DNA of 64,000 bases from positions 62,833-126,832 of the forward strand of contig JBEKSS010000009.1 of the NCBI GenBank assembly GCA_049516875.1. Direction: 5' to 3'. Shown here one piece after another: positions 1-64,000 of the stretch. Made by a program: the position numbers and the translations under genes. Each line of letters opens with the position of its first letter. Position 1 is the first letter of the stretch. The stretch comes from Candidatus Bathyarchaeia archaeon (lineage in GTDB: Archaea; Thermoproteota; Bathyarchaeia; Bathyarchaeales; Bathycorpusculaceae). Under the pieces are notes generated by a model, which was given only the letters and a program-made list of their open reading frames with translations, had not been told where the DNA came from and made no database searches.

Positions 1-51
1 CATCTGGCTTCTTCCAGCGTTCTCAACGCAGACGAAAAGGATTCTTTTCAT
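1..51 (-). CDS. arsC: N-terminus of arsenate reductase/LMW-PTP family protein (runs off window start)
   Basis: Reverse complement reads MKRILFVCVENAGRSQM (CX5R loop), identical to the N-terminus of 36362..36766. Confidence 0.85.
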   Translation of the reverse strand, partial: MKRILFVCVENAGRSQM

Positions 52-331
52 TCTTTCTTCACGTCCGTTGGAATGATGAAACAACGGGTTTAAAGTGTGT
101 CAGCGCGCGCTACGAGTGTCTGGCAAGCAGGGCCCTTATCTGCTCTTCAGTGCTTTTTTTCACCAGACTCGCCACAATATTAGTGAGATGGTCACTAAAT
201 AAACGCTTTTTCCTCATTAAAAGCGCGCGTAAGTCTTATTCGTGCAGCCCCATTTTTCTTGTTTGCTGCAAGAACGCCAAACAGTCAAATAGTCAGAATC
301 CAGTTCTATGCAATGGGACTGTGAGGGAAGA

Positions 332-985
332 ATGCGAAGTGCGAGAGTTGTGTCTTTTGATATGGACGGAACTTTAACCGACATCTCGTTTGCAGATTCC
401 GTGTGGCTGGAGGGAATACCTCGTTTGTACGCCCTTAAGAATGGTCTTGCGTTTGAAGATGCAAAAAACAGTGTGATGAACGAATATAACAAGGTCGGCA
501 GACAGAAGCTTGAATGGTATGATATAAGTTATTGGATAGCCAGGCTGGGCTTGAACGTTTCTCCCAAAGAGGTTTTGAATTCTTATCAACACAGAATCAG
601 GATTTTTCCGGATGCAATTGAGGTTCTGGAGGAGCTTGGGGATAGAGGATTTAGGCTAATCATGGTGACGAATGCCCATAGGGAGTTCGTCGATTTGGAG
701 CTTGAAAAGACGAAGATCATGCAGTATTTTGAACGTGTTTTTTCTCTAACTTCTGATTTTGGACTCGTCAAGAACACGGTTAGCGCTTACATGAAAGTGT
801 GCAACGTTTGCAATGTCTCTCCTGACGAAGTGGTTCACGTGGGTGATGATGAGTGTTTTGATTTTGACGTGCCTAGCAAAATGGGCATGACGGCCTTCTA
901 CCTCGATAGAACAGGTGGACACTCGGGGGAGTTTGTGGTTCGCAGTCTGAAAGAGTTTAGCGGAAAACTCGCAGAGCGTACTTAG
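332..985 (+). CDS. HAD-superfamily hydrolase
   Basis: Motif I FDMDGTL, motif II VTN, motif IV HVGDD..FD; ATG at 332 preferred over 308. Confidence 0.9.
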   Translation: MRSARVVSFDMDGTLTDISFADSVWLEGIPRLYALKNGLAFEDAKNSVMNEYNKVGRQKLEWYDISYWIARLGLNVSPKEVLNSYQHRIRIFPDAIEVLEELGDRGFRLIMVTNAHREFVDLELEKTKIMQYFERVFSLTSDFGLVKNTVSAYMKVCNVCNVSPDEVVHVGDDECFDFDVPSKMGMTAFYLDRTGGHSGEFVVRSLKEFSGKLAERT

Positions 986-1124
986 CGTGCTGAACTGGAT
1001 CGTGCGGTTTTTGATGGTCTTTTGCTGCAAAGCAGCGTTACGTGTGCGTTGCAAACTCGTTTTTTGCGGGGCAGATTGTGATAAGCTAAAATTGTGGTCT
1101 CTAGTTTAGACAAAGGGATGTCTG

Positions 1125-1919
1125 TTGTCGTCTCGACGAAGTCTTGAAAGGTTGAAAGGGAAAGCGCCGCAACTGCTGGTTTTAGCCCTCGTCGCCATTG
1201 TAATTCTAATCATCTTGTTGGAGACCTTGGAAGACACTTTGATCGAGGGAGGCACGTTCAAAGGCACACCTCTTGATATACTGTTGAACGCTGTCATCAT
1301 GCTTACGCGAGACGTTACTGCAGCCGTCTCGTCTTGGGGCTATGCTGGAATCTTCTTGTTGATGTTGCTTGAGGCAAGCTCTCTGCCCGTTCCAAGCGAG
1401 GTTGTACTCCCGTTCTCCGGCTACCTCGTTTCTCTAGGCCAGCTTAACTTGTGGCTAACCATTTTGGTTTCAACTCTTGCAGGAATAACGGGGTCGCTGA
1501 TTGACTACTACGTTGGAATGAAGGGAATAAACCTGCTCACCCGACGGAAAGCTCTGGGCAAACTCCTTCTTAATAAAGCGCGTTTGGAAACGGCCGAGAG
1601 GTGGTTCAGCAAGTACGGCTCCCTCGTTGTGTTTCTGGGCCGCATGATCCCGGGGTTCAGGACGCTGGTGTCTTTTCCAGCGGGGGCGGTAAAAATGTCG
1701 CTGACAAGGTTTATCGCATTCACACTGGCTGGATGTCTAGTCTGGAACGCGTTTCTAACTTACATCGGCGTGTATGTAGGTACTAACTGGCGAGAGGTCG
1801 CTGGTGTATCACACTACATAATCATAGGTGTCGTAGCGGTGATCCTGGTGGCGTTTGTCGTGTTCTTGATCAGAAGAAAAAGGGGAACCTGCGCGCATGC
1901 GTGTTCCGAAAATGGTTAA
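1125..1919 (+). CDS. DedA/SNARE-associated membrane protein; stop codon supplied by the inserted MITE
   Basis: LEASSLPVPSE, GRMIPGFRT and PAG motifs; the last 10 codons lie inside the repeat starting at 1891. Confidence 0.9.
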   Translation: MSSRRSLERLKGKAPQLLVLALVAIVILIILLETLEDTLIEGGTFKGTPLDILLNAVIMLTRDVTAAVSSWGYAGIFLLMLLEASSLPVPSEVVLPFSGYLVSLGQLNLWLTILVSTLAGITGSLIDYYVGMKGINLLTRRKALGKLLLNKARLETAERWFSKYGSLVVFLGRMIPGFRTLVSFPAGAVKMSLTRFIAFTLAGCLVWNAFLTYIGVYVGTNWREVAGVSHYIIIGVVAVILVAFVVFLIRRKRGTCAHACSENG

Positions 1920-2104
1920 AAATGGTATTTATTCTTTTTAGGGCTTTTGGAGGCAGTTTTGAGGCGCGCATCTGTTTTTGACCTACTTGCACTGTCCGTC
2001 TCAACACAGCCAAGACCTACTATCAAGCAAGTCCAAATCAAACGCAGATAGGCAAAAGAAGAATAGAAACCATTTTAGACCAATTTAGGAACAAGCATGC
2101 GCGC
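1891..2104. mobile_element. MITE-like element, copy 1 (family A)
   Basis: Imperfect TIRs GCGCGCATGCGTGTTCCGAAAATGGT...ACCATTTTAGACCAATTTAGGAACAAGCATGCGCGC; non-coding; interior differs from copies 2, 3 and 5. Confidence 0.8.
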
Positions 2105-2106
2105 TA

Positions 2107-3015
2107 CTAGGTTATGGATGCGAGGTATTTTTCCACCATGTGGTGGGGGTGGTAGCTGAGCTTTGCTTTTCTTAGGCCTGGTACTCCGAGGTCTTGTTCG
2201 CGGTTGACGAACTTGAAGCTTCTGAGGGCGTTTTGGCAGAACCATTGGTTGATGAGTTGGTATAGGCCTGTGATTTCGGGGTTGACTTTCTCGAAGTGTA
2301 TGACTGCTGTGTCGTTGTTGAGTGGTTCTGCAATTGTGAAGGCTTCGAGTTTGCCGTCGACGTAGGCGGCGCCGCCGGACACTGCTAGGAGTTCGTAGTT
2401 GTCGAAGATTGTTTTGATTGCCTTGTTTTCTGCTTCAAGGCTTGGGACGGAGTCGCATTTGCGGAGGTTGCACCATTCTGTTTGAAGCTGGAGGCAGTCG
2501 TTCACGACCGTGGCGTTGAGCTTCGCGTACTCGCACTTGTAGGTGGAAACGCAGCGGGTTATGAAGTTGCGTTTTGAATGGTACTTGTCGCCTGGAAGAT
2601 CGGCGAGGTCGCTGGTTAGGTAGACGTAGTCCCAGTCGTCCCTGTCTGGCTCAACGCGAAATCTTTGGCTAAGCTGCTTTGCCTGTTCTGATTCCATGCT
2701 GTAGAAGAGCATCTTGGGGTGATTCTCGGCTGCCGCCTTTTTCATGCTTTCTAGCACTGCGGAGATTGGTTCTTTTGTTAGGGGTGGCAGAAGCACGTTT
2801 TTGCCGTCGCGTATTCTCTTGCGTTGCAGCAGCACTGTTTTGTCTAGGCGTGAGAGCTGGACTGGTCCGGCCTCGTTCCACACGAAGAGGTTTGTGAAGG
2901 TAAGCTCCGACATTTGCGGTTGCATCACTTTGAAGAGTGGGTCGAGAAGGGCTTTGTCCACTATGGTTAGGTTTCGGAACTTGGGGAATTCTGGAAGCAC
3001 ATCGTTTCCGTTCAA
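2107..3015 (-). CDS. DUF2156 / phosphatidylglycerol lysyltransferase C-terminal-like (GNAT fold) protein
   Basis: DYVY, HFEK and VNREQDLGVPGLRKAKLSYHP motifs. Confidence 0.85.
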   Translation of the reverse strand: MNGNDVLPEFPKFRNLTIVDKALLDPLFKVMQPQMSELTFTNLFVWNEAGPVQLSRLDKTVLLQRKRIRDGKNVLLPPLTKEPISAVLESMKKAAAENHPKMLFYSMESEQAKQLSQRFRVEPDRDDWDYVYLTSDLADLPGDKYHSKRNFITRCVSTYKCEYAKLNATVVNDCLQLQTEWCNLRKCDSVPSLEAENKAIKTIFDNYELLAVSGGAAYVDGKLEAFTIAEPLNNDTAVIHFEKVNPEITGLYQLINQWFCQNALRSFKFVNREQDLGVPGLRKAKLSYHPHHMVEKYLASIT

Positions 3016-3084
3016 GGTTCTATTTTCCTGGCAGTCTTGCTTTTCGGATCGAGAGGGTGAATCTCTGGGGACGTTGAAGGCAGG

Positions 3085-3402
3085 CTAGAGTTTCTGGGTC
3101 TGTCTGAAAAGGTTCTGTAGTACCTGTGCGGATGTGAAGAGGGCGCGGTTGCCTCCGACGTAGTATGATACTCTTATAGTTTCGATGATTTCGTCTTTTG
3201 TGGCTCCGAGTTTGAGGGCTCTTCGACCTAGGGCCGTGGCGCCTTGTAATGCGCCGTGTTCCACGTCGATGGCCAAGGCTATCAACACTTTGAACTTCTG
3301 GGGCAGGACCCCTTCGGAAAAGACAAGGTCCTGCAGCCTGTTGTAAGACTCGATAACTTTTGGATCAAATTCACTGTAAACGTCCAAAGGGTTTGCGGAC
3401 AC
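3085..3402 (-). CDS. Carboxymuconolactone decarboxylase/AhpD-like protein
   Basis: LPQKFKVLIALAID...GATKDEIIETI pattern. Confidence 0.8.
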   Translation of the reverse strand: MSANPLDVYSEFDPKVIESYNRLQDLVFSEGVLPQKFKVLIALAIDVEHGALQGATALGRRALKLGATKDEIIETIRVSYYVGGNRALFTSAQVLQNLFRQTQKL

Positions 3403-3639
3403 ATCATCACCTAGAAGCTCATAGTAAGCCCTTCTGGAAATAAAGCTTCGTCAATGGAAACTGTCAACTTAATGGACATTGACTGATTTTGTTTGCAACG
3501 TCTTCTTGAAGCACGCGCGCTGCTTGTTTTTGAACATAAGACCCAGCGCGCGCTTGGAGGCAAGTGTGGCGGATTCATGGTTTTGATTAGTGTTAATAGT
3601 GGTCCTGCTTCTATCTTAAAGCTGTAGTTGGAGGTTCGA

Positions 3640-3906
3640 TTGTTGCCTTACGTTAAGCCTGAGAACAGAGTGAAGTACGAGAAGGTTCTTGATGAACTCA
3701 TAGGTACCCTGAAGTCTCTGCCCATGGAGGAGGTGGATGGAGAGCTAAACTATGTTGTGACGAAGATACTCAGGGAAATCTATCCCCTTCGATACTTTCA
3801 CATCAACAAAGCCGTAGGCGTCCTAGAATGCGTCAAGCTCGAATTCTACAGAAGAGTTGCAGCACCGTACGAGGACGAAAAGATCAAAGAATCCGGCGAT
3901 GTGTAA
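3640..3906 (+). CDS. Conserved small hypothetical protein (DUF6899-like, recalled family)
   Basis: GELNY..T, GVLEC.KLEFYRR...PYED.K...GDV pattern; GGAGG upstream. Confidence 0.6.
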   Translation: MLPYVKPENRVKYEKVLDELIGTLKSLPMEEVDGELNYVVTKILREIYPLRYFHINKAVGVLECVKLEFYRRVAAPYEDEKIKESGDV

Positions 3907-3950
3907 GACATCAATCAAACAGCCCATAGAAACCCCTGCTTTCACGTTTG

Positions 3951-4745
3951 TTATTGCCCCGTTCTTGCATTCGCTTTTGTTCGACTTCTTTTTTTAGACT
4001 GGTTCTCCAAGACTTCTACTGCCTTTATGGCGATGCGCATCTCTTCCTTGATTGCCTCTTGAACGCGTTCACCCATCTCTCCGGTCTTTTCGCCAGGCTC
4101 AAATTCGCCCTTCCCCACACCCATTAAGGGTTTGCTATCAACCGCCAAGATGGCTCCAGCCCTCAACCTCTTAAGCTTTGCAAGCGTGAATATCACGGAG
4201 CACTCCATCTCAACAGATAAAACATCAAACCTGCTCCAGCGTTTCAGGCTGTCCATGCTACCATAGAAGGCGTCCGACGTTAAGACAGGACCGAAATGAA
4301 GGTTCCGCTTCGACTCTTGTGCTGCTTGAACCAGTGCTGTGGTCACGTTGAAATCTGCGACGGCAGGATACTCAACTGGCACGTAGTTTCTTGAAGTTCC
4401 GTCGCCGCGTACAGCAGCAGACGCGATAACGATGTCGCCAACCTCTACATCGGGTTGCAGGCTGCCCGTCGTTCCAACCCGTATAAACGTTTCAGCCCCA
4501 ATCCTCGCCAACTCCTCCACAACAATCGCCGCCGACGGACACCCGATTCCCGTTGAACAAGCAGAAACTCCTATGCCATCAACGCTGCCCGTGTACGTCA
4601 CAAGCCCCCGATAATCCCCAACCTTCACACTCTGATCAAAAAAACCCGCAACTCTCTCAACTCTCTTTGGATCTCCCGAAATCAAAACGTACTTAGCAAC
4701 ATCCCCCACCCCACACATGATGTGAGGCTGCAACCGCTTCCTCAT
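3951..4745 (-). CDS. Uridine/purine nucleoside phosphorylase (PNP_UDP_1)
   Basis: GDPKRV, STGIGCPS, RVGTTG and VEME motifs; start at MRKRLQPH. Confidence 0.9.
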   Translation of the reverse strand: MRKRLQPHIMCGVGDVAKYVLISGDPKRVERVAGFFDQSVKVGDYRGLVTYTGSVDGIGVSACSTGIGCPSAAIVVEELARIGAETFIRVGTTGSLQPDVEVGDIVIASAAVRGDGTSRNYVPVEYPAVADFNVTTALVQAAQESKRNLHFGPVLTSDAFYGSMDSLKRWSRFDVLSVEMECSVIFTLAKLKRLRAGAILAVDSKPLMGVGKGEFEPGEKTGEMGERVQEAIKEEMRIAIKAVEVLENQSKKRSRTKANARTGQ

Positions 4746-4946
4746 CAAAATCCCCAAACTCAATACGCAAGACCGCAAATTATGTTTTCTGATAGGGGGT
4801 TCTGTCAGCTGGGTCCCAAGCGAATAGGGTGTCATATAGATTAACCAAAGGGGCTCTTTCTTTTCTGAAAACCGATTCTATTAACTATTAAGGGCTTAGT
4901 GAAAGAAAAAGGGTTGAGTGTTAGCTGGCAAGGCTTCATGCTTGGT

Positions 4947-5271
4947 TTATGTGACAGAGTTCCATATGTTTATCGAGTCTGTTCCGGGCACTTCAAAAGT
5001 CGTAAACTCGGTAAATCGTCGTCATAAATTCCTTGTCTTGCATCACCCTGCTGAAACACTTTTCAACGTCCGCCAAGCTCTCAAACTCCCACATTTCAAC
5101 GTACCCGCCCCAGTTGCCGCCCAGCATTTGAGCAAACATCTTGTACGATTTTACCTCTTTAAACAACTCCGGGCGCTTCTCTTTCCATGCAAAGAATTTC
5201 TTGACGAATGCTGGGAAATCTGCCTGCTTTTCTGGTTTTATCAAGTACGTTTCCACCATGAAAGTAGCCAT
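4947..5271 (-). pseudogene. Small dimeric alpha/beta-barrel-like protein with probable frameshift near 5010
   Basis: ORF 4993..5271 ends IYRVYDF*; a shifted frame continues EFTTFEVPGTDSINIWNSVT* to 4947; strong GGAGG RBS. Confidence 0.5.
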
Positions 5272-5671
5272 CCTCCCACCTCCTCTTCTTGTACGCTGAG
5301 CAATAATTCGAAGCAGTACTAATGGTTTAAGCCTCCATTGTCTATGTCCGAACAGCCAACCAGAATCCGACAGTGCGCGTCAATCATGCCACGCATTTCC
5401 CCATGAGACGTGCACTCAGATCTATCACGAGTGTAAGAATAGATTTGGAACAGAATAGGATCTAATTCTGAGCTAATTCTGAAAAACGCCTTTATAATTC
5501 GCAGGCCATGACGAGTTTGGAGGTTGAGAACAAATCGGCAACACCTATTCCTTCAAAAAGGGCTCGTAAAGGCCCAGAGAAGTCAAGCTTTTTTCGTCTC
5601 TCCTTTCTCCTCCTACTGCTCTGGGCCCTTGCGAGAACTCGAGAAGGAGTGGGTTATGCTGATGCATCGAG

Positions 5672-5854
5672 GTGGAGAAAATGAACACACAATTGCTGCT
5701 CGAAGAGAAACATGCCGTGCTGAAGAATGAACTCAGCGAGAACTTGCAGAAGAAACATTCTTTGGAATTGAAAATCAACGAACAGTTCGAGCAACTGAAA
5801 AGAATAGAGATTTCACTGGAAAGACGCGCTCGTACAACAGCAGACGAGGAGTAG
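5672..5854 (+). CDS. Small coiled-coil hypothetical protein
   Basis: 60-aa ORF with heptad Leu/Glu/Lys pattern. Confidence 0.4.
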   Translation: MEKMNTQLLLEEKHAVLKNELSENLQKKHSLELKINEQFEQLKRIEISLERRARTTADEE

Positions 5855-5869
5855 CAATCTTAGCACGCA

Positions 5870-6040
5870 TTCTTAATAGTTCCAACTCTAGTCTCACTCG
5901 TCAAATACCCAACGGCAAAGGCTGACACGTTGTACGTGCCCGTTTTCAGGCCTTCGGAAATACTTTAATGTCCAGAGCTGTTCGTCAAAGCGCCTCTTGA
6001 GCCGTTGTCACCAGTAGCGGATACAATGGCGCCGGCGCGC
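5870..6040 (-). pseudogene. Fragment of a carboxypeptidase-regulatory-like repeat gene, paralogous to 6175..7527
   Basis: Translates GAIVSATGDNGSRGALTNSSGH*SISEGLKTGTYNVSAFAVGYLTSE versus GARVYAEGDNGSGSAITDSSGHYTLTTGLMTGTYNLTTLAYGYIDSE; begins at GCGCGC 6035-6040. Confidence 0.7.
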
Positions 6041-6174
6041 GCTTTGCTTAAGCGTTGTTTGCTTGTTGATGCTTTGATCTTTGCGATAACGGGCGCGCAA
6101 AACAAACAATCATAAATCAGTCCTTGAAGCTGCAATGTAGCGGTCATAAGCCTTTAATACAGAGATCCCAGAAA

Positions 6175-7527
6175 ATGTTCTTCAGGAGGAAAAGCAAATT
6201 GTCTAAGCGGTGGTTGCTAGCAGATGTCCTAATGTTTGCCATAGCTTTAAGCTTCGCAGCTCAAATATGCATCTTCAATACCACAACGAAACAGAATGCC
6301 GTGGGAATCGTCTACGGCGCCAACGGTCCACTCGGAGGCGCGCGGGTGTATGCAGAAGGAGACAACGGCTCAGGATCCGCCATAACCGACAGTTCCGGAC
6401 ACTACACTCTGACTACGGGCCTGATGACTGGGACTTACAACTTGACAACCTTGGCCTACGGGTACATTGACAGCGAAGTAGACTCCGTAAGCGTAACAGT
6501 TGGCCAAACCACATCAGGCGTGAACTTTGACCTACAGCTTTCCGGCGCAATCTCAGGCATAGTCACTGACGCAGTGAGCCAGAGCCCGATCAACGGCACT
6601 GTAATCTTCGCGAACCTTGCAAACGGTTCTGGAACCTTTGGATTTTTCGGCACCACAGGGACTGATGGGAAATACTTCATGGCGACAAACCTGCCAACCG
6701 GAACGTACAACGTCTCAATGGAAATCGCACCAGACGGATATTTCCGTCAAATGACGACGGCAAACGTCGTTGCGGGAGTTGAAACCAAGAATGTAAACCT
6801 TGCCCTAGCAAGATCGGGAATCCTCTCAGGAAAGGTAGCGGCACCAAACGGCACAGGCCTCTTCGACATTGATGTCATAGCTTCTAATGGCACCACGTAC
6901 TTTGGTACTGCCACAACGGATTCATCAGGCAACTACAGGATTGCCACAGGACTGGGAACAGGCACCTACACCGTGGAAGCTTTCGGTGACGGAAACTTCA
7001 CAACGTACACTGGCACTGTGGCGGTTACTGCTGGCCAAGAGACGAGCGGCATAAACATGGAATTAACCCCCATCACGACGCCTCCGACACCTTCGGGCAC
7101 GATAACCGGACGCGTAACAGACCAGAGCAACAACCCTATTAGATTCGCGTCGGTCACGGCCAGTGGGAGCGGCGGCTTCGGTTCAGGCGATACCGACAGC
7201 AACGGCTACTACAACATCTCAAGCGGATTGGGAGACGGAAACGACTACAACGTCACTGCAACGGCATCAGGCTATTATGATGCATCTTATCCAACTCTCG
7301 TCAGTGTCACAGTCGGCCAGACAACACCCAACATCAACATCCAGATGACCGCGCAGCCAGCACAAACCTTCGGAACCATCACCGGCACCGTTACAGGAGC
7401 TTCAAACCCGATTCCAGAGTTTCAGTACCCATTGATGGCAATGCTCTCACTGACACTCGTAGCTGCGGTAGCAGGCAAACTGATGCTCAAAACGAAACGC
7501 CACAAGAACGCGGACAACGCACCATAA
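6175..7527 (+). CDS. Secreted surface protein with four carboxypeptidase-regulatory-like repeats and PEF-CTERM sorting signal
   Basis: N-terminal hydrophobic segment, repeated T..TD..G.Y...TGL.TGTY.V units, C-terminal IPEF + TM helix + basic tail. Confidence 0.85.
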   Translation: MFFRRKSKLSKRWLLADVLMFAIALSFAAQICIFNTTTKQNAVGIVYGANGPLGGARVYAEGDNGSGSAITDSSGHYTLTTGLMTGTYNLTTLAYGYIDSEVDSVSVTVGQTTSGVNFDLQLSGAISGIVTDAVSQSPINGTVIFANLANGSGTFGFFGTTGTDGKYFMATNLPTGTYNVSMEIAPDGYFRQMTTANVVAGVETKNVNLALARSGILSGKVAAPNGTGLFDIDVIASNGTTYFGTATTDSSGNYRIATGLGTGTYTVEAFGDGNFTTYTGTVAVTAGQETSGINMELTPITTPPTPSGTITGRVTDQSNNPIRFASVTASGSGGFGSGDTDSNGYYNISSGLGDGNDYNVTATASGYYDASYPTLVSVTVGQTTPNINIQMTAQPAQTFGTITGTVTGASNPIPEFQYPLMAMLSLTLVAAVAGKLMLKTKRHKNADNAP

Positions 7528-8314
7528 AATCTCTCCTTTTTTTTGTCAAAAACCCTTTCGCATCCAATATGCGACCCTCGTGCCCCTTGTTACAGCCCAA
7601 AAACAGTTCTCTTTCTCAAATTCTTGAAGAATACTTACATCAAACAATAAGTTTCTATCCGAACAGAAGCTGAACAGCATCTTTTTCCACCTAGAAAATT
7701 CAGTACAGACCCCCTTCAAGTTCTCGCAAGGGCCCGGAGCAGGGGCTTGGAGGAGAAAGGAGAGTGAAAAAGCTTTTCAACTTCTCCGGGCCTTCACGAG
7801 TCCATCTGGAGGGATGGGGCGTTGCTGATTCGTCTCAGCTTCCGATGTTCCCATTGCTCGTGAGCTATTAAGGGGTTTTTCAGAATTAAGTCCAAATCCT
7901 TTCCAAATCTTTTTTACTTCACTTGTGGTTGCAGGTGGCCTTACAAATGTTGAGTAAAAGTGGCTGGAAGGAGTCGGATCCATCCGTACAGCTTGTGCTC
8001 ATCGTCTTCGGTCTCCAACAGTTCCATGATTTCAGGGCAGTGGTAGAGGAATTTTAACCCCTTGTCGGTTGTCTTGGACACAACTGTCTCGTCCAACGAT
8101 GCCTGTCCAGCAGTTTGGTGTCAATCACAAGTTTGAGGTACCCGTTCAGCATAAGGTAACTCAGCCCTGCCTTCCACGTTATATTTACTCTTCAACGCGC
8201 CGTCACGCGCCATTTCGCGCGCGCTTACGATTTGAAGGCGAGAGATCATTAGCAGCGAAGAAACTTTAAGACCTGCGCGCCAACTCTTTTTCAGTGTTGG
8301 AGGAAATCTGACGC

Positions 8315-9208
8315 TTGAGCAAGCAGAAGAAACTCATCGATAGACCCGTTCCGAAACGCCCCCTGGGTTCAACAGGCGAAATGGTGTCTCTGCTGGCCGT
8401 CGGGGGCTATCACATAGGCTCACCCTCTGACCCTCGAGTCGGTGTTGAGATAATTCGGACGGCCATCGATAACGGAGTCAATTTCTTCGACAACGCATGT
8501 TGTTACCACAACGGGAGAAGCGAAGAAATAATGGGACGAGCACTCAGAGAGGGCTACCGAGAAAAAGTGGTTTTGATGACGAAGAACCACGGCCGCGACT
8601 ACGACACGTACAAGAAGCGACTGCAGCAGAGCCTAACCAGGCTCCAAACCGACTGCATAGACGTAGTTCAATTTCACGAAATAATCCAGGAAGGCATACC
8701 TGAAAAACTCTTTAAGGACGGAGCCATCGACGCGGCGGTAGAAGCCAGGAAGGAAGGGAAAATCCGTTTCATAGGCTTCACAGGCCACAAATGGCCAAGC
8801 CTATTCTTGGAAATGCTGCAAAAGAATTTCAAGTGGGACACGGTTCAACTGCCACTGAATGTCTTAGACTATCATTATAGAAGCTTCACGAAAGAAATCC
8901 TGCCCATATTGCTTGAAAAGAAAATCGGAATGATAGGAATGAAAAGCATGGCCGGAGGAGACGCTCTGGAAATCGGCGGCTTAACACCACAGGAGTGCCT
9001 CCGATATTCCATGTCGCTACCAGTATCGACTGTAGTCGTCGGAATGGACTCCATGCAGCTTCTTAAGCAGAACCTTGAAACCGCTTCAAAATTCAAGATG
9101 ATGTCCGACAGCGAAAAATCCGATTTTCGCCAGAAAACTCGGCCGCACGCAGAAAACGGTGAATATGAACTTTACAAGACAAGCACAAGCTACGATAGCG
9201 GGCTCTGA
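8315..9208 (+). CDS. Aldo/keto reductase
   Basis: GVNFFDNA..Y..G.SE, LMTK, QFH and GFTGH motifs. Confidence 0.9.
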   Translation: MSKQKKLIDRPVPKRPLGSTGEMVSLLAVGGYHIGSPSDPRVGVEIIRTAIDNGVNFFDNACCYHNGRSEEIMGRALREGYREKVVLMTKNHGRDYDTYKKRLQQSLTRLQTDCIDVVQFHEIIQEGIPEKLFKDGAIDAAVEARKEGKIRFIGFTGHKWPSLFLEMLQKNFKWDTVQLPLNVLDYHYRSFTKEILPILLEKKIGMIGMKSMAGGDALEIGGLTPQECLRYSMSLPVSTVVVGMDSMQLLKQNLETASKFKMMSDSEKSDFRQKTRPHAENGEYELYKTSTSYDSGL

Positions 9209-9243
9209 CCGACTACGCACGGCATACAGCGTTGTGGCAGGCT

Positions 9244-9834
9244 TTAGGGGTTTCGGTATTTCTCCTCAAGAATCTTGTTCAAGAACCTCTGAGCCTGCCT
9301 TGCCGAAAGCCTTGCATGTTCAAGATCATCTAGCTCTTTTCTCTTCTCCCATTTTGATCCCGCAGCGATTGACCGAATAGTCTCCTTCGTTTCCCAAGGA
9401 AAAACTATCCAGCAAGACGTTTTCTTTTCACGGTAGTCAGGTTCGACAACGCTCCACGGCTTCGTGTACATGGTCACAGTCCTCACTTCCCTTGCTCCTT
9501 CTCTGATGGTGTGCGCTTTTGCCAGTCTCAGGCTCTTCCCCGTGTCCACAACTTCATCAACGACGAGCACTCTCTTACCCGAGACCGCCGTTGACAGTGG
9601 CTGCGTCAGCCTCGGTTGACGCTTCCTCTCGCCGACACCTGTGTAGAATTCGACTCCGATGTTTGCCAGCACAGGAGCACTTAACAGGTCACACAGCACG
9701 CGAGCAGGAACCCAGCCTCCCCTCGAAACACCGACTACCACATCCGGCACAAACCCGCTCCTAACAATCTTTCTGGCCAGACTCAGAAGAACGTTATACA
9801 TTTGGTTCCACGTTAAAACTTCAAACTCTGTCAC
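9244..9834 (-). CDS. Purine phosphoribosyltransferase family protein
   Basis: VSRGG, PRPP motif VLVVDEVVDTGKS, WIVFPWE. Confidence 0.9.
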   Translation of the reverse strand: MTEFEVLTWNQMYNVLLSLARKIVRSGFVPDVVVGVSRGGWVPARVLCDLLSAPVLANIGVEFYTGVGERKRQPRLTQPLSTAVSGKRVLVVDEVVDTGKSLRLAKAHTIREGAREVRTVTMYTKPWSVVEPDYREKKTSCWIVFPWETKETIRSIAAGSKWEKRKELDDLEHARLSARQAQRFLNKILEEKYRNP

Positions 9835-9936
9835 TCGCGTCTTCGTACTCCAGCCACCGTTTTGATAGATTCTGCTAGTCCACGAATTAATAATTATGCA
9901 TGCATTGCGCTCACGGTTTGGTTCGCGTGCTTATTC

Positions 9937-11058
9937 CTAGTCTTCTTCCCATTTGGTTATCCATGAACCTATAACAATGCATGCAACGCCCAGCACGGTG
10001 ATAATAGCAGTGTTAATGATTGCAGTCTGCGACTGTCCGAAAATCATGGATGCTCTGAGTCCGTCACTCACGTAAGTGAGCGGAAGCACCCGCGCGATTG
10101 CCTGCGGGAATAGTGGCATCTGGCTCAACGGGAAGAACGTGCCTGACAGAAACATCATGGGGAAGGTTATCACGTTCGCCGCCGCGTCCGCACCATCAGG
10201 GTCTTTCACGAACCTTGCGATGATCATTCCCAAACCCGTAAACATCAAAGAAGCCATCGCAACCATGAACAACGAAATGGCATCCACAGTCATCTTCATA
10301 CCGAACACCGCCACTCCCAAAATCAGCATAACGGACATACCCAGATAAGTTATCAGAACGTTGTACACGGTTCTGGAAAGTATCCACTCATAACGCTTCA
10401 AGGGCGTGGTTGCCAGCTTGTGGAAGACACCGTTCTGCTTGAACTGAGCACTTATCGAAACCGAAGTGAAAATGCTCGTAGTCATGGCCGTCATTCCGAT
10501 GACTCCTGGCAAAAAGAAGTCAATGTAACCATAACGCTGCGGCGCTATCGTCAAGTCCTGAACATTCAAGAAATTAACACCGTTTGAGAGGCCGAAGTTG
10601 ATGTTTTCAACGATGCTCATCACGATGCTGCGCACTATCGGGCCCGAGGACGTGGATTGATCATATATCAAAGTAACGTTGGCAGCAGTAGCGGTGCCGT
10701 TGGTGAAATAGGCCGATGTAGCATTAGTGCCGAACCCAAACGGGATTACGAGCAGACTGCTCAGCCTGTTCGTTATCGCGTAGTCTGTGGCATTAACTGA
10801 AGAGTCAATCATCTGTATGTTGAAAGGGGCGTCTGTAGCGTTCAGGTAACCTATCAGTCTATCAGACCAGTATGTTGCTTTTCCGCCGACTATGTCTTGA
10901 TTCTGAACGTAAAGGTCGTACTTCGTTGAGGATTGGCTGAAGATAGCTCCGAACAGGAGTATGAGAACGCACGGAAAGGCAATCGTCCAGAAAATGGTGC
11001 TTTTGTTGCGCAGGAAACTTCTGATGCTCGCTTTCAAATCAATTACGACGTGACTCAT
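9937..11058 (-). CDS. ABC-2 type transporter permease
   Basis: Multiple TM helices; PMMFLSGTFFP...P motif. Confidence 0.9.
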   Translation of the reverse strand: MSHVVIDLKASIRSFLRNKSTIFWTIAFPCVLILLFGAIFSQSSTKYDLYVQNQDIVGGKATYWSDRLIGYLNATDAPFNIQMIDSSVNATDYAITNRLSSLLVIPFGFGTNATSAYFTNGTATAANVTLIYDQSTSSGPIVRSIVMSIVENINFGLSNGVNFLNVQDLTIAPQRYGYIDFFLPGVIGMTAMTTSIFTSVSISAQFKQNGVFHKLATTPLKRYEWILSRTVYNVLITYLGMSVMLILGVAVFGMKMTVDAISLFMVAMASLMFTGLGMIIARFVKDPDGADAAANVITFPMMFLSGTFFPLSQMPLFPQAIARVLPLTYVSDGLRASMIFGQSQTAIINTAIITVLGVACIVIGSWITKWEED

Positions 11059-11999
11059 ATGGTGCCCTCCTCCTCTCCCAGAGTTTCCCCAGTTAGGTTC
11101 AGAAACACGTCCTCAAGGCTCGAGCGTCTGAGCTGCAGTTCGCCGAACGGAATGTCGCTGCTGCTTAGACTGTGCAGCACTTCCGAGACTGCCACACCAT
11201 GATTCAGATGAACGATTACGTCTCCCGTTGGCCCGTCATAGTTCGCTTTTACACCCAGCTTCTCTATATTCGGAACAGCCTTCGGACTCGTCTTCTTCAG
11301 TATAAGCATGTTCCTCTTGCCATACTCAGAAATAAGCCCCTGAGGCGTATCCATCGCAACGATACTACCGTTGTGAATGATGCCCACTCGACTGGCGAGA
11401 ATCTCAGCCTCCTCCATGTAGTGCGTCGTCAAGAAAACGGTCTTTCCCTGCTTGTGAAGCCCGTCGATAAGATGCCAGACGCCGTGTCGCGCCTTCGGAT
11501 CCAACCCCGCAGACGGCTCGTCCAAGAAAAGCACTTCAGGATTATTAACCAACGCGACGGCTATACCCAAACGCTGCTTCAAACCGCCTGACAAGTGTTT
11601 AAACAGGACGTTTCGCTTATCTTCCAAATCCACGAGTTTTATCAAACCGTCAACATCCGGACGACTGTTAAACATCCCAGCATAATACTGAATCGTCTCC
11701 TTGACGGTGAGCCTTTCATAAGTGTAGAAGTCCTGCGGCAAAACACCCGTCCTTTTCTTTATCGCCATCTGGTCCTTCGCAATGTCCAACCCGAGGACAA
11801 AGGCTTTCCCACTCGTAGGCTTTCGCAGGCACTCCAACATCTCCACCGTCGTTGTCTTACCCGCACCGTTAGGCCCCAGAAAAGCGAAGATCTCACCTCG
11901 ACCAACGGTAAAAGAAATACCGTTAACCGCAATTAAGTCGCCATAGCGTTTGGTAAGTCCTTCCACTTGAATAGTACTGTCATTGCTCAAACTTGTCAC
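11055..11999 (-). CDS. ABC transporter ATP-binding protein
   Basis: GPNGAGKTT, LSGG, FLDEP, TTHY. Confidence 0.95.
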   Translation of the reverse strand: MTSLSNDSTIQVEGLTKRYGDLIAVNGISFTVGRGEIFAFLGPNGAGKTTTVEMLECLRKPTSGKAFVLGLDIAKDQMAIKKRTGVLPQDFYTYERLTVKETIQYYAGMFNSRPDVDGLIKLVDLEDKRNVLFKHLSGGLKQRLGIAVALVNNPEVLFLDEPSAGLDPKARHGVWHLIDGLHKQGKTVFLTTHYMEEAEILASRVGIIHNGSIVAMDTPQGLISEYGKRNMLILKKTSPKAVPNIEKLGVKANYDGPTGDVIVHLNHGVAVSEVLHSLSSSDIPFGELQLRRSSLEDVFLNLTGETLGEEEGTI

Positions 12000-12200
12000 T
12001 TCCAGTGATTACCCGCCTTCGACATGGACTCCGTTATCTTAAACTTTTCTGTGACCTCCCAGGAAAGAACGCGTTCCTCAGGCCTAATTCTCTGTGAACG
12101 TGCATCGGTCGACAGGCGCACACAAACTGCCGCAAGTATTTTATACAAGAGTTTCCGAAGTTGCTTGCAGACAGAGAAGAGCCAAGATTCTGGGAAAAAC

Positions 12201-12497
12201 ATGTCAATCCCACCTGAGATCGCCTGGATAATCCCCGTTGTCCTACCATTCATCATAGGCCTGCTCGTGGGCGCCGTGCTCAGGAAAGCCATGAAGCTCC
12301 TCATACTCGTAGTCGCACTAATCATCATCCTCGTCGCAACCGGAATCTTGAGCATAACCTTCACCGGTCTCTTCGCCCAAGCCATGCAGTTCTTGCCCAA
12401 GCTCTACGACGTCGGACACGGATGGCTCAACGTCCTACCCTATACTTCCATTTCATTCTTGATTGGCGTCGCACTGGGATTTCTGTTCTCGAAGTAA
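12201..12497 (+). CDS. Small membrane protein (FUN14-like)
   Basis: MSIPPEIAW..., GLLVG...RKAMK, three hydrophobic segments. Confidence 0.65.
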   Translation: MSIPPEIAWIIPVVLPFIIGLLVGAVLRKAMKLLILVVALIIILVATGILSITFTGLFAQAMQFLPKLYDVGHGWLNVLPYTSISFLIGVALGFLFSK

Positions 12498-12737
12498 CGC
12501 GTGCACGACAGTGCTGCTCAATCCAGCTCAAGACATCGTCCTTCGGCGCGCGCTACAAGTCCGATGACTCAGGGTCCGTACGGCGGCACCTACTCTGTCA
12601 TGCAGACCAGTCTGGCAACAATCTTGTTTCTTGGTTTGGTGCTTTCTTTCCTCGGTGTCCTTATCGCAGAATTCGCAAGTAAAATTCGGAAGAGAGTAAT
12701 GTCCTAACCCAGGAAACGCGCGTCATGCCAACCACAA

Positions 12738-14987
12738 TTGATGAGACTGTCAAAGCAACCGTTAATAGGCAATAAGACAGAAATCAACTACGGGATGCCT
12801 GATCTACCTTCGAAAGCAGTAAACGGTTCTTCTGGAGATGCAGCGAGAATGAGCAGTGAAACGCCTTCGAATGAAATTAAGATTGAGACCAACGGCTCTT
12901 TTTTGCTGGGCAGAACCAGGAAAGATGATTCTCCGGTTGAGTTGCCAGTGCATGCTTTTAAGCGTCACTTCATGGCCCTCGGAGGCAGCGGTTCGGGCAA
13001 AACCGTGCTGTGTAAATGCGTCATCGAAGAGGCTGTGCGGAACAACATTCCAGTCCTCATAATCGACCCCCAAGGAGACATTTCCTCTCTCGCCATAAAG
13101 GGCAATCCTGAAGAACTGGAAGAACATGGAACATCCTTGGAGATTCAAGAAGAATTCTTCTCAAGGGCAAGGATAGCGATTTTCACTCCTGCCAGCAATA
13201 AGGCCATCCCCATAAGTGTCAACCCGTTCAAATCCCCCTCACAAGACATTCCTCACGAAGAAGCCGTTCAAGCTATCGACCTCACGGCTACTTCTCTGAC
13301 AAGCTTTCTCGGCTACGATCTGAACACGGACGCTGGAAAAGGCGCCAAAGCGTACATGTTCACCATACTTGAACACCTGTGGCAACAGGGGCAGAGAATC
13401 AGCGACATGAGCCACCTGGCGCATCTGGTCCTAAACCCCCCAGCAAAAATCGCGGCGACCCTCAACAGTCTTGTGGCCAAAAAAGAACCGGAAGAGATTG
13501 CGCGGAAGCTGCATTTTCTGACGGTTGGAACTTCATCATTGATGTTTCAGATGGGAGTTCAGATTGACATCAGTCTGTTCTTGGACAACAGCGACGGAAA
13601 GGTGCCAGTGAACATAATCTACCTGAATACATTAGCGTCTGAAAATGATAAGCAGTTCTTCTTGGCGACTCTCTTCAAAGAGCTCTATTGTTGGATGCTG
13701 AAGAACCCCTCAAACGATTTGAGGATGCTGTTTTACGTTGACGAAATCTCCCCTTACATCCCACCTTACCCAAGAAACCCGCCTCCAAAAAACGCGTACA
13801 CCCTTCTCTTCAAACAAGCAAGAAAATATGGTATAGGACTTGTAGCGGCCACACAAAACATCACAGACATAGACTACAAGGCTTTAGCGCAGGTCAACAC
13901 GTGGTGTCTGGGCCGCATGATGACAACCCAGGACATTGCCAGAGTCCAGAAAATCATTCAATCAATAGACCCAGCGCACGCTGACACTGTTCTGCGGAAA
14001 CTGCCAAGCCTGCGAACGGGCGAATTCCTCTTGCTCTCCCCCGACTTCTACGATGACGTCGTCGATTTTAACGTTCGCTGGTTGGCGACCAAACACTTGA
14101 CACTGGACGAAAGAGACCTCTCACAATACGTGCCCGCGGAATCAAGGATGTTCTTCGAAAAACACTTGGAAACGAAAATCACTAAGAAGTGGACCGCAGC
14201 CGCGCATTTTGCACCCTCCACGACTCTGGAGGAGAGAACCCGGCGATTTCTCTATTCAGCAAGAAAAGCAGTCTCAGCAGACTCTGTCGCCAGAAACTTG
14301 AAGACAAGTCTCGCAGACACGGAAAAAACTCTCCACAAGCTCGTCAACACCAGAATCGCAAGAAAAGGTCGGACCAAAGGCCGCAGTAAATACTTGTACT
14401 GGCTCTCAGAATTCAACCTCGACCCTTCCAGAGACATCAACGGAGAAGTCCTGACGATTCCTGCACGCATCACTCAGGTCGAAGCTTCCAAAAGAGCCAA
14501 TTCCATGCTTCAGGGCAGCTCGTACCGCAAGGAGGAAGAAATCTACGATGCCGAGCTCTCGTACATCCCCATCTGGAGAGTCACCGCGACCCGCGAAGCA
14601 ACCAGACTGCTCCTCCTCAAGAAAGAAGAAACACACACATACTACGTGAGTGCACAAACAGCTGCCATAATATCACTCGAGAAAAAAGAGATAGTCTTTC
14701 ACAAGCTGATGACGAGCGCCACCGAGAAACTGAGAAACCTGGACGAAGATGAACACATCACGTTCGTGCCCAAAATGCCCGGCGAAATTGAAAAGTTTCC
14801 ACAGATAAAACTTGGCATTGATAGAGCATATCAAACGCTAGAATTGAAGATAGGCGTCAAGCCGGTTTCAACAGAAATGATATTACTGCCAGTCTGGAGC
14901 CTGAAAGTGCAGCACAAAAAGAAAAAGACGAAACGCACCATCAGCATGGATGCAGCCACAGGCCGCTCGTTGTCTGGACATTTCTAG
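12738..14987 (+). CDS. HerA/FtsK-like (DUF87) ATPase with C-terminal HTH-like and accessory domains (true start may be 12795 or 12849)
   Basis: Walker A GGSGSGKT, IIDPQGD, Walker B FYVDE, ARKYGIGLVAATQ. Confidence 0.85.
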   Translation: MMRLSKQPLIGNKTEINYGMPDLPSKAVNGSSGDAARMSSETPSNEIKIETNGSFLLGRTRKDDSPVELPVHAFKRHFMALGGSGSGKTVLCKCVIEEAVRNNIPVLIIDPQGDISSLAIKGNPEELEEHGTSLEIQEEFFSRARIAIFTPASNKAIPISVNPFKSPSQDIPHEEAVQAIDLTATSLTSFLGYDLNTDAGKGAKAYMFTILEHLWQQGQRISDMSHLAHLVLNPPAKIAATLNSLVAKKEPEEIARKLHFLTVGTSSLMFQMGVQIDISLFLDNSDGKVPVNIIYLNTLASENDKQFFLATLFKELYCWMLKNPSNDLRMLFYVDEISPYIPPYPRNPPPKNAYTLLFKQARKYGIGLVAATQNITDIDYKALAQVNTWCLGRMMTTQDIARVQKIIQSIDPAHADTVLRKLPSLRTGEFLLLSPDFYDDVVDFNVRWLATKHLTLDERDLSQYVPAESRMFFEKHLETKITKKWTAAAHFAPSTTLEERTRRFLYSARKAVSADSVARNLKTSLADTEKTLHKLVNTRIARKGRTKGRSKYLYWLSEFNLDPSRDINGEVLTIPARITQVEASKRANSMLQGSSYRKEEEIYDAELSYIPIWRVTATREATRLLLLKKEETHTYYVSAQTAAIISLEKKEIVFHKLMTSATEKLRNLDEDEHITFVPKMPGEIEKFPQIKLGIDRAYQTLELKIGVKPVSTEMILLPVWSLKVQHKKKKTKRTISMDAATGRSLSGHF

Positions 14988-15237
14988 AAGGAACTAGCGC
15001 CGTGGTCACTTTGGAGATTTTGGACCGCAAAAGGCACGAGAGTTTCCGTTGTAGTTATGCTTAAAGCTTATCGAGCGCGCACTAGAAACTGGGAAGTTAT
15101 AGTCTTATTACTCCGTTCCTATTGAACTGTAGTCACGAGGCCCTTGGCTTGCTTCAGGTCTGAGTAATGAACTGTAAGAGTGTGCAAACGTCATGAGGCA
15201 TCTGGGAAACGAAAGGAATGGTTAGCGGTGATGGCTT

Positions 15238-15888
15238 ATGCCAGAGGCGTTTAAGGGATTTGCAGCGCGTTTGTACGCGTTTGCAACGAGAAGGATCTCT
15301 TTGTTCAGGGACTTTGACATCACAATAGCGGACGAGATTTTGAAAAAAGTCGCATTGGGGACGGTTCTGGATGTGGGGACTGGCCCAGGACATCTTCTTG
15401 TCAAGATAGCTATCAGAAATCCATCCTTGGAAGCAGTTGGACTTGATGTCTCACGGGATATGATTAGGATAGCTCGCGCAAATGCAAAGAGGGCAGACTT
15501 GGACAATGTGCAGGTTCTCGTGGGCGACGTTGCAGAAATCGGCATGCAAAATGAATCTGTGGATCTTGCTGTGGCAACGCTGAGCTTCCATCATTGGTTA
15601 AAACCAGCCAAGGCGTTCGAAGAGCTCCACAGAGTCTTGAAAAGCGGAGGAGAAGTCTGGATATACGAGGTAAACAGTGACCTGACATCACAAAGCGAAA
15701 CATGGGTGAAAACCAAGTACAACCCAATCATAAGAAAAGTTGCACCCATAGTCGTGAGAATGTTAAGTAGGCACTCCATCACAGTTGAGAATGCCCAGGC
15801 AATTCTCAGAGATAAGAAGAACAGGTTTGCCCATGCCAAGGTTGAGCAACTCGAACCTCTGCTCGTAAAGATGATATTGACTAAGTGA
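15238..15888 (+). CDS. Class I SAM-dependent methyltransferase
   Basis: VLDVGTGPG, GLDVS, FHHW...RVLKSGG. Confidence 0.9.
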   Translation: MPEAFKGFAARLYAFATRRISLFRDFDITIADEILKKVALGTVLDVGTGPGHLLVKIAIRNPSLEAVGLDVSRDMIRIARANAKRADLDNVQVLVGDVAEIGMQNESVDLAVATLSFHHWLKPAKAFEELHRVLKSGGEVWIYEVNSDLTSQSETWVKTKYNPIIRKVAPIVVRMLSRHSITVENAQAILRDKKNRFAHAKVEQLEPLLVKMILTK

Positions 15889-16187
15889 GCACAGCCCGCG
15901 CCTATTCAAGCTACATTCGTCCAAAGCGCGCTAAATCCTTTGTAATAATCGCGCGCGTGGAAAATTCCAAACAGACTGGGTTTTCATGATCTGCATGGTG
16001 GATGCTTCCAATGAATCCAATGATATGTTTCCAGATGGCATGCGTGCACATGCTTGGCTATATGGGGCCATATCATTTAGTACCAGTTAAAACCACTTAC
16101 TGCTTTACGTTTTTTATTCCATAGTGTTCATGTATCTTAGGGTGCTCCCAAAACTATTTAAATGCTCCAATTTACAGGTCCAACTGG

Positions 16188-17681
16188 TTGAAGTTGCTCA
16201 CGCATACTTATACGATGGATATACGAGGTCCCGACAAGAACCGTTTAATTCTCGGTTTGAAAACCGCCACATTCTTAGCAGCAGTTCTCGTTGTCTTTCG
16301 CCAAGACTTAGCAAAGGTGGTAGTTGACGCTTTGCAGAACGAGTCCACAACTTACGTGCTGGCTATACCCTTTCTCTTCGCCTACCTGATCTACCGTAAA
16401 AGAAAAATGTTGAGAGCGGTGATGCCGCTTGAGAGTCAGGCTCAGCCAAAAGTCTTCGGATTCTTCGCGACGATCGTCGGAGTGCTTCTCGCCTCAATAG
16501 CATTGCTGTTCTATTGGTTTGGTTCATACACGTTCACGCCTCTGGAATATCACATGTTGACCCTGCCAATCTTCGCCGCTGGCCTAACCCTAATCCTTTT
16601 CAACACACAAACACTCAGAGAATTAGCGTTCCCCTTGGCTTTCCTAATACTCTTGACGCCGCCATCAGAAATACTCAGCAATGTTGGTCCAGCTTTTTCA
16701 GTGATAAGCTCAGAAGCCTCTTATGCCTTCATACGGTTTGTAGGCATACCGTCAACTCTCACGAGTGAGTATGGCAACCCGGTAATCCAGTTGGCCAGGT
16801 CGGGCGGCCAGACGCTGGGCTTCGCCGTCGACGTAGCTTCCTCGGGCATCGGCAGCCTGCTAGGATTTCTGGTCTTTGTGGTTTTTATCGGTTACATCAT
16901 CCGGGACAAACCGTGGAAGAAACTTGCGCTGTTTCTCATTGGGTTTCCACTTATTTATGTGCTGAGCATAGCGAGAATAGCCACGATTCTCCTGATAGGC
17001 TACAACTTCGGGAGAGACGTGGCAATAGGGCTTTTCCTCCCGCTGGGCGGATTGATTCTCATATTCCTCGGAACCCTCCTGTTGCTCGTTCTCTCAGATA
17101 GAGTCTTCCACACCCAGATATTCTCCAGACCATCGCAAGAGTGCTTAGCATGCAGCATACCGCTCATAGCCGACCGAACCTTCTGCTTTTCCTGCGGCAG
17201 AATCCTGAAACCTGCAACTGCCGAATTCCACAAAACCGACGTGGTGAAAATAGCTGCAATAATTACTGTCCCAGTTCTATTAATGGGGCCGATTGTAACA
17301 TCGTCGCAAGCAGTTCTGGTCCTGTCTCAGCACAGCTTGTACGTTGCAGCGACAATATGTGCATTGCTTCCGAGCGTCGCAATTTTATACATTATTGAAA
17401 AGAGAGAACAGAATAAAGCAGATGCCCGATTCTATCAAAAGCTGTCAACGCGAAATAGGCAAGTCATCGACACGGTCTTAGAAACAGAAAAAACCACGAT
17501 ACCCACCTTGCGCGCAATCGCCGCCACATACCAAAAGAAGACAGGCGAACCGCTCAAAGATGAAGAAATGCTACAAGGGCTCTACCATGCAGAAAGAACA
17601 GGCATAATAGAAGGCGACATAGCCAATGTCCAGGACGAGCCAACACAAGTATGGAGAGGCCAACTGAAACTTTCTAAGTGA
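16188..17681 (+). CDS. Exosortase/archaeosortase family protein, apparently lacking catalytic Cys and His
   Basis: Multi-TM protein; VDVASSG where ACSG is expected; IARI; CxxC...CxxC zinc ribbon. Confidence 0.75.
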   Translation: MKLLTHTYTMDIRGPDKNRLILGLKTATFLAAVLVVFRQDLAKVVVDALQNESTTYVLAIPFLFAYLIYRKRKMLRAVMPLESQAQPKVFGFFATIVGVLLASIALLFYWFGSYTFTPLEYHMLTLPIFAAGLTLILFNTQTLRELAFPLAFLILLTPPSEILSNVGPAFSVISSEASYAFIRFVGIPSTLTSEYGNPVIQLARSGGQTLGFAVDVASSGIGSLLGFLVFVVFIGYIIRDKPWKKLALFLIGFPLIYVLSIARIATILLIGYNFGRDVAIGLFLPLGGLILIFLGTLLLLVLSDRVFHTQIFSRPSQECLACSIPLIADRTFCFSCGRILKPATAEFHKTDVVKIAAIITVPVLLMGPIVTSSQAVLVLSQHSLYVAATICALLPSVAILYIIEKREQNKADARFYQKLSTRNRQVIDTVLETEKTTIPTLRAIAATYQKKTGEPLKDEEMLQGLYHAERTGIIEGDIANVQDEPTQVWRGQLKLSK

Positions 17682-17710
17682 ACAGACGCAGAAAAAGGGT
17701 GCGGGGTGTT

Positions 17711-20700
17711 TTATCGACGTTTGCGTTTGTACATTCGAAAAGCGCCTAGTGCTGCGAAACAACCAGCCAAGCCTAAGATTGTTCCAAACAGGTATTCTGG
17801 GATCAGGGAGAATCCTGCCGTAGTCACGATCTTGTTGTTGTACAAAGCGTCAACGTCGGCATCGTACTTGCCGTTGCCATTAACGTCGACCAGAATATCA
17901 TACTTTCCAGGAGTCAAAGACTTGTTCCATACAGCGGTCAGATTAATGTTTCCCGAAGAGTCCGAAGACACAGAGGTCACGGTGCCTTGAATCCTAGCGG
18001 GGATTGTCATACCGTCAACCCATGCTGTGTCATTCACGACGTAAATGTTGTATGTCTGGTTTGGCGCATAGCCTGTTCCAGTGACATAAACCGTTTCGTC
18101 AGAATTGAAAACATCTTTCTGCGCACCTGTACCGTCACAACTTCCGATGGTAGGCCGTTCCCGAACCTGCCAGTTCCAGGTTATGGTTGAGTTCTCGGTT
18201 ATGGTAAAAGTCACAAAAGAGCCACTGCCGCTAGACGGAACAGAACCAGAACCAACCCACCCAGTACAAGTCCAAACCTGACCTGCTTCAGTCACTGGAC
18301 TCGTAACACTACAAGTAACCGAGCTACCATCGCCGTAGGGGTTATTACCAACACCCGGACTCGGACTATCATGGGCAGAAGAAACAGTCAAGTTCCACTG
18401 AACAGGCGGAGTCACAACCCAGCTCCAAGTTATGGTTGAGTTCTCGGTTATGGTAAAAGTCGTAGAAGTGTCACTACCGCTAGAGGGGACATAGAAGCGA
18501 TCGCCAACACCCGGACTAGGACTGCCATGAGCAGACACAACACCTAAGTTCCACTGAACAGGCGGAGTCACAACCCAGCTCCAAGTTATACTCGAATTCT
18601 GAGTTATCGAGAACGTCACAGAAACACCGCTACCGCTAGAAGGAACAGAACCAGAACCAACCCACCCAGTGCAGGTGTAGGAAACACCAGCCTCAACCAC
18701 AGGACTAGAAACACTACAAGTAACCGAAGCACTATCATTATACAGGTAATCGCCAACAGCCGGACTCGGACTGCCATGGGCAGAAGAAACAGTCAAGTTC
18801 CACTGAACAGGCGGAGTCACAACCCAGCTCCAAGTTATGGTTGAGTTCTCGGTTATGGTAAAAGTCGTAGAAGTGTCACTACCGCTAGAGGGGACAAGGT
18901 AATCGCCAACAGCCGGACTCGGACTGCCATGGGCAGAAGAAACAGTCAAGTTCCATAGAACAATCTGCCAATTCCAAGTTATGCTCGAATCCTGAGAAAT
19001 CGTGAAGGTCACGGAAGAGTCAGAACCACTGGACGGAACAGAACCCGTACCCGTCCAACCAGTACAAACGTAAGCAACACCGCCTTCGGTCACCGGACTG
19101 GTTACACTGCATGTAACAGAGTCACCTTCATCATAGAGGTGATCGCCAACAGCCGGACTGGGATTGTCATGAGCAGAAAAAACGGTCAACGTATGCTGAA
19201 CAGCGTTACCATGCCAATTCCAAGTGATAGTTGAATCCTGAGTTACTGTGAAAGTCACGGAAGAGTCAGAACCACTGGACGGAACAGAACCCGTACCCGT
19301 CCAACCAGTACAGGTCCAAACGGTACCACTCTCAGTCACCGGACTAGAAACACCACAAGTAACCGACGTCCCATCATTGATAATGTGGAGTCCGTTGCCG
19401 GGGTTGGGGCTGTCATGAGCAGAAGAAACGGTTAACCTGCGCTGAACAACCTGCCAGTTCCAAGTTATGCTCGAGGTCCCCGTTATCGTGAAGGTGACAG
19501 ACGATGAACTGCCGGAGGATGGAACGCTTCCTGTTCCAGTCCAGCCAGTGCAAATGTAGTGAGTACCAGACCCGTCCGACACAGGAGAAGTGACAGACTC
19601 GATTATGCTTGAGCCGGAGTCAAACCACCAGCTCAAGGGAGTTGGCGAGTCGTAAGGAGAAGAAACAGTGAGGTAATACTGGGTCTTCCAGTTCCAAGAT
19701 ATGCTTGACGGCGCAACAATCGTGAACGTCACAGACGTCGCAGAACCAGAAGCAGGAACACTTCCCGCACCAGACCAACCCGTGCAAACGAACTGAATGC
19801 CAGAACCACCGGACACAGGAGATGTCACTGAATCGGTTATGCTAGAACCAGAGTCAAACCACCCGCTCAAGGGAGTTGGCGAGTCGTAAGGAGAAGAAAC
19901 AGTGAGGTAATACTGGGTCTTCCAGTTCCAAGTGATGCTCGATGGCGTAGCTATAGTGAAGGTTATGGATGAAGCGGTTCCGGATGCAGGAACACTTCCT
20001 GTTCCAGTCCAGCCAGTGCAAACGTACTGAGTGCCAGAACCGCCAGAAACCGGAGAAGTAACAGACTCGGTAATGCTTGAACCCGAGTCAAACCAACTGC
20101 TCACAGGAGAAGGCGAATCGTGCGGAGAGGAGACAGTGAGGTAGTATTGGGTTTTGTAGTTGCTGATTATGTTTCCGTAGGTTGTGATTGTTATGGAGCC
20201 GCTTTGGACAGAGGATAAGCCGCTTGTGCTTGTCCAAAGGTACTGCTTGGTGGTTGAGCCTACGACGAGGGGTGATTGGAAAGCGAAACTGTGGGTCGAG
20301 CCCACGCTCCAAGAGAATGACACGGGTAGTTGCAGTCTAGAGTAGCTGACCGAGTCGATGATAACCACGGTTCCCGTAAAGTCAGAGCTAACTCCCACTT
20401 TATCAAACGTGACTTGATTCTGAATTATATAGTTTCCGACGACGTTTCCCGAAGCTGTCACTGTTAGTGTTCCGCTTTGGAGAGGTGACAGCCCCGAGGT
20501 TGAACTCCAAACGTATTGCTTACTGCCCACGATTAGCGGTGACGCAAACGAGAAACTGTGGCTGGACCCACTGTCCAACCATAAGGAAACAGGGAGACTG
20601 CTTACACCATAATTAACGCTGTCAACGCTTGCTACCGCGCCCGCAAAGTCCGAGCCAACGCCAGTCTGGTCGAACGTCACTTGATACTGGGTCTTCCAGT

Positions 20701-22495
20701 TCCAGGTTATGGTTGAGGGCGCACCAATCGTGAAGGTAACAGACGAGCCACTGCCTGAGACAGGAACGCTTCCCGTCCCAGTCCAACCCGTACACGCGTA
20801 CTGGGTTCCAGCGCCACCGGACGCCGGAGACGTGACAGACTCGGTAATGCTCGACCCAGAGTCAAACCAGCCGCTCAACGGAGTGGGCGAATCATGCGCA
20901 GAAGTCACGGTCAAATAGTACTGCGTCTTCCAGTTCCAAGTTATACTTGAGGCTGCGGTTATGGTAAAAGGGACAGACGAAGAAATGCCGGACGCAGGAA
21001 CACTTCCCGTACCTGTCCAGCCCGTACAAACGTACTGGGTTCCTGAAGGACCGGGCGTTGGAGACGTGACTGACTCAGTTATGCTTGAGCCGGAGTCGAA
21101 CCAGCCGCTCGCAGGAGTGGGCGAATCGTACGGGGAAGTGACGGTCAAATAGCACTGAGTCTTCCAGTTCCACGTGCACGTTGTGTAGGCATTAAGCGTA
21201 GATGAGCCGGTGGAGCTTGAGCCTGCACTGCCTCCAGAGCTTAGGCTTCCCGTACCTGTCCAGCCCGTTGTCTCATATTGGATTCCCGTTCCGTCAGAAA
21301 CTGGTCTTGTGATAGTCGATGATACACTAGACCCAGCATTGTACCATCCTGCTCCAGTTGGATTGTCATAGGTAGATGAAACGCTGAAGTAGTATTGAAG
21401 CTGGAAGACGGCGGTGTAGGTCGTGACTGCTGTTGGCGACACCGAGTGTGATTGAGCCCCAGAATCGCTCCAGCTTGAATAGATATATTGGCTTTGTCCA
21501 GATACTAAGGTAACAGGAGAGTTTGCGGCTATCGTGTGGGATGAGCCACTGTCCCACCAAGGAGTCGTGTATGGAGTTGTCACAGCACCTCCATCAACAG
21601 TAACGTAGCCACTTCCAGTGGCAGGCGAACTTGTAATCGTGTGCTGATACTGAGTCTCGTAGCTGCCAGTAACCGTTCCAGACGAATGAACAGGCGAAGA
21701 CACACCTGTAACACCCGTTGAGACATACTGCTTACCCGAGCCCGCCGGAACAGGGCTGGTGTACGAGAAAGTTGTCCCATCATCAACCCAGATGGCACTC
21801 GACGGAAAAGTACTGTAAGTATACGTGCTGCTGCCCACCGTAAGAACCGTACCAGAAGCATCACTGCTCAACCCACTCTGCTGGAAAGTCACACTCCACT
21901 GAGTCTTATAGGTTGCCGAATAAGTTCCCGCAGCCATTATGGGCGAGGCACCTGAACTGCCCGTCTCAACGAACTGCTTACCTGAACCGCCTGAAACAGT
22001 AGCCGTCCAACTGAAAGTCGTACCGCTGTCAACGTAAACGCTACTCGGCAAAGCATTGTAAGCATAGTTTGTTCCTCCCAACGTGAGAACAGTGTTGCTA
22101 CCAGCATCGCTGTCTAACCCAGTTGCCGTGAAAGTCACCTGGTATTGAGTCTTGTAAGTGGCTGCGTCTGTCCCTGAAGCCGTTATAGGCGAAGCAAGAC
22201 CTGAATCTCCAGTCTCGACGAACTGCTTGCCAGAACCGCCTGAGACTGTGGATGCCCACGTGAAGGTGGTTCCCTCGCTGTCAACCTCAAAGTTAACAGG
22301 CAAAGTGTTCCAAGCATAGTTTGTTCCTCCTAACGTGAGAACAGTGTTGCTACCAGCATCGCTGTCTAACCCAGTTGCCGTGAAAGTCACCTGGTAGGGG
22401 GCCTGCGTGCGCGCTTCTCTTAGAGTCGTTAACATCAACAGTGTGAAGAGAACTAGCGAGACAAAAAGAAATGCGTAGAACCTTCTGTGTTTCAT
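17711..22495 (-). CDS. Large Ser/Thr-rich repeat surface protein (about 76-aa beta repeats) with PEF-CTERM-like IPEY anchor
   Basis: Signal peptide; many LTVSS...SP.P..GW.DSG...CTGWTGTGSVP...ITWNWKTQY repeats; DVNGNGKYD; IPEY + TM + RKRR. Confidence 0.9.
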   Translation of the reverse strand: MKHRRFYAFLFVSLVLFTLLMLTTLREARTQAPYQVTFTATGLDSDAGSNTVLTLGGTNYAWNTLPVNFEVDSEGTTFTWASTVSGGSGKQFVETGDSGLASPITASGTDAATYKTQYQVTFTATGLDSDAGSNTVLTLGGTNYAYNALPSSVYVDSGTTFSWTATVSGGSGKQFVETGSSGASPIMAAGTYSATYKTQWSVTFQQSGLSSDASGTVLTVGSSTYTYSTFPSSAIWVDDGTTFSYTSPVPAGSGKQYVSTGVTGVSSPVHSSGTVTGSYETQYQHTITSSPATGSGYVTVDGGAVTTPYTTPWWDSGSSHTIAANSPVTLVSGQSQYIYSSWSDSGAQSHSVSPTAVTTYTAVFQLQYYFSVSSTYDNPTGAGWYNAGSSVSSTITRPVSDGTGIQYETTGWTGTGSLSSGGSAGSSSTGSSTLNAYTTCTWNWKTQCYLTVTSPYDSPTPASGWFDSGSSITESVTSPTPGPSGTQYVCTGWTGTGSVPASGISSSVPFTITAASSITWNWKTQYYLTVTSAHDSPTPLSGWFDSGSSITESVTSPASGGAGTQYACTGWTGTGSVPVSGSGSSVTFTIGAPSTITWNWKTQYQVTFDQTGVGSDFAGAVASVDSVNYGVSSLPVSLWLDSGSSHSFSFASPLIVGSKQYVWSSTSGLSPLQSGTLTVTASGNVVGNYIIQNQVTFDKVGVSSDFTGTVVIIDSVSYSRLQLPVSFSWSVGSTHSFAFQSPLVVGSTTKQYLWTSTSGLSSVQSGSITITTYGNIISNYKTQYYLTVSSPHDSPSPVSSWFDSGSSITESVTSPVSGGSGTQYVCTGWTGTGSVPASGTASSITFTIATPSSITWNWKTQYYLTVSSPYDSPTPLSGWFDSGSSITDSVTSPVSGGSGIQFVCTGWSGAGSVPASGSATSVTFTIVAPSSISWNWKTQYYLTVSSPYDSPTPLSWWFDSGSSIIESVTSPVSDGSGTHYICTGWTGTGSVPSSGSSSSVTFTITGTSSITWNWQVVQRRLTVSSAHDSPNPGNGLHIINDGTSVTCGVSSPVTESGTVWTCTGWTGTGSVPSSGSDSSVTFTVTQDSTITWNWHGNAVQHTLTVFSAHDNPSPAVGDHLYDEGDSVTCSVTSPVTEGGVAYVCTGWTGTGSVPSSGSDSSVTFTISQDSSITWNWQIVLWNLTVSSAHGSPSPAVGDYLVPSSGSDTSTTFTITENSTITWSWVVTPPVQWNLTVSSAHGSPSPAVGDYLYNDSASVTCSVSSPVVEAGVSYTCTGWVGSGSVPSSGSGVSVTFSITQNSSITWSWVVTPPVQWNLGVVSAHGSPSPGVGDRFYVPSSGSDTSTTFTITENSTITWSWVVTPPVQWNLTVSSAHDSPSPGVGNNPYGDGSSVTCSVTSPVTEAGQVWTCTGWVGSGSVPSSGSGSFVTFTITENSTITWNWQVRERPTIGSCDGTGAQKDVFNSDETVYVTGTGYAPNQTYNIYVVNDTAWVDGMTIPARIQGTVTSVSSDSSGNINLTAVWNKSLTPGKYDILVDVNGNGKYDADVDALYNNKIVTTAGFSLIPEYLFGTILGLAGCFAALGAFRMYKRKRR

Positions 22496-23094
22496 TTCTT
22501 TTCTTGACTCCTTCTCCCTTTAATCAACAAGTACTGGGTCTTCCAGTTCCAAGTCATACTTGAGGGCTGTGTTATCGTAAAGTCTACGGATGTCACAATT
22601 CCAGAGGGTGGAACATCCCCGGTACCTGTCCAGCCCGTGCAGACGTACTGAGTGCCAGAACCGCCAGAAACCGGAGAAGTAACAGACTCGGTAATGCCAG
22701 AACCAGAGTCATACCAGCCACTCGCAGGAGAAGGCGAATCGTACGGGGAAGTGACGGTCAGGTAATACTGGGTCTTCCAGTTCCAAGTTATACTCGAATC
22801 CATCGTTATAGTGAACGTGACGGATGAATCCGTGCCAGAAGGAGGAACACTGCCACTTCCAGACCAGCCCGTGCAAACGTACTGGATTCCTAAAGGACCG
22901 GGCGTTGGAGACGTAACACTGCAAGTAACAGAGTCATTATCATTGTACGTGTTAGGCCCAACAGGAGGGTTCGGATTGTCGTAGTCGGAAGAAACCGTCA
23001 ACGTCCACGTTCCCTGCGCGCGCGTTGCAAAGTACATTAAAGCAGAGAAAATGAAAAGGATCAGCAAAGATGTAACTACTATTCTTTTCCTCAT
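22492..23094 (-). CDS. Short or truncated paralog of the repeat surface protein (signal peptide + 2 repeats)
   Basis: Same repeat unit, no anchor; overlaps the next gene by ATGA. Confidence 0.75.
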   Translation of the reverse strand: MRKRIVVTSLLILFIFSALMYFATRAQGTWTLTVSSDYDNPNPPVGPNTYNDNDSVTCSVTSPTPGPLGIQYVCTGWSGSGSVPPSGTDSSVTFTITMDSSITWNWKTQYYLTVTSPYDSPSPASGWYDSGSGITESVTSPVSGGSGTQYVCTGWTGTGDVPPSGIVTSVDFTITQPSSMTWNWKTQYLLIKGRRSQEKK

Positions 23095-23318
23095 TCTACT
23101 TTCTTCTTTAATCTTTACGGTTTACGAATAGTTGTTGTATCATTGTTTCACTGTTTTAACGTTTTCTTCCAAGAATCAACTGAAGCAGTATGGTGTGCGC
23201 TGAGAAAGGCATGATCCGGAAGTGGGCAGCGCAGGCAACAGTCGGTGAAAAATCATCATGATAGTTTAGACGACGCGTCAACGAGCTCTTTTCTGCGAGG
23301 CGCGCGCCGATCAAGTTC

Positions 23319-23855
23319 TTAGTGTTGGATAACTCGATTGCTTGCTGTGAGGATGGATTCTATGAAGGCTGATTTTGCTTCTGTGTAACCTAAACGATCT
23401 GTCCCGTACTTTATAGCCAATCTCTTCTTCAGATTGAAGTACGCTTGAGCTATCTGAGGGTTTTTCCTAAGAAAATCGCGGAACACTATGTGTTTTTTCC
23501 AGTGTTCACTATTGAACTTGACAAGGTGCAGATGGTATCCGACACTGTGTGAGCCCTTTCCCAAACAGTAATACCATTCTGTGTTATCTGGTTGCGGCGT
23601 GACATCTTTGTAGCCGACGCTTTCCAATGGCGAGATGCATTGATTCGCTTCATCAACGCTGTTGACACCCGCCATTATGTCGATGATGTTCTTCCCACCT
23701 AATTTAGGCACTGCCGTACTGCCGACATGTTCGAACGCGCAGATTCTGTGCTCAAGAACTCTGCGAACAAACGCTTTCTCCTTCTCGTAAAGTGTCCGCC
23801 ACTGCGGATCATAATCAACGATGATTACTGCGCTAGGCAACCCTTTTCCCAGCAA
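23319..23855 (-). CDS. GrpB/UPF0157 nucleotidyltransferase-fold protein
   Basis: YDPQW, EHVGSTAVP..GKNIIDI, HLH, FRDFLR, YTEAKS. Confidence 0.9.
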   Translation of the reverse strand: MLGKGLPSAVIIVDYDPQWRTLYEKEKAFVRRVLEHRICAFEHVGSTAVPKLGGKNIIDIMAGVNSVDEANQCISPLESVGYKDVTPQPDNTEWYYCLGKGSHSVGYHLHLVKFNSEHWKKHIVFRDFLRKNPQIAQAYFNLKKRLAIKYGTDRLGYTEAKSAFIESILTASNRVIQH

Positions 23856-23937
23856 TCAAGATTGTTTGAGGAACAGAAAAGTCTTTGGTCTTGTGCAAGC
23901 ATCGCTGGAAGCGCTCGCATTGGCGATATTCGGCATA

Positions 23938-24054
23938 GCGCGCGCTAAGTAAGTCATTCCTTTTATTGTTTTTGTTTGTTTGCATGGGGGCTGAGAGAAA
24001 GAAAGAGAGAATGAGAAGTAGAAAGAAGTGTGTGTTTGGGATAAGACTTTACCC
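23938..24054 (+). repeat. Family B dispersed element: GT/GA-rich flank plus GGGATAAGACTTTACCC core (24038-24054)
   Basis: Flank GAGAAAGAAAGAGAGAATGAGAAGTAGAAAGAAGT matches the reverse complement of about 43020-43055. Confidence 0.75.
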
Positions 24055-24108
24055 TTTCTCTCTCTCATCACAACCACGGAGTATGTTTCGCCGGATTATT
24101 CCCGCGAT

Positions 24109-24831
24109 TTAGCTGGTTGCCGTGACATTGATGTAGGTTTCAGCCCAAAATGGAGGAAGGTAAGAGGACAAGCTAGGGTAGAAACGAGGGTCCGGTACGA
24201 AGGCGTCTACAACGTATGTGCCCGGAGTAACACGTAAAGAAGATTCTGGATAAATGACTGTCTGGTTCCACACGAATGTTCTTGTTAGGCTTTGGCCGGG
24301 GGGAATTGTGAGCGTCGTCTGACTTTGGTTAAGTGGAACAGTATACCACATTTCGAGGCCCTCTTCAGGACTATCAGCGATATAATATGTATTCCACACT
24401 TCGACTATGACGGGAGGATCTACGATAGAAGAGAAGGAGTGGGGTATGTAGCCTAGGTTTGTCAAGGTCACTGTGATGTGGACGTCTTCGGTCAGCGCGT
24501 AAATAGACTTGTCTGTTGAGACTGTGAAAGACCATTTCGGGGTGCCAATGACCCAGGCTGCGTGGGTGGCTCCTGAAGACGCGATTATCAAACCGAAAAT
24601 GAGAACAAGAAACTTTCTCCAGCTGAGCCTTTGATTACTTAGCAGATGATCTAAAGCAAAAACGAAAGTGAAAATCCAAGCAAACGCTAGAATAGGATAC
24701 GCCCATACGTACTGCATTTCTTGATAGAGATTTACTTCTTGATAAACTGTCATTGCAAGACTTGCACCCGTCAAGATGCAGACAGACGCACTAAACACCA
24801 GAAGGCTGAGTCTGAAGCTCATTCTCTTCAC
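24109..24831 (-). CDS. Membrane protein with C-terminal Ig-like (BsuPI-like) domain
   Basis: Three TM helices, then VSTDKSIY...ITVTLTN...PGQSLTRTFVWNQ...PGTY. Confidence 0.65.
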   Translation of the reverse strand: MKRMSFRLSLLVFSASVCILTGASLAMTVYQEVNLYQEMQYVWAYPILAFAWIFTFVFALDHLLSNQRLSWRKFLVLIFGLIIASSGATHAAWVIGTPKWSFTVSTDKSIYALTEDVHITVTLTNLGYIPHSFSSIVDPPVIVEVWNTYYIADSPEEGLEMWYTVPLNQSQTTLTIPPGQSLTRTFVWNQTVIYPESSLRVTPGTYVVDAFVPDPRFYPSLSSYLPPFWAETYINVTATS

Positions 24832-25029
24832 TTTTTCAGAGACGTCTCACGGAATTTAAACTTTTGGACGCACCACGTGCGCTGGAAACGCAATAATGCC
24901 GATTTTTCGTCAATGTTCACCCGTCCACAGGTCAAGCGCGCGCAGAATGGGTTGAACTCGATGTCTGTCTGTGTCTCTCAGAGAGAGGTAGTATATAGGT
25001 GAAAGAAGCAGAGATAGAGGTTTGGGTTT

Positions 25030-25048
25030 GGGGATAAAACTTTACCCC
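25030..25048 (+). repeat. Family B palindromic core GGGGATAAAACTTTACCCC
   Basis: Flanked by the complementary arms GGTTTGGGTTT and AACCAACAACC. Confidence 0.8.
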
Positions 25049-25129
25049 AACCAACAACCGACGACGCGCGCGCACTTTCATATCTGCAGGAGGAATCACT
25101 CAGCGCACGTGCTATTCGCTTGTGCAGCT

Positions 25130-25828
25130 TCAAACTTTTTCAGGTGTGATGTTTAGCCATATCTTTCGTTTTAGACCTCCAAAGGAGGTGAGGCTTGTGA
25201 CAAGCAAAGTGCCCGCCAGGATGAGATTTCCCAAGGTGGCAGATGCAGGGTTTTGTGCAATATAGAGGCTGACACATACAAAAATGTAGAAAGACAAAAG
25301 ACCCGTGAGGCATTGAGTCGCGTGGATGATTTTTCGTGCTTGATAAGCCTTTGATTTCAAGACACTTAGAACGGATCTCAACCGTTTGGAGATATCGGAA
25401 AGATCATCTAAGATAAGAGTCAAACCGCCTAAAACAAAGAATCGTCCAACATTAGTCGCTAGGCTAGCGTTGCGTGCCGTGAATAGACTGACTAGAGGAA
25501 CGGATGTGGACATCTTTAGCATAATAGCGGATAAAACCAAGACCACGAACCCATAAACGTAGTGATGAAACCATAACCTTCCAGTTTTCATTCTACCAAC
25601 GCTCATGGCCGGAAAAATGTTTACAATTGAAGCTAGAATTATCACCCAGAAAAGGGAACCATCAACCAGATACGGCGGATAAAGCTTCCAATTAGCCTCA
25701 TAAAAACCCGCCAAGAGTCCGATTGCATACACTATGCACAGAAGGCAATTGAAAGTCAAGACCAAACTAAACAGTTTTCTTCCACAGACCGAGACAAGGC
25801 TAACCACTGAATCGGCACCACTCCGCAA
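25130..25828 (-). CDS. Multi-pass membrane hypothetical protein
   Basis: About 6 hydrophobic segments; FHHY.YG and LILDD motifs. Confidence 0.7.
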   Translation of the reverse strand: MRSGADSVVSLVSVCGRKLFSLVLTFNCLLCIVYAIGLLAGFYEANWKLYPPYLVDGSLFWVIILASIVNIFPAMSVGRMKTGRLWFHHYVYGFVVLVLSAIMLKMSTSVPLVSLFTARNASLATNVGRFFVLGGLTLILDDLSDISKRLRSVLSVLKSKAYQARKIIHATQCLTGLLSFYIFVCVSLYIAQNPASATLGNLILAGTLLVTSLTSFGGLKRKIWLNITPEKV

Positions 25829-26097
25829 TCTTCAAACTGGCATAATAAATTCGTGAATCCGTCTAATAGCTGTTTTTGTAAACCAAATCATTAAGTCTCA
25901 TTTTAGCACGCGCTAAAAAGCCAATTGCTTCTTGGCCTGCGTTCAAAACAAACCCATTTAGAATAAACTTCTATGCGGACACCCACCGGTCCACTTGAAA
26001 CTGCAAATGGATCTTGCTTTGAGCGCGCGCGAATTTTGGTAGAATTCTGTAAAAAGTTTATAGTCCAATCTTCGAGGCACATTGTGTAGGAGTAGGA

Positions 26098-26274
26098 ATG
26101 AAAACCATTAAAATCCCAAATGAAACATTCGAATTCTTAGCGTACGTTGCGCGGCAAGACGTAACGTTACCGCCTCTTCTCGTTGATTACCTAAAATGGG
26201 ACCGTTACACAAAAGAAGAGGTCAAAGCCCATCTTCACGTATTGGACAGCACATGCAACAAAGTCCGCGTTTAA
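26098..26274 (+). CDS. 58-aa putative DNA-binding (RHH/antitoxin-like) protein, copy 1
   Basis: MKTIKIPNETFEFLAYVARQ...; near-identical copy at 37918..38094; AGGA RBS; below the ORF-track cutoff. Confidence 0.6.
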   Translation: MKTIKIPNETFEFLAYVARQDVTLPPLLVDYLKWDRYTKEEVKAHLHVLDSTCNKVRV

Positions 26275-26324
26275 ATACTGCAAGACTTCAAAATCATTTG
26301 ATGAAGTCTGAAGTTTTCTTTAAT

Positions 26325-26590
26325 CGTCGTGTGTGTGTTTGTTATGTGTGCATGTTTTAGTTATGTGTGTGAGGAGAGAGAGTAAGAGTATTAGAGTAAG
26401 AGTATGAGAGAGAGAGAGAAAGAGAGAAAGATAAAACTTTACCCCAACCAACCAATTTCACGGTCACTCGCTCTGCCAGTCACTCAAGCTCTCAATCACT
26501 CGCTTTGCCAACCTGCTCCTCTACTCCTACACCTACCTATACCTATACCACCACACCACACACGCACACGGCGTGAGTGTGAAGGAAGGG
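26325..26590 (+). repeat. Long family B element: microsatellite-like flank, core (26430-26445) and CA-rich tail
   Basis: 26430-26590 is the inverted homolog of 42053-42220; terminal CACGGCGTGAGTGTG is also inverted at about 50013-50027. Confidence 0.75.
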
Positions 26591-26627
26591 CAGGCTAAAA
26601 CGCGGGGGCCTAGAAGAGTATTAGTAA

Positions 26628-27226
26628 TTGGTAAAGCACAATTCTAGTGAAGAGTGGAACTCTGAACTTCATCCGCCGGACCGGTCTCAAAGAAGTCATA
26701 TCCGATGGGCAAACCGAGAGGGATGTGATGAGTATCAAATCTTGCTTAACCGTATGCCATTAATCAACAGGCTTCCCGTAGATACAACTTGGTCGAGGGT
26801 AGAGTCGAGAAGGAAGACTTGCCCTCATTGAGGCTTATCAATGAGATTTCGTGGATTGATCTTTCATTCTCCACTGGAGACATACCAATAGCCGCGCGCA
26901 ATGTGGAGATTCATAGCAGGGTCAAGTTGCCGCTCCCGCGGGGGGTCATAACTGACGGGCTAACGCGGCAGCAATATTCCGATAGATTGGTGCAGAGTTT
27001 ATCCGAATTTAGAAGCCAAGCCGCGGCCACAGGTCACAATCTAAGGTTAATTCTGATGAGCTGTCGTCAAGGTGGGCCATTCACGATCCTAGAGGGAAAT
27101 CACACGGCAATGGCATTATATTTTAGGCATTTCATCGATGAGCCTCAGATTCAGTATCCTGCGCATTATGCGTACCTGGGCGTTTCCTTTGATATGGTTA
27201 ATTATCAGTTTTTTCACAGCTCCTAG
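26628..27226 (+). pseudogene. Probably frameshifted hypothetical gene (ParB/Srx-like ILEGNH motif)
   Basis: ORF 26628..26831 (...DTTWSRVE) joins ORF 26789..27226 (VEKEDL...) by a 1-nt shift near 26804. Confidence 0.4.
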
Positions 27227-27316
27227 CATGTCACGCGCTAAAGAGTGAAAAGGCGCGCGCATTCGGATTTGTTGGTGCGTGCGCATGGACTGTTTCAAAA
27301 AGCAAGTGCGCCTGCT

Positions 27317-28084
27317 TCAGCGCAATAGGTTTAGAAGTTGCTCTGCATCCTTTGGAGGGTAGCCTGAATAGTACTTGCTGAAATATCCAAAAACCTCCAA
27401 TTGCCTATCCAAGAAACTCTTCACCTGAACTGCCCACTTTCTAATGTCTTCTGTTCTGTCAACTTCGACCTTACACAAAGTTCCATTCACCTTTCTTCTA
27501 TCTCCTTTCAACCTCACGTAGACAAAATCGGTCGCTACCTCCTCCTCAGGGACAGGCTGACCAACTAAAACCAGAGCCACACCGTTCTCTCTGAGAAGAG
27601 AGTTCAACTTTTCTCCCAGCAAGCCTTTGTTTCTCACTTCAACGGCGTAGCGAAAGCCTTTCGGCAAGGTGGATAAAAACTCTCGCAGAGTTGGAAAATG
27701 CTTGGGTCCAAATGAGCGGGGGAACTGGAGCAGGAGCGGTCCGAGCTTGTTCTGCAAATGGGACATTCTGGAAATGAAGGTGTCCACCTCTCTTTCACAA
27801 TCCCGCAGCATTTTGACGTGAGTTATGATTCTGGGAAACTTTGCTGAGAACAAGAAACCCTCAGGCGTCTGTTTTCTCCAAGCCTTCACCGTGCTTGCCG
27901 AGGGAATCCTGTAGAACGTGTTGTCTAATTCCACAGAGTCAAAGTGTTTCGCATATTCGGCCAGAAACGCTGCGGGCTTGAGGCCACGTGGATAGAAGTC
28001 GCCGACCCAGAACCAGTAGCTCCAGCCCATCGTGCCAATGTGTAATTTTCCTATTCTGCCTCTTTTGCCCTCAGAACTAGCCAC
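27317..28084 (-). CDS. DUF72 domain protein
   Basis: IGT.GWSY..W...FYP, VELDNTFYRIP, FSAKFP..ITH, LLQFP, AVEVR. Confidence 0.9.
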   Translation of the reverse strand: MASSEGKRGRIGKLHIGTMGWSYWFWVGDFYPRGLKPAAFLAEYAKHFDSVELDNTFYRIPSASTVKAWRKQTPEGFLFSAKFPRIITHVKMLRDCEREVDTFISRMSHLQNKLGPLLLQFPRSFGPKHFPTLREFLSTLPKGFRYAVEVRNKGLLGEKLNSLLRENGVALVLVGQPVPEEEVATDFVYVRLKGDRRKVNGTLCKVEVDRTEDIRKWAVQVKSFLDRQLEVFGYFSKYYSGYPPKDAEQLLNLLR

Positions 28085-29451
28085 TGTTTCTCCCCCGCCT
28101 TCTTAAACCGCGCCAACACATACCTGCCGCGTAATCTCTGGCCGTGCAGAGTGAACTCCACCAGGTTATCACTCCAAACCTTCGTCTCGTACGTCCCACT
28201 GTCAAATATCTTCACCGTTCCAGCTCCATACTGCCCTTCCGGTATTGTTCCCTCAAAACTCCGATATTCCAGCGGGTGATCCTCCGTTTCCACGGCAAGC
28301 CTCTTCTCCCCCGGCTGCTCAGGCATTCCCCTCGGAACAGCCCAGCTTTTCAACACCCCGTTCTTCTCCAGTCGCAAATCGTAATGAAGCCTTCTCGCGT
28401 GATGCTCCTGAACAACAAAAGTTCGTCCCCCCTCGTTGCTAACCGTCCCTGATGGTTCCGGTGTGACCGCAAAGTCCCTTCTTGAAACGTACGGTTGCAG
28501 GCTACCCTGCATTATCTGATCCAACGTGCACTCGGAAGGAAGCTTGTCATCCCTAATTCCAAGAAACCTAGCCATGCGCAGTCTGCCATCTTTGGTAACG
28601 TTTTGATAAGCCACTTGGCAAACGGTCTCAGGCTTCAACCAGACTATCTCTTCTTGAGCATCGACCCCCTCGAGAGTCTTATCCTCGACTCTGAGAGGTT
28701 CAAACGTTTTCAACAGCGATTCCATGTTTTTTTGACTGAAGCCAGTTCCCACCTTACCCACGTAGACGGGTCCCGCCTTGCCAAACAGTCCCAAAACCAG
28801 TGCCCCAAACGTCGACTCTCTCGCTCCTTTGCCGATTGTGTAGCCAAAAATGACGCAGTCGCACGTCAGGATTGGTTTGATTTTCAACCAGTTCGTGCTT
28901 CTGGCTCCAGGTTCGTACGTGCTGTCCTTTTTCTTGGCCATCACGCCTTCCATGCCCTTCGCCAAGGCAGCCTTGTAGTATGCCTCTCCCTCTGTTTCCA
29001 CGTATGCGGACAACACAACGTAGCTTCCTTCGCGCACGTACTCTTTCAAAAGCCCTTTTCTCTCGATCAGTGGAAGCTGAACAAGAGGGTTCCCGTCTTT
29101 CTCGAGTATGTCGAAAACTATGTAGGTTGCGGGTGACGTTAGCCGCAAGTACTTGACGTTTTCAATGGAAGAGGTCTTGCTTCTCTCCGAGAGCGCTTGA
29201 AAGTCAGCCTTGCCTCCCTTTATGACGACTATTTCGCCGTCGATCACCGAGTTCTCTGTTAGGCTTTTCAGCTCTTCTAGCTCTGGAAAATTGTATCGCA
29301 GTTCTCTGTCGTTTCTGCTTCTTATGCTGAGTCCACCGTTAACGTAGCTTATGGCCCTTATGCCGTCCCATTTGACTTCGAATATCCAGTCTTCTGAATT
29401 GAAAGGTTTTTCAGTGTGCTGGGCAAGCATCGGCCTGTAGTGTTGTCTCAT
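28051..29451 (-). CDS. ligD: NHEJ ATP-dependent DNA ligase fused to a C-terminal 3'-phosphoesterase domain
   Basis: FEVKWDGIR, IDGEIV, FDIL, EGVMAK, WLKIK; PE motifs FVVQEHHARRLHYDLRLE, SWAVPRG, EDHPLEY..FEG.IP.GQYGAG. Confidence 0.92.
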   Translation of the reverse strand: MRQHYRPMLAQHTEKPFNSEDWIFEVKWDGIRAISYVNGGLSIRSRNDRELRYNFPELEELKSLTENSVIDGEIVVIKGGKADFQALSERSKTSSIENVKYLRLTSPATYIVFDILEKDGNPLVQLPLIERKGLLKEYVREGSYVVLSAYVETEGEAYYKAALAKGMEGVMAKKKDSTYEPGARSTNWLKIKPILTCDCVIFGYTIGKGARESTFGALVLGLFGKAGPVYVGKVGTGFSQKNMESLLKTFEPLRVEDKTLEGVDAQEEIVWLKPETVCQVAYQNVTKDGRLRMARFLGIRDDKLPSECTLDQIMQGSLQPYVSRRDFAVTPEPSGTVSNEGGRTFVVQEHHARRLHYDLRLEKNGVLKSWAVPRGMPEQPGEKRLAVETEDHPLEYRSFEGTIPEGQYGAGTVKIFDSGTYETKVWSDNLVEFTLHGQRLRGRYVLARFKKAGEKQWLVLRAKEAE

Positions 29452-30257
29452 TGTTTCTTCAGCTGATTGAGCGTTTCCTGCAGGGCTGCCATGAGCTCTT
29501 TGGCTTCCTCTTTCACGGGTTTTTCAGCGACTATTGTTTCACCCTTGAGCTTCTTTGCAATGAGCTTTCGAATCCTCTCCTCGTAAGTGTCCTCATATTC
29601 CGTTATGTCGAATTCGCCTGAAAGATCGTTTATTATCTTCACGGCAAGGTCCAGTTCTTTCTTCTCGGGTTCCTTGAGTCGTTTCAGCTCTTCGGAGTTG
29701 TTCGGATCTGAAATCTCGTACGCGTATCGAAGCGTGGTCAAGACTAGCGCTCCCTTGTAGGCGTGCAACAAGACAGGATACTCTTTCGTTCTCAGAGTGA
29801 TTCTTCCCGCGCCGGCCTTGTGCGTTTTCTGCAGGGCTGTCAAGAGTAAGCTGTAGGCTTCATCACTCTTGTCGGGCGTGAGCACATAGGATCTTTCGAA
29901 GTATATCGGGTCGATAGAGAGGTAGTCCACAAACTTGTCGATGCGGATTTTTTGGCTGGACTGTGGCCTCGCCGCGTCAAGCTCCCCTTTCTGGAACACT
30001 ATGAAGCGGTTCTTGCTTACCTCGTAGCCTCTCACAGTGTCTTCCCAAGGAACCACCATGTTATCCTTGACGCAAACCTTCTGATACCTCAACGGTTGTC
30101 CATCTTGTTTGTGAAGGAACCTGAAAGAAAAAGCCTTGTCAAACGTCATCGTGTAAAGCTTAACCGGCACGTTGACCAGCCCGATTGTCACGGCTCCACT
30201 CCAAAACGGCCTTTTCGGAATTCGAACATTTGGTTCTTCAATTGGTTCTTCCATCAA
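29448..30257 (-). CDS. ku: Ku protein (NHEJ end binding)
   Basis: WSG..TIGLVNVPVKLY, VRGYEV, IDPIYFERSY, LMAALQETL. Confidence 0.93.
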   Translation of the reverse strand: MMEEPIEEPNVRIPKRPFWSGAVTIGLVNVPVKLYTMTFDKAFSFRFLHKQDGQPLRYQKVCVKDNMVVPWEDTVRGYEVSKNRFIVFQKGELDAARPQSSQKIRIDKFVDYLSIDPIYFERSYVLTPDKSDEAYSLLLTALQKTHKAGAGRITLRTKEYPVLLHAYKGALVLTTLRYAYEISDPNNSEELKRLKEPEKKELDLAVKIINDLSGEFDITEYEDTYEERIRKLIAKKLKGETIVAEKPVKEEAKELMAALQETLNQLKKQ

Positions 30258-31111
30258 TTCACACTCTTCTCAAGTCTCTGCCTACCGTCAAGCATTCCCT
30301 TCCAAGGGTTGCTCTCAGACTTGGCAATAGTGAACAAAGTGAAACTCTCTGGCTTTAATCCTTTTTTGACTTCGCTCCAGTCTAATGGCATAGAAACGGT
30401 TGCTTGAGGAGTAGCCCTCAGACTGTACGGACAGATCATAGTTCTACCATGAGAATTCTGCCTGTAATCAATGTAAACAGTTCCGGGCTCTTTGGACTGG
30501 GAAACTTCCGAGACAACGGCTGGAGACTCTCGGGCCAAGTACTTTCCGACTTGGTGCACGTATTCCCTTGTCTGAGCAAAGGTGTACTCTCGAACTATGG
30601 GAACAAGAATGTGCAATCCCTTTTTTCCAGAAGTCTTCACGTAAGATCTAAGACCCAAGCCGTCAAGCTTCTCCTTCAGCGTCAACGTCACGGCGACAGT
30701 GTCGTTCATGCTCGCCGGCGGCTCCGGATCGATGTCAAAGACCATAAGGTCGGGCTTCTCGAAGGCGTCTATTTTTGAGAGTGTCATGTGAAGCTCTAGG
30801 GCCGCGAGGTTGGCAAGCCAAACAAGTGTGTCTAGGTCATTGCACACAACGTAGTTTATTTCCCGCTCGGCTGCTTCGGAATGTTTCTTGAACGTCTTCA
30901 CCCAAGCAGGAGTGCCCTGAGGCATGTCCTTTTCGTAGAAGCCCTCCTTGTCGACGCCGTTGGGAAACCGCGTCAGAACTGTCGGCCTGTTGGCAAGGAT
31001 GCCTAACATTCTGGAGGCCATTCTGATGTAGTGTTGGATCACCTGCGCTTTCGTCACTATTACCTCTGGATAAAGTATTTTGTCCAAGTTCGTGAACTCT
31101 ACCCTAGTCAA
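30254..31111 (-). CDS. ligD: Stand-alone LigD polymerase (AEP superfamily)
   Basis: TNLDKILYP, RFPNG, FYEK, VFDIDP, KTSGKKGLH, YIDY.QN..G.T...PYSLR. Confidence 0.92.
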   Translation of the reverse strand: MTRVEFTNLDKILYPEVIVTKAQVIQHYIRMASRMLGILANRPTVLTRFPNGVDKEGFYEKDMPQGTPAWVKTFKKHSEAAEREINYVVCNDLDTLVWLANLAALELHMTLSKIDAFEKPDLMVFDIDPEPPASMNDTVAVTLTLKEKLDGLGLRSYVKTSGKKGLHILVPIVREYTFAQTREYVHQVGKYLARESPAVVSEVSQSKEPGTVYIDYRQNSHGRTMICPYSLRATPQATVSMPLDWSEVKKGLKPESFTLFTIAKSESNPWKGMLDGRQRLEKSVN

Positions 31112-31501
31112 CTTCTCCAGGCAGACTCACCCTCTGAGTTGAATATGTATCTCTTCGTCCGGATATTTGTGCGTGTTACCGCTCAATAGCACGCCCTGCG
31201 AGTCAGGCATCTGTATATGACCAAATCCTTTTGAAAATAAGAAATTATCGTTGAAGAACCAGAAGACAATTACTAGTACGAGTAGCGCCACCAAGAAAAC
31301 GATATCTTTGGTTGGAAAATGTCTTTCTGTTACTAACTTCTCTGTGGATTCCGCTTTGTCTCTAAGTTCTGCATACTTAAGATTGACCGCTTCTAGCTTT
31401 TCTCGTGAATTGTAACGCGCGGGCGATGTTTGCTTTGTTCCCGTGAAACGGGCTCTCGCACTGCTTAATAGTCTGCAGAACGGTATCTCTGATTGATTAG
31501 A

Positions 31502-32407
31502 ATGGCAGGTTTCAGAAGAATCGATAGAATCTTGAAAGGCAAGTCGACTCTTGAAGGCGCAGGCGTCAAGCTAAAACGTGCATTTGGTCCTCATGAAGTT
31601 CCTTTGCTGGACCCGTTTTTGCTTCTTGACGATTTTCACTCCAATAACCCGGACGACTATTTGGCGGGTTTTCCTTGGCATCCCCATCGAGGTATAGAAA
31701 CAGTGACCTACGTGCTTGAGGGCATGGTTGAGCACGGAGACAGCATGGGAAACAGGGGCGTGATACGTTCGGGCGATGTGCAGTGGATGACAGCGGGCAA
31801 CGGCATCATCCATCAGGAAATGCCGAAGGGTTCCGAGGGTGGGCTGATGTGGGGCTTCCAGCTTTGGGTGAACCTGCCCGCGTCGCACAAGATGGACGAC
31901 CCGACGTACAGGGGCATAACGAGAGGCGAGATCCCTGAGGTCGAGGTTAATCCAGGCGTCAGAGTCAAGGTAATCTGCGGCGAATTGAAGGGAAACAGGG
32001 GGCCCGTTCAAGGTCTCACGGTGGACTGTGAATACTTGGACGTGATGTTGGAACCGAACGCTCAACTCGAACACTCCACTAAGAAGGGACACGGAGCCTT
32101 TGCTTACGTAATCGGTGGAAGAGGCTACTTCGATCAACAGAGATCAAACCCAATCGACGCAGAACAGGTCGTCGTCTTCAGCGGAGGCGAAAAAGTCAAG
32201 ATTAGCACAGGGGACAATAGTCTGCGGTGCCTCATGATATCGGGAAAGCCTGTAGGTGAACCGGTAGCTTGGCTTGGGCCCATCGTTATGAACACCCAGG
32301 AAGAGCTGAGAACTGCGTTCAGCGAACTCGACCGAGGCACTTTCCTGAGAAACCCAAAGGCCGCGAGGAACCCGCCTGAACTGCACCCGACCTATTACAA
32401 AAGATAA
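31502..32407 (+). CDS. Pirin family protein
   Basis: DPFLLLDDF, GFPWHPHRGIETVTY, WMTAG.GI.HQE, GPIVMNT. Confidence 0.95.
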   Translation: MAGFRRIDRILKGKSTLEGAGVKLKRAFGPHEVPLLDPFLLLDDFHSNNPDDYLAGFPWHPHRGIETVTYVLEGMVEHGDSMGNRGVIRSGDVQWMTAGNGIIHQEMPKGSEGGLMWGFQLWVNLPASHKMDDPTYRGITRGEIPEVEVNPGVRVKVICGELKGNRGPVQGLTVDCEYLDVMLEPNAQLEHSTKKGHGAFAYVIGGRGYFDQQRSNPIDAEQVVVFSGGEKVKISTGDNSLRCLMISGKPVGEPVAWLGPIVMNTQEELRTAFSELDRGTFLRNPKAARNPPELHPTYYKR

Positions 32408-32606
32408 GGAACAGCAAGCAAGCTGGCACGGAATCGATTCGAGAATCTGCTGGCCCGCCCCAAACAGACACATCAGGAATGGCGCAAGATTAGGTCAGAG
32501 ATCTTAGCGTGGTGTGGAATATAGATTGAATTGGGATTTGGGGTTTTTCGATCAGCGTGAACACAGACTGGAAAGTCTTTAAAGGCCTAGTCAATTAGAA
32601 TGGAAG

Positions 32607-32996
32607 TTGGTGGTGCAGATGGAGTATGTTAAGACTGATAGGGCACCTTCGCCGGTTGCGTGTTATTCTCAGGCTGTGAGGGCGGGTGACTTGCTTTTCG
32701 TTGCTGGCCAGGTGCCTTTGGATCCTAAGACCAAGAAGCTGGTTGAGGGTGGCATTGAGGCTCAGGCGAGACAGGCTTTGGAGAACGTCAAAGCGATAGT
32801 TGAGGCTGCTGGTTCGTCTCTTGAGAAGGTGGTCAAGGTGACGGTTTTCTTGAAGGATATGAAGGATTTCAAGAAGATGAACGACGTGTGCTGCACGTAT
32901 TTTATGAAGGACCTTCCGGCTCGAACCACGGTTCAAGCACAGCTAGCCGTGCCGGAATTGCTCATAGAAATCGAAGCCACAGCCTGCTTCACATAG
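32607..32996 (+). CDS. RidA/YjgF/YER057c family protein
   Basis: YSQAV, AGQVPLDP, PARTTV, IEIEA. Confidence 0.93.
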   Translation: MVVQMEYVKTDRAPSPVACYSQAVRAGDLLFVAGQVPLDPKTKKLVEGGIEAQARQALENVKAIVEAAGSSLEKVVKVTVFLKDMKDFKKMNDVCCTYFMKDLPARTTVQAQLAVPELLIEIEATACFT

Positions 32997-33027
32997 AAGC
33001 GCGTGCACATCTGTGAATAGCTGGTTT

Positions 33028-33045
33028 GGATAAGACTTTACCCCC
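33028..33045 (+). repeat. Family B palindromic core
   Basis: GGTTTGGATAAGACTTTACCCCCAAACC. Confidence 0.75.
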
Positions 33046-33205
33046 AAACCCCCCAACTTTTGGTTTATGCATGGCACGCGTCAAGAATGGTATTTCACGT
33101 TTTTGATTTTCTCACGCGTCTAGACAGACTTAAATTACGATTGCCTTAAGAATATGTGAAGGACAGGCGATAAATGCCATATTTGCACTATTACGAAGGA
33201 GAAAG

Positions 33206-33430
33206 TTGATAATGAAGTTTGGAAGCAAATTCCACCTGGCATTGGACATTTTCCTTTTCGCCATAGGCCTCGCGACCATAATCCTAGCTATCAACGAAGC
33301 CACTGTAGATGCTCTTGATCGCATGGGTTCAAACTATTGGCTTGCATACTCCGCAACCATCTCTGGAATTGCAACGCTTCTCTTGACCTCACGCCAGCAC
33401 CCTGCTCGGAAGACTGGTACGCGCAATTAG
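33206..33430 (+). CDS. Small two-TM membrane protein
   Basis: Two hydrophobic helices; AGGAG RBS. Confidence 0.5.
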   Translation: MIMKFGSKFHLALDIFLFAIGLATIILAINEATVDALDRMGSNYWLAYSATISGIATLLLTSRQHPARKTGTRN

Positions 33431-33634
33431 AGCAAAACACGAAAGAAATGAAGTCACGCTTAGCGCGCAAGAAAAGCTTTGGTTGTAAGTGCGACATTGT
33501 TAGCGCGCGCATTTCAATTTGTTACAATTGATGGTTCTTTCAACATTCTGCAAAACTGCTCGATATCACAATTTGTTACAGTCCGGTCGTCAAAAGAATT
33601 TCGCGGGGTCAGTATTGCTCTTAGCGCGCGATGC

Positions 33635-35560
33635 TTATCCTTTAATCTTGGCTAGAGGCTTTGACTTACTCAGCAACAGTAAAGCGGAATTGATTACCAC
33701 TGATATGCATCCGGCTTCTGCAAGAACAACGGCTAGTACTGGATTTAAGATGCCAAAAGCGGCTAAACTCAATGCGACTATGTTCCAGATAAAGGCGTAA
33801 ACTATGTTTCCCTTCATTCTGTTAAACGCCTTCCGACTCAGGCTAATCGCATATTCAACCTTTGTCAAGTCGTCTCCAAGCAGAGCCACGTCAGCAGTCT
33901 CAACAGCCACATCGCTGCCAGCCGCACCCATCGCAAACCCAACATCAGAATTAGCCAACGCAGGAGCATCATTCACACCGTCACCAACCATCGCAACAAC
34001 ATTGCCTTTTTTCAGTTCCCCAATGACCGCAACTTTCTGTTCAGGTAAAAGCTCAGCATGGTACTCATCAACCCCGATCTGCTCAGCGATAGATTTGGCA
34101 GTCCGCATGTTATCGCCAGTTATCATAACGGTTTTGACTCCTAAGCGCTTAAGCCTCTGTATAGCTTCCAAAGAATTCTCCCTAACTGTGTCAGCCACAA
34201 CGATTATGCCGATAACATGTTTGTCTAGTGCTACGGGAATGGCTGTTTTCCCCTCGCTTTCAACTCGATTCATCAATTGATTCGCTTCTTCTGAAATCTC
34301 CGTTTCTATCATCTTAGTTCCAATTAGGATATGCTTGTTTCCGTAATGGGCGTCCACGCCATGCCCTGGAATAGTTTTGAAGTCTGTGGGGTCAGGAATT
34401 GTCATGCTCATCTCAGTTGCCTTAGCGATGATGGCTTTGGATAGAGGTTGTTCTGAGAATTTCTCAGCAATTGCTGTATACTTAATTACGTCCGCTTCAG
34501 AGTAATTACCGAAGGTTTTTATCTCAACAACCTTGGGTTCGCCGATGGTTAACGTGCCAGTCTTGTCGAATGCGACCAGCTTAACGTCCTTTAGCTTTTC
34601 GATGTGTGTGCCACCCTTGATTATTATGCCGTTCATGCTGGCATTACCGATGGTTGCAGCTACAGCGACAGGAACAGCTATTGAAAGCGCGCAAGGACAT
34701 GCGACTAATAGAACAGTTACGGTTCTTGCCAGTGCCACCTCAAACCCAATTGTGAAATAGCTGGCGGCAAATACAACAGATGCCAAAACTGCCATGATTG
34801 GCAAGAAGTAAGTGGTAAATCGGTCTGCAACGTTCTGTATGGGTGCTTTTTTCTCTTGAGCTTCTTCGACTAGTTGAATGAGGTGGGCAAGTGTAGTGTC
34901 CTCAGCGGTTTTTCCAACTTTGATTTCTAATGCTCCATGTTCATTGAGTGTGCCAGCAAATGTGCGGTCCCCTACTGTCTTTTCTGCTGGAATTGATTCG
35001 CCAGTTATGGTTGCTTGGTTGACTGTGCTGTGTCCGGAAATTACTGTTCCGTCAACGGGTATTTTGTCGCCTGGTTTGACTAAGACGATTTCGCCTATCT
35101 TGACCTCGTCTATGGGTATTTCAGCTTCTGCGCCGTCTCGACGTATGCGAGCTGTGGTGGGGCTCATCTTCATGAGATTCTCAAGCGCACCTCTTGTTCT
35201 ATGGATGATGTAGTCTTCAAGGGTCATACCTGCGAGTATTATGAACGCCACTATTGCTGATGCTGTGAGGTAACCAACTGCTTCTGCTGTGCCAGTGGCT
35301 GATGCTGAGGGTAGGACGAGACCAGCTACTACAGAAATAAAGATGGCAATAGTTGCAAACAATTGGGCAGTGACATTCCCATGCCGCAGGGATCGAATGC
35401 CGTGCAAATAGATGCGGTAGCCTAAGGCAACGGCGATCAAAGTCAAAGCAATGCTAATTTCATGCGCATAAGTTACTTGAGTTCCAGATATTAGGGCGCC
35501 TGCTAAAGCGAATAGTCCAAGTAGAATTACTAGAATTACGCCTTTGATGTGTTCTCTCAT
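33635..35560 (-). CDS. Heavy-metal-translocating P1B-type ATPase
   Basis: TGES, CPC, DKTGTLT, TGD, GDGVNDAP. Confidence 0.95.
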   Translation of the reverse strand: MREHIKGVILVILLGLFALAGALISGTQVTYAHEISIALTLIAVALGYRIYLHGIRSLRHGNVTAQLFATIAIFISVVAGLVLPSASATGTAEAVGYLTASAIVAFIILAGMTLEDYIIHRTRGALENLMKMSPTTARIRRDGAEAEIPIDEVKIGEIVLVKPGDKIPVDGTVISGHSTVNQATITGESIPAEKTVGDRTFAGTLNEHGALEIKVGKTAEDTTLAHLIQLVEEAQEKKAPIQNVADRFTTYFLPIMAVLASVVFAASYFTIGFEVALARTVTVLLVACPCALSIAVPVAVAATIGNASMNGIIIKGGTHIEKLKDVKLVAFDKTGTLTIGEPKVVEIKTFGNYSEADVIKYTAIAEKFSEQPLSKAIIAKATEMSMTIPDPTDFKTIPGHGVDAHYGNKHILIGTKMIETEISEEANQLMNRVESEGKTAIPVALDKHVIGIIVVADTVRENSLEAIQRLKRLGVKTVMITGDNMRTAKSIAEQIGVDEYHAELLPEQKVAVIGELKKGNVVAMVGDGVNDAPALANSDVGFAMGAAGSDVAVETADVALLGDDLTKVEYAISLSRKAFNRMKGNIVYAFIWNIVALSLAAFGILNPVLAVVLAEAGCISVVINSALLLLSKSKPLAKIKG

Positions 35561-35817
35561 TGGATTTCCTCTCTTGATACTATCTCAATTTGGTAGCCGA
35601 GCTTTTCAATGCGTTCAGTGATCTTGGAGAGACTGATTTTTTGTGCGTCGTATTCTATTGTGACCTTACCTGTTATCTCGTCAACTTTAACTTTTGAGAT
35701 TCCGTTTAGCCTGGCTATTGCATGTCTGAGATTATCTGCTTCATAATCAGTTGCACATGTGCGGCATCCAGTACAATCTCTTTTTGAGGCGTTCAGGATA
35801 ACTTTCTCAATATTCAT
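35557..35817 (-). CDS. Heavy-metal-associated (HMA) chaperone
   Basis: DCTGCRTC and ferredoxin-like pattern ending KLGY. Confidence 0.8.
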   Translation of the reverse strand: MNIEKVILNASKRDCTGCRTCATDYEADNLRHAIARLNGISKVKVDEITGKVTIEYDAQKISLSKITERIEKLGYQIEIVSREEIQ

Positions 35818-35904
35818 TGGCTCACCAAAAACAGGTAGTCATATTCAAGAATTTAAATCTATTGTTATAATCCCCGTGTTTCGCACAAGTATGCCCTTAA
35901 AAAA

Positions 35905-36291
35905 TCAAAAGATGTTTAGTTTACGCATGCCTTCAAAAAGTTCAGGATTAGCTATGCTATAGAAAACCCATTTTCCTTCTTTCCTGTCCTTCACCAACCC
36001 AACATTCTCTAGAATCCTCAGATGATGTGAAGCGGTAGGCTGAGTTAAATCAAGCGCAACCATGACTTCACAGACACACATCTCACGGGATGATAGCAAG
36101 CCTAAAATTCTAAGCCTAATGGAGTCTGCAAGAGCTTTCAAGACCTTGCTCTTAGCTTCACTGTTTTCCGAACTTATGCCTTTATTGGCTAGTTCCTTTA
36201 ATTCGTCAGCGTATTCTGAGGCAGTTTCGCAAGAGCAAATTCCTGATTCGGCTAACCGTTGTAATCTCTCACCTATTTTTGATGCAGCCAT
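35905..36291 (-). CDS. ArsR/SmtB metalloregulator
   Basis: KALAD..RLRIL, EMCVCE, TQPTASHHL, RKEGKW. Confidence 0.92.
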   Translation of the reverse strand: MAASKIGERLQRLAESGICSCETASEYADELKELANKGISSENSEAKSKVLKALADSIRLRILGLLSSREMCVCEVMVALDLTQPTASHHLRILENVGLVKDRKEGKWVFYSIANPELFEGMRKLNIF

Positions 36292-36361
36292 ATCTTTTCA
36301 AATAACCAATAATAGCAACGTATTTAAATATGTTTTTTTGTTCCCTTGTTAAGGGACCAAG

Positions 36362-36766
36362 TTGAAGCGAATACTTTTTGTTTGTGTTGAGAATGCTGGC
36401 AGAAGCCAGATGGCAGAGGCCTTCACCAACAAATACGGAAAGGACAAATTTATCGTTTCTAGCGCCGGCAACAAGCCAGCAGACAAAGTCAACCCCATAG
36501 TAGTGGAAGCCTTGAAAGAGAAGGGCATCGACATATCAATGAATAAACCAAAGCTGCTCACTTTCCAGATGGCCCAAGACGCTGATTTGATTGTTACCAT
36601 GGGCTGCAATGACAATGGAATTTGCCCCGGGCCATTCTTCAAACCAACAATTGATTGGAAACTTGAAGACCCGAAGGGAAAGCCAATCGAGAAAGCAAGA
36701 GAGATCAGAGATGACATTGAGCGACGGGTCCAGAAGCTAATAGCGGAAGAGAGTAAGAATAACTAA
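36362..36766 (+). CDS. arsC: Thioredoxin-type arsenate reductase (LMW-PTP fold)
   Basis: CVENAGRS, TMGC.....CP, W.LEDP. Confidence 0.9.
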   Translation: MKRILFVCVENAGRSQMAEAFTNKYGKDKFIVSSAGNKPADKVNPIVVEALKEKGIDISMNKPKLLTFQMAQDADLIVTMGCNDNGICPGPFFKPTIDWKLEDPKGKPIEKAREIRDDIERRVQKLIAEESKNN

Positions 36767-36893
36767 ATGGGCGCGCTAACAGACTCTCATTTCAGAGGGA
36801 GCTGCTCTTGCTGAACAGTGACGAGAGCTTAGGAAAGTATATAATGGCCCTCTAATGGGAGAAAGTTGACAATGATAGCGAGGATAGGAGACT

Positions 36894-37637
36894 GTGGGTT
36901 TCTCCAACGTTTACGAGGATGCTAAGCGCGCAGAAGCGTATTCTAAGCTGGAGTTTCCAGGCACCTACTACTTAGCCTACAGGGATCTGCCCAAAATCAT
37001 TCGTCGGTACGTCAGGGGAAGAAAAGCCATTGATTTTGGATGCGGCACCGGACGTTCCACGAGGTTTCTGGAGAAGCTGGGGTTTGATGTTTTCGGCGTT
37101 GATGTGTCAGAAGACATGCTGAAAAAGGCAAGAGAACTCGACCCCAAAGGAGACTATCGACTCACGAAGGACGATGACTTCAGCCAGTTCGAGAGACAAG
37201 CCTACGACCTCGTGTTATCGGTTTTTACGTTTGACAACATTCCCACGATGCAGAACAAGGTCAGAATATTCACGCAACTTGGACGTTTGCTGAGAAACCA
37301 GGGAAGAATCATCAGCGTAGTCTCCTCACCAGAAATATACGTGCATGAATGGGCATCTTTCTCAACCAAGGATTTTCCAGAGAACAAACACGCAAAAAGC
37401 GGAGACACCGTAAAAATAATCCAGACAGACACAGAAGACAAGAGACCAGTAGAAGACATCGTCTGGACAAACGAATCCTACAAAGAAACCTACGAAACAG
37501 CCAGACTACAACTCATCAAGACCTACAAACCACTTGCAAAGAAGAATGAACCATACAAATGGGTCAACGAAACGAAGATAGCCCCCTGGACCATATACGT
37601 GCTGAAGAGAGAAGAAGGCAGGAACAATGCACGGTAA
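36894..37637 (+). CDS. Class I SAM-dependent methyltransferase
   Basis: IDFGCGTGRS, GVDVS..ML. Confidence 0.9.
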   Translation: MGFSNVYEDAKRAEAYSKLEFPGTYYLAYRDLPKIIRRYVRGRKAIDFGCGTGRSTRFLEKLGFDVFGVDVSEDMLKKARELDPKGDYRLTKDDDFSQFERQAYDLVLSVFTFDNIPTMQNKVRIFTQLGRLLRNQGRIISVVSSPEIYVHEWASFSTKDFPENKHAKSGDTVKIIQTDTEDKRPVEDIVWTNESYKETYETARLQLIKTYKPLAKKNEPYKWVNETKIAPWTIYVLKREEGRNNAR

Positions 37638-37917
37638 AACGTAAAAGATACCATGGCGCGTGTTTGATCTTGTGCGCACATCTATATCCGGGTATCCCCA
37701 GATCCGGCGAACCCCAAGCCTGAGAGCCCTTCTTCCGTGCCAAGTCTACATAAGTCTTATAAAAACTACACTCGTAAAGGCTGTGAACAGTGAAAAACAT
37801 GGGAAACAGCAGAACAAGAACGATGGCGTCAATTCTACTCACCTGCTTCGCGCGCGCTCCGTTTGCGAAACAAAACATTTTTACAGGGTGCAATACTTTT
37901 TTTCAGGAATAGTAGGA

Positions 37918-38094
37918 ATGAAAACCATTAAAATCTCAGATGAAACATTCGAATTCTTAGCGTACGTTGCGCGGCAAGACGTAACGTTGCCGGCTCTCCT
38001 CGTTGATTACCTAAAATGGGACCGCTACACGAAAGAAGAGATCAAAGCTCACCTTCACGCATTGGACAGCGCATGCATCAAAGTCCGCGTTTAA
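37918..38094 (+). CDS. 58-aa putative DNA-binding protein, copy 2
   Basis: MKTIKISDETFEFLAYVARQ...; duplicate of 26098..26274. Confidence 0.6.
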   Translation: MKTIKISDETFEFLAYVARQDVTLPALLVDYLKWDRYTKEEIKAHLHALDSACIKVRV

Positions 38095-38178
38095 ATCCTG
38101 CAAGACTTCACAGCCACCACAAGCTTATGCTTAGCTAGGAAAATATTGTTTGCAGCTATGGAGAGCTTGTTTCGAACG

Positions 38179-39075
38179 TCACGTCCTGTCCCTGGTCAGC
38201 TCACTCGTGACATTGAGAACTTTCGACTTTCCTAGCGTTTTGTCGTTTTCTGCAGTTCGTTTGTGTTCTATGGTCCCTTGCAATGTTGTTTGGAGAAAAT
38301 CTTTGTCCCCAATGCGAATACGCGTCGCAGTCAAACTACCGTTATATAAGGTGCCATCTTTGCGTTTCAATCGCACCAAAAAATCAACTACAGTAGCATG
38401 TCGTCTGAGGTCTTCAATTAACTCCTTCCTCTGTTTAGGATTTGCGCATAACTCGGTTAGGTTGATCTTTTCAAGCTCTACTTTGGAGTATCTAGTAAGG
38501 GTTCGCATAGCTCTATTGGTGTCAACCACGACTCCGTCGAGAGATAATATGCCAATACCAATGGGGCTCTGTTCAAAGAGAAGCCGATAGCGTTCCTCAC
38601 TTTCTCGCAAAGCTTCTTCTGCTTTTCTAATTTTCACAGCTTGGCATATACCATGCGCTAGTTCGCCATAGACTGTTTCTGGCTCACCTAGCTTGTTGAA
38701 GTATCCATCGGCACCAAGGTTCAATGCTTTGATAGCTAATTCTTCTCTGCCTTTTCCAGTAAATATAATAAAAGGAATTTTGTCACCTTTCTGCCTTAGT
38801 TCTTTGAAAAACTGTAAACCGTCTTTTCCAGGCATCATATAGTCTGAAACAATCACATCGTATGCTTTCATCTTCATCTTACGTTTGACTACATCAACAG
38901 AAGAAGCAGTCTCCACCACGAAGTTGCCGTGCAATTCCAAACATTGTTTCGCGACCTTTAAAAAACCAGTGTCATCATCAACATGCAAGACCTGTATCAC
39001 TTCCACTTTAGTTGATGCCTTCATGGCAGACTTTTCTCTTGAATCTAGCCGCACGACTATCTGACTCCTAATCAT
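38179..39075 (-). CDS. Response-regulator receiver + PAS domain protein
   Basis: HVDDD, VSDY.MP.KDG, FTGKG, GADGY..K, ESEERYRLLFE PAS. Confidence 0.9.
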   Translation of the reverse strand: MIRSQIVVRLDSREKSAMKASTKVEVIQVLHVDDDTGFLKVAKQCLELHGNFVVETASSVDVVKRKMKMKAYDVIVSDYMMPGKDGLQFFKELRQKGDKIPFIIFTGKGREELAIKALNLGADGYFNKLGEPETVYGELAHGICQAVKIRKAEEALRESEERYRLLFEQSPIGIGILSLDGVVVDTNRAMRTLTRYSKVELEKINLTELCANPKQRKELIEDLRRHATVVDFLVRLKRKDGTLYNGSLTATRIRIGDKDFLQTTLQGTIEHKRTAENDKTLGKSKVLNVTSELTRDRT

Positions 39076-39328
39076 AACACGAGCGTATGGCCACGAGCGC
39101 GCGCTTCGGGCCTAGCATGTTTCTAAGCGCCATTGAGAACGTGTTTGGCTTTGCAGGGATTTCTTGAAAGGCGCATCCTTTCTTTCCCAGATAGTCGTAG
39201 ATGATACCTGTGTTTATATCTCCGAAAATGTATCCGATATTTTTGTCAACGACCCGCAATAGTAAGCCATCGAATTTGTCCAACCTCTGTGCCTCTTTCT
39301 GATAAATGATACTTCCTACAAGCGCCAC
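39068..39328 (-). CDS. Small archaeal signalling-associated hypothetical protein, possibly 3'-truncated at GCGCGC 39097
   Basis: IFG......IYDYL...EIP.KP..FS.AL..MLG pattern. Confidence 0.5.
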   Translation of the reverse strand: MALVGSIIYQKEAQRLDKFDGLLLRVVDKNIGYIFGDINTGIIYDYLGKKGCAFQEIPAKPNTFSMALRNMLGPKRALVAIRSCYD

Positions 39329-39467
39329 TCGTTTATTTCACTTTCGGCAACTATTTTTCGATTTTGTGACCAATTGCAAAATCGTGTGTCTCTCTTCATT
39401 ACGCATGAATTTTCTTATTGGAGAAAAACAACAAGAATTTTGACTAAATGTAAAAGGAGGCGATCTA

Positions 39468-39665
39468 ATGAAACTGAAAGCTCTGGCACTGGTCCTATTG
39501 GTTTTTTCTGCAATGTTCGCAACCTGTTTCGCAGTTATGGTGACACGCTCTCAAGCAACTGAACAGAAAACTGACGTCATCGCTTCTCCTCCATTGGTTC
39601 TTGTAGATAATGAAACAATAGTCACGCCCAATAGACCTATTGATACACCTGGCGGGCCTACATAA
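39468..39665 (+). CDS. Small secreted peptide (65 aa)
   Basis: GGAGG RBS, signal peptide, Pro-rich C-terminus RPIDTPGGPT. Confidence 0.6.
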   Translation: MKLKALALVLLVFSAMFATCFAVMVTRSQATEQKTDVIASPPLVLVDNETIVTPNRPIDTPGGPT

Positions 39666-39727
39666 GTAATAAGAACAGAAGCGGATAGAATCTAGAGCAG
39701 AACTGGTACAGAACGAAGGAGAATGCT

Positions 39728-40846
39728 ATGCACAAAGAGCTAACAACTCTTGACATCAAAATCTTACGCGCACTGTGGGAGATTGGTCCAAGAAACCTTT
39801 CAAGAGTCGCACGAACCGTAGGGGTCCACCGCAGAACGCTGGAGTCGCGAATAGAAAACATGAAGGCGGACCCCGTTTTTTTTCTGAGAATGCACGCATC
39901 GGTCTATCACACAAACATTGGTTTGAGAAAGGCTGTGGTTTTCCTAGAAGCAAATCCTGGAATGGAGCAGCTTCTTTTCGATTGCCTAGCCTTTAATGAA
40001 TTTTGGCTCTATGTTTGCCGATCTTACGGAATAGGTGAAGGCTGCACAGCAGTCTATGCAGTGCCGGCGGAGCATTGCCATGAACTTGAAGAGTTCATTT
40101 ATGAATTGAAACGCTTAGATGTGGCCAGGGACGTTCACATTTATTGGTCCACATGTTTTCAGGGTGGAAGGATAACGCTGAACTGGTTTGACAATAAGTC
40201 GGGTAGATGGGCGTTTACTTGGGATGAATGGGTAAAGGAAGTTCAAACACAGAAGACAGATCTGCCCTACACGTTAGTAGAGTCCAAATCCTATGTTAAC
40301 CGTGGAGATGAAATCGACATCAAGATGCTTGAAAACCTAGAATATGATGCAACCAGAAACTTAACTGAAATAGCGAGGGATCTCGGGATTAGTCGTCAAC
40401 TGGCACGCTTTCATTATAAAGAGCACCTCTTAGGAAGAAACCTAATCGAGGGTTATGAAGTGTTCGTCATGCGTTACGGCAGCTCTCCTTCGGTCATGGT
40501 CTACTTCGCGATAACTTTCCACAGCTACGAAACATTTGCCAAATTTGCCAGATCTCTTCTAGACAAGTTTTTCGTACTCACAATGGGAAAAAACCTTGGA
40601 GAAAACTGTCTCATAGTGGAGGTCTTTCTTCCACCTGAAGAGTTCAGAAGATTCATTGAAATCCTGTCAACCCTGACAAGAATGAAGCTCGTGAAAGGTT
40701 ACAATTATGCAATACAAGACTTGAGGATAAGATGCCGACAGACAATTTCACCTTCACTCTTCAAGGAAGACGCGTGGGTTTACGACCACAAGATCTTCAT
40801 AGAGGCGGTGCGGCAGAAGGTTTCAAATTCCTTTCAAGGAGAATAG
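39728..40846 (+). CDS. Tandem Lrp/AsnC-like winged-helix transcription regulator
   Basis: Two HTH modules (LDIKIL..L...GPRNLSRVAR; IDIKML..L..DA.RNLTEIARDLG). Confidence 0.8.
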   Translation: MHKELTTLDIKILRALWEIGPRNLSRVARTVGVHRRTLESRIENMKADPVFFLRMHASVYHTNIGLRKAVVFLEANPGMEQLLFDCLAFNEFWLYVCRSYGIGEGCTAVYAVPAEHCHELEEFIYELKRLDVARDVHIYWSTCFQGGRITLNWFDNKSGRWAFTWDEWVKEVQTQKTDLPYTLVESKSYVNRGDEIDIKMLENLEYDATRNLTEIARDLGISRQLARFHYKEHLLGRNLIEGYEVFVMRYGSSPSVMVYFAITFHSYETFAKFARSLLDKFFVLTMGKNLGENCLIVEVFLPPEEFRRFIEILSTLTRMKLVKGYNYAIQDLRIRCRQTISPSLFKEDAWVYDHKIFIEAVRQKVSNSFQGE

Positions 40847-41062
40847 CATGCGCTTTGCCTACCTTTTGTTTCACAAACCTTGGCGCGCGCACTAATACTT
40901 GGAATAACAAATTGAAGGAACGCCAGTCAGGCAAGTCTTCTCTGAACGCTCGATTTTCTTCAACCATCGCTAAACCATACCCCAATATTGAAAGTGCGTA
41001 CGGAGTTAGAACACAGTACTTGAATATTCTCTAGAGTGCTATCCTCCGAGTTTCCGTCTTTA

Positions 41063-41246
41063 GCGCGCATGCGTGTTCCTAAAATGGTCAAAAATGGCCA
41101 TAATTCCGTTTTTCACATTTCTGCCAGTGCTTAAGAAGACAGTTACTCAAAGAAATCAAGAACAGACACGAAGCCCAAAGCCGTCCCTAGATCATGAAGG
41201 GCGAATAAAAACCATTTTAGGCCAATTTCGGAACAAGCATGCGCGC
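41063..41246. mobile_element. MITE family A, copy 2
   Basis: TA-GCGCGCATGCGTGTTCCTAAAATGG...CCAATTTCGGAACAAGCATGCGCGC-TA. Confidence 0.85.
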
Positions 41247-41471
41247 TACTTGGACGTTATCGTCCGTGAGGTCGTTCTCCACTTTTTGTTTGAGGAGTCT
41301 TTCTCCCTCTTTGGTCATTCGCCATATTGAAGGGTTAGATTTCTCGAAATGTTGCTGGGCCATTAGTCTAAGCTCAGTGATTCGGTTGATATCGGAGAAG
41401 GCTGCTTCTCTAATGATGAAGCTGCTCATAGAGACCACGTATGACTGCACATGAACTAGGATTTTAGGCAT
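41247..41471 (-). pseudogene. GNAT acetyltransferase N-terminal fragment truncated at the MITE
   Basis: IIREAAFSDINRITEL...NVQVA, then the frame runs into the MITE. Confidence 0.6.
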
Positions 41472-41530
41472 TTGTTAGTGCGTTAATAAATCGCGCGCGG
41501 TTTGGAAAATGGGTCGCGCATGCTGTGAAA

Positions 41531-41830
41531 TCAAAGAGGGATTGGCATAGGCATGCCGTTTCTTGCTTCCTCAACTATCGGGAGCACTTGTTTCAGTTCT
41601 CTGAAGTACTTGAGCACGGTTATGCCTCTTGGAGTTATGGCGAATACTGTTCTGCTTTTTCCAACGGTCCTTTCCTCAATCAGGTTTTGCTTAGTCAGAA
41701 AGTCCAAGTATTCTTTCAGGACTTTGCAGTTGACGTTCGCTTTATACATTACATGCGTCAGTTTCAATGGTCCACGACGGGATAGCACTTGAAGAATGTC
41801 TACATACATCTCGAGTTTGGAACGTCTCAT
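41531..41830 (-). CDS. Archaeal winged-helix (HTH_45-like) regulator
   Basis: MRRSKLE..VDIL, LTHVMYKANVN, ITPRG. Confidence 0.85.
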   Translation of the reverse strand: MRRSKLEMYVDILQVLSRRGPLKLTHVMYKANVNCKVLKEYLDFLTKQNLIEERTVGKSRTVFAITPRGITVLKYFRELKQVLPIVEEARNGMPMPIPL

Positions 41831-42052
41831 AATTCTACCCTTCGCGTATGTGTCTTCCACAAGTTGGAACAAGGGGTATAAACCGTTTATGAATCAGAAA
41901 CTATGGTTCATAATCACATATTGCCGCGCCAACAGAAGTTTTCATCGCATCTTTGCAACATGTTTCTGTTCATACTGAACCCCTGGACAACCTGAACTTG
42001 GAATAGTTATTGCAAATATGTATTTCGAAACCGTATTTTGACAGCGCGCACT

Positions 42053-42220
42053 CGTCCTTGTCACACTCACACTCCGTGTGCGTGTGTGGTGTGTGTGGGT
42101 AGGTATAGGTAGGTAAGGGTAGGAGTTGGCAGTGGCAGTGACCGAGAGTTTGAGTGATTGGCAGAGTGAGTGACCGTGAAATTGGTTGGTTGGTGGTTGG
42201 TTGGGGCAAAGTTTTATCCC
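42053..42220 (-). repeat. Long family B element, inverted (core 42203-42220)
   Basis: Reverse complement aligns with 26430-26590. Confidence 0.8.
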
Positions 42221-42372
42221 ACACGCACAGAGATCTCAACAATCCCAAAAAGCTTCTGGAGGAATCCGACAAGAAACGTCGGCAATTCAGGAGCAGAGAA
42301 CCATCCAAGCATAGGCGCGCGCATTTTTTATAGACGTAAGTACAAAGTCTAACGCGTTGAGGAGGATGAATT

Positions 42373-42504
42373 GTGCCAAAAGGTAAGAAACAGAAAGCTA
42401 CAGATCATAAACAGCACATGAAATTGCAGAGAGAAAAGGAACTGAAAAGGAAAGAGAAACGAAACACTCAACTCCCTGCAGAATACACCAAAGGCAAAGA
42501 ATAG
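42373..42504 (+). CDS. 43-aa basic protein
   Basis: GGAGG RBS; MPKGKKQKATDHKQHMKLQREKELKRK...; its stop overlaps the MITE start. Confidence 0.45.
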   Translation: MPKGKKQKATDHKQHMKLQREKELKRKEKRNTQLPAEYTKGKE

Positions 42505-42684
42505 CGCGCATGCGTGTTCCTAAAATGGTCAAAAATGGCCATAATTCCGTTTTTCACATTTCTGCCAGTGCTTAAGACAGTTACTCAAAGAAATCAAGAA
42601 CAGATACGAAGCCCACAACCTTCCTTAAATCATGAAAGGCGAATAAAAACCATTTTAGGCCAATTTCGGAACAAGCATGCGCGC
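42504..42684. mobile_element. MITE family A, copy 3
   Basis: Near-identical to 41063-41246; TA on both flanks. Confidence 0.85.
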
Positions 42685-42976
42685 TAGTTTGGTTGACTGG
42701 AGCACGCGCTCTAATATACTTGTCATAGCTTGTCTGCAGTAACTAGGTGTCCTTTTCCCTTCGAACGTGCTCTCTCAGCGTGCAGCGCATCTCGTTCCAA
42801 ACGGAACGTGCGTTGCGCCTCCAATTGAGGTCCTCTTCTCCATCATACTCTTGCTTGAGAAGACGAACAAAGAATGCAATGAAATCAGCAACTACGTTTC
42901 CCCACACCAAGATTTCCACCCCAATGGACATCAGATTCTGTATTCTATCTTACATTATACCTTGTCCCAGAATTAT

Positions 42977-43137
42977 GGGTTTAGGGTTTGGGGGTAAAGT
43001 TTTATCCCAAAACCCATCTACTTCTTTCTATTTCTTATTCTCTCTTTCTTTCTCTTACTACCCACATATAAACAAGCAAAAACAAACAAAAACAAGCAAA
43101 AACAAACAAACAAAAAACACCTTTACAGACGCGCGCA
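42977..43137 (-). repeat. Family B element, inverted (core 42990-43008) with GA-rich and CAAA-repeat flank
   Basis: Inverted homolog of 23938-24054; ends at CGCGCGC. Confidence 0.75.
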
Positions 43138-43664
43138 GCAAGTAGAACTTATTAGGTTCTTCGAATGTCTCACTAGATAGGTGTTCAAGAAGTGCAGATG
43201 ATTGCGATTTTTTTTTCCTCTGTTTGTAATCTCGATATTGGCATTTCTGATAGCCACGGTGTTGCTGTGGCGAAGGGGAAAAACCATAGAAGCTCTCTTA
43301 GTCTGGAACTCTGTTTTTGTATTTCATTGCACTGATATTGCTTTTCAGATAAGTGCGTGCGCGCTAAGTTAAGTTACCTAATCTGGTCATAAAACCTTCT
43401 GAACGGCGTGCTTATTCTGTTTCTTCGTCCCAATCTTCATCATCGGATTCTGTTTCTTCATCCCAATTTTCAGCTTCTTCTATCATAGTTATTCACCACC
43501 TTCATTCTCAGCGAAGCACAAGCATAGTCAACTAGCATTAAACTTTGTGAATACGAAATATTCATCAAGAATGAAGATTTCAAGCCAGCTATCCCACGAC
43601 AGTTAACAAGAAGGCAAATCCCACAAGGAGTTAACAGTTACCATGCGCACGTGTCCCAGTGTTT

Positions 43665-44477
43665 CTATGCAACACGTTTCTTCCCAAGTGCGGGCTTCAT
43701 GGCGATGAAGAATAGACGCTGCACTTCCGTTGGTGGGACGTCTCCTTGTTGTCGCCCAAATCCAGGATATACTGCCTTGAAGCTCCAACCGGTTTTCTCG
43801 AAAATGTCAATCAGTTCGTGAAGGCTCCAGAGACGAGTGTCGGATGTGACTTGCTTTTCTAGGACGAAGTTTTTGTCATCTTTTTGAACTAAATAGGTCC
43901 AAGTGGTTCCTACGCGTGAAGTTTTTGCATCAAATGTCCTGTCTTCCAAGACTATCAGATTCTCGTAGCGAGAAAATCCGCGCGACTGAAAATTCCTAAC
44001 AATCCAATCTCTATTCGCGATCTCCAAGGCAAAAAATCCTTTAGACCGAACAAGACTGCAACACTGACGTAGAATGTCAGCATTAGTCTCGTCATCATAA
44101 TATCCAAAAGAAGTCTCGAGATTAATGATACCGTCGAATTTCTCTCTGGCAAGCACTGCACCGATTCTGCGCATGTCCGCTACTTTGAAACGCACTTTGT
44201 CAGCGACTTGATGGCTTTTGGCCCTTTTTTTGGCGAGTTGGATGTAGTAGGGCGACAGGTCCGTTCCTACGACGCTTATGCCTCTTTTTCCAAGCTCGAT
44301 TGAATGTCTACCGATGCCACAGTTTAGGTCCAAGATTCTTTGGGGCTTGAATCCTTCCTCACCAAGATATTTCAGAAAAAGGTCAACCTCGTCGCCTGCA
44401 ATCGAAACGCGTTCTTCTAGGGCTTTAACAAAGAGTTCAGGATGATTCACGAAAAGATCTTCTGTCCAATGAATCAT
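43665..44477 (-). CDS. Class I SAM-dependent methyltransferase
   Basis: ILDLNCGIGRH, GTDLS, ADMR, TSFGY. Confidence 0.9.
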   Translation of the reverse strand: MIHWTEDLFVNHPELFVKALEERVSIAGDEVDLFLKYLGEEGFKPQRILDLNCGIGRHSIELGKRGISVVGTDLSPYYIQLAKKRAKSHQVADKVRFKVADMRRIGAVLAREKFDGIINLETSFGYYDDETNADILRQCCSLVRSKGFFALEIANRDWIVRNFQSRGFSRYENLIVLEDRTFDAKTSRVGTTWTYLVQKDDKNFVLEKQVTSDTRLWSLHELIDIFEKTGWSFKAVYPGFGRQQGDVPPTEVQRLFFIAMKPALGKKRVA

Positions 44478-45360
44478 AAACTTCTTCCTCCAAACATTAG
44501 TAGAATACTTTACGTATTTCAAAATTGTCTCTCTCAATCTGATTTTTCTCGCGTGCAGGAAATTGCGTTAGGCGCGCGGGCAGCTGATTTTGATTCAAAC
44601 GTAAAAAATCCAAGAGCACATGTATGTTCGCTAGATACCGAAAGAAAACTTTGAATGTAAGTTTTATATCGTCTTGTATCACTCAATAAAGGTAAGGTGC
44701 GTCATGCGCAGTCCTTTCCCCGTTAATTTGCATACAACTTTTGTTTGCATGACGCATCTCAACAATTCCGAACGAGCCATACGCACTTTCTGAATTTTCC
44801 GTTTCGAGCCCATAACAGATTTTTCTTTTGATGCCTATGGATAGATTTGATAAATGGCAAGTCCGTTCGGAAAAACAGACAAAAAGTCACTTTTTTCTCG
44901 TATTCCTCTTTGAGTCATGGTTTGCTGGGTTTTTTCGGCGTGTAAATTGTCCAATATCCATTTTTTTCAAAGTCTTTCCTTTGTAACTTATGTTCCTTAC
45001 GAATGCTTTCTAAAAGACAAAAAGAGGCTTCATCGAGTCTGGTTCTCTTAATCTTTAATGCACAGCCTTCATACTTATTATCATCTGGATTTGGGATAGT
45101 TAATCGCTTGATTTCATTTCCATTCTTATCTTTAAGATGGCACTCAAGAAGTTTCTTCCTTACCTCATGTACTTCTTTAAATCCAACATAATCCCTAGTT
45201 TGTCTTCTGTTGTTGTGCCGATTTAAAGATTTAAAGAAATTTGGAACTAAGCGCGCTTAGCGCGCGCTTCTCTTGCTTGAGGGACGGCAAATTTGATCGC
45301 ACAAGTTCTAGTGCGTCAAGGCTAAAAGAAGGGTGCGCATCATAGGTCTTTGGGAAGGAT

Positions 45361-45735
45361 ATGGCTGGGACAATTTGGGTCTATGTGAAAGGGGAACAGA
45401 AGCCAACTGCTGAGAACGCTCTCGTCTATGCTAAGTCTGGGCATTCATGTTCTGGCACGAAATCTGCGCTCGTATACAAGAAGGAGCATGTCTTGCCAGA
45501 ATCCCACAGGCAGATGGTAAGTACCGCAAGAAAAGTGGCTGAAGAAAAAGGAATGAGGCTTCAGATCTGCGACGTATCCTCGAGAAGAGGCAGCCTGAGA
45601 GCGCGACTTGCACATGTTAGCAAAACACCGACAGTGATCGTTGGGAATAGAAGAATTGTCGAGAACATCACAGAAGAGAAATTGTCGTCGATTCTGGAGC
45701 GAACACGCTCTGCACAACCGATTGACACACACTAG
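45361..45735 (+). CDS. Hypothetical protein (possible thioredoxin-like fold)
   Basis: 124-aa ORF; KTPTVIVG motif. Confidence 0.55.
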   Translation: MAGTIWVYVKGEQKPTAENALVYAKSGHSCSGTKSALVYKKEHVLPESHRQMVSTARKVAEEKGMRLQICDVSSRRGSLRARLAHVSKTPTVIVGNRRIVENITEEKLSSILERTRSAQPIDTH

Positions 45736-45837
45736 CGTTCACTGAGTGCATTATCAGTCCTTTAAGGAACCGTCCGATGATGTCGAAACCATTCAGCTGA
45801 CTCTCCAATCTCTCCTTGTGAGTGTCGGTACGAAGTA

Positions 45838-46000
45838 GCGCGCAGGTGTGTTCCTAAATTCCCTTTTCAACTGTGATAGAGTTCTGTCGCGCCTTCCGAA
45901 CCGTGCCCCCCGTGCCCCAAGACATTTCGCCACCCATAGACGAAGCAAAGCCAGAAGCATAAGCTATCTCGCAAACGAATTTAGAAACAGGCATGCGCGC
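45838..46000. mobile_element. MITE family A, divergent copy 4
   Basis: TA-GCGCGCAGGTGTGTTCCTAAATTC...GAATTTAGAAACAGGCATGCGCGC; unrelated interior. Confidence 0.7.
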
Positions 46001-46025
46001 TTTTTTTGTTTGTGTGTTTGGGTTT

Positions 46026-46043
46026 GGGATAAAACTTTACCCC
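46026..46043 (+). repeat. Family B palindromic core
   Basis: TTTGGGTTTGGGATAAAACTTTACCCCAACCAAACCAAACC. Confidence 0.8.
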
Positions 46044-46115
46044 AACCAAACCAAACCTGCTCTCCGCAAGTGATAAGAATTCAGTGGAAGACATAATGAT
46101 GAAGGTGCACATTTC

Positions 46116-46622
46116 GTGACTGGAGAGCGCAATGACTATTCACATTATACTGGGATTTTGTCAAATCTGGTTGGTGGTTTGTATTTTGCTGCTGGTTTCA
46201 CTTTCACCGCCATAACCCTGCTACTCACTTTTCAGACCCAGACAAGCCTCTTCTTTCAGATCACGCTCTTTCTAATGAATATCCTAGTCGAACTGTCCTA
46301 CTTCTTGGCACAATGGTACACAGTGCATTCAACCCTTTATGCAGCCATTCCGCCCCTCACAGGATTTGCCATGATTGCAAATTACTTGACGTTTTTGGTT
46401 GCAAGTCTGGCGACGATGGTGCCAACGCTTCTTTTCTTTGTTTATGGGTTTGTCTATTTGGGATTAGCATCGGTGATTGCATGGATAGCGATGCGTCTGA
46501 GGGCTTATGCCTACATTGCTTTAGTGGAGAACAGTGCAACGATATCTGTGCCAACTGCTATCATCGGTTTTCATGCTGAGAACGCTCTGCGTTGTGCAAA
46601 TCTTCCTCTTTTCTTTCTTTGA
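46116..46622 (+). CDS. Membrane hypothetical protein (C-terminus uncertain, overlaps abiEii)
   Basis: Four hydrophobic helices; AGGTG RBS. Confidence 0.5.
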   Translation: MTGERNDYSHYTGILSNLVGGLYFAAGFTFTAITLLLTFQTQTSLFFQITLFLMNILVELSYFLAQWYTVHSTLYAAIPPLTGFAMIANYLTFLVASLATMVPTLLFFVYGFVYLGLASVIAWIAMRLRAYAYIALVENSATISVPTAIIGFHAENALRCANLPLFFL

Positions 46623-47556
46623 TTTGTTGAAGTGTCCACAGAACTGCAGGATATTCCGCTAGTTGTTCATGGAATAGTCCAGCGTTGTCAATAATGTTTG
46701 GTTTGAAGATTTTCTCATCGTAGAACTTGTCTATTGCTTCGATTTCACTTTTCTTGATGCTGGCCAGATGCACTTTAGTGAACTTCTGAACTTCTCTTGT
46801 TATTTTGGCAAAATCGTATTGTGAGAGTTTCTCTGTTTGCAGTAGGTTTCTCAGGCTGGAGTCTATTGGAATCTGCGCAGCCAGTTCGGGGTTGATTTCG
46901 TGCATTCTTGGTTTTTTATGGGTTAGACTTTCAACGATTGCACATTTGCGGAAGATGTTGTGGTCGAATTTCATTTTGGTTATTTGATACGTGTCGAAAA
47001 GGTCTCGAGGTGTTGTTCTATAGAGCAGAGTACACCATTTGTTTGCGAACAGTTCTTCTCTCATTGGAGTTCTCGTCTTGAATGTTTCATGTGTTCCTAT
47101 GTGTTTGAAATCTGCTGAGATGTCGGTTTTGAGAATTGGGGTTCGGCGGAGGTATCCTATTTCTATTTTGAAGTTGTCTTCAGAGCCATGAGCATTGACG
47201 TACCTGACAGTGAATCGTGTGAGCGGATAGCTTGCGTTTATGGCGATGTCCGTCTGGTCGTATTCTTGTCTGTAGATTAGATCTTTCAGCCGTTCGTCGA
47301 TTTCCTTTCGTATCTCTCCCCAGTCTGCATTGTTTGTATGTCGGTAGTTGAAGTCGAGGTCTATGGACAATCGCAGTACTTCTGGTGAGTAGATGAATGT
47401 GAGAGCTGTTCCGCCGTAAAGTGATAGGCGGTCTGAAAGGTATTTCACAGCCGAGATGTCCTCTAGCAGATCCGAGATTCGGCATGCCTTTTCTATTTCT
47501 TTGGGGCTGAACCCGTATTGCAGCGTCAACGCATCAAAATCGTATTTCTTCTTCAC
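46561..47556 (-). CDS. abiEii: AbiEii-family nucleotidyltransferase toxin (type IV TA)
   Basis: GGTAL...RLSIDLD, KIEI, K...L..R..PRDLFD. Confidence 0.88.
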   Translation of the reverse strand: MKKKYDFDALTLQYGFSPKEIEKACRISDLLEDISAVKYLSDRLSLYGGTALTFIYSPEVLRLSIDLDFNYRHTNNADWGEIRKEIDERLKDLIYRQEYDQTDIAINASYPLTRFTVRYVNAHGSEDNFKIEIGYLRRTPILKTDISADFKHIGTHETFKTRTPMREELFANKWCTLLYRTTPRDLFDTYQITKMKFDHNIFRKCAIVESLTHKKPRMHEINPELAAQIPIDSSLRNLLQTEKLSQYDFAKITREVQKFTKVHLASIKKSEIEAIDKFYDEKIFKPNIIDNAGLFHEQLAEYPAVLWTLQQIKERKEEDLHNAERSQHENR

Positions 47557-48372
47557 TCAGATGCCTCTCAGTTGTTCCTCGAAGGCTTCTGGAATGTACA
47601 GGTTCCATCTTCTGTTGAGGCTGCCTTTTTTTCCATGGACCAAGTATTGTGGTGGACCTCTGATTTCAATCTCGATTTTGCTCAGCGCAGTGTCGGTAAT
47701 GTGTTCATAGAACGGTGATCTCTCTCTCAAAAGGTCCACGATGAAGCCGATTCGCCTAGGAAGACTCCTCTTCTGTTGCTGAAGGGTTAGGCTAATCAGT
47801 TTTTCAACGTCGAGTCCGTGGAGATTTTCTAGACTTTTTATGCATTCTTCCCATCCTCCGGCATATTGAACTCTGTCGATGCATTCAATGAACGTCCTTT
47901 CTTTGCTACTCACTCTCAAAAGGCTGCTTCCATAGGGTTTCTCTACTACCTGTGATGTCGTGTCTTTGACGAATAATGGTCTGAAGATGAACCGTTTGTA
48001 ACCGAATGGATCGAACCTGTCTTTCGAGTTGACGCATACGTAGGCTTCGTTGAAAGCAGAGTAGGCGCAGCCGTAGTATTCCAAAGCGGTGTGGAAGCCC
48101 AAGTAGTATTCTTTTCTGATTTTGGAGGCGATTAGAAGTTTATCTGGTTCGTACTTTTCTGTTTTTTCAAGCGGAGATAGAACAGCATACAACCCCTTCC
48201 GGATTGCCAGGAGTTTGTGAGCTTCGATCAATCTTTTGACATATTTTCGATAGATGTATTTGCGGTTTGCAGGTCCTTCGATTACGCTTGATGATGCTTG
48301 TACAATTTCGTCAAAGCTTGCTATTTTCATGGGGAGAAGAGCTTTGTAGAGCGCTTCAGTTTTGTTCACCAT
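47557..48372 (-). CDS. abiEi: AbiEi-family antitoxin/transcriptional regulator
   Basis: N-terminal wHTH with IRKGLY, YLGFHTALEYYG, ERTFIECIDR; abuts the toxin. Confidence 0.85.
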   Translation of the reverse strand: MVNKTEALYKALLPMKIASFDEIVQASSSVIEGPANRKYIYRKYVKRLIEAHKLLAIRKGLYAVLSPLEKTEKYEPDKLLIASKIRKEYYLGFHTALEYYGCAYSAFNEAYVCVNSKDRFDPFGYKRFIFRPLFVKDTTSQVVEKPYGSSLLRVSSKERTFIECIDRVQYAGGWEECIKSLENLHGLDVEKLISLTLQQQKRSLPRRIGFIVDLLRERSPFYEHITDTALSKIEIEIRGPPQYLVHGKKGSLNRRWNLYIPEAFEEQLRGI

Positions 48373-48386
48373 AGCCTTTTCGCTTT

Positions 48387-48502
48387 TTTAACGTGGTTAC
48401 CCATTTTATGGCATACTGCATTAAAAATATTTAAAGCTTGCTAAGCCAGCAGCTACACAGAAATTTAACGTAGTTACCCATTAATGGGCATACAACATTA
48501 AA
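48387..48502. promoter_or_regulatory. Two 39-bp imperfect palindromic repeats upstream of abiEi (putative operators)
   Basis: TTTAACGTGGTTACCCATTTTATGGCATACTGCATTAAA (48387-48425) and TTTAACGTAGTTACCCATTAATGGGCATACAACATTAAA (48464-48502), with a TATTTAAA box between them. Confidence 0.7.
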
Positions 48503-48822
48503 TTCGTGAAAAGCAAGCGACTACGCACATCTTGGATAGTCAACTATCCAAATATCGCATATTTTGGACAACACTCTAACCGACAAGTCGCGGTTCTATG
48601 TCCCGAATTGCACGCTCCGACCATGTTCTTCGAATTTTCACGATTAACGTGATTTCAGGTTCATTACGTATAAGGAACAAACAATAGTTAACACGCTGAT
48701 AGTAGCGAACTTCTGCACCCTGCCACACTATTTGTTCAGAACATAACACGCCTACAAGGTCAAACCTAACGCGCGCTCAGGCGGCCGCTTCACGTTTCGC
48801 ATCCGGCACTCTCGGCAGCTTA

Positions 48823-49003
48823 GCGCGTATGCGTGTTCCTAAAATGGTCAAAAATGGCCATAATTCCGTTTTTCACATTTCTGCCAGTGCTTAAGACAGT
48901 TACTCAAAGAAATCAAGAACAGACACGAAGCCCAAAGCCGTCCCTAGATCATGAAGGGCGAATAAAAACCATTTTAGGCCAATTTCGGAACAAGCATGCG
49001 CGC
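48823..49003. mobile_element. MITE family A, copy 5
   Basis: Near-identical to 41063-41246; TA on both flanks. Confidence 0.85.
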
Positions 49004-49149
49004 TACACGCAACGAATGCTTTTGAACGTGTGCTCTGTATGTGGTCTGTGAAGCGGTACTAGATTCTGGAACATGATGTACTAAAGCTTAGGATAAAATC
49101 CAACGGATGCATTGTTTAACATAAGAGAAGATGAATTTGGGGTTTAAGA

Positions 49150-49905
49150 ATGAGTGAAAAGAAGTTTGATGTTAGTGGGAAGCTTCTGATTGTACTAGGC
49201 CTAGCCGTATTGTTATTCTCTTTGAGTGCCAAATCCGTCAGTGCTCAAGTTGGTGAGGTTGCGCTCAAGCCGACAGACGATGCCTATGTTGATTCTGGCA
49301 ACCCAAACTCAAGCTATGGCGAGCGGAACTATCTTCAAATCACGAATTACAATAGTGGAATCAACAGTGCCTACGCGAGCATAGTATGGCTGAAATTCAA
49401 TTTGTCTTCTGTTCCAGACGGGGCAGTGATTGATGGGGCAATACTTCAGCTGCGCACATCCAGCATTACTGGATCATTCAGTGTTAATGCTTATTCAGGC
49501 TCTGATTTCCTGAATGCGTCTGCTGTTGTTTCTTGGACAGAATTGACATTGACATATTCCAACATGCCTAGCTACAACACGACATCAATGGACTCAGTAT
49601 TAGTTGCAACCAATAATCAATGGTATAATTGGAGCGTAGTTGACGCCGTCAGAGACGCTTTGAATAGCACCGCCAGAACAGTAACAATGATCTTGCTTGA
49701 TCCCTCTCCTTCTGGCCTCGTCTCATCAATTTCGTTCAATTCTAAGGAATTTTCCATCTCAGATTATGCTCCTACACTAACTGTCCATTGGAGTGGGGTT
49801 GTGCCAGAGTTTCCATCATTTCTTATTCTGCCATTGTTCATGATAGCAACACTACTAGCGGTCATGGTTTACAAAAAGAAAGGCGTGAGAACAAGCCAAA
49901 GTTAG
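49150..49905 (+). CDS. Secreted DNRLRE/CBM96-like protein with VPEF-CTERM anchor
   Basis: Signal peptide, DDAYV....P...YG, LKFNLS, W.E..LTY.N.P, F.SKE, VPEF + TM + KKK. Confidence 0.8.
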   Translation: MSEKKFDVSGKLLIVLGLAVLLFSLSAKSVSAQVGEVALKPTDDAYVDSGNPNSSYGERNYLQITNYNSGINSAYASIVWLKFNLSSVPDGAVIDGAILQLRTSSITGSFSVNAYSGSDFLNASAVVSWTELTLTYSNMPSYNTTSMDSVLVATNNQWYNWSVVDAVRDALNSTARTVTMILLDPSPSGLVSSISFNSKEFSISDYAPTLTVHWSGVVPEFPSFLILPLFMIATLLAVMVYKKKGVRTSQS

Positions 49906-50002
49906 ACAGAACCTAGAGGAAACGCTCAGAAGACAAAAAAATCTTTAATCCGCACAGCAACAGAAAACAAGGCTAATTTTTTTCCGTATTTCGAGCGCGC
50001 GC

Positions 50003-50050
50003 CCTTCACTCACACACTCACGCCGTGGGTTTGGGGGTAAAGTTTTATCC
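50003..50050 (-). repeat. Internally deleted family B element, inverted (core 50033-50050)
   Basis: Terminal CCTTCAC..ACTCACGCCGTG joined directly to GGGGGTAAAGTTTTATCC. Confidence 0.7.
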
Positions 50051-50291
50051 AACCAACCAAATTTGACGTGGCGCTGACAAACAATGTAGGTGTGAGAGCT
50101 AATACCTACATTGTTTTAGTGGAGAGCAGAGCATTAGAGCTGTTATCCTCATTTCGTCTGTTGATGTACGTTCGTCGATGGATGTTGCAAAAACCTCCGC
50201 AGTACCAAGAATCTGCATGCAATCATTGAAAACGTTATTCATGAAAAGGCTTTTCAGATACTTAATGGTACTTAGATTTCAGTCTGATAGC

Positions 50292-53200
50292 ATGTCAAAC
50301 ACATCTAGCGTCGATGCAATCCTGACTGAGGCTAACATAAAAGAAAAAGAGTATAATTGGCTAGGCGCGGCTGAGACTTACGCGAAAGGATTGGACTCAA
50401 TATCAGCACAGAACTTCTCAAGCTCAGGCGATCTTCACGAGCGTTTAGGCTATGCCTTTCGCAAAGCAGCGATGCAGGCCGAAGATGTGAACGAGTTCAA
50501 GAACAGTATGAACAAGGCTGCTGTTCACTATGGTAAGGCTCTTGAGGCTTATGAAAGGATCAGTGACTCTGAGACGGCGAACGCCAAAGGTCTTCGATGT
50601 GATGCTGCCAAAGCTTACGTTGAGCATTGGTTGGCGTCTGACAGTTTTGAAAAGAAGAAATGGTTGGATGAATGTTGGAAGCTCGCAACTGGGAGTATGC
50701 GAACATTCGAAAAGGGAGAGGAACGAAGTGAATTTGTGAAAACATACGTCCAACTTTCAGACGCAGCGATTTTTCTGTTTACTCGCGAACCCGATTTCAA
50801 ATCCCGCGAAAAGGTAATACAAGAGGCAGTGGAGTCAGGCGAGAAGGCAATAGAATTCCTCTCAACTTCGGGAGATGCTTGCCAACTTGCGATGGCTTAC
50901 GCGCGAACCGTTGTTTTTCTAGGAGTTTTCAGCTATAACTTCAGAGACATTAATGAAAGGGAGAAATATCGACAGGAAGGCCTCAACTATTGGGGCAAGG
51001 CCAAGCAGCTTTCTGAAGAAATAGCGATGACCGAGTCTGTGTACCCTGTTTTTGGAGGCCAAGTTTTCTTCGGCTTGGAAGGCGCCGACGAAGCGTTTGA
51101 AAACTGTACGAAAGCATTAGAGTACGGCAGAAAGATGAATGACAAGTTCATTATCGGTTGCGCATTAGATTGGCTCGTCTACCACACTGCCTGGAAGCTT
51201 CCGGGAACCGATGATCCAGTTGAGAAAGAACGCGCCATTGAAAGGTGTCTGAAATATGCAGAGGAATCACTGTGCGAGCTCAGCAAGGTGCCCTTCGTAA
51301 GCCCCCGCGGCGATCTTGCCTGGACCAAATCAATTGAAACCATGCGTCTCCTTCTTCAACATGACGTTGAGACTGATCTGAAGAAAAAAAGAGTCTTAGA
51401 TGAAGAGGCTTTCCAGTGGGGTCTGCGCAATCGAAAAATGTGGGAAGAATCTGGTTATCCGGAAATCATGATGAGTTGGTATGGTGGGGCAGCCATGCTT
51501 CGCCAAAGGCTCGCCAAATTCGAAACAGACCCTGCGGATAGAAAAAAAGGTCTTGAAGAAGCCCTCGCTTACATAAATAAAGCCATAGGAATTCAAGAGG
51601 GACTTGTCCCCCTTCAATACTGGAACATTGGTATCTCGCGAAGTTCGTTGGGAAACGTAGAATCTGAACTCGCTGAAGTGACCGAGGACTCGGAGAAAAA
51701 GAAGGCTTTGCTTAGAGCCGCACTGGCCGACAAGCAGAAAGCCATAGAATTGTGCATCAGAGAATTGACGTACATGACGAAGAAAGGCTCGGGAACCTCT
51801 CTCTTCGCAACCGTAGGAGCACTGCAATATGGATATGCACACGCCCTTGTCCGTTTGTACGAGTTAACGGGCGAAAAGGAGCTTTTGAAAAAAGCGGTAC
51901 AGAGTTATGACGCTTCAACCGAATCCTATCAAAAGCTCAGCTTGATGAGTAGAATAGCGGAGAATTGTTGGAGAAGAGCACAAGTATATGACAAGCTTGG
52001 AGAGCATTTGGCAGCCTCTCAGGATTTTGAGTGCGCAGCACGGAGCTACGCTTCGGCATTAGAGAAGTTCCCACAGCTCAAAGCCTTCTACAATGACCAC
52101 GCCCTGTACATGCAGGCTTGGAGCGAAATTGAAAAAGCAAGATTTCACCATCAGAAACAAGAATATAACCTGGCAGAAGAGCATTTTGACAAAGCCGCCG
52201 GTCTTCACAAATCTTTGAAACGATGGAACTATCTCGCACCAAACTATTCCGCTTGGGCAAAGCTTGACGAAGCAGAAGAACTGAGCAGAAAAGAGAACAG
52301 TGAAGAAGCTCTTCAGGCCTTCGAAACAGCTTCTGCGCTTTTGGAGGAAACCAGTAAGTCTCTGGAGAACCAGTTGCCAACGATCGAGGACGCCGAGGAA
52401 AAAGAGATGGCAGCAGAAATGTTGAAGGCTACAGGCCTGAGACATCAATACTGCGCAGCACGAGTCGCAGTTGAAGAAGCCAAGATCTTTGACAAGAAGG
52501 GAGATCACTTGTCAAGCTCCGAGAAGTACAGTTCGGCAGCTGAAATCCTTGAGGGTATACAGGAGGCTGTAGAAACAGAGCGGGACAAAAAGGAGTTCAA
52601 ACTTATCGCAACACTCTCTCAAGCTTGGGCAAAGATGACGTTGGCTGAAGCCGAGGAATCGCCAGGTTTGTACGCGGAAGCATCTCAGCTCTTTGAGAAG
52701 GCCAAAGAACTGAGCCCTAACGAGAAAGCAAAGACGCTAGCTTTAGGACACAGTCGCTTCTGCAGAGCACTTGAAGCTGGAATGGAATTTTCCGACACGG
52801 CGGACGAAAAACTCCACAATATCGCCGTTCAGCAATTGGAAAGCGCTGCAAAATACTACGTGAAAGCTGGCATTCAGAGCGCTTCGGAATATGCCAAAGC
52901 AACCGAGCTGCTTCTAGACGCTTACTCAAACATCAACAACGCAAAGAAAGAAGCTGACCCTGAAAGAAAAACAAAACTGTTTGCGATGGCCCAAAAAATC
53001 CTACAAACTTCCGCGGGCTCTTTCATGAAAGCTGAACATCCAGAAAAGAGAGAGCAGGTTCTGAGACTCCTTGACAAAGTGAAAGAAGAACAAGAATTGG
53101 CTATGTCCCTCAGTGAGGTATTACACACTCCTGCAATTGTCTCTACAACAACCGCATTCAGTACGCCTACTCCGAATCATGAGAATGCAGTGGGTATTGA

Positions 53201-53606
53201 GAAGTTTGAGAACGCCAACATACAGGCAAACATTATTTCCCGCCAAAAACAGCTAAACGTGGGTGAAAATTTGGACTTAGAGATAGAGCTCGTCAATGCA
53301 GGAAAAGGGCCTGCGCTGTTGATCAAAATCACCGAGCTCATTCCGAAAGGCTTCGAATTGGCTGAAAATCCCGAAGCCTACAGAGTGGAGGACAGCTACT
53401 TGAACATGAAGGGAAAACGAGTTGACCCCTTGAAGACCGTAGAAGTGAAGCTTAAGCTCAAGCCGAAAGTTCAAGGCGAGTTCTCACTCAAACCCACGGT
53501 ACTGTATCTCGACGAAAATGGACAGTACAAGTCAAATCAGCCTGAGCCGCTGACTTTAACGGTCACGGAGCTTGGAATCAAGGGCTGGCTCAAAGGAGAA
53601 AGATGA
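50292..53606 (+). CDS. Large TPR-like helical repeat protein with C-terminal Ig-like domain
   Basis: About 1000 aa of Ala-rich helical repeats; C-terminal L.VGE...LEIELVNAGK...PTVLY. Confidence 0.8.
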   Translation: MSNTSSVDAILTEANIKEKEYNWLGAAETYAKGLDSISAQNFSSSGDLHERLGYAFRKAAMQAEDVNEFKNSMNKAAVHYGKALEAYERISDSETANAKGLRCDAAKAYVEHWLASDSFEKKKWLDECWKLATGSMRTFEKGEERSEFVKTYVQLSDAAIFLFTREPDFKSREKVIQEAVESGEKAIEFLSTSGDACQLAMAYARTVVFLGVFSYNFRDINEREKYRQEGLNYWGKAKQLSEEIAMTESVYPVFGGQVFFGLEGADEAFENCTKALEYGRKMNDKFIIGCALDWLVYHTAWKLPGTDDPVEKERAIERCLKYAEESLCELSKVPFVSPRGDLAWTKSIETMRLLLQHDVETDLKKKRVLDEEAFQWGLRNRKMWEESGYPEIMMSWYGGAAMLRQRLAKFETDPADRKKGLEEALAYINKAIGIQEGLVPLQYWNIGISRSSLGNVESELAEVTEDSEKKKALLRAALADKQKAIELCIRELTYMTKKGSGTSLFATVGALQYGYAHALVRLYELTGEKELLKKAVQSYDASTESYQKLSLMSRIAENCWRRAQVYDKLGEHLAASQDFECAARSYASALEKFPQLKAFYNDHALYMQAWSEIEKARFHHQKQEYNLAEEHFDKAAGLHKSLKRWNYLAPNYSAWAKLDEAEELSRKENSEEALQAFETASALLEETSKSLENQLPTIEDAEEKEMAAEMLKATGLRHQYCAARVAVEEAKIFDKKGDHLSSSEKYSSAAEILEGIQEAVETERDKKEFKLIATLSQAWAKMTLAEAEESPGLYAEASQLFEKAKELSPNEKAKTLALGHSRFCRALEAGMEFSDTADEKLHNIAVQQLESAAKYYVKAGIQSASEYAKATELLLDAYSNINNAKKEADPERKTKLFAMAQKILQTSAGSFMKAEHPEKREQVLRLLDKVKEEQELAMSLSEVLHTPAIVSTTTAFSTPTPNHENAVGIEKFENANIQANIISRQKQLNVGENLDLEIELVNAGKGPALLIKITELIPKGFELAENPEAYRVEDSYLNMKGKRVDPLKTVEVKLKLKPKVQGEFSLKPTVLYLDENGQYKSNQPEPLTLTVTELGIKGWLKGER

Positions 53607-53742
53607 CCGAAAACTAGTTTTGCGGAATCTGAGGGCGCGCTATTCCTTCACACTCTGCGATCGCGCTAAGCGCGCGCGTGATAAACAACACTTTTAAGTT
53701 ATTTGATGCTAATTAAGAAAGCAATTCCGAGTTGTTGAAACC

Positions 53743-54243
53743 ATGAAAATGAGAATGATAAAACTACGCCCTGAATTCCTCATAGAAACATTGCAGGGAA
53801 AAGCATCTTTCACTTCCAACCTGCCAGACAATATTGAACTATTAGATATTAAGTACGACTTTTTTTCCAAGCAAGTATCAGCAATCATAAGAAGCGACAG
53901 TTTTGAAGACGTTGTAGAATCCTATCCACCTCCAGAATTCAATGTCATCTATACGACAAACCCCAAAGCCGAATCTCAGCCCACAACAAACTCCAAACCT
54001 GAATTTAAGCCCACAGAGAAAACGCCGGTTCAGCCAAGTCAAGACACAAGCGCAATAGAAAAAGAATTCAGCCCAGAGCAGCGCAATTTGCTGAGTTTCA
54101 CAGTAGACGGAGAATACGTCACAATAAAGCCAAACCAATACTTGAAGAATGAGTGGGATGAAATTAACGATACTGTGAGAAGTTTAGGTGGTAAATGGAC
54201 GAAAGGCGACAACTTCAGCTATTGGGCAATTCGACGAACTTAG
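53743..54243 (+). CDS. Hypothetical protein
   Basis: 166-aa ORF with upstream TATA-like element; C-terminal LGGKW....SYW domain. Confidence 0.65.
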   Translation: MKMRMIKLRPEFLIETLQGKASFTSNLPDNIELLDIKYDFFSKQVSAIIRSDSFEDVVESYPPPEFNVIYTTNPKAESQPTTNSKPEFKPTEKTPVQPSQDTSAIEKEFSPEQRNLLSFTVDGEYVTIKPNQYLKNEWDEINDTVRSLGGKWTKGDNFSYWAIRRT

Positions 54244-54615
54244 CAAGCATAAAGCAAAGTACACAAGACTAGTTTCTTCAGCTGACCAACTAGCCTTTTT
54301 TTCATCATTCATAGAACTTACGAGATATCCTTTTACCCCTCTCAACGCAACCGCAACTATTTTTTATCTTTCGAATGTTTTGCTGGAAGCGAAACCTGCT
54401 TTTTCTCTTTTCTTTTCAGTTCTTTCTCTCGCTGTAATTTTTTATGCTGCTCTAAACCTGCAGCTTTCTTTTCTTTTCTTGACAAAAGCTCATCAACCTT
54501 AGCAGGCAATAGAAGCATTACGTTACTTCCTGCTATGGCCTGAACCCACTATTCAGCCCTGAAAGTAACTGTTTTTTCCACCACAGCTCCCGTCGTCGTC
54601 AAGGTTGGTTGGTTT

Positions 54616-54636
54616 GGATATAACTTTACCCCCCCC
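54616..54636 (+). repeat. Family B palindromic core adjoining the left end of the Cas1 element
   Basis: GGTTGGTTTGGATATAACTTTACCCCCCCCAA. Confidence 0.7.
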
Positions 54637-54712
54637 AAGAAAACCTGAGCTTGATTCGTGGAGCTCTGAGCTTGGGGGTGACGCGTGCTCGCGATAGAAG
54701 AGCAGAAGTCAG

Positions 54713-54848
54713 CTTGGTATGCGAGCACGCTGTTTCTGCTCGTGGTAACATCTATAGTGCAACTGGTACGTAGTAGTACCGTAAGAACGCTAAGAACGGT
54801 AAGTACGTATATAGGGTACTGCCGAAGGCTAGCTGAAGGCTGAAAAGA
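54713..54848 (+). repeat. Left terminal inverted repeat (visible matched part)
   Basis: 54713-54752 is the exact reverse complement of 63961-64000; 54751-54778 is the exact reverse complement of 63879-63906; TAAGAAC tandem units and AGGCTGAAAAGA are shared further inward. Confidence 0.92.
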
Positions 54849-54860
54849 AGGGTGAAGTGG

Positions 54861-55067
54861 CTAGTCTTTTCTTACGATAAATATGACAAGAACAACGTAC
54901 ATGGCAATGAACAAACCTAAGACTATAGTGCCGCCAAGTGCTTGGTCTTGAGGAATTCCTTTTGGATAAATATAGGCTTCGTAGCAATCCGTCCAGTAGT
55001 TGCCTAAAATACCTAACACCACACCCAACGAGAAAAGCAAGATTTCTTTTAGGCTGTTTTTAGGCAT
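54861..55067 (-). CDS. Small two-TM membrane protein
   Basis: 68 aa with two hydrophobic helices; inside the element. Confidence 0.55.
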   Translation of the reverse strand: MPKNSLKEILLFSLGVVLGILGNYWTDCYEAYIYPKGIPQDQALGGTIVLGLFIAMYVVLVIFIVRKD

Positions 55068-55249
55068 ATTGAGTCAGGAGAACCTAATGCTGAATTACGT
55101 ATTATCTCTTACTATTGAAACGCAAGATGAGAAAAACAAAGGTCTAATATTTTTCTATTTCTAGTCATAATTCAGAAACGGAGCCTTCCTAAGGCACGGA
55201 ATAAGGTTAAAGTAGTCCAATAGCCTTTATTAGCTAGGAGGAGGCTAGA

Positions 55250-56275
55250 ATGAAGAGTAAAACCACGAAGATAGCCCTAGAAGGCTTCGGATCGTACTTG
55301 GGAATGCAAAGAGGCTCTTTCGTAGTCCGAGACAAGGACGGAAAAGAAGAGAGGTATCCATTGTTTGAGAGTGAGATAGGAGAAGTGCGTATCAGGAGCG
55401 GTAATACCGTAAGTGCAGGAGCGTTAGCAAGTATCGGGTTCTGGCAGATAGATTGTCTGCTCCTGAGCGGTAGAGGTCGTCCGATAGCGATCCTCAGGTC
55501 TCTAGATGACGACAGTCACGTTTCGACTAGAATAGCCCAGTACGAGTCCTTAAAGAACGGCAAGTTTTCGGATATAGCCAAGCAATTCGTCTTATCAAAA
55601 ATAGAAGGACAGAATGAGCTTCTGAAGAAGTACGGTCTTAGACGATTAGACTATTCTCACATCGAGAAGATCAAGAGTATTCAGGAGAGCGATATTCGAG
55701 CGTTAAGAGTCAAGCTTACAAATATAGAAAGCCATTGTTCAAGGCTCTATTTCAACCAAGTGTTCGGAATGTTCTCAGAGTTGTTGAGACCTAGCGGTAG
55801 AAAAGCATTCAAAGCCTACGATGGAATAAACAACCTCTTCAACTTGGCATACGAGGTTCTCTCTTGGAAGGTTCATCTTGCTCTCCTTAAAGCGAGACTA
55901 GAACCATTTCTAGGCTACTTGCACAGTCTGGCTTGGAGTAAGCCTTCTCTTGTGTGCGATTTCAAAGAGCTTTATCGGTACTTGATGGACGACTTCGTTA
56001 TCCAGTACGCTAAGAAACTGGGGCCCAGAGACTTTATCTTGAAGACAGAAGAATATGCGAACCGCAAGGGAAAGCGAGAATACATCAACGACCTTAAGAC
56101 TAGAGGCTTTATGAAAATGCTTGATGACTGCTTTCTTTCTGAAGTTGAGGTTCCTAGAGTTAGAATAGGCAAGAAACAAGAACTGGAGACGCTGATAAAC
56201 GAAGAGGCTCTGCTGTTCGCTAGCTATCTGAGGAATGAAAAACAGACGTGGATTCCTCGGACAGTGGAACTATGA
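55250..56275 (+). CDS. cas1: Solo Cas1 integrase (putative casposase)
   Basis: G.YLG, TRIAQY, SKIEGQ, IESHCSRLYF (Glu), NNLFNLAY, PFLGYLH (His), SLVCDFKELYR (Asp/Glu); GGAGG RBS; no cas2 or array nearby. Confidence 0.92.
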   Translation: MKSKTTKIALEGFGSYLGMQRGSFVVRDKDGKEERYPLFESEIGEVRIRSGNTVSAGALASIGFWQIDCLLLSGRGRPIAILRSLDDDSHVSTRIAQYESLKNGKFSDIAKQFVLSKIEGQNELLKKYGLRRLDYSHIEKIKSIQESDIRALRVKLTNIESHCSRLYFNQVFGMFSELLRPSGRKAFKAYDGINNLFNLAYEVLSWKVHLALLKARLEPFLGYLHSLAWSKPSLVCDFKELYRYLMDDFVIQYAKKLGPRDFILKTEEYANRKGKREYINDLKTRGFMKMLDDCFLSEVEVPRVRIGKKQELETLINEEALLFASYLRNEKQTWIPRTVEL

Positions 56276-56613
56276 GGCTAGTTCCTTCCAGAAAAGTCTG
56301 TGAGAAGTTCTGGATTACCTACGACTTTAAAGGTTGCCAGAAGGCTGTAGACTTTCTAACTCGGCACTACGGAATAAGAAGGATGAAGATCGTACTAGAC
56401 GGCAAGAAAGTGCACAAGAAGAGTTGGTTAGCCTGTTACTACTACGACCAGCATACCGCTTACTTTAAGAAGAGAGGCTTGACCAAACGTTACGTTCTGC
56501 ATGAACTTTACCATCACATCGTAAACGCGAAAGGTCTTGAAACATCTTCAAGAGAAGAAGAAAAACAAGCTAGCGCGTATTCTTGCAATTTTGCAAGAAA
56601 GGCTAGAGGCTAA
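56272..56613 (+). CDS. Small zincin-like (HExxH) metallopeptidase, translationally coupled to cas1
   Basis: VLHELYHH...EEEKQA; ATGA overlap with the cas1 stop. Confidence 0.7.
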   Translation: MRLVPSRKVCEKFWITYDFKGCQKAVDFLTRHYGIRRMKIVLDGKKVHKKSWLACYYYDQHTAYFKKRGLTKRYVLHELYHHIVNAKGLETSSREEEKQASAYSCNFARKARG

Positions 56614-56712
56614 GGAGAACAAGAATTAGAGACGCTGATAAACGAGCGCGCGCGCACGCTTTCTGGAAAATTTTAAATTGAGTTTCGCACCTAATGGGAA
56701 GTGGGTGGAAGT

Positions 56713-57195
56713 ATGGTCGAGTTGCCCAACTGGGAGAAAATAGTCGTGCCTCAACGTCATGGCACAGGATGCGTGCCAACTGGTTATGAATGGATGTTGC
56801 GGTATTTAGGCACCAAAGGCGTAAACTTCGATACTTTTCAGGAGGATTTCGACCTTCAATACTCTGGCGAAGGTAAGAACAATTTTCAAGATGTGGCACG
56901 AAAGGTGAAAACAACATATCCCGATGTTAACATCAGTATCAAATCCTTCGATATTGGCAAGGAGAAGCTCGAATTTATTGCCACCTTAGTCAGCAATGCT
57001 GTTCCTTGTTTGTTATCAGTGGCAAAAACACCAGTGGGAGGAGACTGGCATATTGTTCCAGTCGTCTCAATCGATGACACATCGGTCAAGGTTATTTGGA
57101 CAGGCAATCAAACTACGATGTTTGCGAAAACCGAAATAATCCATCGGCACGACAATTGGCCAGGCGGAAAAGATATCGCTTGGATTGAACGATGA
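56713..57195 (+). CDS. Papain-fold (C39-like) cysteine peptidase
   Basis: PQ.....C motif (QRHGTGC) and WHIVPVV.ID. Confidence 0.6.
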   Translation: MVELPNWEKIVVPQRHGTGCVPTGYEWMLRYLGTKGVNFDTFQEDFDLQYSGEGKNNFQDVARKVKTTYPDVNISIKSFDIGKEKLEFIATLVSNAVPCLLSVAKTPVGGDWHIVPVVSIDDTSVKVIWTGNQTTMFAKTEIIHRHDNWPGGKDIAWIER

Positions 57196-57252
57196 GATGC
57201 GAAACAAAAAAAGAGAGCGCGCGCGCCATATCTCTCTCGCGCGCTTCTTATT

Positions 57253-57942
57253 TCACCCTTTCTTGCTCATTATTTGCTTGTAAAGCTCTTTTGTAATTAT
57301 CCCGTTTTCGTAAGCCAGTTTGGCGTTCTCAGGAAGATGTTCCGAAAATGCCTTTGACAGGTTTTCAAGTACAGGAATCACGGAATCTTGAGCTTGTTTC
57401 AATATTTTTTTAGGGACATCTACGATAGTTCGACACACAGGCTCTATTTTCTTTTTATACCCTTCAGCGTATTCGAGCCAGTACTTGGCATCCTTACGCT
57501 TCATGTCAGATGGAGACAACCATCTTCCCTTTCGATAGTCAACATATAGACCTTGCAGTCTTAGGTTCCATATCTCTCCAGCAAGGGAATCGACATCTCT
57601 CTCCATTTCCTCGAAGTCTTTGACATCTAGAGGTCTATCGGGTTTCTGAGGTCCTTTTTCTATTGCCCTTCCAATGAACTCCATAATCTGCACACCCATA
57701 AACGCGTCAAGCTTTGCGCTATGCTGATTCACACGGTTAAGCTCGTCAGGTTTCGAAGACTCGATTCTGGACAGAGCATACATGAAGGCTTTGCTTGTTT
57801 CCTCAATTGCAGAATAAGCTAGGAATACTGAGTGCCCATAACTCCTTCGACGAAACAATATTTCGGCATCTTCGATAAGCTTATTGACGTTATCAAAACA
57901 CAACTCTACTCCTTTCTTCAACTTACTCTTAGGGACTTCCAT
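57253..57942 (-). CDS. abiV: AbiV-family (HEPN) abortive infection protein
   Basis: N...LIEDAEIL....SYG.S.FLA..AIEE..K, H..K, R..GLYVD......SP. Confidence 0.8.
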   Translation of the reverse strand: MEVPKSKLKKGVELCFDNVNKLIEDAEILFRRRSYGHSVFLAYSAIEETSKAFMYALSRIESSKPDELNRVNQHSAKLDAFMGVQIMEFIGRAIEKGPQKPDRPLDVKDFEEMERDVDSLAGEIWNLRLQGLYVDYRKGRWLSPSDMKRKDAKYWLEYAEGYKKKIEPVCRTIVDVPKKILKQAQDSVIPVLENLSKAFSEHLPENAKLAYENGIITKELYKQIMSKKG

Positions 57943-58141
57943 AGCGATTATTCCCCGAAGTTATTGGTGAAACTATCCATAAAAGACTTCGCGCGCTGAG
58001 GACTATTGTCTGAGAAAAGACCGTGAAAGACAAAGGACCAGATTCACTTTAACCTCAGACTCTCTCTATTCCTCTGGAATGTTGTATTGACAAACTCTTT
58101 TTAACCTTTCATAACAGCCGCCTATTTTGTGGCGAACAAGA

Positions 58142-58327
58142 ATGGCGAACCCTTTGTCCGATTGTTGCTTGACAAGACTCTGTGACATGTGCGGCAAATA
58201 CATTCAGGGAGCAAACTACCATTGCCCAAAATGCGATATTTGCATTTGCTTCGGTTGTGGAGTGAGAATGCAGAGCAAAGAGAATTATCCGCTTAAATGC
58301 CCAATGTGCGACGAGAAACTTCAATAG
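58142..58327 (+). CDS. Small Cys-rich zinc-finger protein
   Basis: CDMC, CPKC, CFGC, CPMC. Confidence 0.65.
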   Translation: MANPLSDCCLTRLCDMCGKYIQGANYHCPKCDICICFGCGVRMQSKENYPLKCPMCDEKLQ

Positions 58328-58359
58328 CGCGCGCTTGGAGACTGGCTGTTCACATCCGT

Positions 58360-59388
58360 TTAACCTTTGCGTGGAAAGAGGTAAGCCACGACCGCAACTA
58401 CAACACTCACAATCAAGGCAATGTCTTTCCAGTGTTCGTCTAGGAATTTCCTTGCGGATTTCTTGGAGGGCAATGCGATTGCTTGGCGGTAGAAACTTCT
58501 CTTGGACTCTTGAATGGACTCATCTATGAGGGGTCTGTTCTCTGTGGTGGCAACTTCAAGGCCAGTGCTGGCTACAAACCACTTCAGCAAAGTCTCGCCA
58601 ATTGTCTTGATTTCCTTAGGATCCGGTCTCATTGGAATATCATTTACTACCGAATGCATGACCAAGACTCCATCTGTTCTACCATCTGCTGGTCGGAGGA
58701 GGAATTGCAGGACAGATTTCTTGTTTCCGTAGGTTTTGACAAAGTATAGGCTATTTGACGTTTTTCTGCTTAGTGTTAGGTTAAAATCTTCTTCGAGCTT
58801 CTTCAGTTGCTCCATTACTATGTTCACATCAGCATTTGCAGTAAAACTCATCGCAGAACCGTTCAGCACAAGTCGGTACCCACACTTTTTGACAATTGGA
58901 ATAGCGAGGGCAACAGAAAATGCGACAAGGAAGCCTAAGAAAACTGAAACTCCTAGTGCGGAGCTTATCCTCTCATTGCTTTGATAAGTTGTAAATGCTG
59001 TGTGCGTTGGGTCGAAGTAAAGAATCATGGTTTCAAAGAACATGAAAGAAAAAACGTAAATGCGCAAGCCATCGATTGTAAAGCGCGGGGCTCTAATCCA
59101 CAAAGCTGGAGGAAAAGCGGAGATGAGCGGAATGACAAAAAGCGTAGATATGCCAGTTTCTCCAAAGGACAGCGAAGTTGAGCTGAAGATGTATGCAAGG
59201 AAATAAATTAGGCACGCAATCGCCAGTCCATATGCTAAGCCAAAACTGATAGAAAATAAGCGATGGTGCGAGAAAAGCCAGTTTGACTTTTGCAATTGCA
59301 GTTTTTCCTCTAGATTAATTTTCTCTTCTTTAAGAATCTTCACTTCCTCTTTGATGCTGTCCATGTCGTCTTTATTCTTATCTTTCAA
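58360..59388 (-). CDS. Membrane protein (coiled coil + about 4 TM + soluble domain + C-terminal TM)
   Basis: Hydrophobicity pattern; long ORF. Confidence 0.7.
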   Translation of the reverse strand: MKDKNKDDMDSIKEEVKILKEEKINLEEKLQLQKSNWLFSHHRLFSISFGLAYGLAIACLIYFLAYIFSSTSLSFGETGISTLFVIPLISAFPPALWIRAPRFTIDGLRIYVFSFMFFETMILYFDPTHTAFTTYQSNERISSALGVSVFLGFLVAFSVALAIPIVKKCGYRLVLNGSAMSFTANADVNIVMEQLKKLEEDFNLTLSRKTSNSLYFVKTYGNKKSVLQFLLRPADGRTDGVLVMHSVVNDIPMRPDPKEIKTIGETLLKWFVASTGLEVATTENRPLIDESIQESKRSFYRQAIALPSKKSARKFLDEHWKDIALIVSVVVAVVAYLFPRKG

Positions 59389-59545
59389 ATTTTATCACTT
59401 CTGATTCTTGTTTCTGTCAGGAACGATACTATCTTGCTGGAATTGCGCTGAATAAACCTATTTTGCAAACGCCCTTCATATCTGTAGTTTGAATCTTGCT
59501 TATTTAGACTTGTGCTGGCACATGCTGAATAATTGCTAGCGCGCG

Positions 59546-59656
59546 CTTATTCGAATCCAAAAGCGTCGATTAATGTGACGGTCGGGAGAAAGTTATCGGC
59601 ATACCAGCCGTCGTTAAGGCTCTTGGTCGTGCCAAGGGTGATATTGCCGAAGTCCA
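59546..59656 (-). pseudogene. Start-less 3' gene fragment between two GCGCGCGC sites
   Basis: Reads LDFGNITLGTTKSLNDGWYADNFLPTVTLIDAFGFE*. Confidence 0.4.
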
Positions 59657-59694
59657 GCGCGCGCCAGTATTCATTAAACGTTAGAGTGCGCGCA

Positions 59695-60261
59695 CTATTC
59701 GTGGTTACTTTGATTCTGTGATTCCTTCTCTTTCTCCTTCTTGATCTTTCGAATCATGGCTCTCTTTTCAAAGAACCTTTCAATTCTTGAATTTTTTAAG
59801 TAATTAGAAATCGCACGACCATCGCTCTTTGCTTCCGCCATAACTGGACGGATTTCCTCGCGTAGTTCGTCTGGTACATCCTCAAGAGTAAATTCCTCTT
59901 TTTTATCAGGCACTGCTACGCCCATTATTGTTCTTGTTGGTGGCTCAGGTTTTGGCTGAATCGCTTTCACAGCGTTCCGTATTTTTTCAGTCGTGCTCTT
60001 CTTAGGCTGATGCTTCTTATCTTCCATTTCTTGACGCACCTCGTCTTCCAGAATCTCTTTTCTTGACCTATGCTTGTTTCTCTCTTCCTGTTCGTACTTC
60101 TCTTTCAAGTCAAGCATTTCTCTGGAAGCTCGCACTCCGCTACTCGCTCTCGGCAATTTCGCTTTACGGTATTGTTGGCTTTCGTCGTCAATTATGAAAG
60201 ATTTTCCAATCTGGCGGGAAGTTCCATGCGTTCGCTTTCTCCATTTCCGTTTATGAGACAT
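59695..60261 (-). CDS. Basic/charged hypothetical protein (element core operon)
   Basis: Co-directional overlapping operon; ends at GCGCGC 59688. Confidence 0.6.
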   Translation of the reverse strand: MSHKRKWRKRTHGTSRQIGKSFIIDDESQQYRKAKLPRASSGVRASREMLDLKEKYEQEERNKHRSRKEILEDEVRQEMEDKKHQPKKSTTEKIRNAVKAIQPKPEPPTRTIMGVAVPDKKEEFTLEDVPDELREEIRPVMAEAKSDGRAISNYLKNSRIERFFEKRAMIRKIKKEKEKESQNQSNHE

Positions 60262-60493
60262 ACTTCATGTTCTCCTTGTTCTTTATTCTCGTGCGTTCTA
60301 GCCTACGCCTTTCTTTATGCATTTTATCGTCCGTTTCAAGTTGAGCAAAAGCGACCTTAATGTTAGGTGGTTCATTCTCTTTCTCTTGCAAATGTCCGAC
60401 TTCACGAGATAACACAACCAGCACTTTATCCACTCTTTTTGAATCTCGTTCTAGCTGAGCTAGACGCTCCGCTACAGTCTTTCGTTTGTGCAT
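60251..60493 (-). CDS. Small coiled-coil hypothetical protein
   Basis: GGAG RBS; overlaps its neighbour. Confidence 0.5.
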   Translation of the reverse strand: MHKRKTVAERLAQLERDSKRVDKVLVVLSREVGHLQEKENEPPNIKVAFAQLETDDKMHKERRRLERTRIKNKENMKYVS

Positions 60494-60512
60494 TTAGAAA
60501 ACACTCCTTTGT

Positions 60513-60773
60513 CTAGGTGATTACGTTTACCACTTTTACGTCGCCAACTATAGCGAGAACTCTGCGTATTTCTTCTTGCCAGTAAGCACGAAAGCCTACG
60601 AAATTAGTGTCAAGCTCAGGAATACGTCTAACCTTTATCTTTATGATTGCAAAAACAGCAACCATTTCCGTAGGTGGTGGTTGGTTATGTTCGGTATTCC
60701 GAGATTGCAATTCGTTCAGTTCGACTCGTTCACCTTTCTTTTCATTTTCAGCAACCATTTTACGCACCTCCTT
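60513..60773 (-). CDS. Hypothetical protein (start uncertain, probably near 60760)
   Basis: GGAGG upstream of MVAENE...; part of the operon. Confidence 0.45.
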   Translation of the reverse strand, partial: KEVRKMVAENEKKGERVELNELQSRNTEHNQPPPTEMVAVFAIIKIKVRRIPELDTNFVGFRAYWQEEIRRVLAIVGDVKVVNVIT

Positions 60774-61215
60774 CCGATCCAAGTCTCCGATTATCCGCCC
60801 AAAATGTAGCATATTCCCAACAGCCTTCACTATCGCCATTAGGAATGTACTTGTAAAAGACTGGATAGCTCTTTTTGCGGTTCTTCAGGTTAATCCTTTC
60901 CTCTATCGTTCCGTACTTCCGCATCCAAACGAATTTCTTGTTCACGAGTCCAGCTTTTAGAACGTTTTCCAGATGGCAGAGAATCTCTTGCCAAGAGAGA
61001 TGCTTTCCGAATATGCTTGTAAAATTGGCTAGACGGTTTCCATCTAGGTCAAGTTGATAAGGCTCGCTACTTTTCATTATCAGAACGCTCCCGATATTGT
61101 AAAATCTTGAGTATTTTTTGCAATATTCTACAAGATAGGACGGTAACGCCAAGTCACTATCCAACATGAGGAATCTGTCTGTGCTCCAGCCTACAATCGG
61201 ATATCCTTCGTTCAT
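60760..61215 (-). CDS. Possible small AEP (primase-polymerase)-like protein
   Basis: hhhDhD (FLMLDSD), KSS...N.hhF and distal R.. K; the expected His is absent. Confidence 0.4.
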   Translation of the reverse strand: MNEGYPIVGWSTDRFLMLDSDLALPSYLVEYCKKYSRFYNIGSVLIMKSSEPYQLDLDGNRLANFTSIFGKHLSWQEILCHLENVLKAGLVNKKFVWMRKYGTIEERINLKNRKKSYPVFYKYIPNGDSEGCWEYATFWADNRRLGSEGGA

Positions 61216-61228
61216 TCACCCCACCCCC

Positions 61229-61570
61229 TCAAGAAGGTACGCTAACATCATAATTCTCTACTCTTCTGATCCTAACCCAATCAGTTCCTCCAAGAAGAAC
61301 TGCAAAGTCTGGATAAGCCTCGCCTTTTACGTGGACAGGCATTTGATGATCTTCTTTCATTTTTGAACAGACTATTCTTATGTATGTAGCAAGAAGCTTA
61401 CGGTCACGCCACAGCTTTTCACTAATCTTCACTTTGTACTCGAAGCCTCTTAATCCACCGTTTGCATCTCTGTATCTTCCGTAGAACCTAACGTACCTTC
61501 GAGAAGTCTTGACTTTAATTCTCCTGCGGAGAGGAAGTGGTTTAAACTCTGGAATGTTTCTTCCTCGCAT
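61229..61570 (-). CDS. Basic hypothetical protein
   Basis: Arg/Lys-rich; GGGGGT RBS. Confidence 0.55.
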   Translation of the reverse strand: MRGRNIPEFKPLPLRRRIKVKTSRRYVRFYGRYRDANGGLRGFEYKVKISEKLWRDRKLLATYIRIVCSKMKEDHQMPVHVKGEAYPDFAVLLGGTDWVRIRRVENYDVSVPS

Positions 61571-61940
61571 ACTCAACCCCCCCACTCAAAGCTTCTAACA
61601 GCTTTGTCTGACGTTTCTCTTCATGGAGAATTTCGTAAAGGACTTCCACTACGTCCTTATCCTTAGCAGAAGCCATATCCTCTTCTAGAGCCTTCTTCAC
61701 AGGCTTGGAGAATTTCTGTTTAAGTTGCAATACTCCTGTTCTTCTATTAGGATCAGCCTCATCATCTAACTCTTGTAATTTGGCTAGAATTTCTCTACGT
61801 TCTTCTGGAGACTTTGTATGCTCTAGTCTCATACGAAGATCATGTCTCTTATGACAACGAAGCATTATCACTCTACTACGTTCTTTCTGCTCTTTTTCAG
61901 CTTCACTATGATGAAGCGGAATACTATCTGGTAAGCTCAT
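61542..61940 (-). CDS. Coiled-coil hypothetical protein
   Basis: GGAGTGA RBS; part of the operon. Confidence 0.55.
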   Translation of the reverse strand: MSLPDSIPLHHSEAEKEQKERSRVIMLRCHKRHDLRMRLEHTKSPEERREILAKLQELDDEADPNRRTGVLQLKQKFSKPVKKALEEDMASAKDKDVVEVLYEILHEEKRQTKLLEALSGGVEYARKKHSRV

Positions 61941-61946
61941 TTTTCA

Positions 61947-62186
61947 TCACTCCTTTTTGTTCTTTCTCGAAATATTCAAAACAGTGCGTAGACCCATAGC
62001 TTTGTTGATGTCAGCGAGCAAGTATTCGCTTATTTCTACTATCACTTTTCTTCCAAGCTTATCACATCCAATCCTCTTCTTGGCAGTTATAGTAACCCAG
62101 TTGCAATTGCTAATCGACTCTTCCTCTTCCTTTTCTTCTGGTGGGTCAACTTTCACTATTTTGTATGATGCTCCATTTATTCGCAT
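61947..62186 (-). CDS. Small hypothetical protein (possible AbrB-like beta fold)
   Basis: GAGGTG RBS before MRINGASY; ITAKKRIG..KLGRKV. Confidence 0.45.
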   Translation of the reverse strand: MRINGASYKIVKVDPPEEKEEEESISNCNWVTITAKKRIGCDKLGRKVIVEISEYLLADINKAMGLRTVLNISRKNKKE

Positions 62187-62266
62187 GTTTATCACCTCAC
62201 CTTTTTTTCTTTCCATTCCTTCAGAGCTTCCGCTATCACAACTCGCTTTTTCACAAGTGTTCACCT

Positions 62267-63283
62267 TCAAATTTTAAATGGGATTTTATAGTCAGGATTA
62301 AGCTTGTACTTAAACCAACGGTGAGGAGTTTTCCGTATCTCTATTATAGCACCAATTTTTATCAACCTTGAGATACTCTCCCTTACAGTTCCTTCCCAAT
62401 ATCTTCCATGCCATTCCTTCATCATTTCTGAAACGTATATTGATGGTTCTCTCAACTCCTGCCTACTGAAAAGAACACGTATGATGTCTTTATCAATCTC
62501 ACATAACTGAATCTCTTTCTTCTTATACGTGTGTTCAAATATGAATTTCATTGCATTTCCGTTATCTTCAAGTTTTGCAGTAAAAGGCTCTATGTCCAAA
62601 GGAATCCTCCTTTGCACAGGTCGGATATACAATCTCTCAAGATTGGACTTAGCTTTCGATCCTAATACAAAGTAAGTATCAACCTGTTGAAGTATCGCGG
62701 AACTTCCCATGCTCAAATTTCCAATGTTCTCAGTTGACATCATTTCGTCAACGCCTACTATAGACTTTGACGATACGTGATGAAGAAGAATTACCGTCCT
62801 TCCGTTACGTATGACTTGCTCTTTAAATTTCGACAGTACGTTCATATCTTCTGTTGCATTTGGATTCAAGTCTCCGCATACTCTATGCAAGCAATCTATG
62901 ATTATGACTTTAGCCTTTTCACACTTGTTTATCGCACGGACAAGAGAACCGTCGTCAAGATAACACCGCTTAGTCGGTTCAATGTATAGGTTGCATATTT
63001 TCGGTATCTTAATCAACCCTTTGTCTAAAGCCTTGAGCCTTACGATCAAGGTTCTGTCTGGAGTGTCTTGGTCTATGAGCAATACGTTTGACAATAGAGT
63101 TTTCCTTCCCATAAAGTTAGAGCCGCGAATAATGCACTCTGCAAGATACTCTGCCAAGAAAGACTTTCCAACACCTTCTTTTGAAATAAATGCAGTAAGA
63201 GAATCCGCTGGTATTATATCCTTTACCAGAAATCTCTGCGATTTGATAGGCTGATTATGATCAAATGATTCCAAATTTGTCAC
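62267..63283 (-). CDS. AAA_25 / RepA-type (RecA-fold) helicase-like ATPase with C-terminal wHTH
   Basis: Walker A SKEGVGKS, LLIDQD, Walker B IIIDC, LLHH..K, GSSA....VD. Confidence 0.8.
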   Translation of the reverse strand: MTNLESFDHNQPIKSQRFLVKDIIPADSLTAFISKEGVGKSFLAEYLAECIIRGSNFMGRKTLLSNVLLIDQDTPDRTLIVRLKALDKGLIKIPKICNLYIEPTKRCYLDDGSLVRAINKCEKAKVIIIDCLHRVCGDLNPNATEDMNVLSKFKEQVIRNGRTVILLHHVSSKSIVGVDEMMSTENIGNLSMGSSAILQQVDTYFVLGSKAKSNLERLYIRPVQRRIPLDIEPFTAKLEDNGNAMKFIFEHTYKKKEIQLCEIDKDIIRVLFSRQELREPSIYVSEMMKEWHGRYWEGTVRESISRLIKIGAIIEIRKTPHRWFKYKLNPDYKIPFKI

Positions 63284-63336
63284 TACCTTATTCTTTTGTG
63301 AAGAGACTTAAGTCAAGTATTACAAAATCTGCAATA

Positions 63337-63525
63337 TTATCTGATGTCAATACCGTTCCGCTTTACGTCTTTTGAGACTACGTCCATAATGTAGCTAGAC
63401 CGAGACAAGAATCCTCTTCTCTTCTTGACTCTATCTACAGCCCTCAATTCTCTAAGGCTCATAGCCACACTAATCGGTATCTTTATGTCTACTGGATTTT
63501 CCTCACGAATGAACCGTTTTTTCAT
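63337..63525 (-). CDS. Ribbon-helix-helix (CopG-like) DNA-binding protein
   Basis: ISVAMS..EL..VD.......SRSSYI; GGAGG RBS; first gene of the operon. Confidence 0.7.
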   Translation of the reverse strand: MKKRFIREENPVDIKIPISVAMSLRELRAVDRVKKRRGFLSRSSYIMDVVSKDVKRNGIDIR

Positions 63526-63805
63526 TTTTCAAAACCTCCGAAAAATTCTCCCTGCGATTCAGGGTCTCCCCCTTAGAAACTTTTAGGCTCGGCTTCTTTC
63601 TCGCCGAGCGAGTCTCTATACTACAGAGGGGGATACTAACTAATAAGCCCTTCCGATATACCTAGAGATATACTCCATTAAACTCGTTTTTGGCACTTGC
63701 GTAGGAAAATGCCTTCTAAGACTCGCCAAGAACGCTAAGGAATAAAAAACTTCGACCTTGAAAGCCGTTTTGAAGCCTCTTTTCCGAAATCCAGCCTTTT
63801 CCTAT

Positions 63806-64000
63806 CTTTTCAGCCTACCCTCCTACTCTATATAGATCCAACATTACCTTAGGGTTCTTAGGGTTCTTAGCTCCCGACTACTACTACGTACCAGTTGCAC
63901 TATAGAGTACTGATCATAGTGCTAAAGCTTACTGCTAAGCCTTCTCTACGCTGCTGCTCGGATGTTACCACGAGCAGAAACAGCGTGCTCGCATACCAAG
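63806..64000 (-). repeat. Right terminal inverted repeat (truncated by window end)
   Basis: Exact 40-bp and 28-bp inverted matches to the left end, separated by an extra 54 bp (63907-63960). Confidence 0.9.

Follow-up and report, generated by a model that had tools for sequence, protein, structure and literature searches.

Gene-sized pieces joined at short (GC)n palindromes in the cargo of a Cas1-bearing mobile element from a Bathyarchaeia archaeon

Analysis of a 64,000-nt stretch of DNA from a Bathyarchaeia archaeon (hereafter the window) revealed that the middle third (56646-59694) of a Cas1 mobile element consists of five gene-sized pieces, patched together at short (GC)3-5 palindromes, and that these (GC)n runs are a property of the Bathyarchaeia genus that forms the host lineage and not of the element. 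The runs are read here, with confidence that is about evenly balanced, as break-and-rejoin joints of a process of the host lineage, which would also have built or remodelled the cargo of the Cas1 element. A bolder version of this proposal, which we consider doubtful, is a gene-shuffling system new to science in which a 10-12-bp (GC)4 palindrome would act, via a dedicated enzyme, as the universal joint for excision, inversion and insertion in islands and mobile elements, making it an archaeal functional counterpart of integrons with a minimal site; the literature searched contained no description of gene shuffling at (GC)n joints.

The Cas1 element and its core

The element is bounded by long inverted repeats with two exact pairs of arms, 54713-54752/63961-64000 (40 nt) and 54751-54778/63879-63906 (28 nt), lying 9.2 kb apart, and a third, weaker pair (54837-54857/63796-63816, 81%). 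Both ends of an independent metagenome contig, L075, are the equivalent of the element tips (54712 on the left), and this contig as well as a 7524-nt contig of sequencing run X5 match the element arrangement without differences; the arrangement is real. The features of the element outside its cargo are as follows.

54712-64000: Cas1 mobile element of 9.29 kb, with inverted repeats at both termini, a Cas1 gene and a helicase module
54712-54857: left terminal inverted repeat, with exact and 81% repeat arms
54864-55067, minus strand: small hydrophobic ORF of 68 aa, with a sub-threshold Pfam match only
55250-56275, plus strand: Cas1-family gene, 341 aa (PF01867, E 6.7e-37)
56248-56613, plus strand: ORF of 121 aa without family, downstream of Cas1
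59695-63525, minus strand: core block of nine ORFs, with no (GC)3 or longer run
62267-63283, minus strand: 338-aa AAA_25 helicase-like protein within the core block, the other ORFs of which have no family
63796-64000: right terminal inverted repeat, stopping at the contig end

The Cas1 gene has no adjoining cas2 or CRISPR partner, and among the PDB sequence matches of its product are CRISPR Cas1 proteins and entry 6opm. By eye, the protein shows catalytic-looking E, H and D/E motifs. DNA matches in the genomes G008 and G004 span the 3' end of Cas1 and the 121-aa ORF. Regarding the core block, a PDB sequence search with the helicase-like protein returned nothing, and a 151-aa core protein, which by eye looked as if it might be a small primase, gave a single-sequence structure model with a mean pLDDT of 35.9, too low to be of use. 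A family B DNA polymerase is absent from the element, the largest ORF of which has 342 aa, and no polymerase family was detected in Pfam or PHROGs. In a search for a target-site duplication or the right flank, left-flank 12-20-mers of the element had no other occurrence in the genome that holds the window (G000). No tRNA genes are present in the window and an Rfam search of 53000-64000 gave no match.

The search for homologous elements in the collections returned only the identical copy (L075) and one distant relative (L037), which has only Cas1 and the helicase in common with the element, a different layout and no run in 16.7 kb. By source, the viral contigs searched with the helicase had no relative and the genome contigs one distant relative; the metagenome contigs yielded this relative again, together with the identical element and one fragment. 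Similarly, seven Cas1 loci of relatives share Cas1 alone with the element, and on G004:C43 the Cas1 gene alone is in common. Among contigs of four peat runs compared with 53000-64000, none joins across any cargo run; this comparison used contigs and not reads and is therefore silent on rare variants, and X8 covers only parts of the stretch.

Cargo of the element

Runs were defined as (GC)3 or more, with one extra flanking C or G allowed. The element has eight of them, all within 56646-59693, and the rest of its 9.29 kb has none. The cargo and its runs are listed in order.

56618-56645, plus strand: 28-nt duplicate (93%) of Cas1 codons 56175-56202, whose homology extends precisely up to the first (GC)5 run
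56646-56655: (GC)5 run, marking the left border of the cargo
56701-57195, plus strand: cargo block 1, a 164-aa papain-like (C39_2/C70-like) peptidase candidate
57217-57226: (GC)5 run, paired with the run at 57238-57244
57238-57244: CGCGCGC run, 11 nt from the preceding run
57253-57942, minus strand: cargo block 2, AbiV-family HEPN protein, 229 aa
57990-57996: CGCGCGC run
58014-58327, plus strand: cargo block 3, promoter-like repeated module and zinc-finger gene
about 58040-58108, plus strand: the repeated promoter-like module within block 3
58127-58327, plus strand: 66-aa zinc-finger gene, with sub-threshold Pfam matches only and a cysteine pattern seen by eye
58327-58334: (GC)4 run, overlapping the TAG stop of the zinc-finger gene
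58360-59388, minus strand: cargo block 4, 342-aa membrane protein without family
59539-59546: (GC)4 run, immediately following the TAA stop codon of the minus-strand gene piece
59547-59693, minus strand: start-less 48-aa C-terminal gene piece, truncated at the (GC)3 run
59657-59664: (GC)4 run inside the start-less piece, read as R-A-L
59688-59693: (GC)3 run, cutting off the start-less piece

An earlier sequence-only reading had described this cargo as an array of single-gene cassettes of alternating orientation, delimited by (GC)n. All eight of its runs were found, one of them a single base away (59539 for 59538), and the orientation of the genes (+ - + - -) agrees with its description, the first four ORFs alternating and being followed by the minus-strand piece. 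It had also described both core blocks as free of GCGCGC, which holds because there is none between 53678 and 56646 or after 59693. The 3.05 kb of cargo have eight runs, where the frequency in the genome predicts 1.2 (Poisson P 4e-5) and that in the host part of the window predicts 3.0 (P 0.012); the 6.2 kb of core have none, where the two frequencies predict 2.5 and 6.2, respectively (P 0.08 and 0.002). By length alone, the placement of all eight in the cargo has P 1.3e-4. Homology or genes end exactly on runs at three places, namely the zinc-finger block, the duplicate of the Cas1 codons and the truncated piece, and several gaps between cargo genes measure only 32-57 nt.

Regarding the cargo proteins, the 164-aa peptidase candidate has no Pfam or PADLOC match, and its similarity in the ESM Atlas (feature score 0.97; TM 0.81 to a PF13529 cluster) is a lead and not an alignment; a Cys and a His were seen by eye. 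The presence of AbiV, as the earlier reading had it, was borne out by profiles of both PF18728 (E 5.9e-22, 78.9 bits against a cut-off of 27.1) and PADLOC (AbiV, 1.4e-14), and an R-x5-H motif was observed by eye in the protein. A 92%-identical AbiV gene stands alone on a different, 3.9-kb contig of peat metagenome run X8. The zinc-finger block belongs to a family that is multi-copy within the genus; the homology of four other copies ends at 58327-58335, i.e., at the (GC)4 run, and the copy L033 has runs at both its sides. The 342-aa membrane protein has a marginal PADLOC match to CARF_TM (E 0.0017) and gave no usable match in the ESM Atlas search, and the start-less piece has no paralogue in G000. 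Since the peptidase candidate, AbiV and the membrane protein have no homologue in G001-G004, a comparison of cargo between genomes is not available for these three. The earlier suggestion that the neighbours of AbiV are candidate defence genes is weak: AbiV is real, but apart from the marginal CARF_TM match the others belong to no PADLOC family. Host islands with the same delimiter carry mixed accessory genes, including GrpB, a methyltransferase, regulators and an AbiE pair.

Distribution of the runs in the genome and lineage

The runs are not peculiar to the element, because GCGCGC is enriched throughout the window (89 matches against 10.9 expected) and the genome. The 2.43 Mb of G000 contain 965 runs, and GCGCGC is its most over-represented hexamer. 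About two thirds of the runs (639 of 965) lie outside ORFs, crude ORFs covering 82% of the genome, and runs are present in 422 of 1916 intergenic gaps, with all gene orientations represented. Tracts of (GC)n without further extension number 129986, 5841, 577, 332, 53 and 3 as n rises from 1 to 6, with a hump at four repeats and a cut-off past five. The flanks are biased towards A at position -1 (55%) and T at +1 (52%), and the canonical form is A(GC)4T. Density reaches 0.8 runs per kb in variable islands versus 0.16 per kb on conserved contigs. Five congeners have 98, 29, 87, 69 and 115 copies of AGCGCGCGCT and the sister-genus genome G021 has 63, and the other 35 relatives hold 0-9 copies in 34 cases and 11 in G023; the reversed-pattern control gave 0-7 copies. 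Orthologous positions hold decayed copies of the motif such as GCGTGC, and stop codons directly adjoin runs.

Ends of exchanged blocks

Blocks of at least 88% identity that congeners carry in other contexts ended within 5 nt of a run at 19 of 59 ends, compared with 0-3 in each shifted control, although these counts are not independent events because the congeners are related. The window contributed 8 of 19 ends (HSPs of at least 88% identity; ten shift controls gave 0, 0, 0, 0, 0, 2, 0, 0, 0 and 0), and two further regions of G000 contributed 4 of 19 and 7 of 21 (controls 0-2). Comparing G000 with itself placed 157 of 3713 ends near a run, against 37-54 in controls, and 85 against 29-44 once the termini of MITEs were removed. 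Some blocks have a run at each end (23301-23948, 33624-36767 and 41503-42040 in the window; 53669-54278 in G004), and an identical anchor sequence was found with a different neighbour beyond a run. At one clean filled and empty site, an 11.3-kb island lies between (GC)3 and (GC)4 in the window, and G004:C16 reads GCGCC at this place, with homologous flanks on both sides. Other Cas1 genes of motif-rich genomes are likewise located within arrays delimited by runs; the motif-poor G023 has 1 run in 20 kb.

It is very unlikely that the runs are an intergenic regulatory or structural signal, such as a protein-binding site or terminator hairpin, which would coincide with block ends merely through a shared intergenic location. 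The motif is intergenic in every gene orientation, and the paired runs at 57217-57244, between convergent genes, can fold as a strong hairpin (-13.3 kcal/mol, z -3.1), as such a signal might, but shifts of 25-60 nt, mostly still intergenic, abolish the coincidence with block ends. The far higher density in variable islands, the decay of orthologous copies and the scarcity of the motif in the 35 relatives beyond the genus and G021 are likewise at odds with a regulatory role.

The reading of the runs as break-and-rejoin joints would account for these ends as follows. DNA would break at a (GC)n tract or next to it and then be rejoined to another piece ending in (GC)n; because all tracts are mutually homologous and each is its own reverse complement, pieces could be joined in either orientation and in 2-nt registers, which would produce runs of length 6, 8 and 10. 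Every insertion would leave a run at both sides, so that the motif would multiply where exchange is frequent. In this genus and the sister genus, A(GC)4T and its shorter or longer variants are mostly intergenic and are found at the ends of blocks whose neighbourhoods differ from genome to genome. The break-and-rejoin chemistry, which is inferred here, would need no dedicated recombinase, and the cargo of the Cas1 element would have been built or remodelled by the same host process after the entry of the element into the lineage. The proposal of the earlier reading, that the cargo was loaded by the mechanism of the host island, is supported in part, through the shared delimiter, its coincidence with the ends of exchangeable blocks in the host, the three ends on runs within the cargo and the lone AbiV gene on the X8 contig.

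Several observations count against break-and-rejoin. Only the 19 of 59 high-identity ends noted above are on a run, and breakpoints elsewhere include 46581, 48505 and 31168; MITE termini supply about half of the within-genome signal; and several junctions have a run in just one of the two genomes, so the motif was not always there beforehand. The clean empty and filled pair is the only one, the flanks of 14 other shared blocks having no adjacent match in G000.

Enzyme candidates and alternative origins of the runs

No nuclease or recombinase for the joints was found, and in a comparison of presence and absence across 41 genomes none of the enzyme families compared follows the motif. The C5 methylase PF00145 has no match above cut-off in the genus, which gives no support to a BssHII-like C5 restriction system. 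Ku/LigD end-joining genes lie within the window; Ku (PF02735) was not found in the motif-rich G003 and G021 and is present in the motif-poor G010, G020 and G040. The IS630-type DDE_3 family (PF13358) has no match in G000, and one IS630-like element of G004 has no GCGCGC ends. The Y1 transposase (PF01797) is missing from G000, G003 and G021, and the presence of Cas1 does not follow the motif across genomes. Tyrosine recombinases (PF00589) have 10 matches in G000, none of them on the contig of the window (C9).

A dedicated site-specific cassette system, in which a recombinase recognises A(GC)4T, excises cassettes and inserts them at other copies, as in integrons but with a 10-12-bp site, is an unlikely explanation. 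It would fit a motif with a defined preferred form ((GC)4 with A/T flanks) and sharp restriction to a lineage, inserted blocks flanked by runs on both sides with a short GC site at the empty locus, the reuse of one anchor with different neighbours, and stop codons directly at the run. However, run length varies from 6 to 10, with odd forms besides, and orthologous copies are decayed, which is not expected of a fixed crossover site under selection. The lack of a tyrosine recombinase on the contig and the failure of Cas1, Y1 transposase, IS630-type DDE and C5 methylase to follow the motif also speak against it, as do the solo runs, since at four solo sites single-strand folding was no better than in shuffled sequences.

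The runs could alternatively be the ends or scars of a TA-inserting transposon family with repeats starting in GCGCGC, the cassettes being DNA between old sites or passenger-carrying non-autonomous elements, but this is regarded as quite unlikely. GCGCGC forms the ends of at least three MITE families, mostly with TA on both sides and copies 94-100% alike, a 1970-bp pair of GCGCGC ends encloses small ORFs, TA adjoins solo runs in about 20% on each side, and TA(GC)4TA peaks at n = 4. These families show that something in the lineage handles such ends. However, similarity to the MITE repeat is limited to about 54 of 1926 run flanks, with the remaining 1872 scoring as control sequence, and no more than 36 of 965 runs have TA on both sides. 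G000 has 65 repeat-like ends, no pair of which encloses a transposase, DDE_3 is unmatched there and the IS630-like element of G004 lacks these ends, and scars would leave unexplained why homology blocks end at runs.

Regarding Cas1 itself, it is probably not responsible for the joints, and we consider it highly improbable that it integrates gene-sized DNA into (GC)n with duplication of the run on either side, as happens to the CRISPR repeat around a new spacer. Runs lie directly before or after several Cas1 genes and Cas1 3' fragments, insertions are flanked by runs on both sides, and Cas1 fragments are scattered over motif-rich genomes. However, the motif has 0 copies in G008, G012 and G030 despite their full-length close Cas1 homologues (45-54% identity), the motif-rich G001 and G002 hold only Cas1 fragments, and the related element L037 is free of runs over its 16.7 kb. 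Known casposases, moreover, duplicate 14-15 bp at specific targets.

If the runs are joints of the break-and-rejoin kind, they would explain why the accessory genome of this peat archaeon, which is abundant and uncultivated, is a gene-by-gene mosaic, and how its mobile elements come to acquire defence genes, AbiV among them. The (GC)n runs offer a simple sequence marker of recently exchanged genes in such genomes, and A(GC)4T is a concrete substrate with which to find the responsible nuclease or recombinase.

Comparison with known systems

The element is an unusual casposon relative, with Cas1 and inverted repeats but with a helicase module instead of a polymerase. Like casposons, it has a Cas1-family gene, long terminal inverted repeats and variable cargo, and a HEPN nuclease is reported as cargo of a thaumarchaeal casposon in PMC6563490. 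Unlike casposons, it lacks a family B polymerase, the AAA_25 helicase forming its replication-like module, and its Cas1 has 341 aa compared with 431 aa in the casposase chain of 6opm.

Integron and CALIN arrays resemble the blocks described here in their mostly single-gene units bounded by palindromic sites, in the occurrence of units in other contexts and in their location in variable parts of the genome. They differ in that attC is a folded imperfect palindrome of 55-140 bp, whereas the delimiter here has 6-10 bp of varying length and its solo copies do not fold as single strands; integron cassettes mostly face one way, whereas orientation alternates here; and the host here is archaeal and its contig has no tyrosine recombinase, although IntI is not required for CALIN.

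Similarly, the 163-300-bp repeat families of this genome, which end in inverted repeats and are mostly flanked by TA on both sides, are like Stowaway or IS630-type MITEs with their TA target duplication, but the cargo blocks have no inverted repeats past the run, none of the cargo runs has TA on both sides, and a matching transposase was not found. REP/BIME sequences with RAYT transposases are also short GC-rich intergenic palindromes, of which a genome has roughly a hundred copies or more; the runs here are shorter, G000, G003 and G021 have no Y1 transposase, and coincidence with block ends is, to our knowledge, not a REP feature. Finally, alternating (GC)n, Z-DNA-prone or short palindromic tracts are associated with recombination and instability and with rearrangement joints of variable length, whereas the runs of this lineage are not sporadic and have a lineage-wide preferred 10-nt form at gene boundaries.

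Runs of (GC)n and genes in the cargo of the Cas1 element

Investigation of the 9.29-kb Cas1 element (54712-64000) revealed eight runs of (GC)3 or longer, odd forms such as CGCGCGC included, in its 3.05-kb cargo (56646-59694) and none in the other 6.2 kb, with no match to GCGCGC from 53678 to 56646 or beyond 59693. The sequence-only reading had described the cargo as single-gene cassettes delimited by (GC)n between cores free of the motif, and this observation was confirmed: all eight named runs were found, one of them shifted by a base (59539 rather than 59538), and the same set of open reading frames (ORFs) separates them.

Runs and genes of the cargo
56646: (GC)5 run
56701-57195, + strand: peptidase-like protein, 164 aa; papain-like C39_2/C70 resemblance in ESM Atlas (score 0.97, TM 0.81)
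57217: (GC)5 run
57238: CGCGCGC run
57253-57942, - strand: AbiV-family HEPN protein, 229 aa (PF18728, E 5.9e-22; PADLOC AbiV, 1.4e-14)
57990: CGCGCGC run
58127-58327, + strand: cysteine-rich zinc-finger gene product, 66 aa; TAG stop shared with the following run
58327: (GC)4 run
58360-59388, - strand: membrane protein, 342 aa, without assigned family
59539: (GC)4 run
59547-59693, - strand: C-terminal piece without start codon, 48 aa, ending at the last cargo run
59657: (GC)4 run
59688: (GC)3 run

The excess of runs in the cargo has P 4e-5 at the genome rate and P 0.012 at the local rate, and all eight would land there by length alone with P 1.3e-4; such a concentration in the cargo, while the remainder of the element lacks runs, is not likely to be due to chance. 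Sequence boundaries coincide with several of these runs: a 28-nt duplicate of Cas1 codons (93%, 56618-56645) terminates at the first cargo run, the gene piece at 59547-59693 is truncated at a run, and the zinc-finger block, whose family is present in multiple copies across the genus, has its homology boundary at 58327-58335 in four other copies, and one zinc-finger fragment (L033) has a run on either side.

Homologues of the AbiV, peptidase-like and membrane proteins were not found in the four congeners (G001-G004), Pfam and PADLOC profiles gave no match to the 164-aa protein, and a 3.9-kb contig of a peat metagenome (X8) matches the AbiV gene only (57259-57937), with 55 differences. Regarding the defence role proposed for the cargo, AbiV is the one gene that speaks for it, and the extension of this role to the neighbouring genes found no other basis. 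A conserved module of ~70 nt with TATA-like features (58040-58108), located 5' of unrelated genes in contig C1 of the source genome (G000) and in G003 and G004, looks like a portable promoter.

The Cas1 element and other Cas1 genes

Inverted repeats pair 54713-54857 with 63796-64000 through an exact 40-nt arm, an exact 28-nt arm and a third arm of 81%, the right tip coinciding with the contig end. A metagenome contig of 9346 nt (L075), both ends of which are repeat tips, is identical to 54751-64000, and a 7524-nt contig of another peat dataset spans 56385-63908 with zero differences; thus, the cargo arrangement is not an assembly accident of the source genome. The left inverted repeat of L075 has an extra 54-nt piece absent from the window copy at 54751-54752, its ends being more symmetrical; either the piece was deleted or the two assemblies differ here. 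The Cas1 gene matches PF01867 and the AAA_25 protein (338 aa) resembles helicase parts of phage primase-helicases.

Compared with G002:C4, host homology stops at 54612, 99 nt before the repeat tip, and this interval (54613-54711) had no placeable match. A repeated unit of ~95 nt ending in an 18-nt near-palindrome (window 54523-54612 and, in reverse, 25030-25064; G000:C8:3184-3278; G002:C4) lies beside several block junctions and also beside the element's left end.

Cas1 genes elsewhere in motif-rich genomes likewise lie within run-delimited arrays, that of G004:C1 having a run 5 nt past its stop codon, while one Cas1 locus in the motif-poor relative G023 has 1 run in 20 kb. G004:C43 has the Cas1 gene alone in common with the element (88% identity). 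At least seven Cas1 fragments, mainly 3' ends, are dispersed over G000 contigs C1, C6, C7, C8, C12 and C15, and in the abundant peat strain (X5-X7, window 55264-56177) Cas1 survives as a remnant that has lost ~900 nt internally, at a depth of 128-1418 vs 5-9 for the intact element. The sole distant relative found (L037/L076; Cas1 48%, helicase 46%) has divergent Cas1 and helicase genes separated by 4.8 kb and zero (GC)n runs in 16.7 kb, both contigs stopping within the Cas1 3' region.

Distribution of runs in the host lineage

In the source genome (2.43 Mb in 20 contigs, the window being the final 64 kb of C9), 965 runs were counted, and no hexamer is more over-represented than GCGCGC. Runs outside crude ORFs, which span 82% of the DNA, number 639, and 422 of 1916 intergenic gaps contain one irrespective of gene orientation; density varies from 0.16/kb on some contigs up to 0.8/kb on C9, C14 and C15. 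Non-extended (GC)n tracts with n from 1 to 6 numbered 129986, 5841, 577, 332, 53 and 3, showing that (GC)4 is favoured and that lengths above (GC)5 are nearly missing; A precedes 55% of runs and T follows 52%. The pattern AGCGCGCGCT is present in 29-115 copies per genome in the five genomes of the genus and 63 in the sister genus (G021); the 35 remaining relatives have 0-9 copies, except for G023 with 11, and a control pattern gave 0-7. The runs are a trait of the host lineage.

Ends of shared blocks at runs

Comparison with the four congeners shows the window to be a mosaic, in which pieces of 88-96% identity map to many separate contigs. When ends of pieces of at least 88% identity were scored as being at a run if no more than 5 nt away, with shifted ends as control, 8/19 were at runs in the window (per-shift controls 0-2), 4/19 in a region of G000 C14 (0-1) and 7/21 in one of C15 (0-2), giving 19/59 for the three regions pooled vs 0-3 for every shift. 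When the source genome was compared with itself, 157 of 3713 match ends were within 4 nt of a run (controls 37-54), and 85 after removal of runs at termini of miniature inverted-repeat elements (MITEs; controls 29-44).

Base-by-base reading placed runs at either end of blocks 23301-23948, 33624-36767 and 41503-42040, and the gene at 53669-54278 has a run on each side in G004. At several junctions the run is found in one genome only, or a decayed copy (e.g., GCGTGC) stands in the other, and next to a tRNA gene and two other anchors the DNA past a run or decayed run differs among genomes. One clean empty/filled pair was found: G004:C16 reads ccaaa-GCGCC-tgttc, whereas the window reads ccaaa-(GC)3, 11.3 kb (15932-27252), (GC)4-attcgg, with homologous flanks left and right. 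The flanks of 14 shared blocks had no adjacent match in G000, indicating that the blocks occupy unrelated neighbourhoods, and zero further empty sites were readable. The genome comparison supports linking the cargo runs to a host-wide process.

Formation of the joints

Run lengths that step by two, orientation-free joining and the decay of orthologous copies fit best with a process in which breaks would occur at or near (GC)n, broken ends would rejoin through short self-complementary homology and every insertion would leave runs on both its sides. Alternatively, a dedicated enzyme could make the joints. The presence of Cas1, C5 methylase, Ku, the IS630-type transposase or the Y1 transposase does not follow the motif, and contig C9 encodes no tyrosine recombinase. 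MITE families of 163-300 bp have GCGCGC ends, mostly with TA on both flanks; TA is found on both sides of 36/965 runs, and apart from ~54 true MITE ends no MITE repeat traces were detected beside runs. Single-strand folding was seen for the pair 57217/57238 only, solo runs being unfolded.

Other features of the window and genome

The MITEs form three families (184, 163 and ~300 bp), with copies 94-100% alike and common to the congeners (window 1891-2104, 41063-41246, 42504-42684, 48815-48998; 45838-46000; G000:C15:17603-17904), and G000 yielded no transposase that matches them. A 1970-bp pair of such ends around several small ORFs, without a transposase (G000:C1:76833-78803), may be a passenger-carrying non-autonomous element. 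A full archaeal end-joining operon is located at 27317-31111 (- strand), encoding DUF72, a 466-aa LigD ligase that includes a phosphoesterase domain, Ku and a LigD primase-polymerase; Ku is present in 6/41 related genomes, independent of the (GC)n motif. An AbiEii toxin/AbiEi antitoxin pair (46561-48372, - strand) is a two-gene block with the MITE ending at 46000 on one side and a run at 48770 on the other.

Comparison with known systems

At the level of abstracts, no published account of GCGCGC or GCGCGCGC as an archaeal intergenic or insertion motif was found, and nothing bearing on run joints emerged from the literature on Bathyarchaeia casposons or Cas1. The longest ORF of the element is 342 aa, so that a family B polymerase, a defining casposon feature, is absent, yet the element functions like a casposon. 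Similarly, although attC, the integrase and the orientation of integrons are absent here, the arrangement functions like an integron cassette array.
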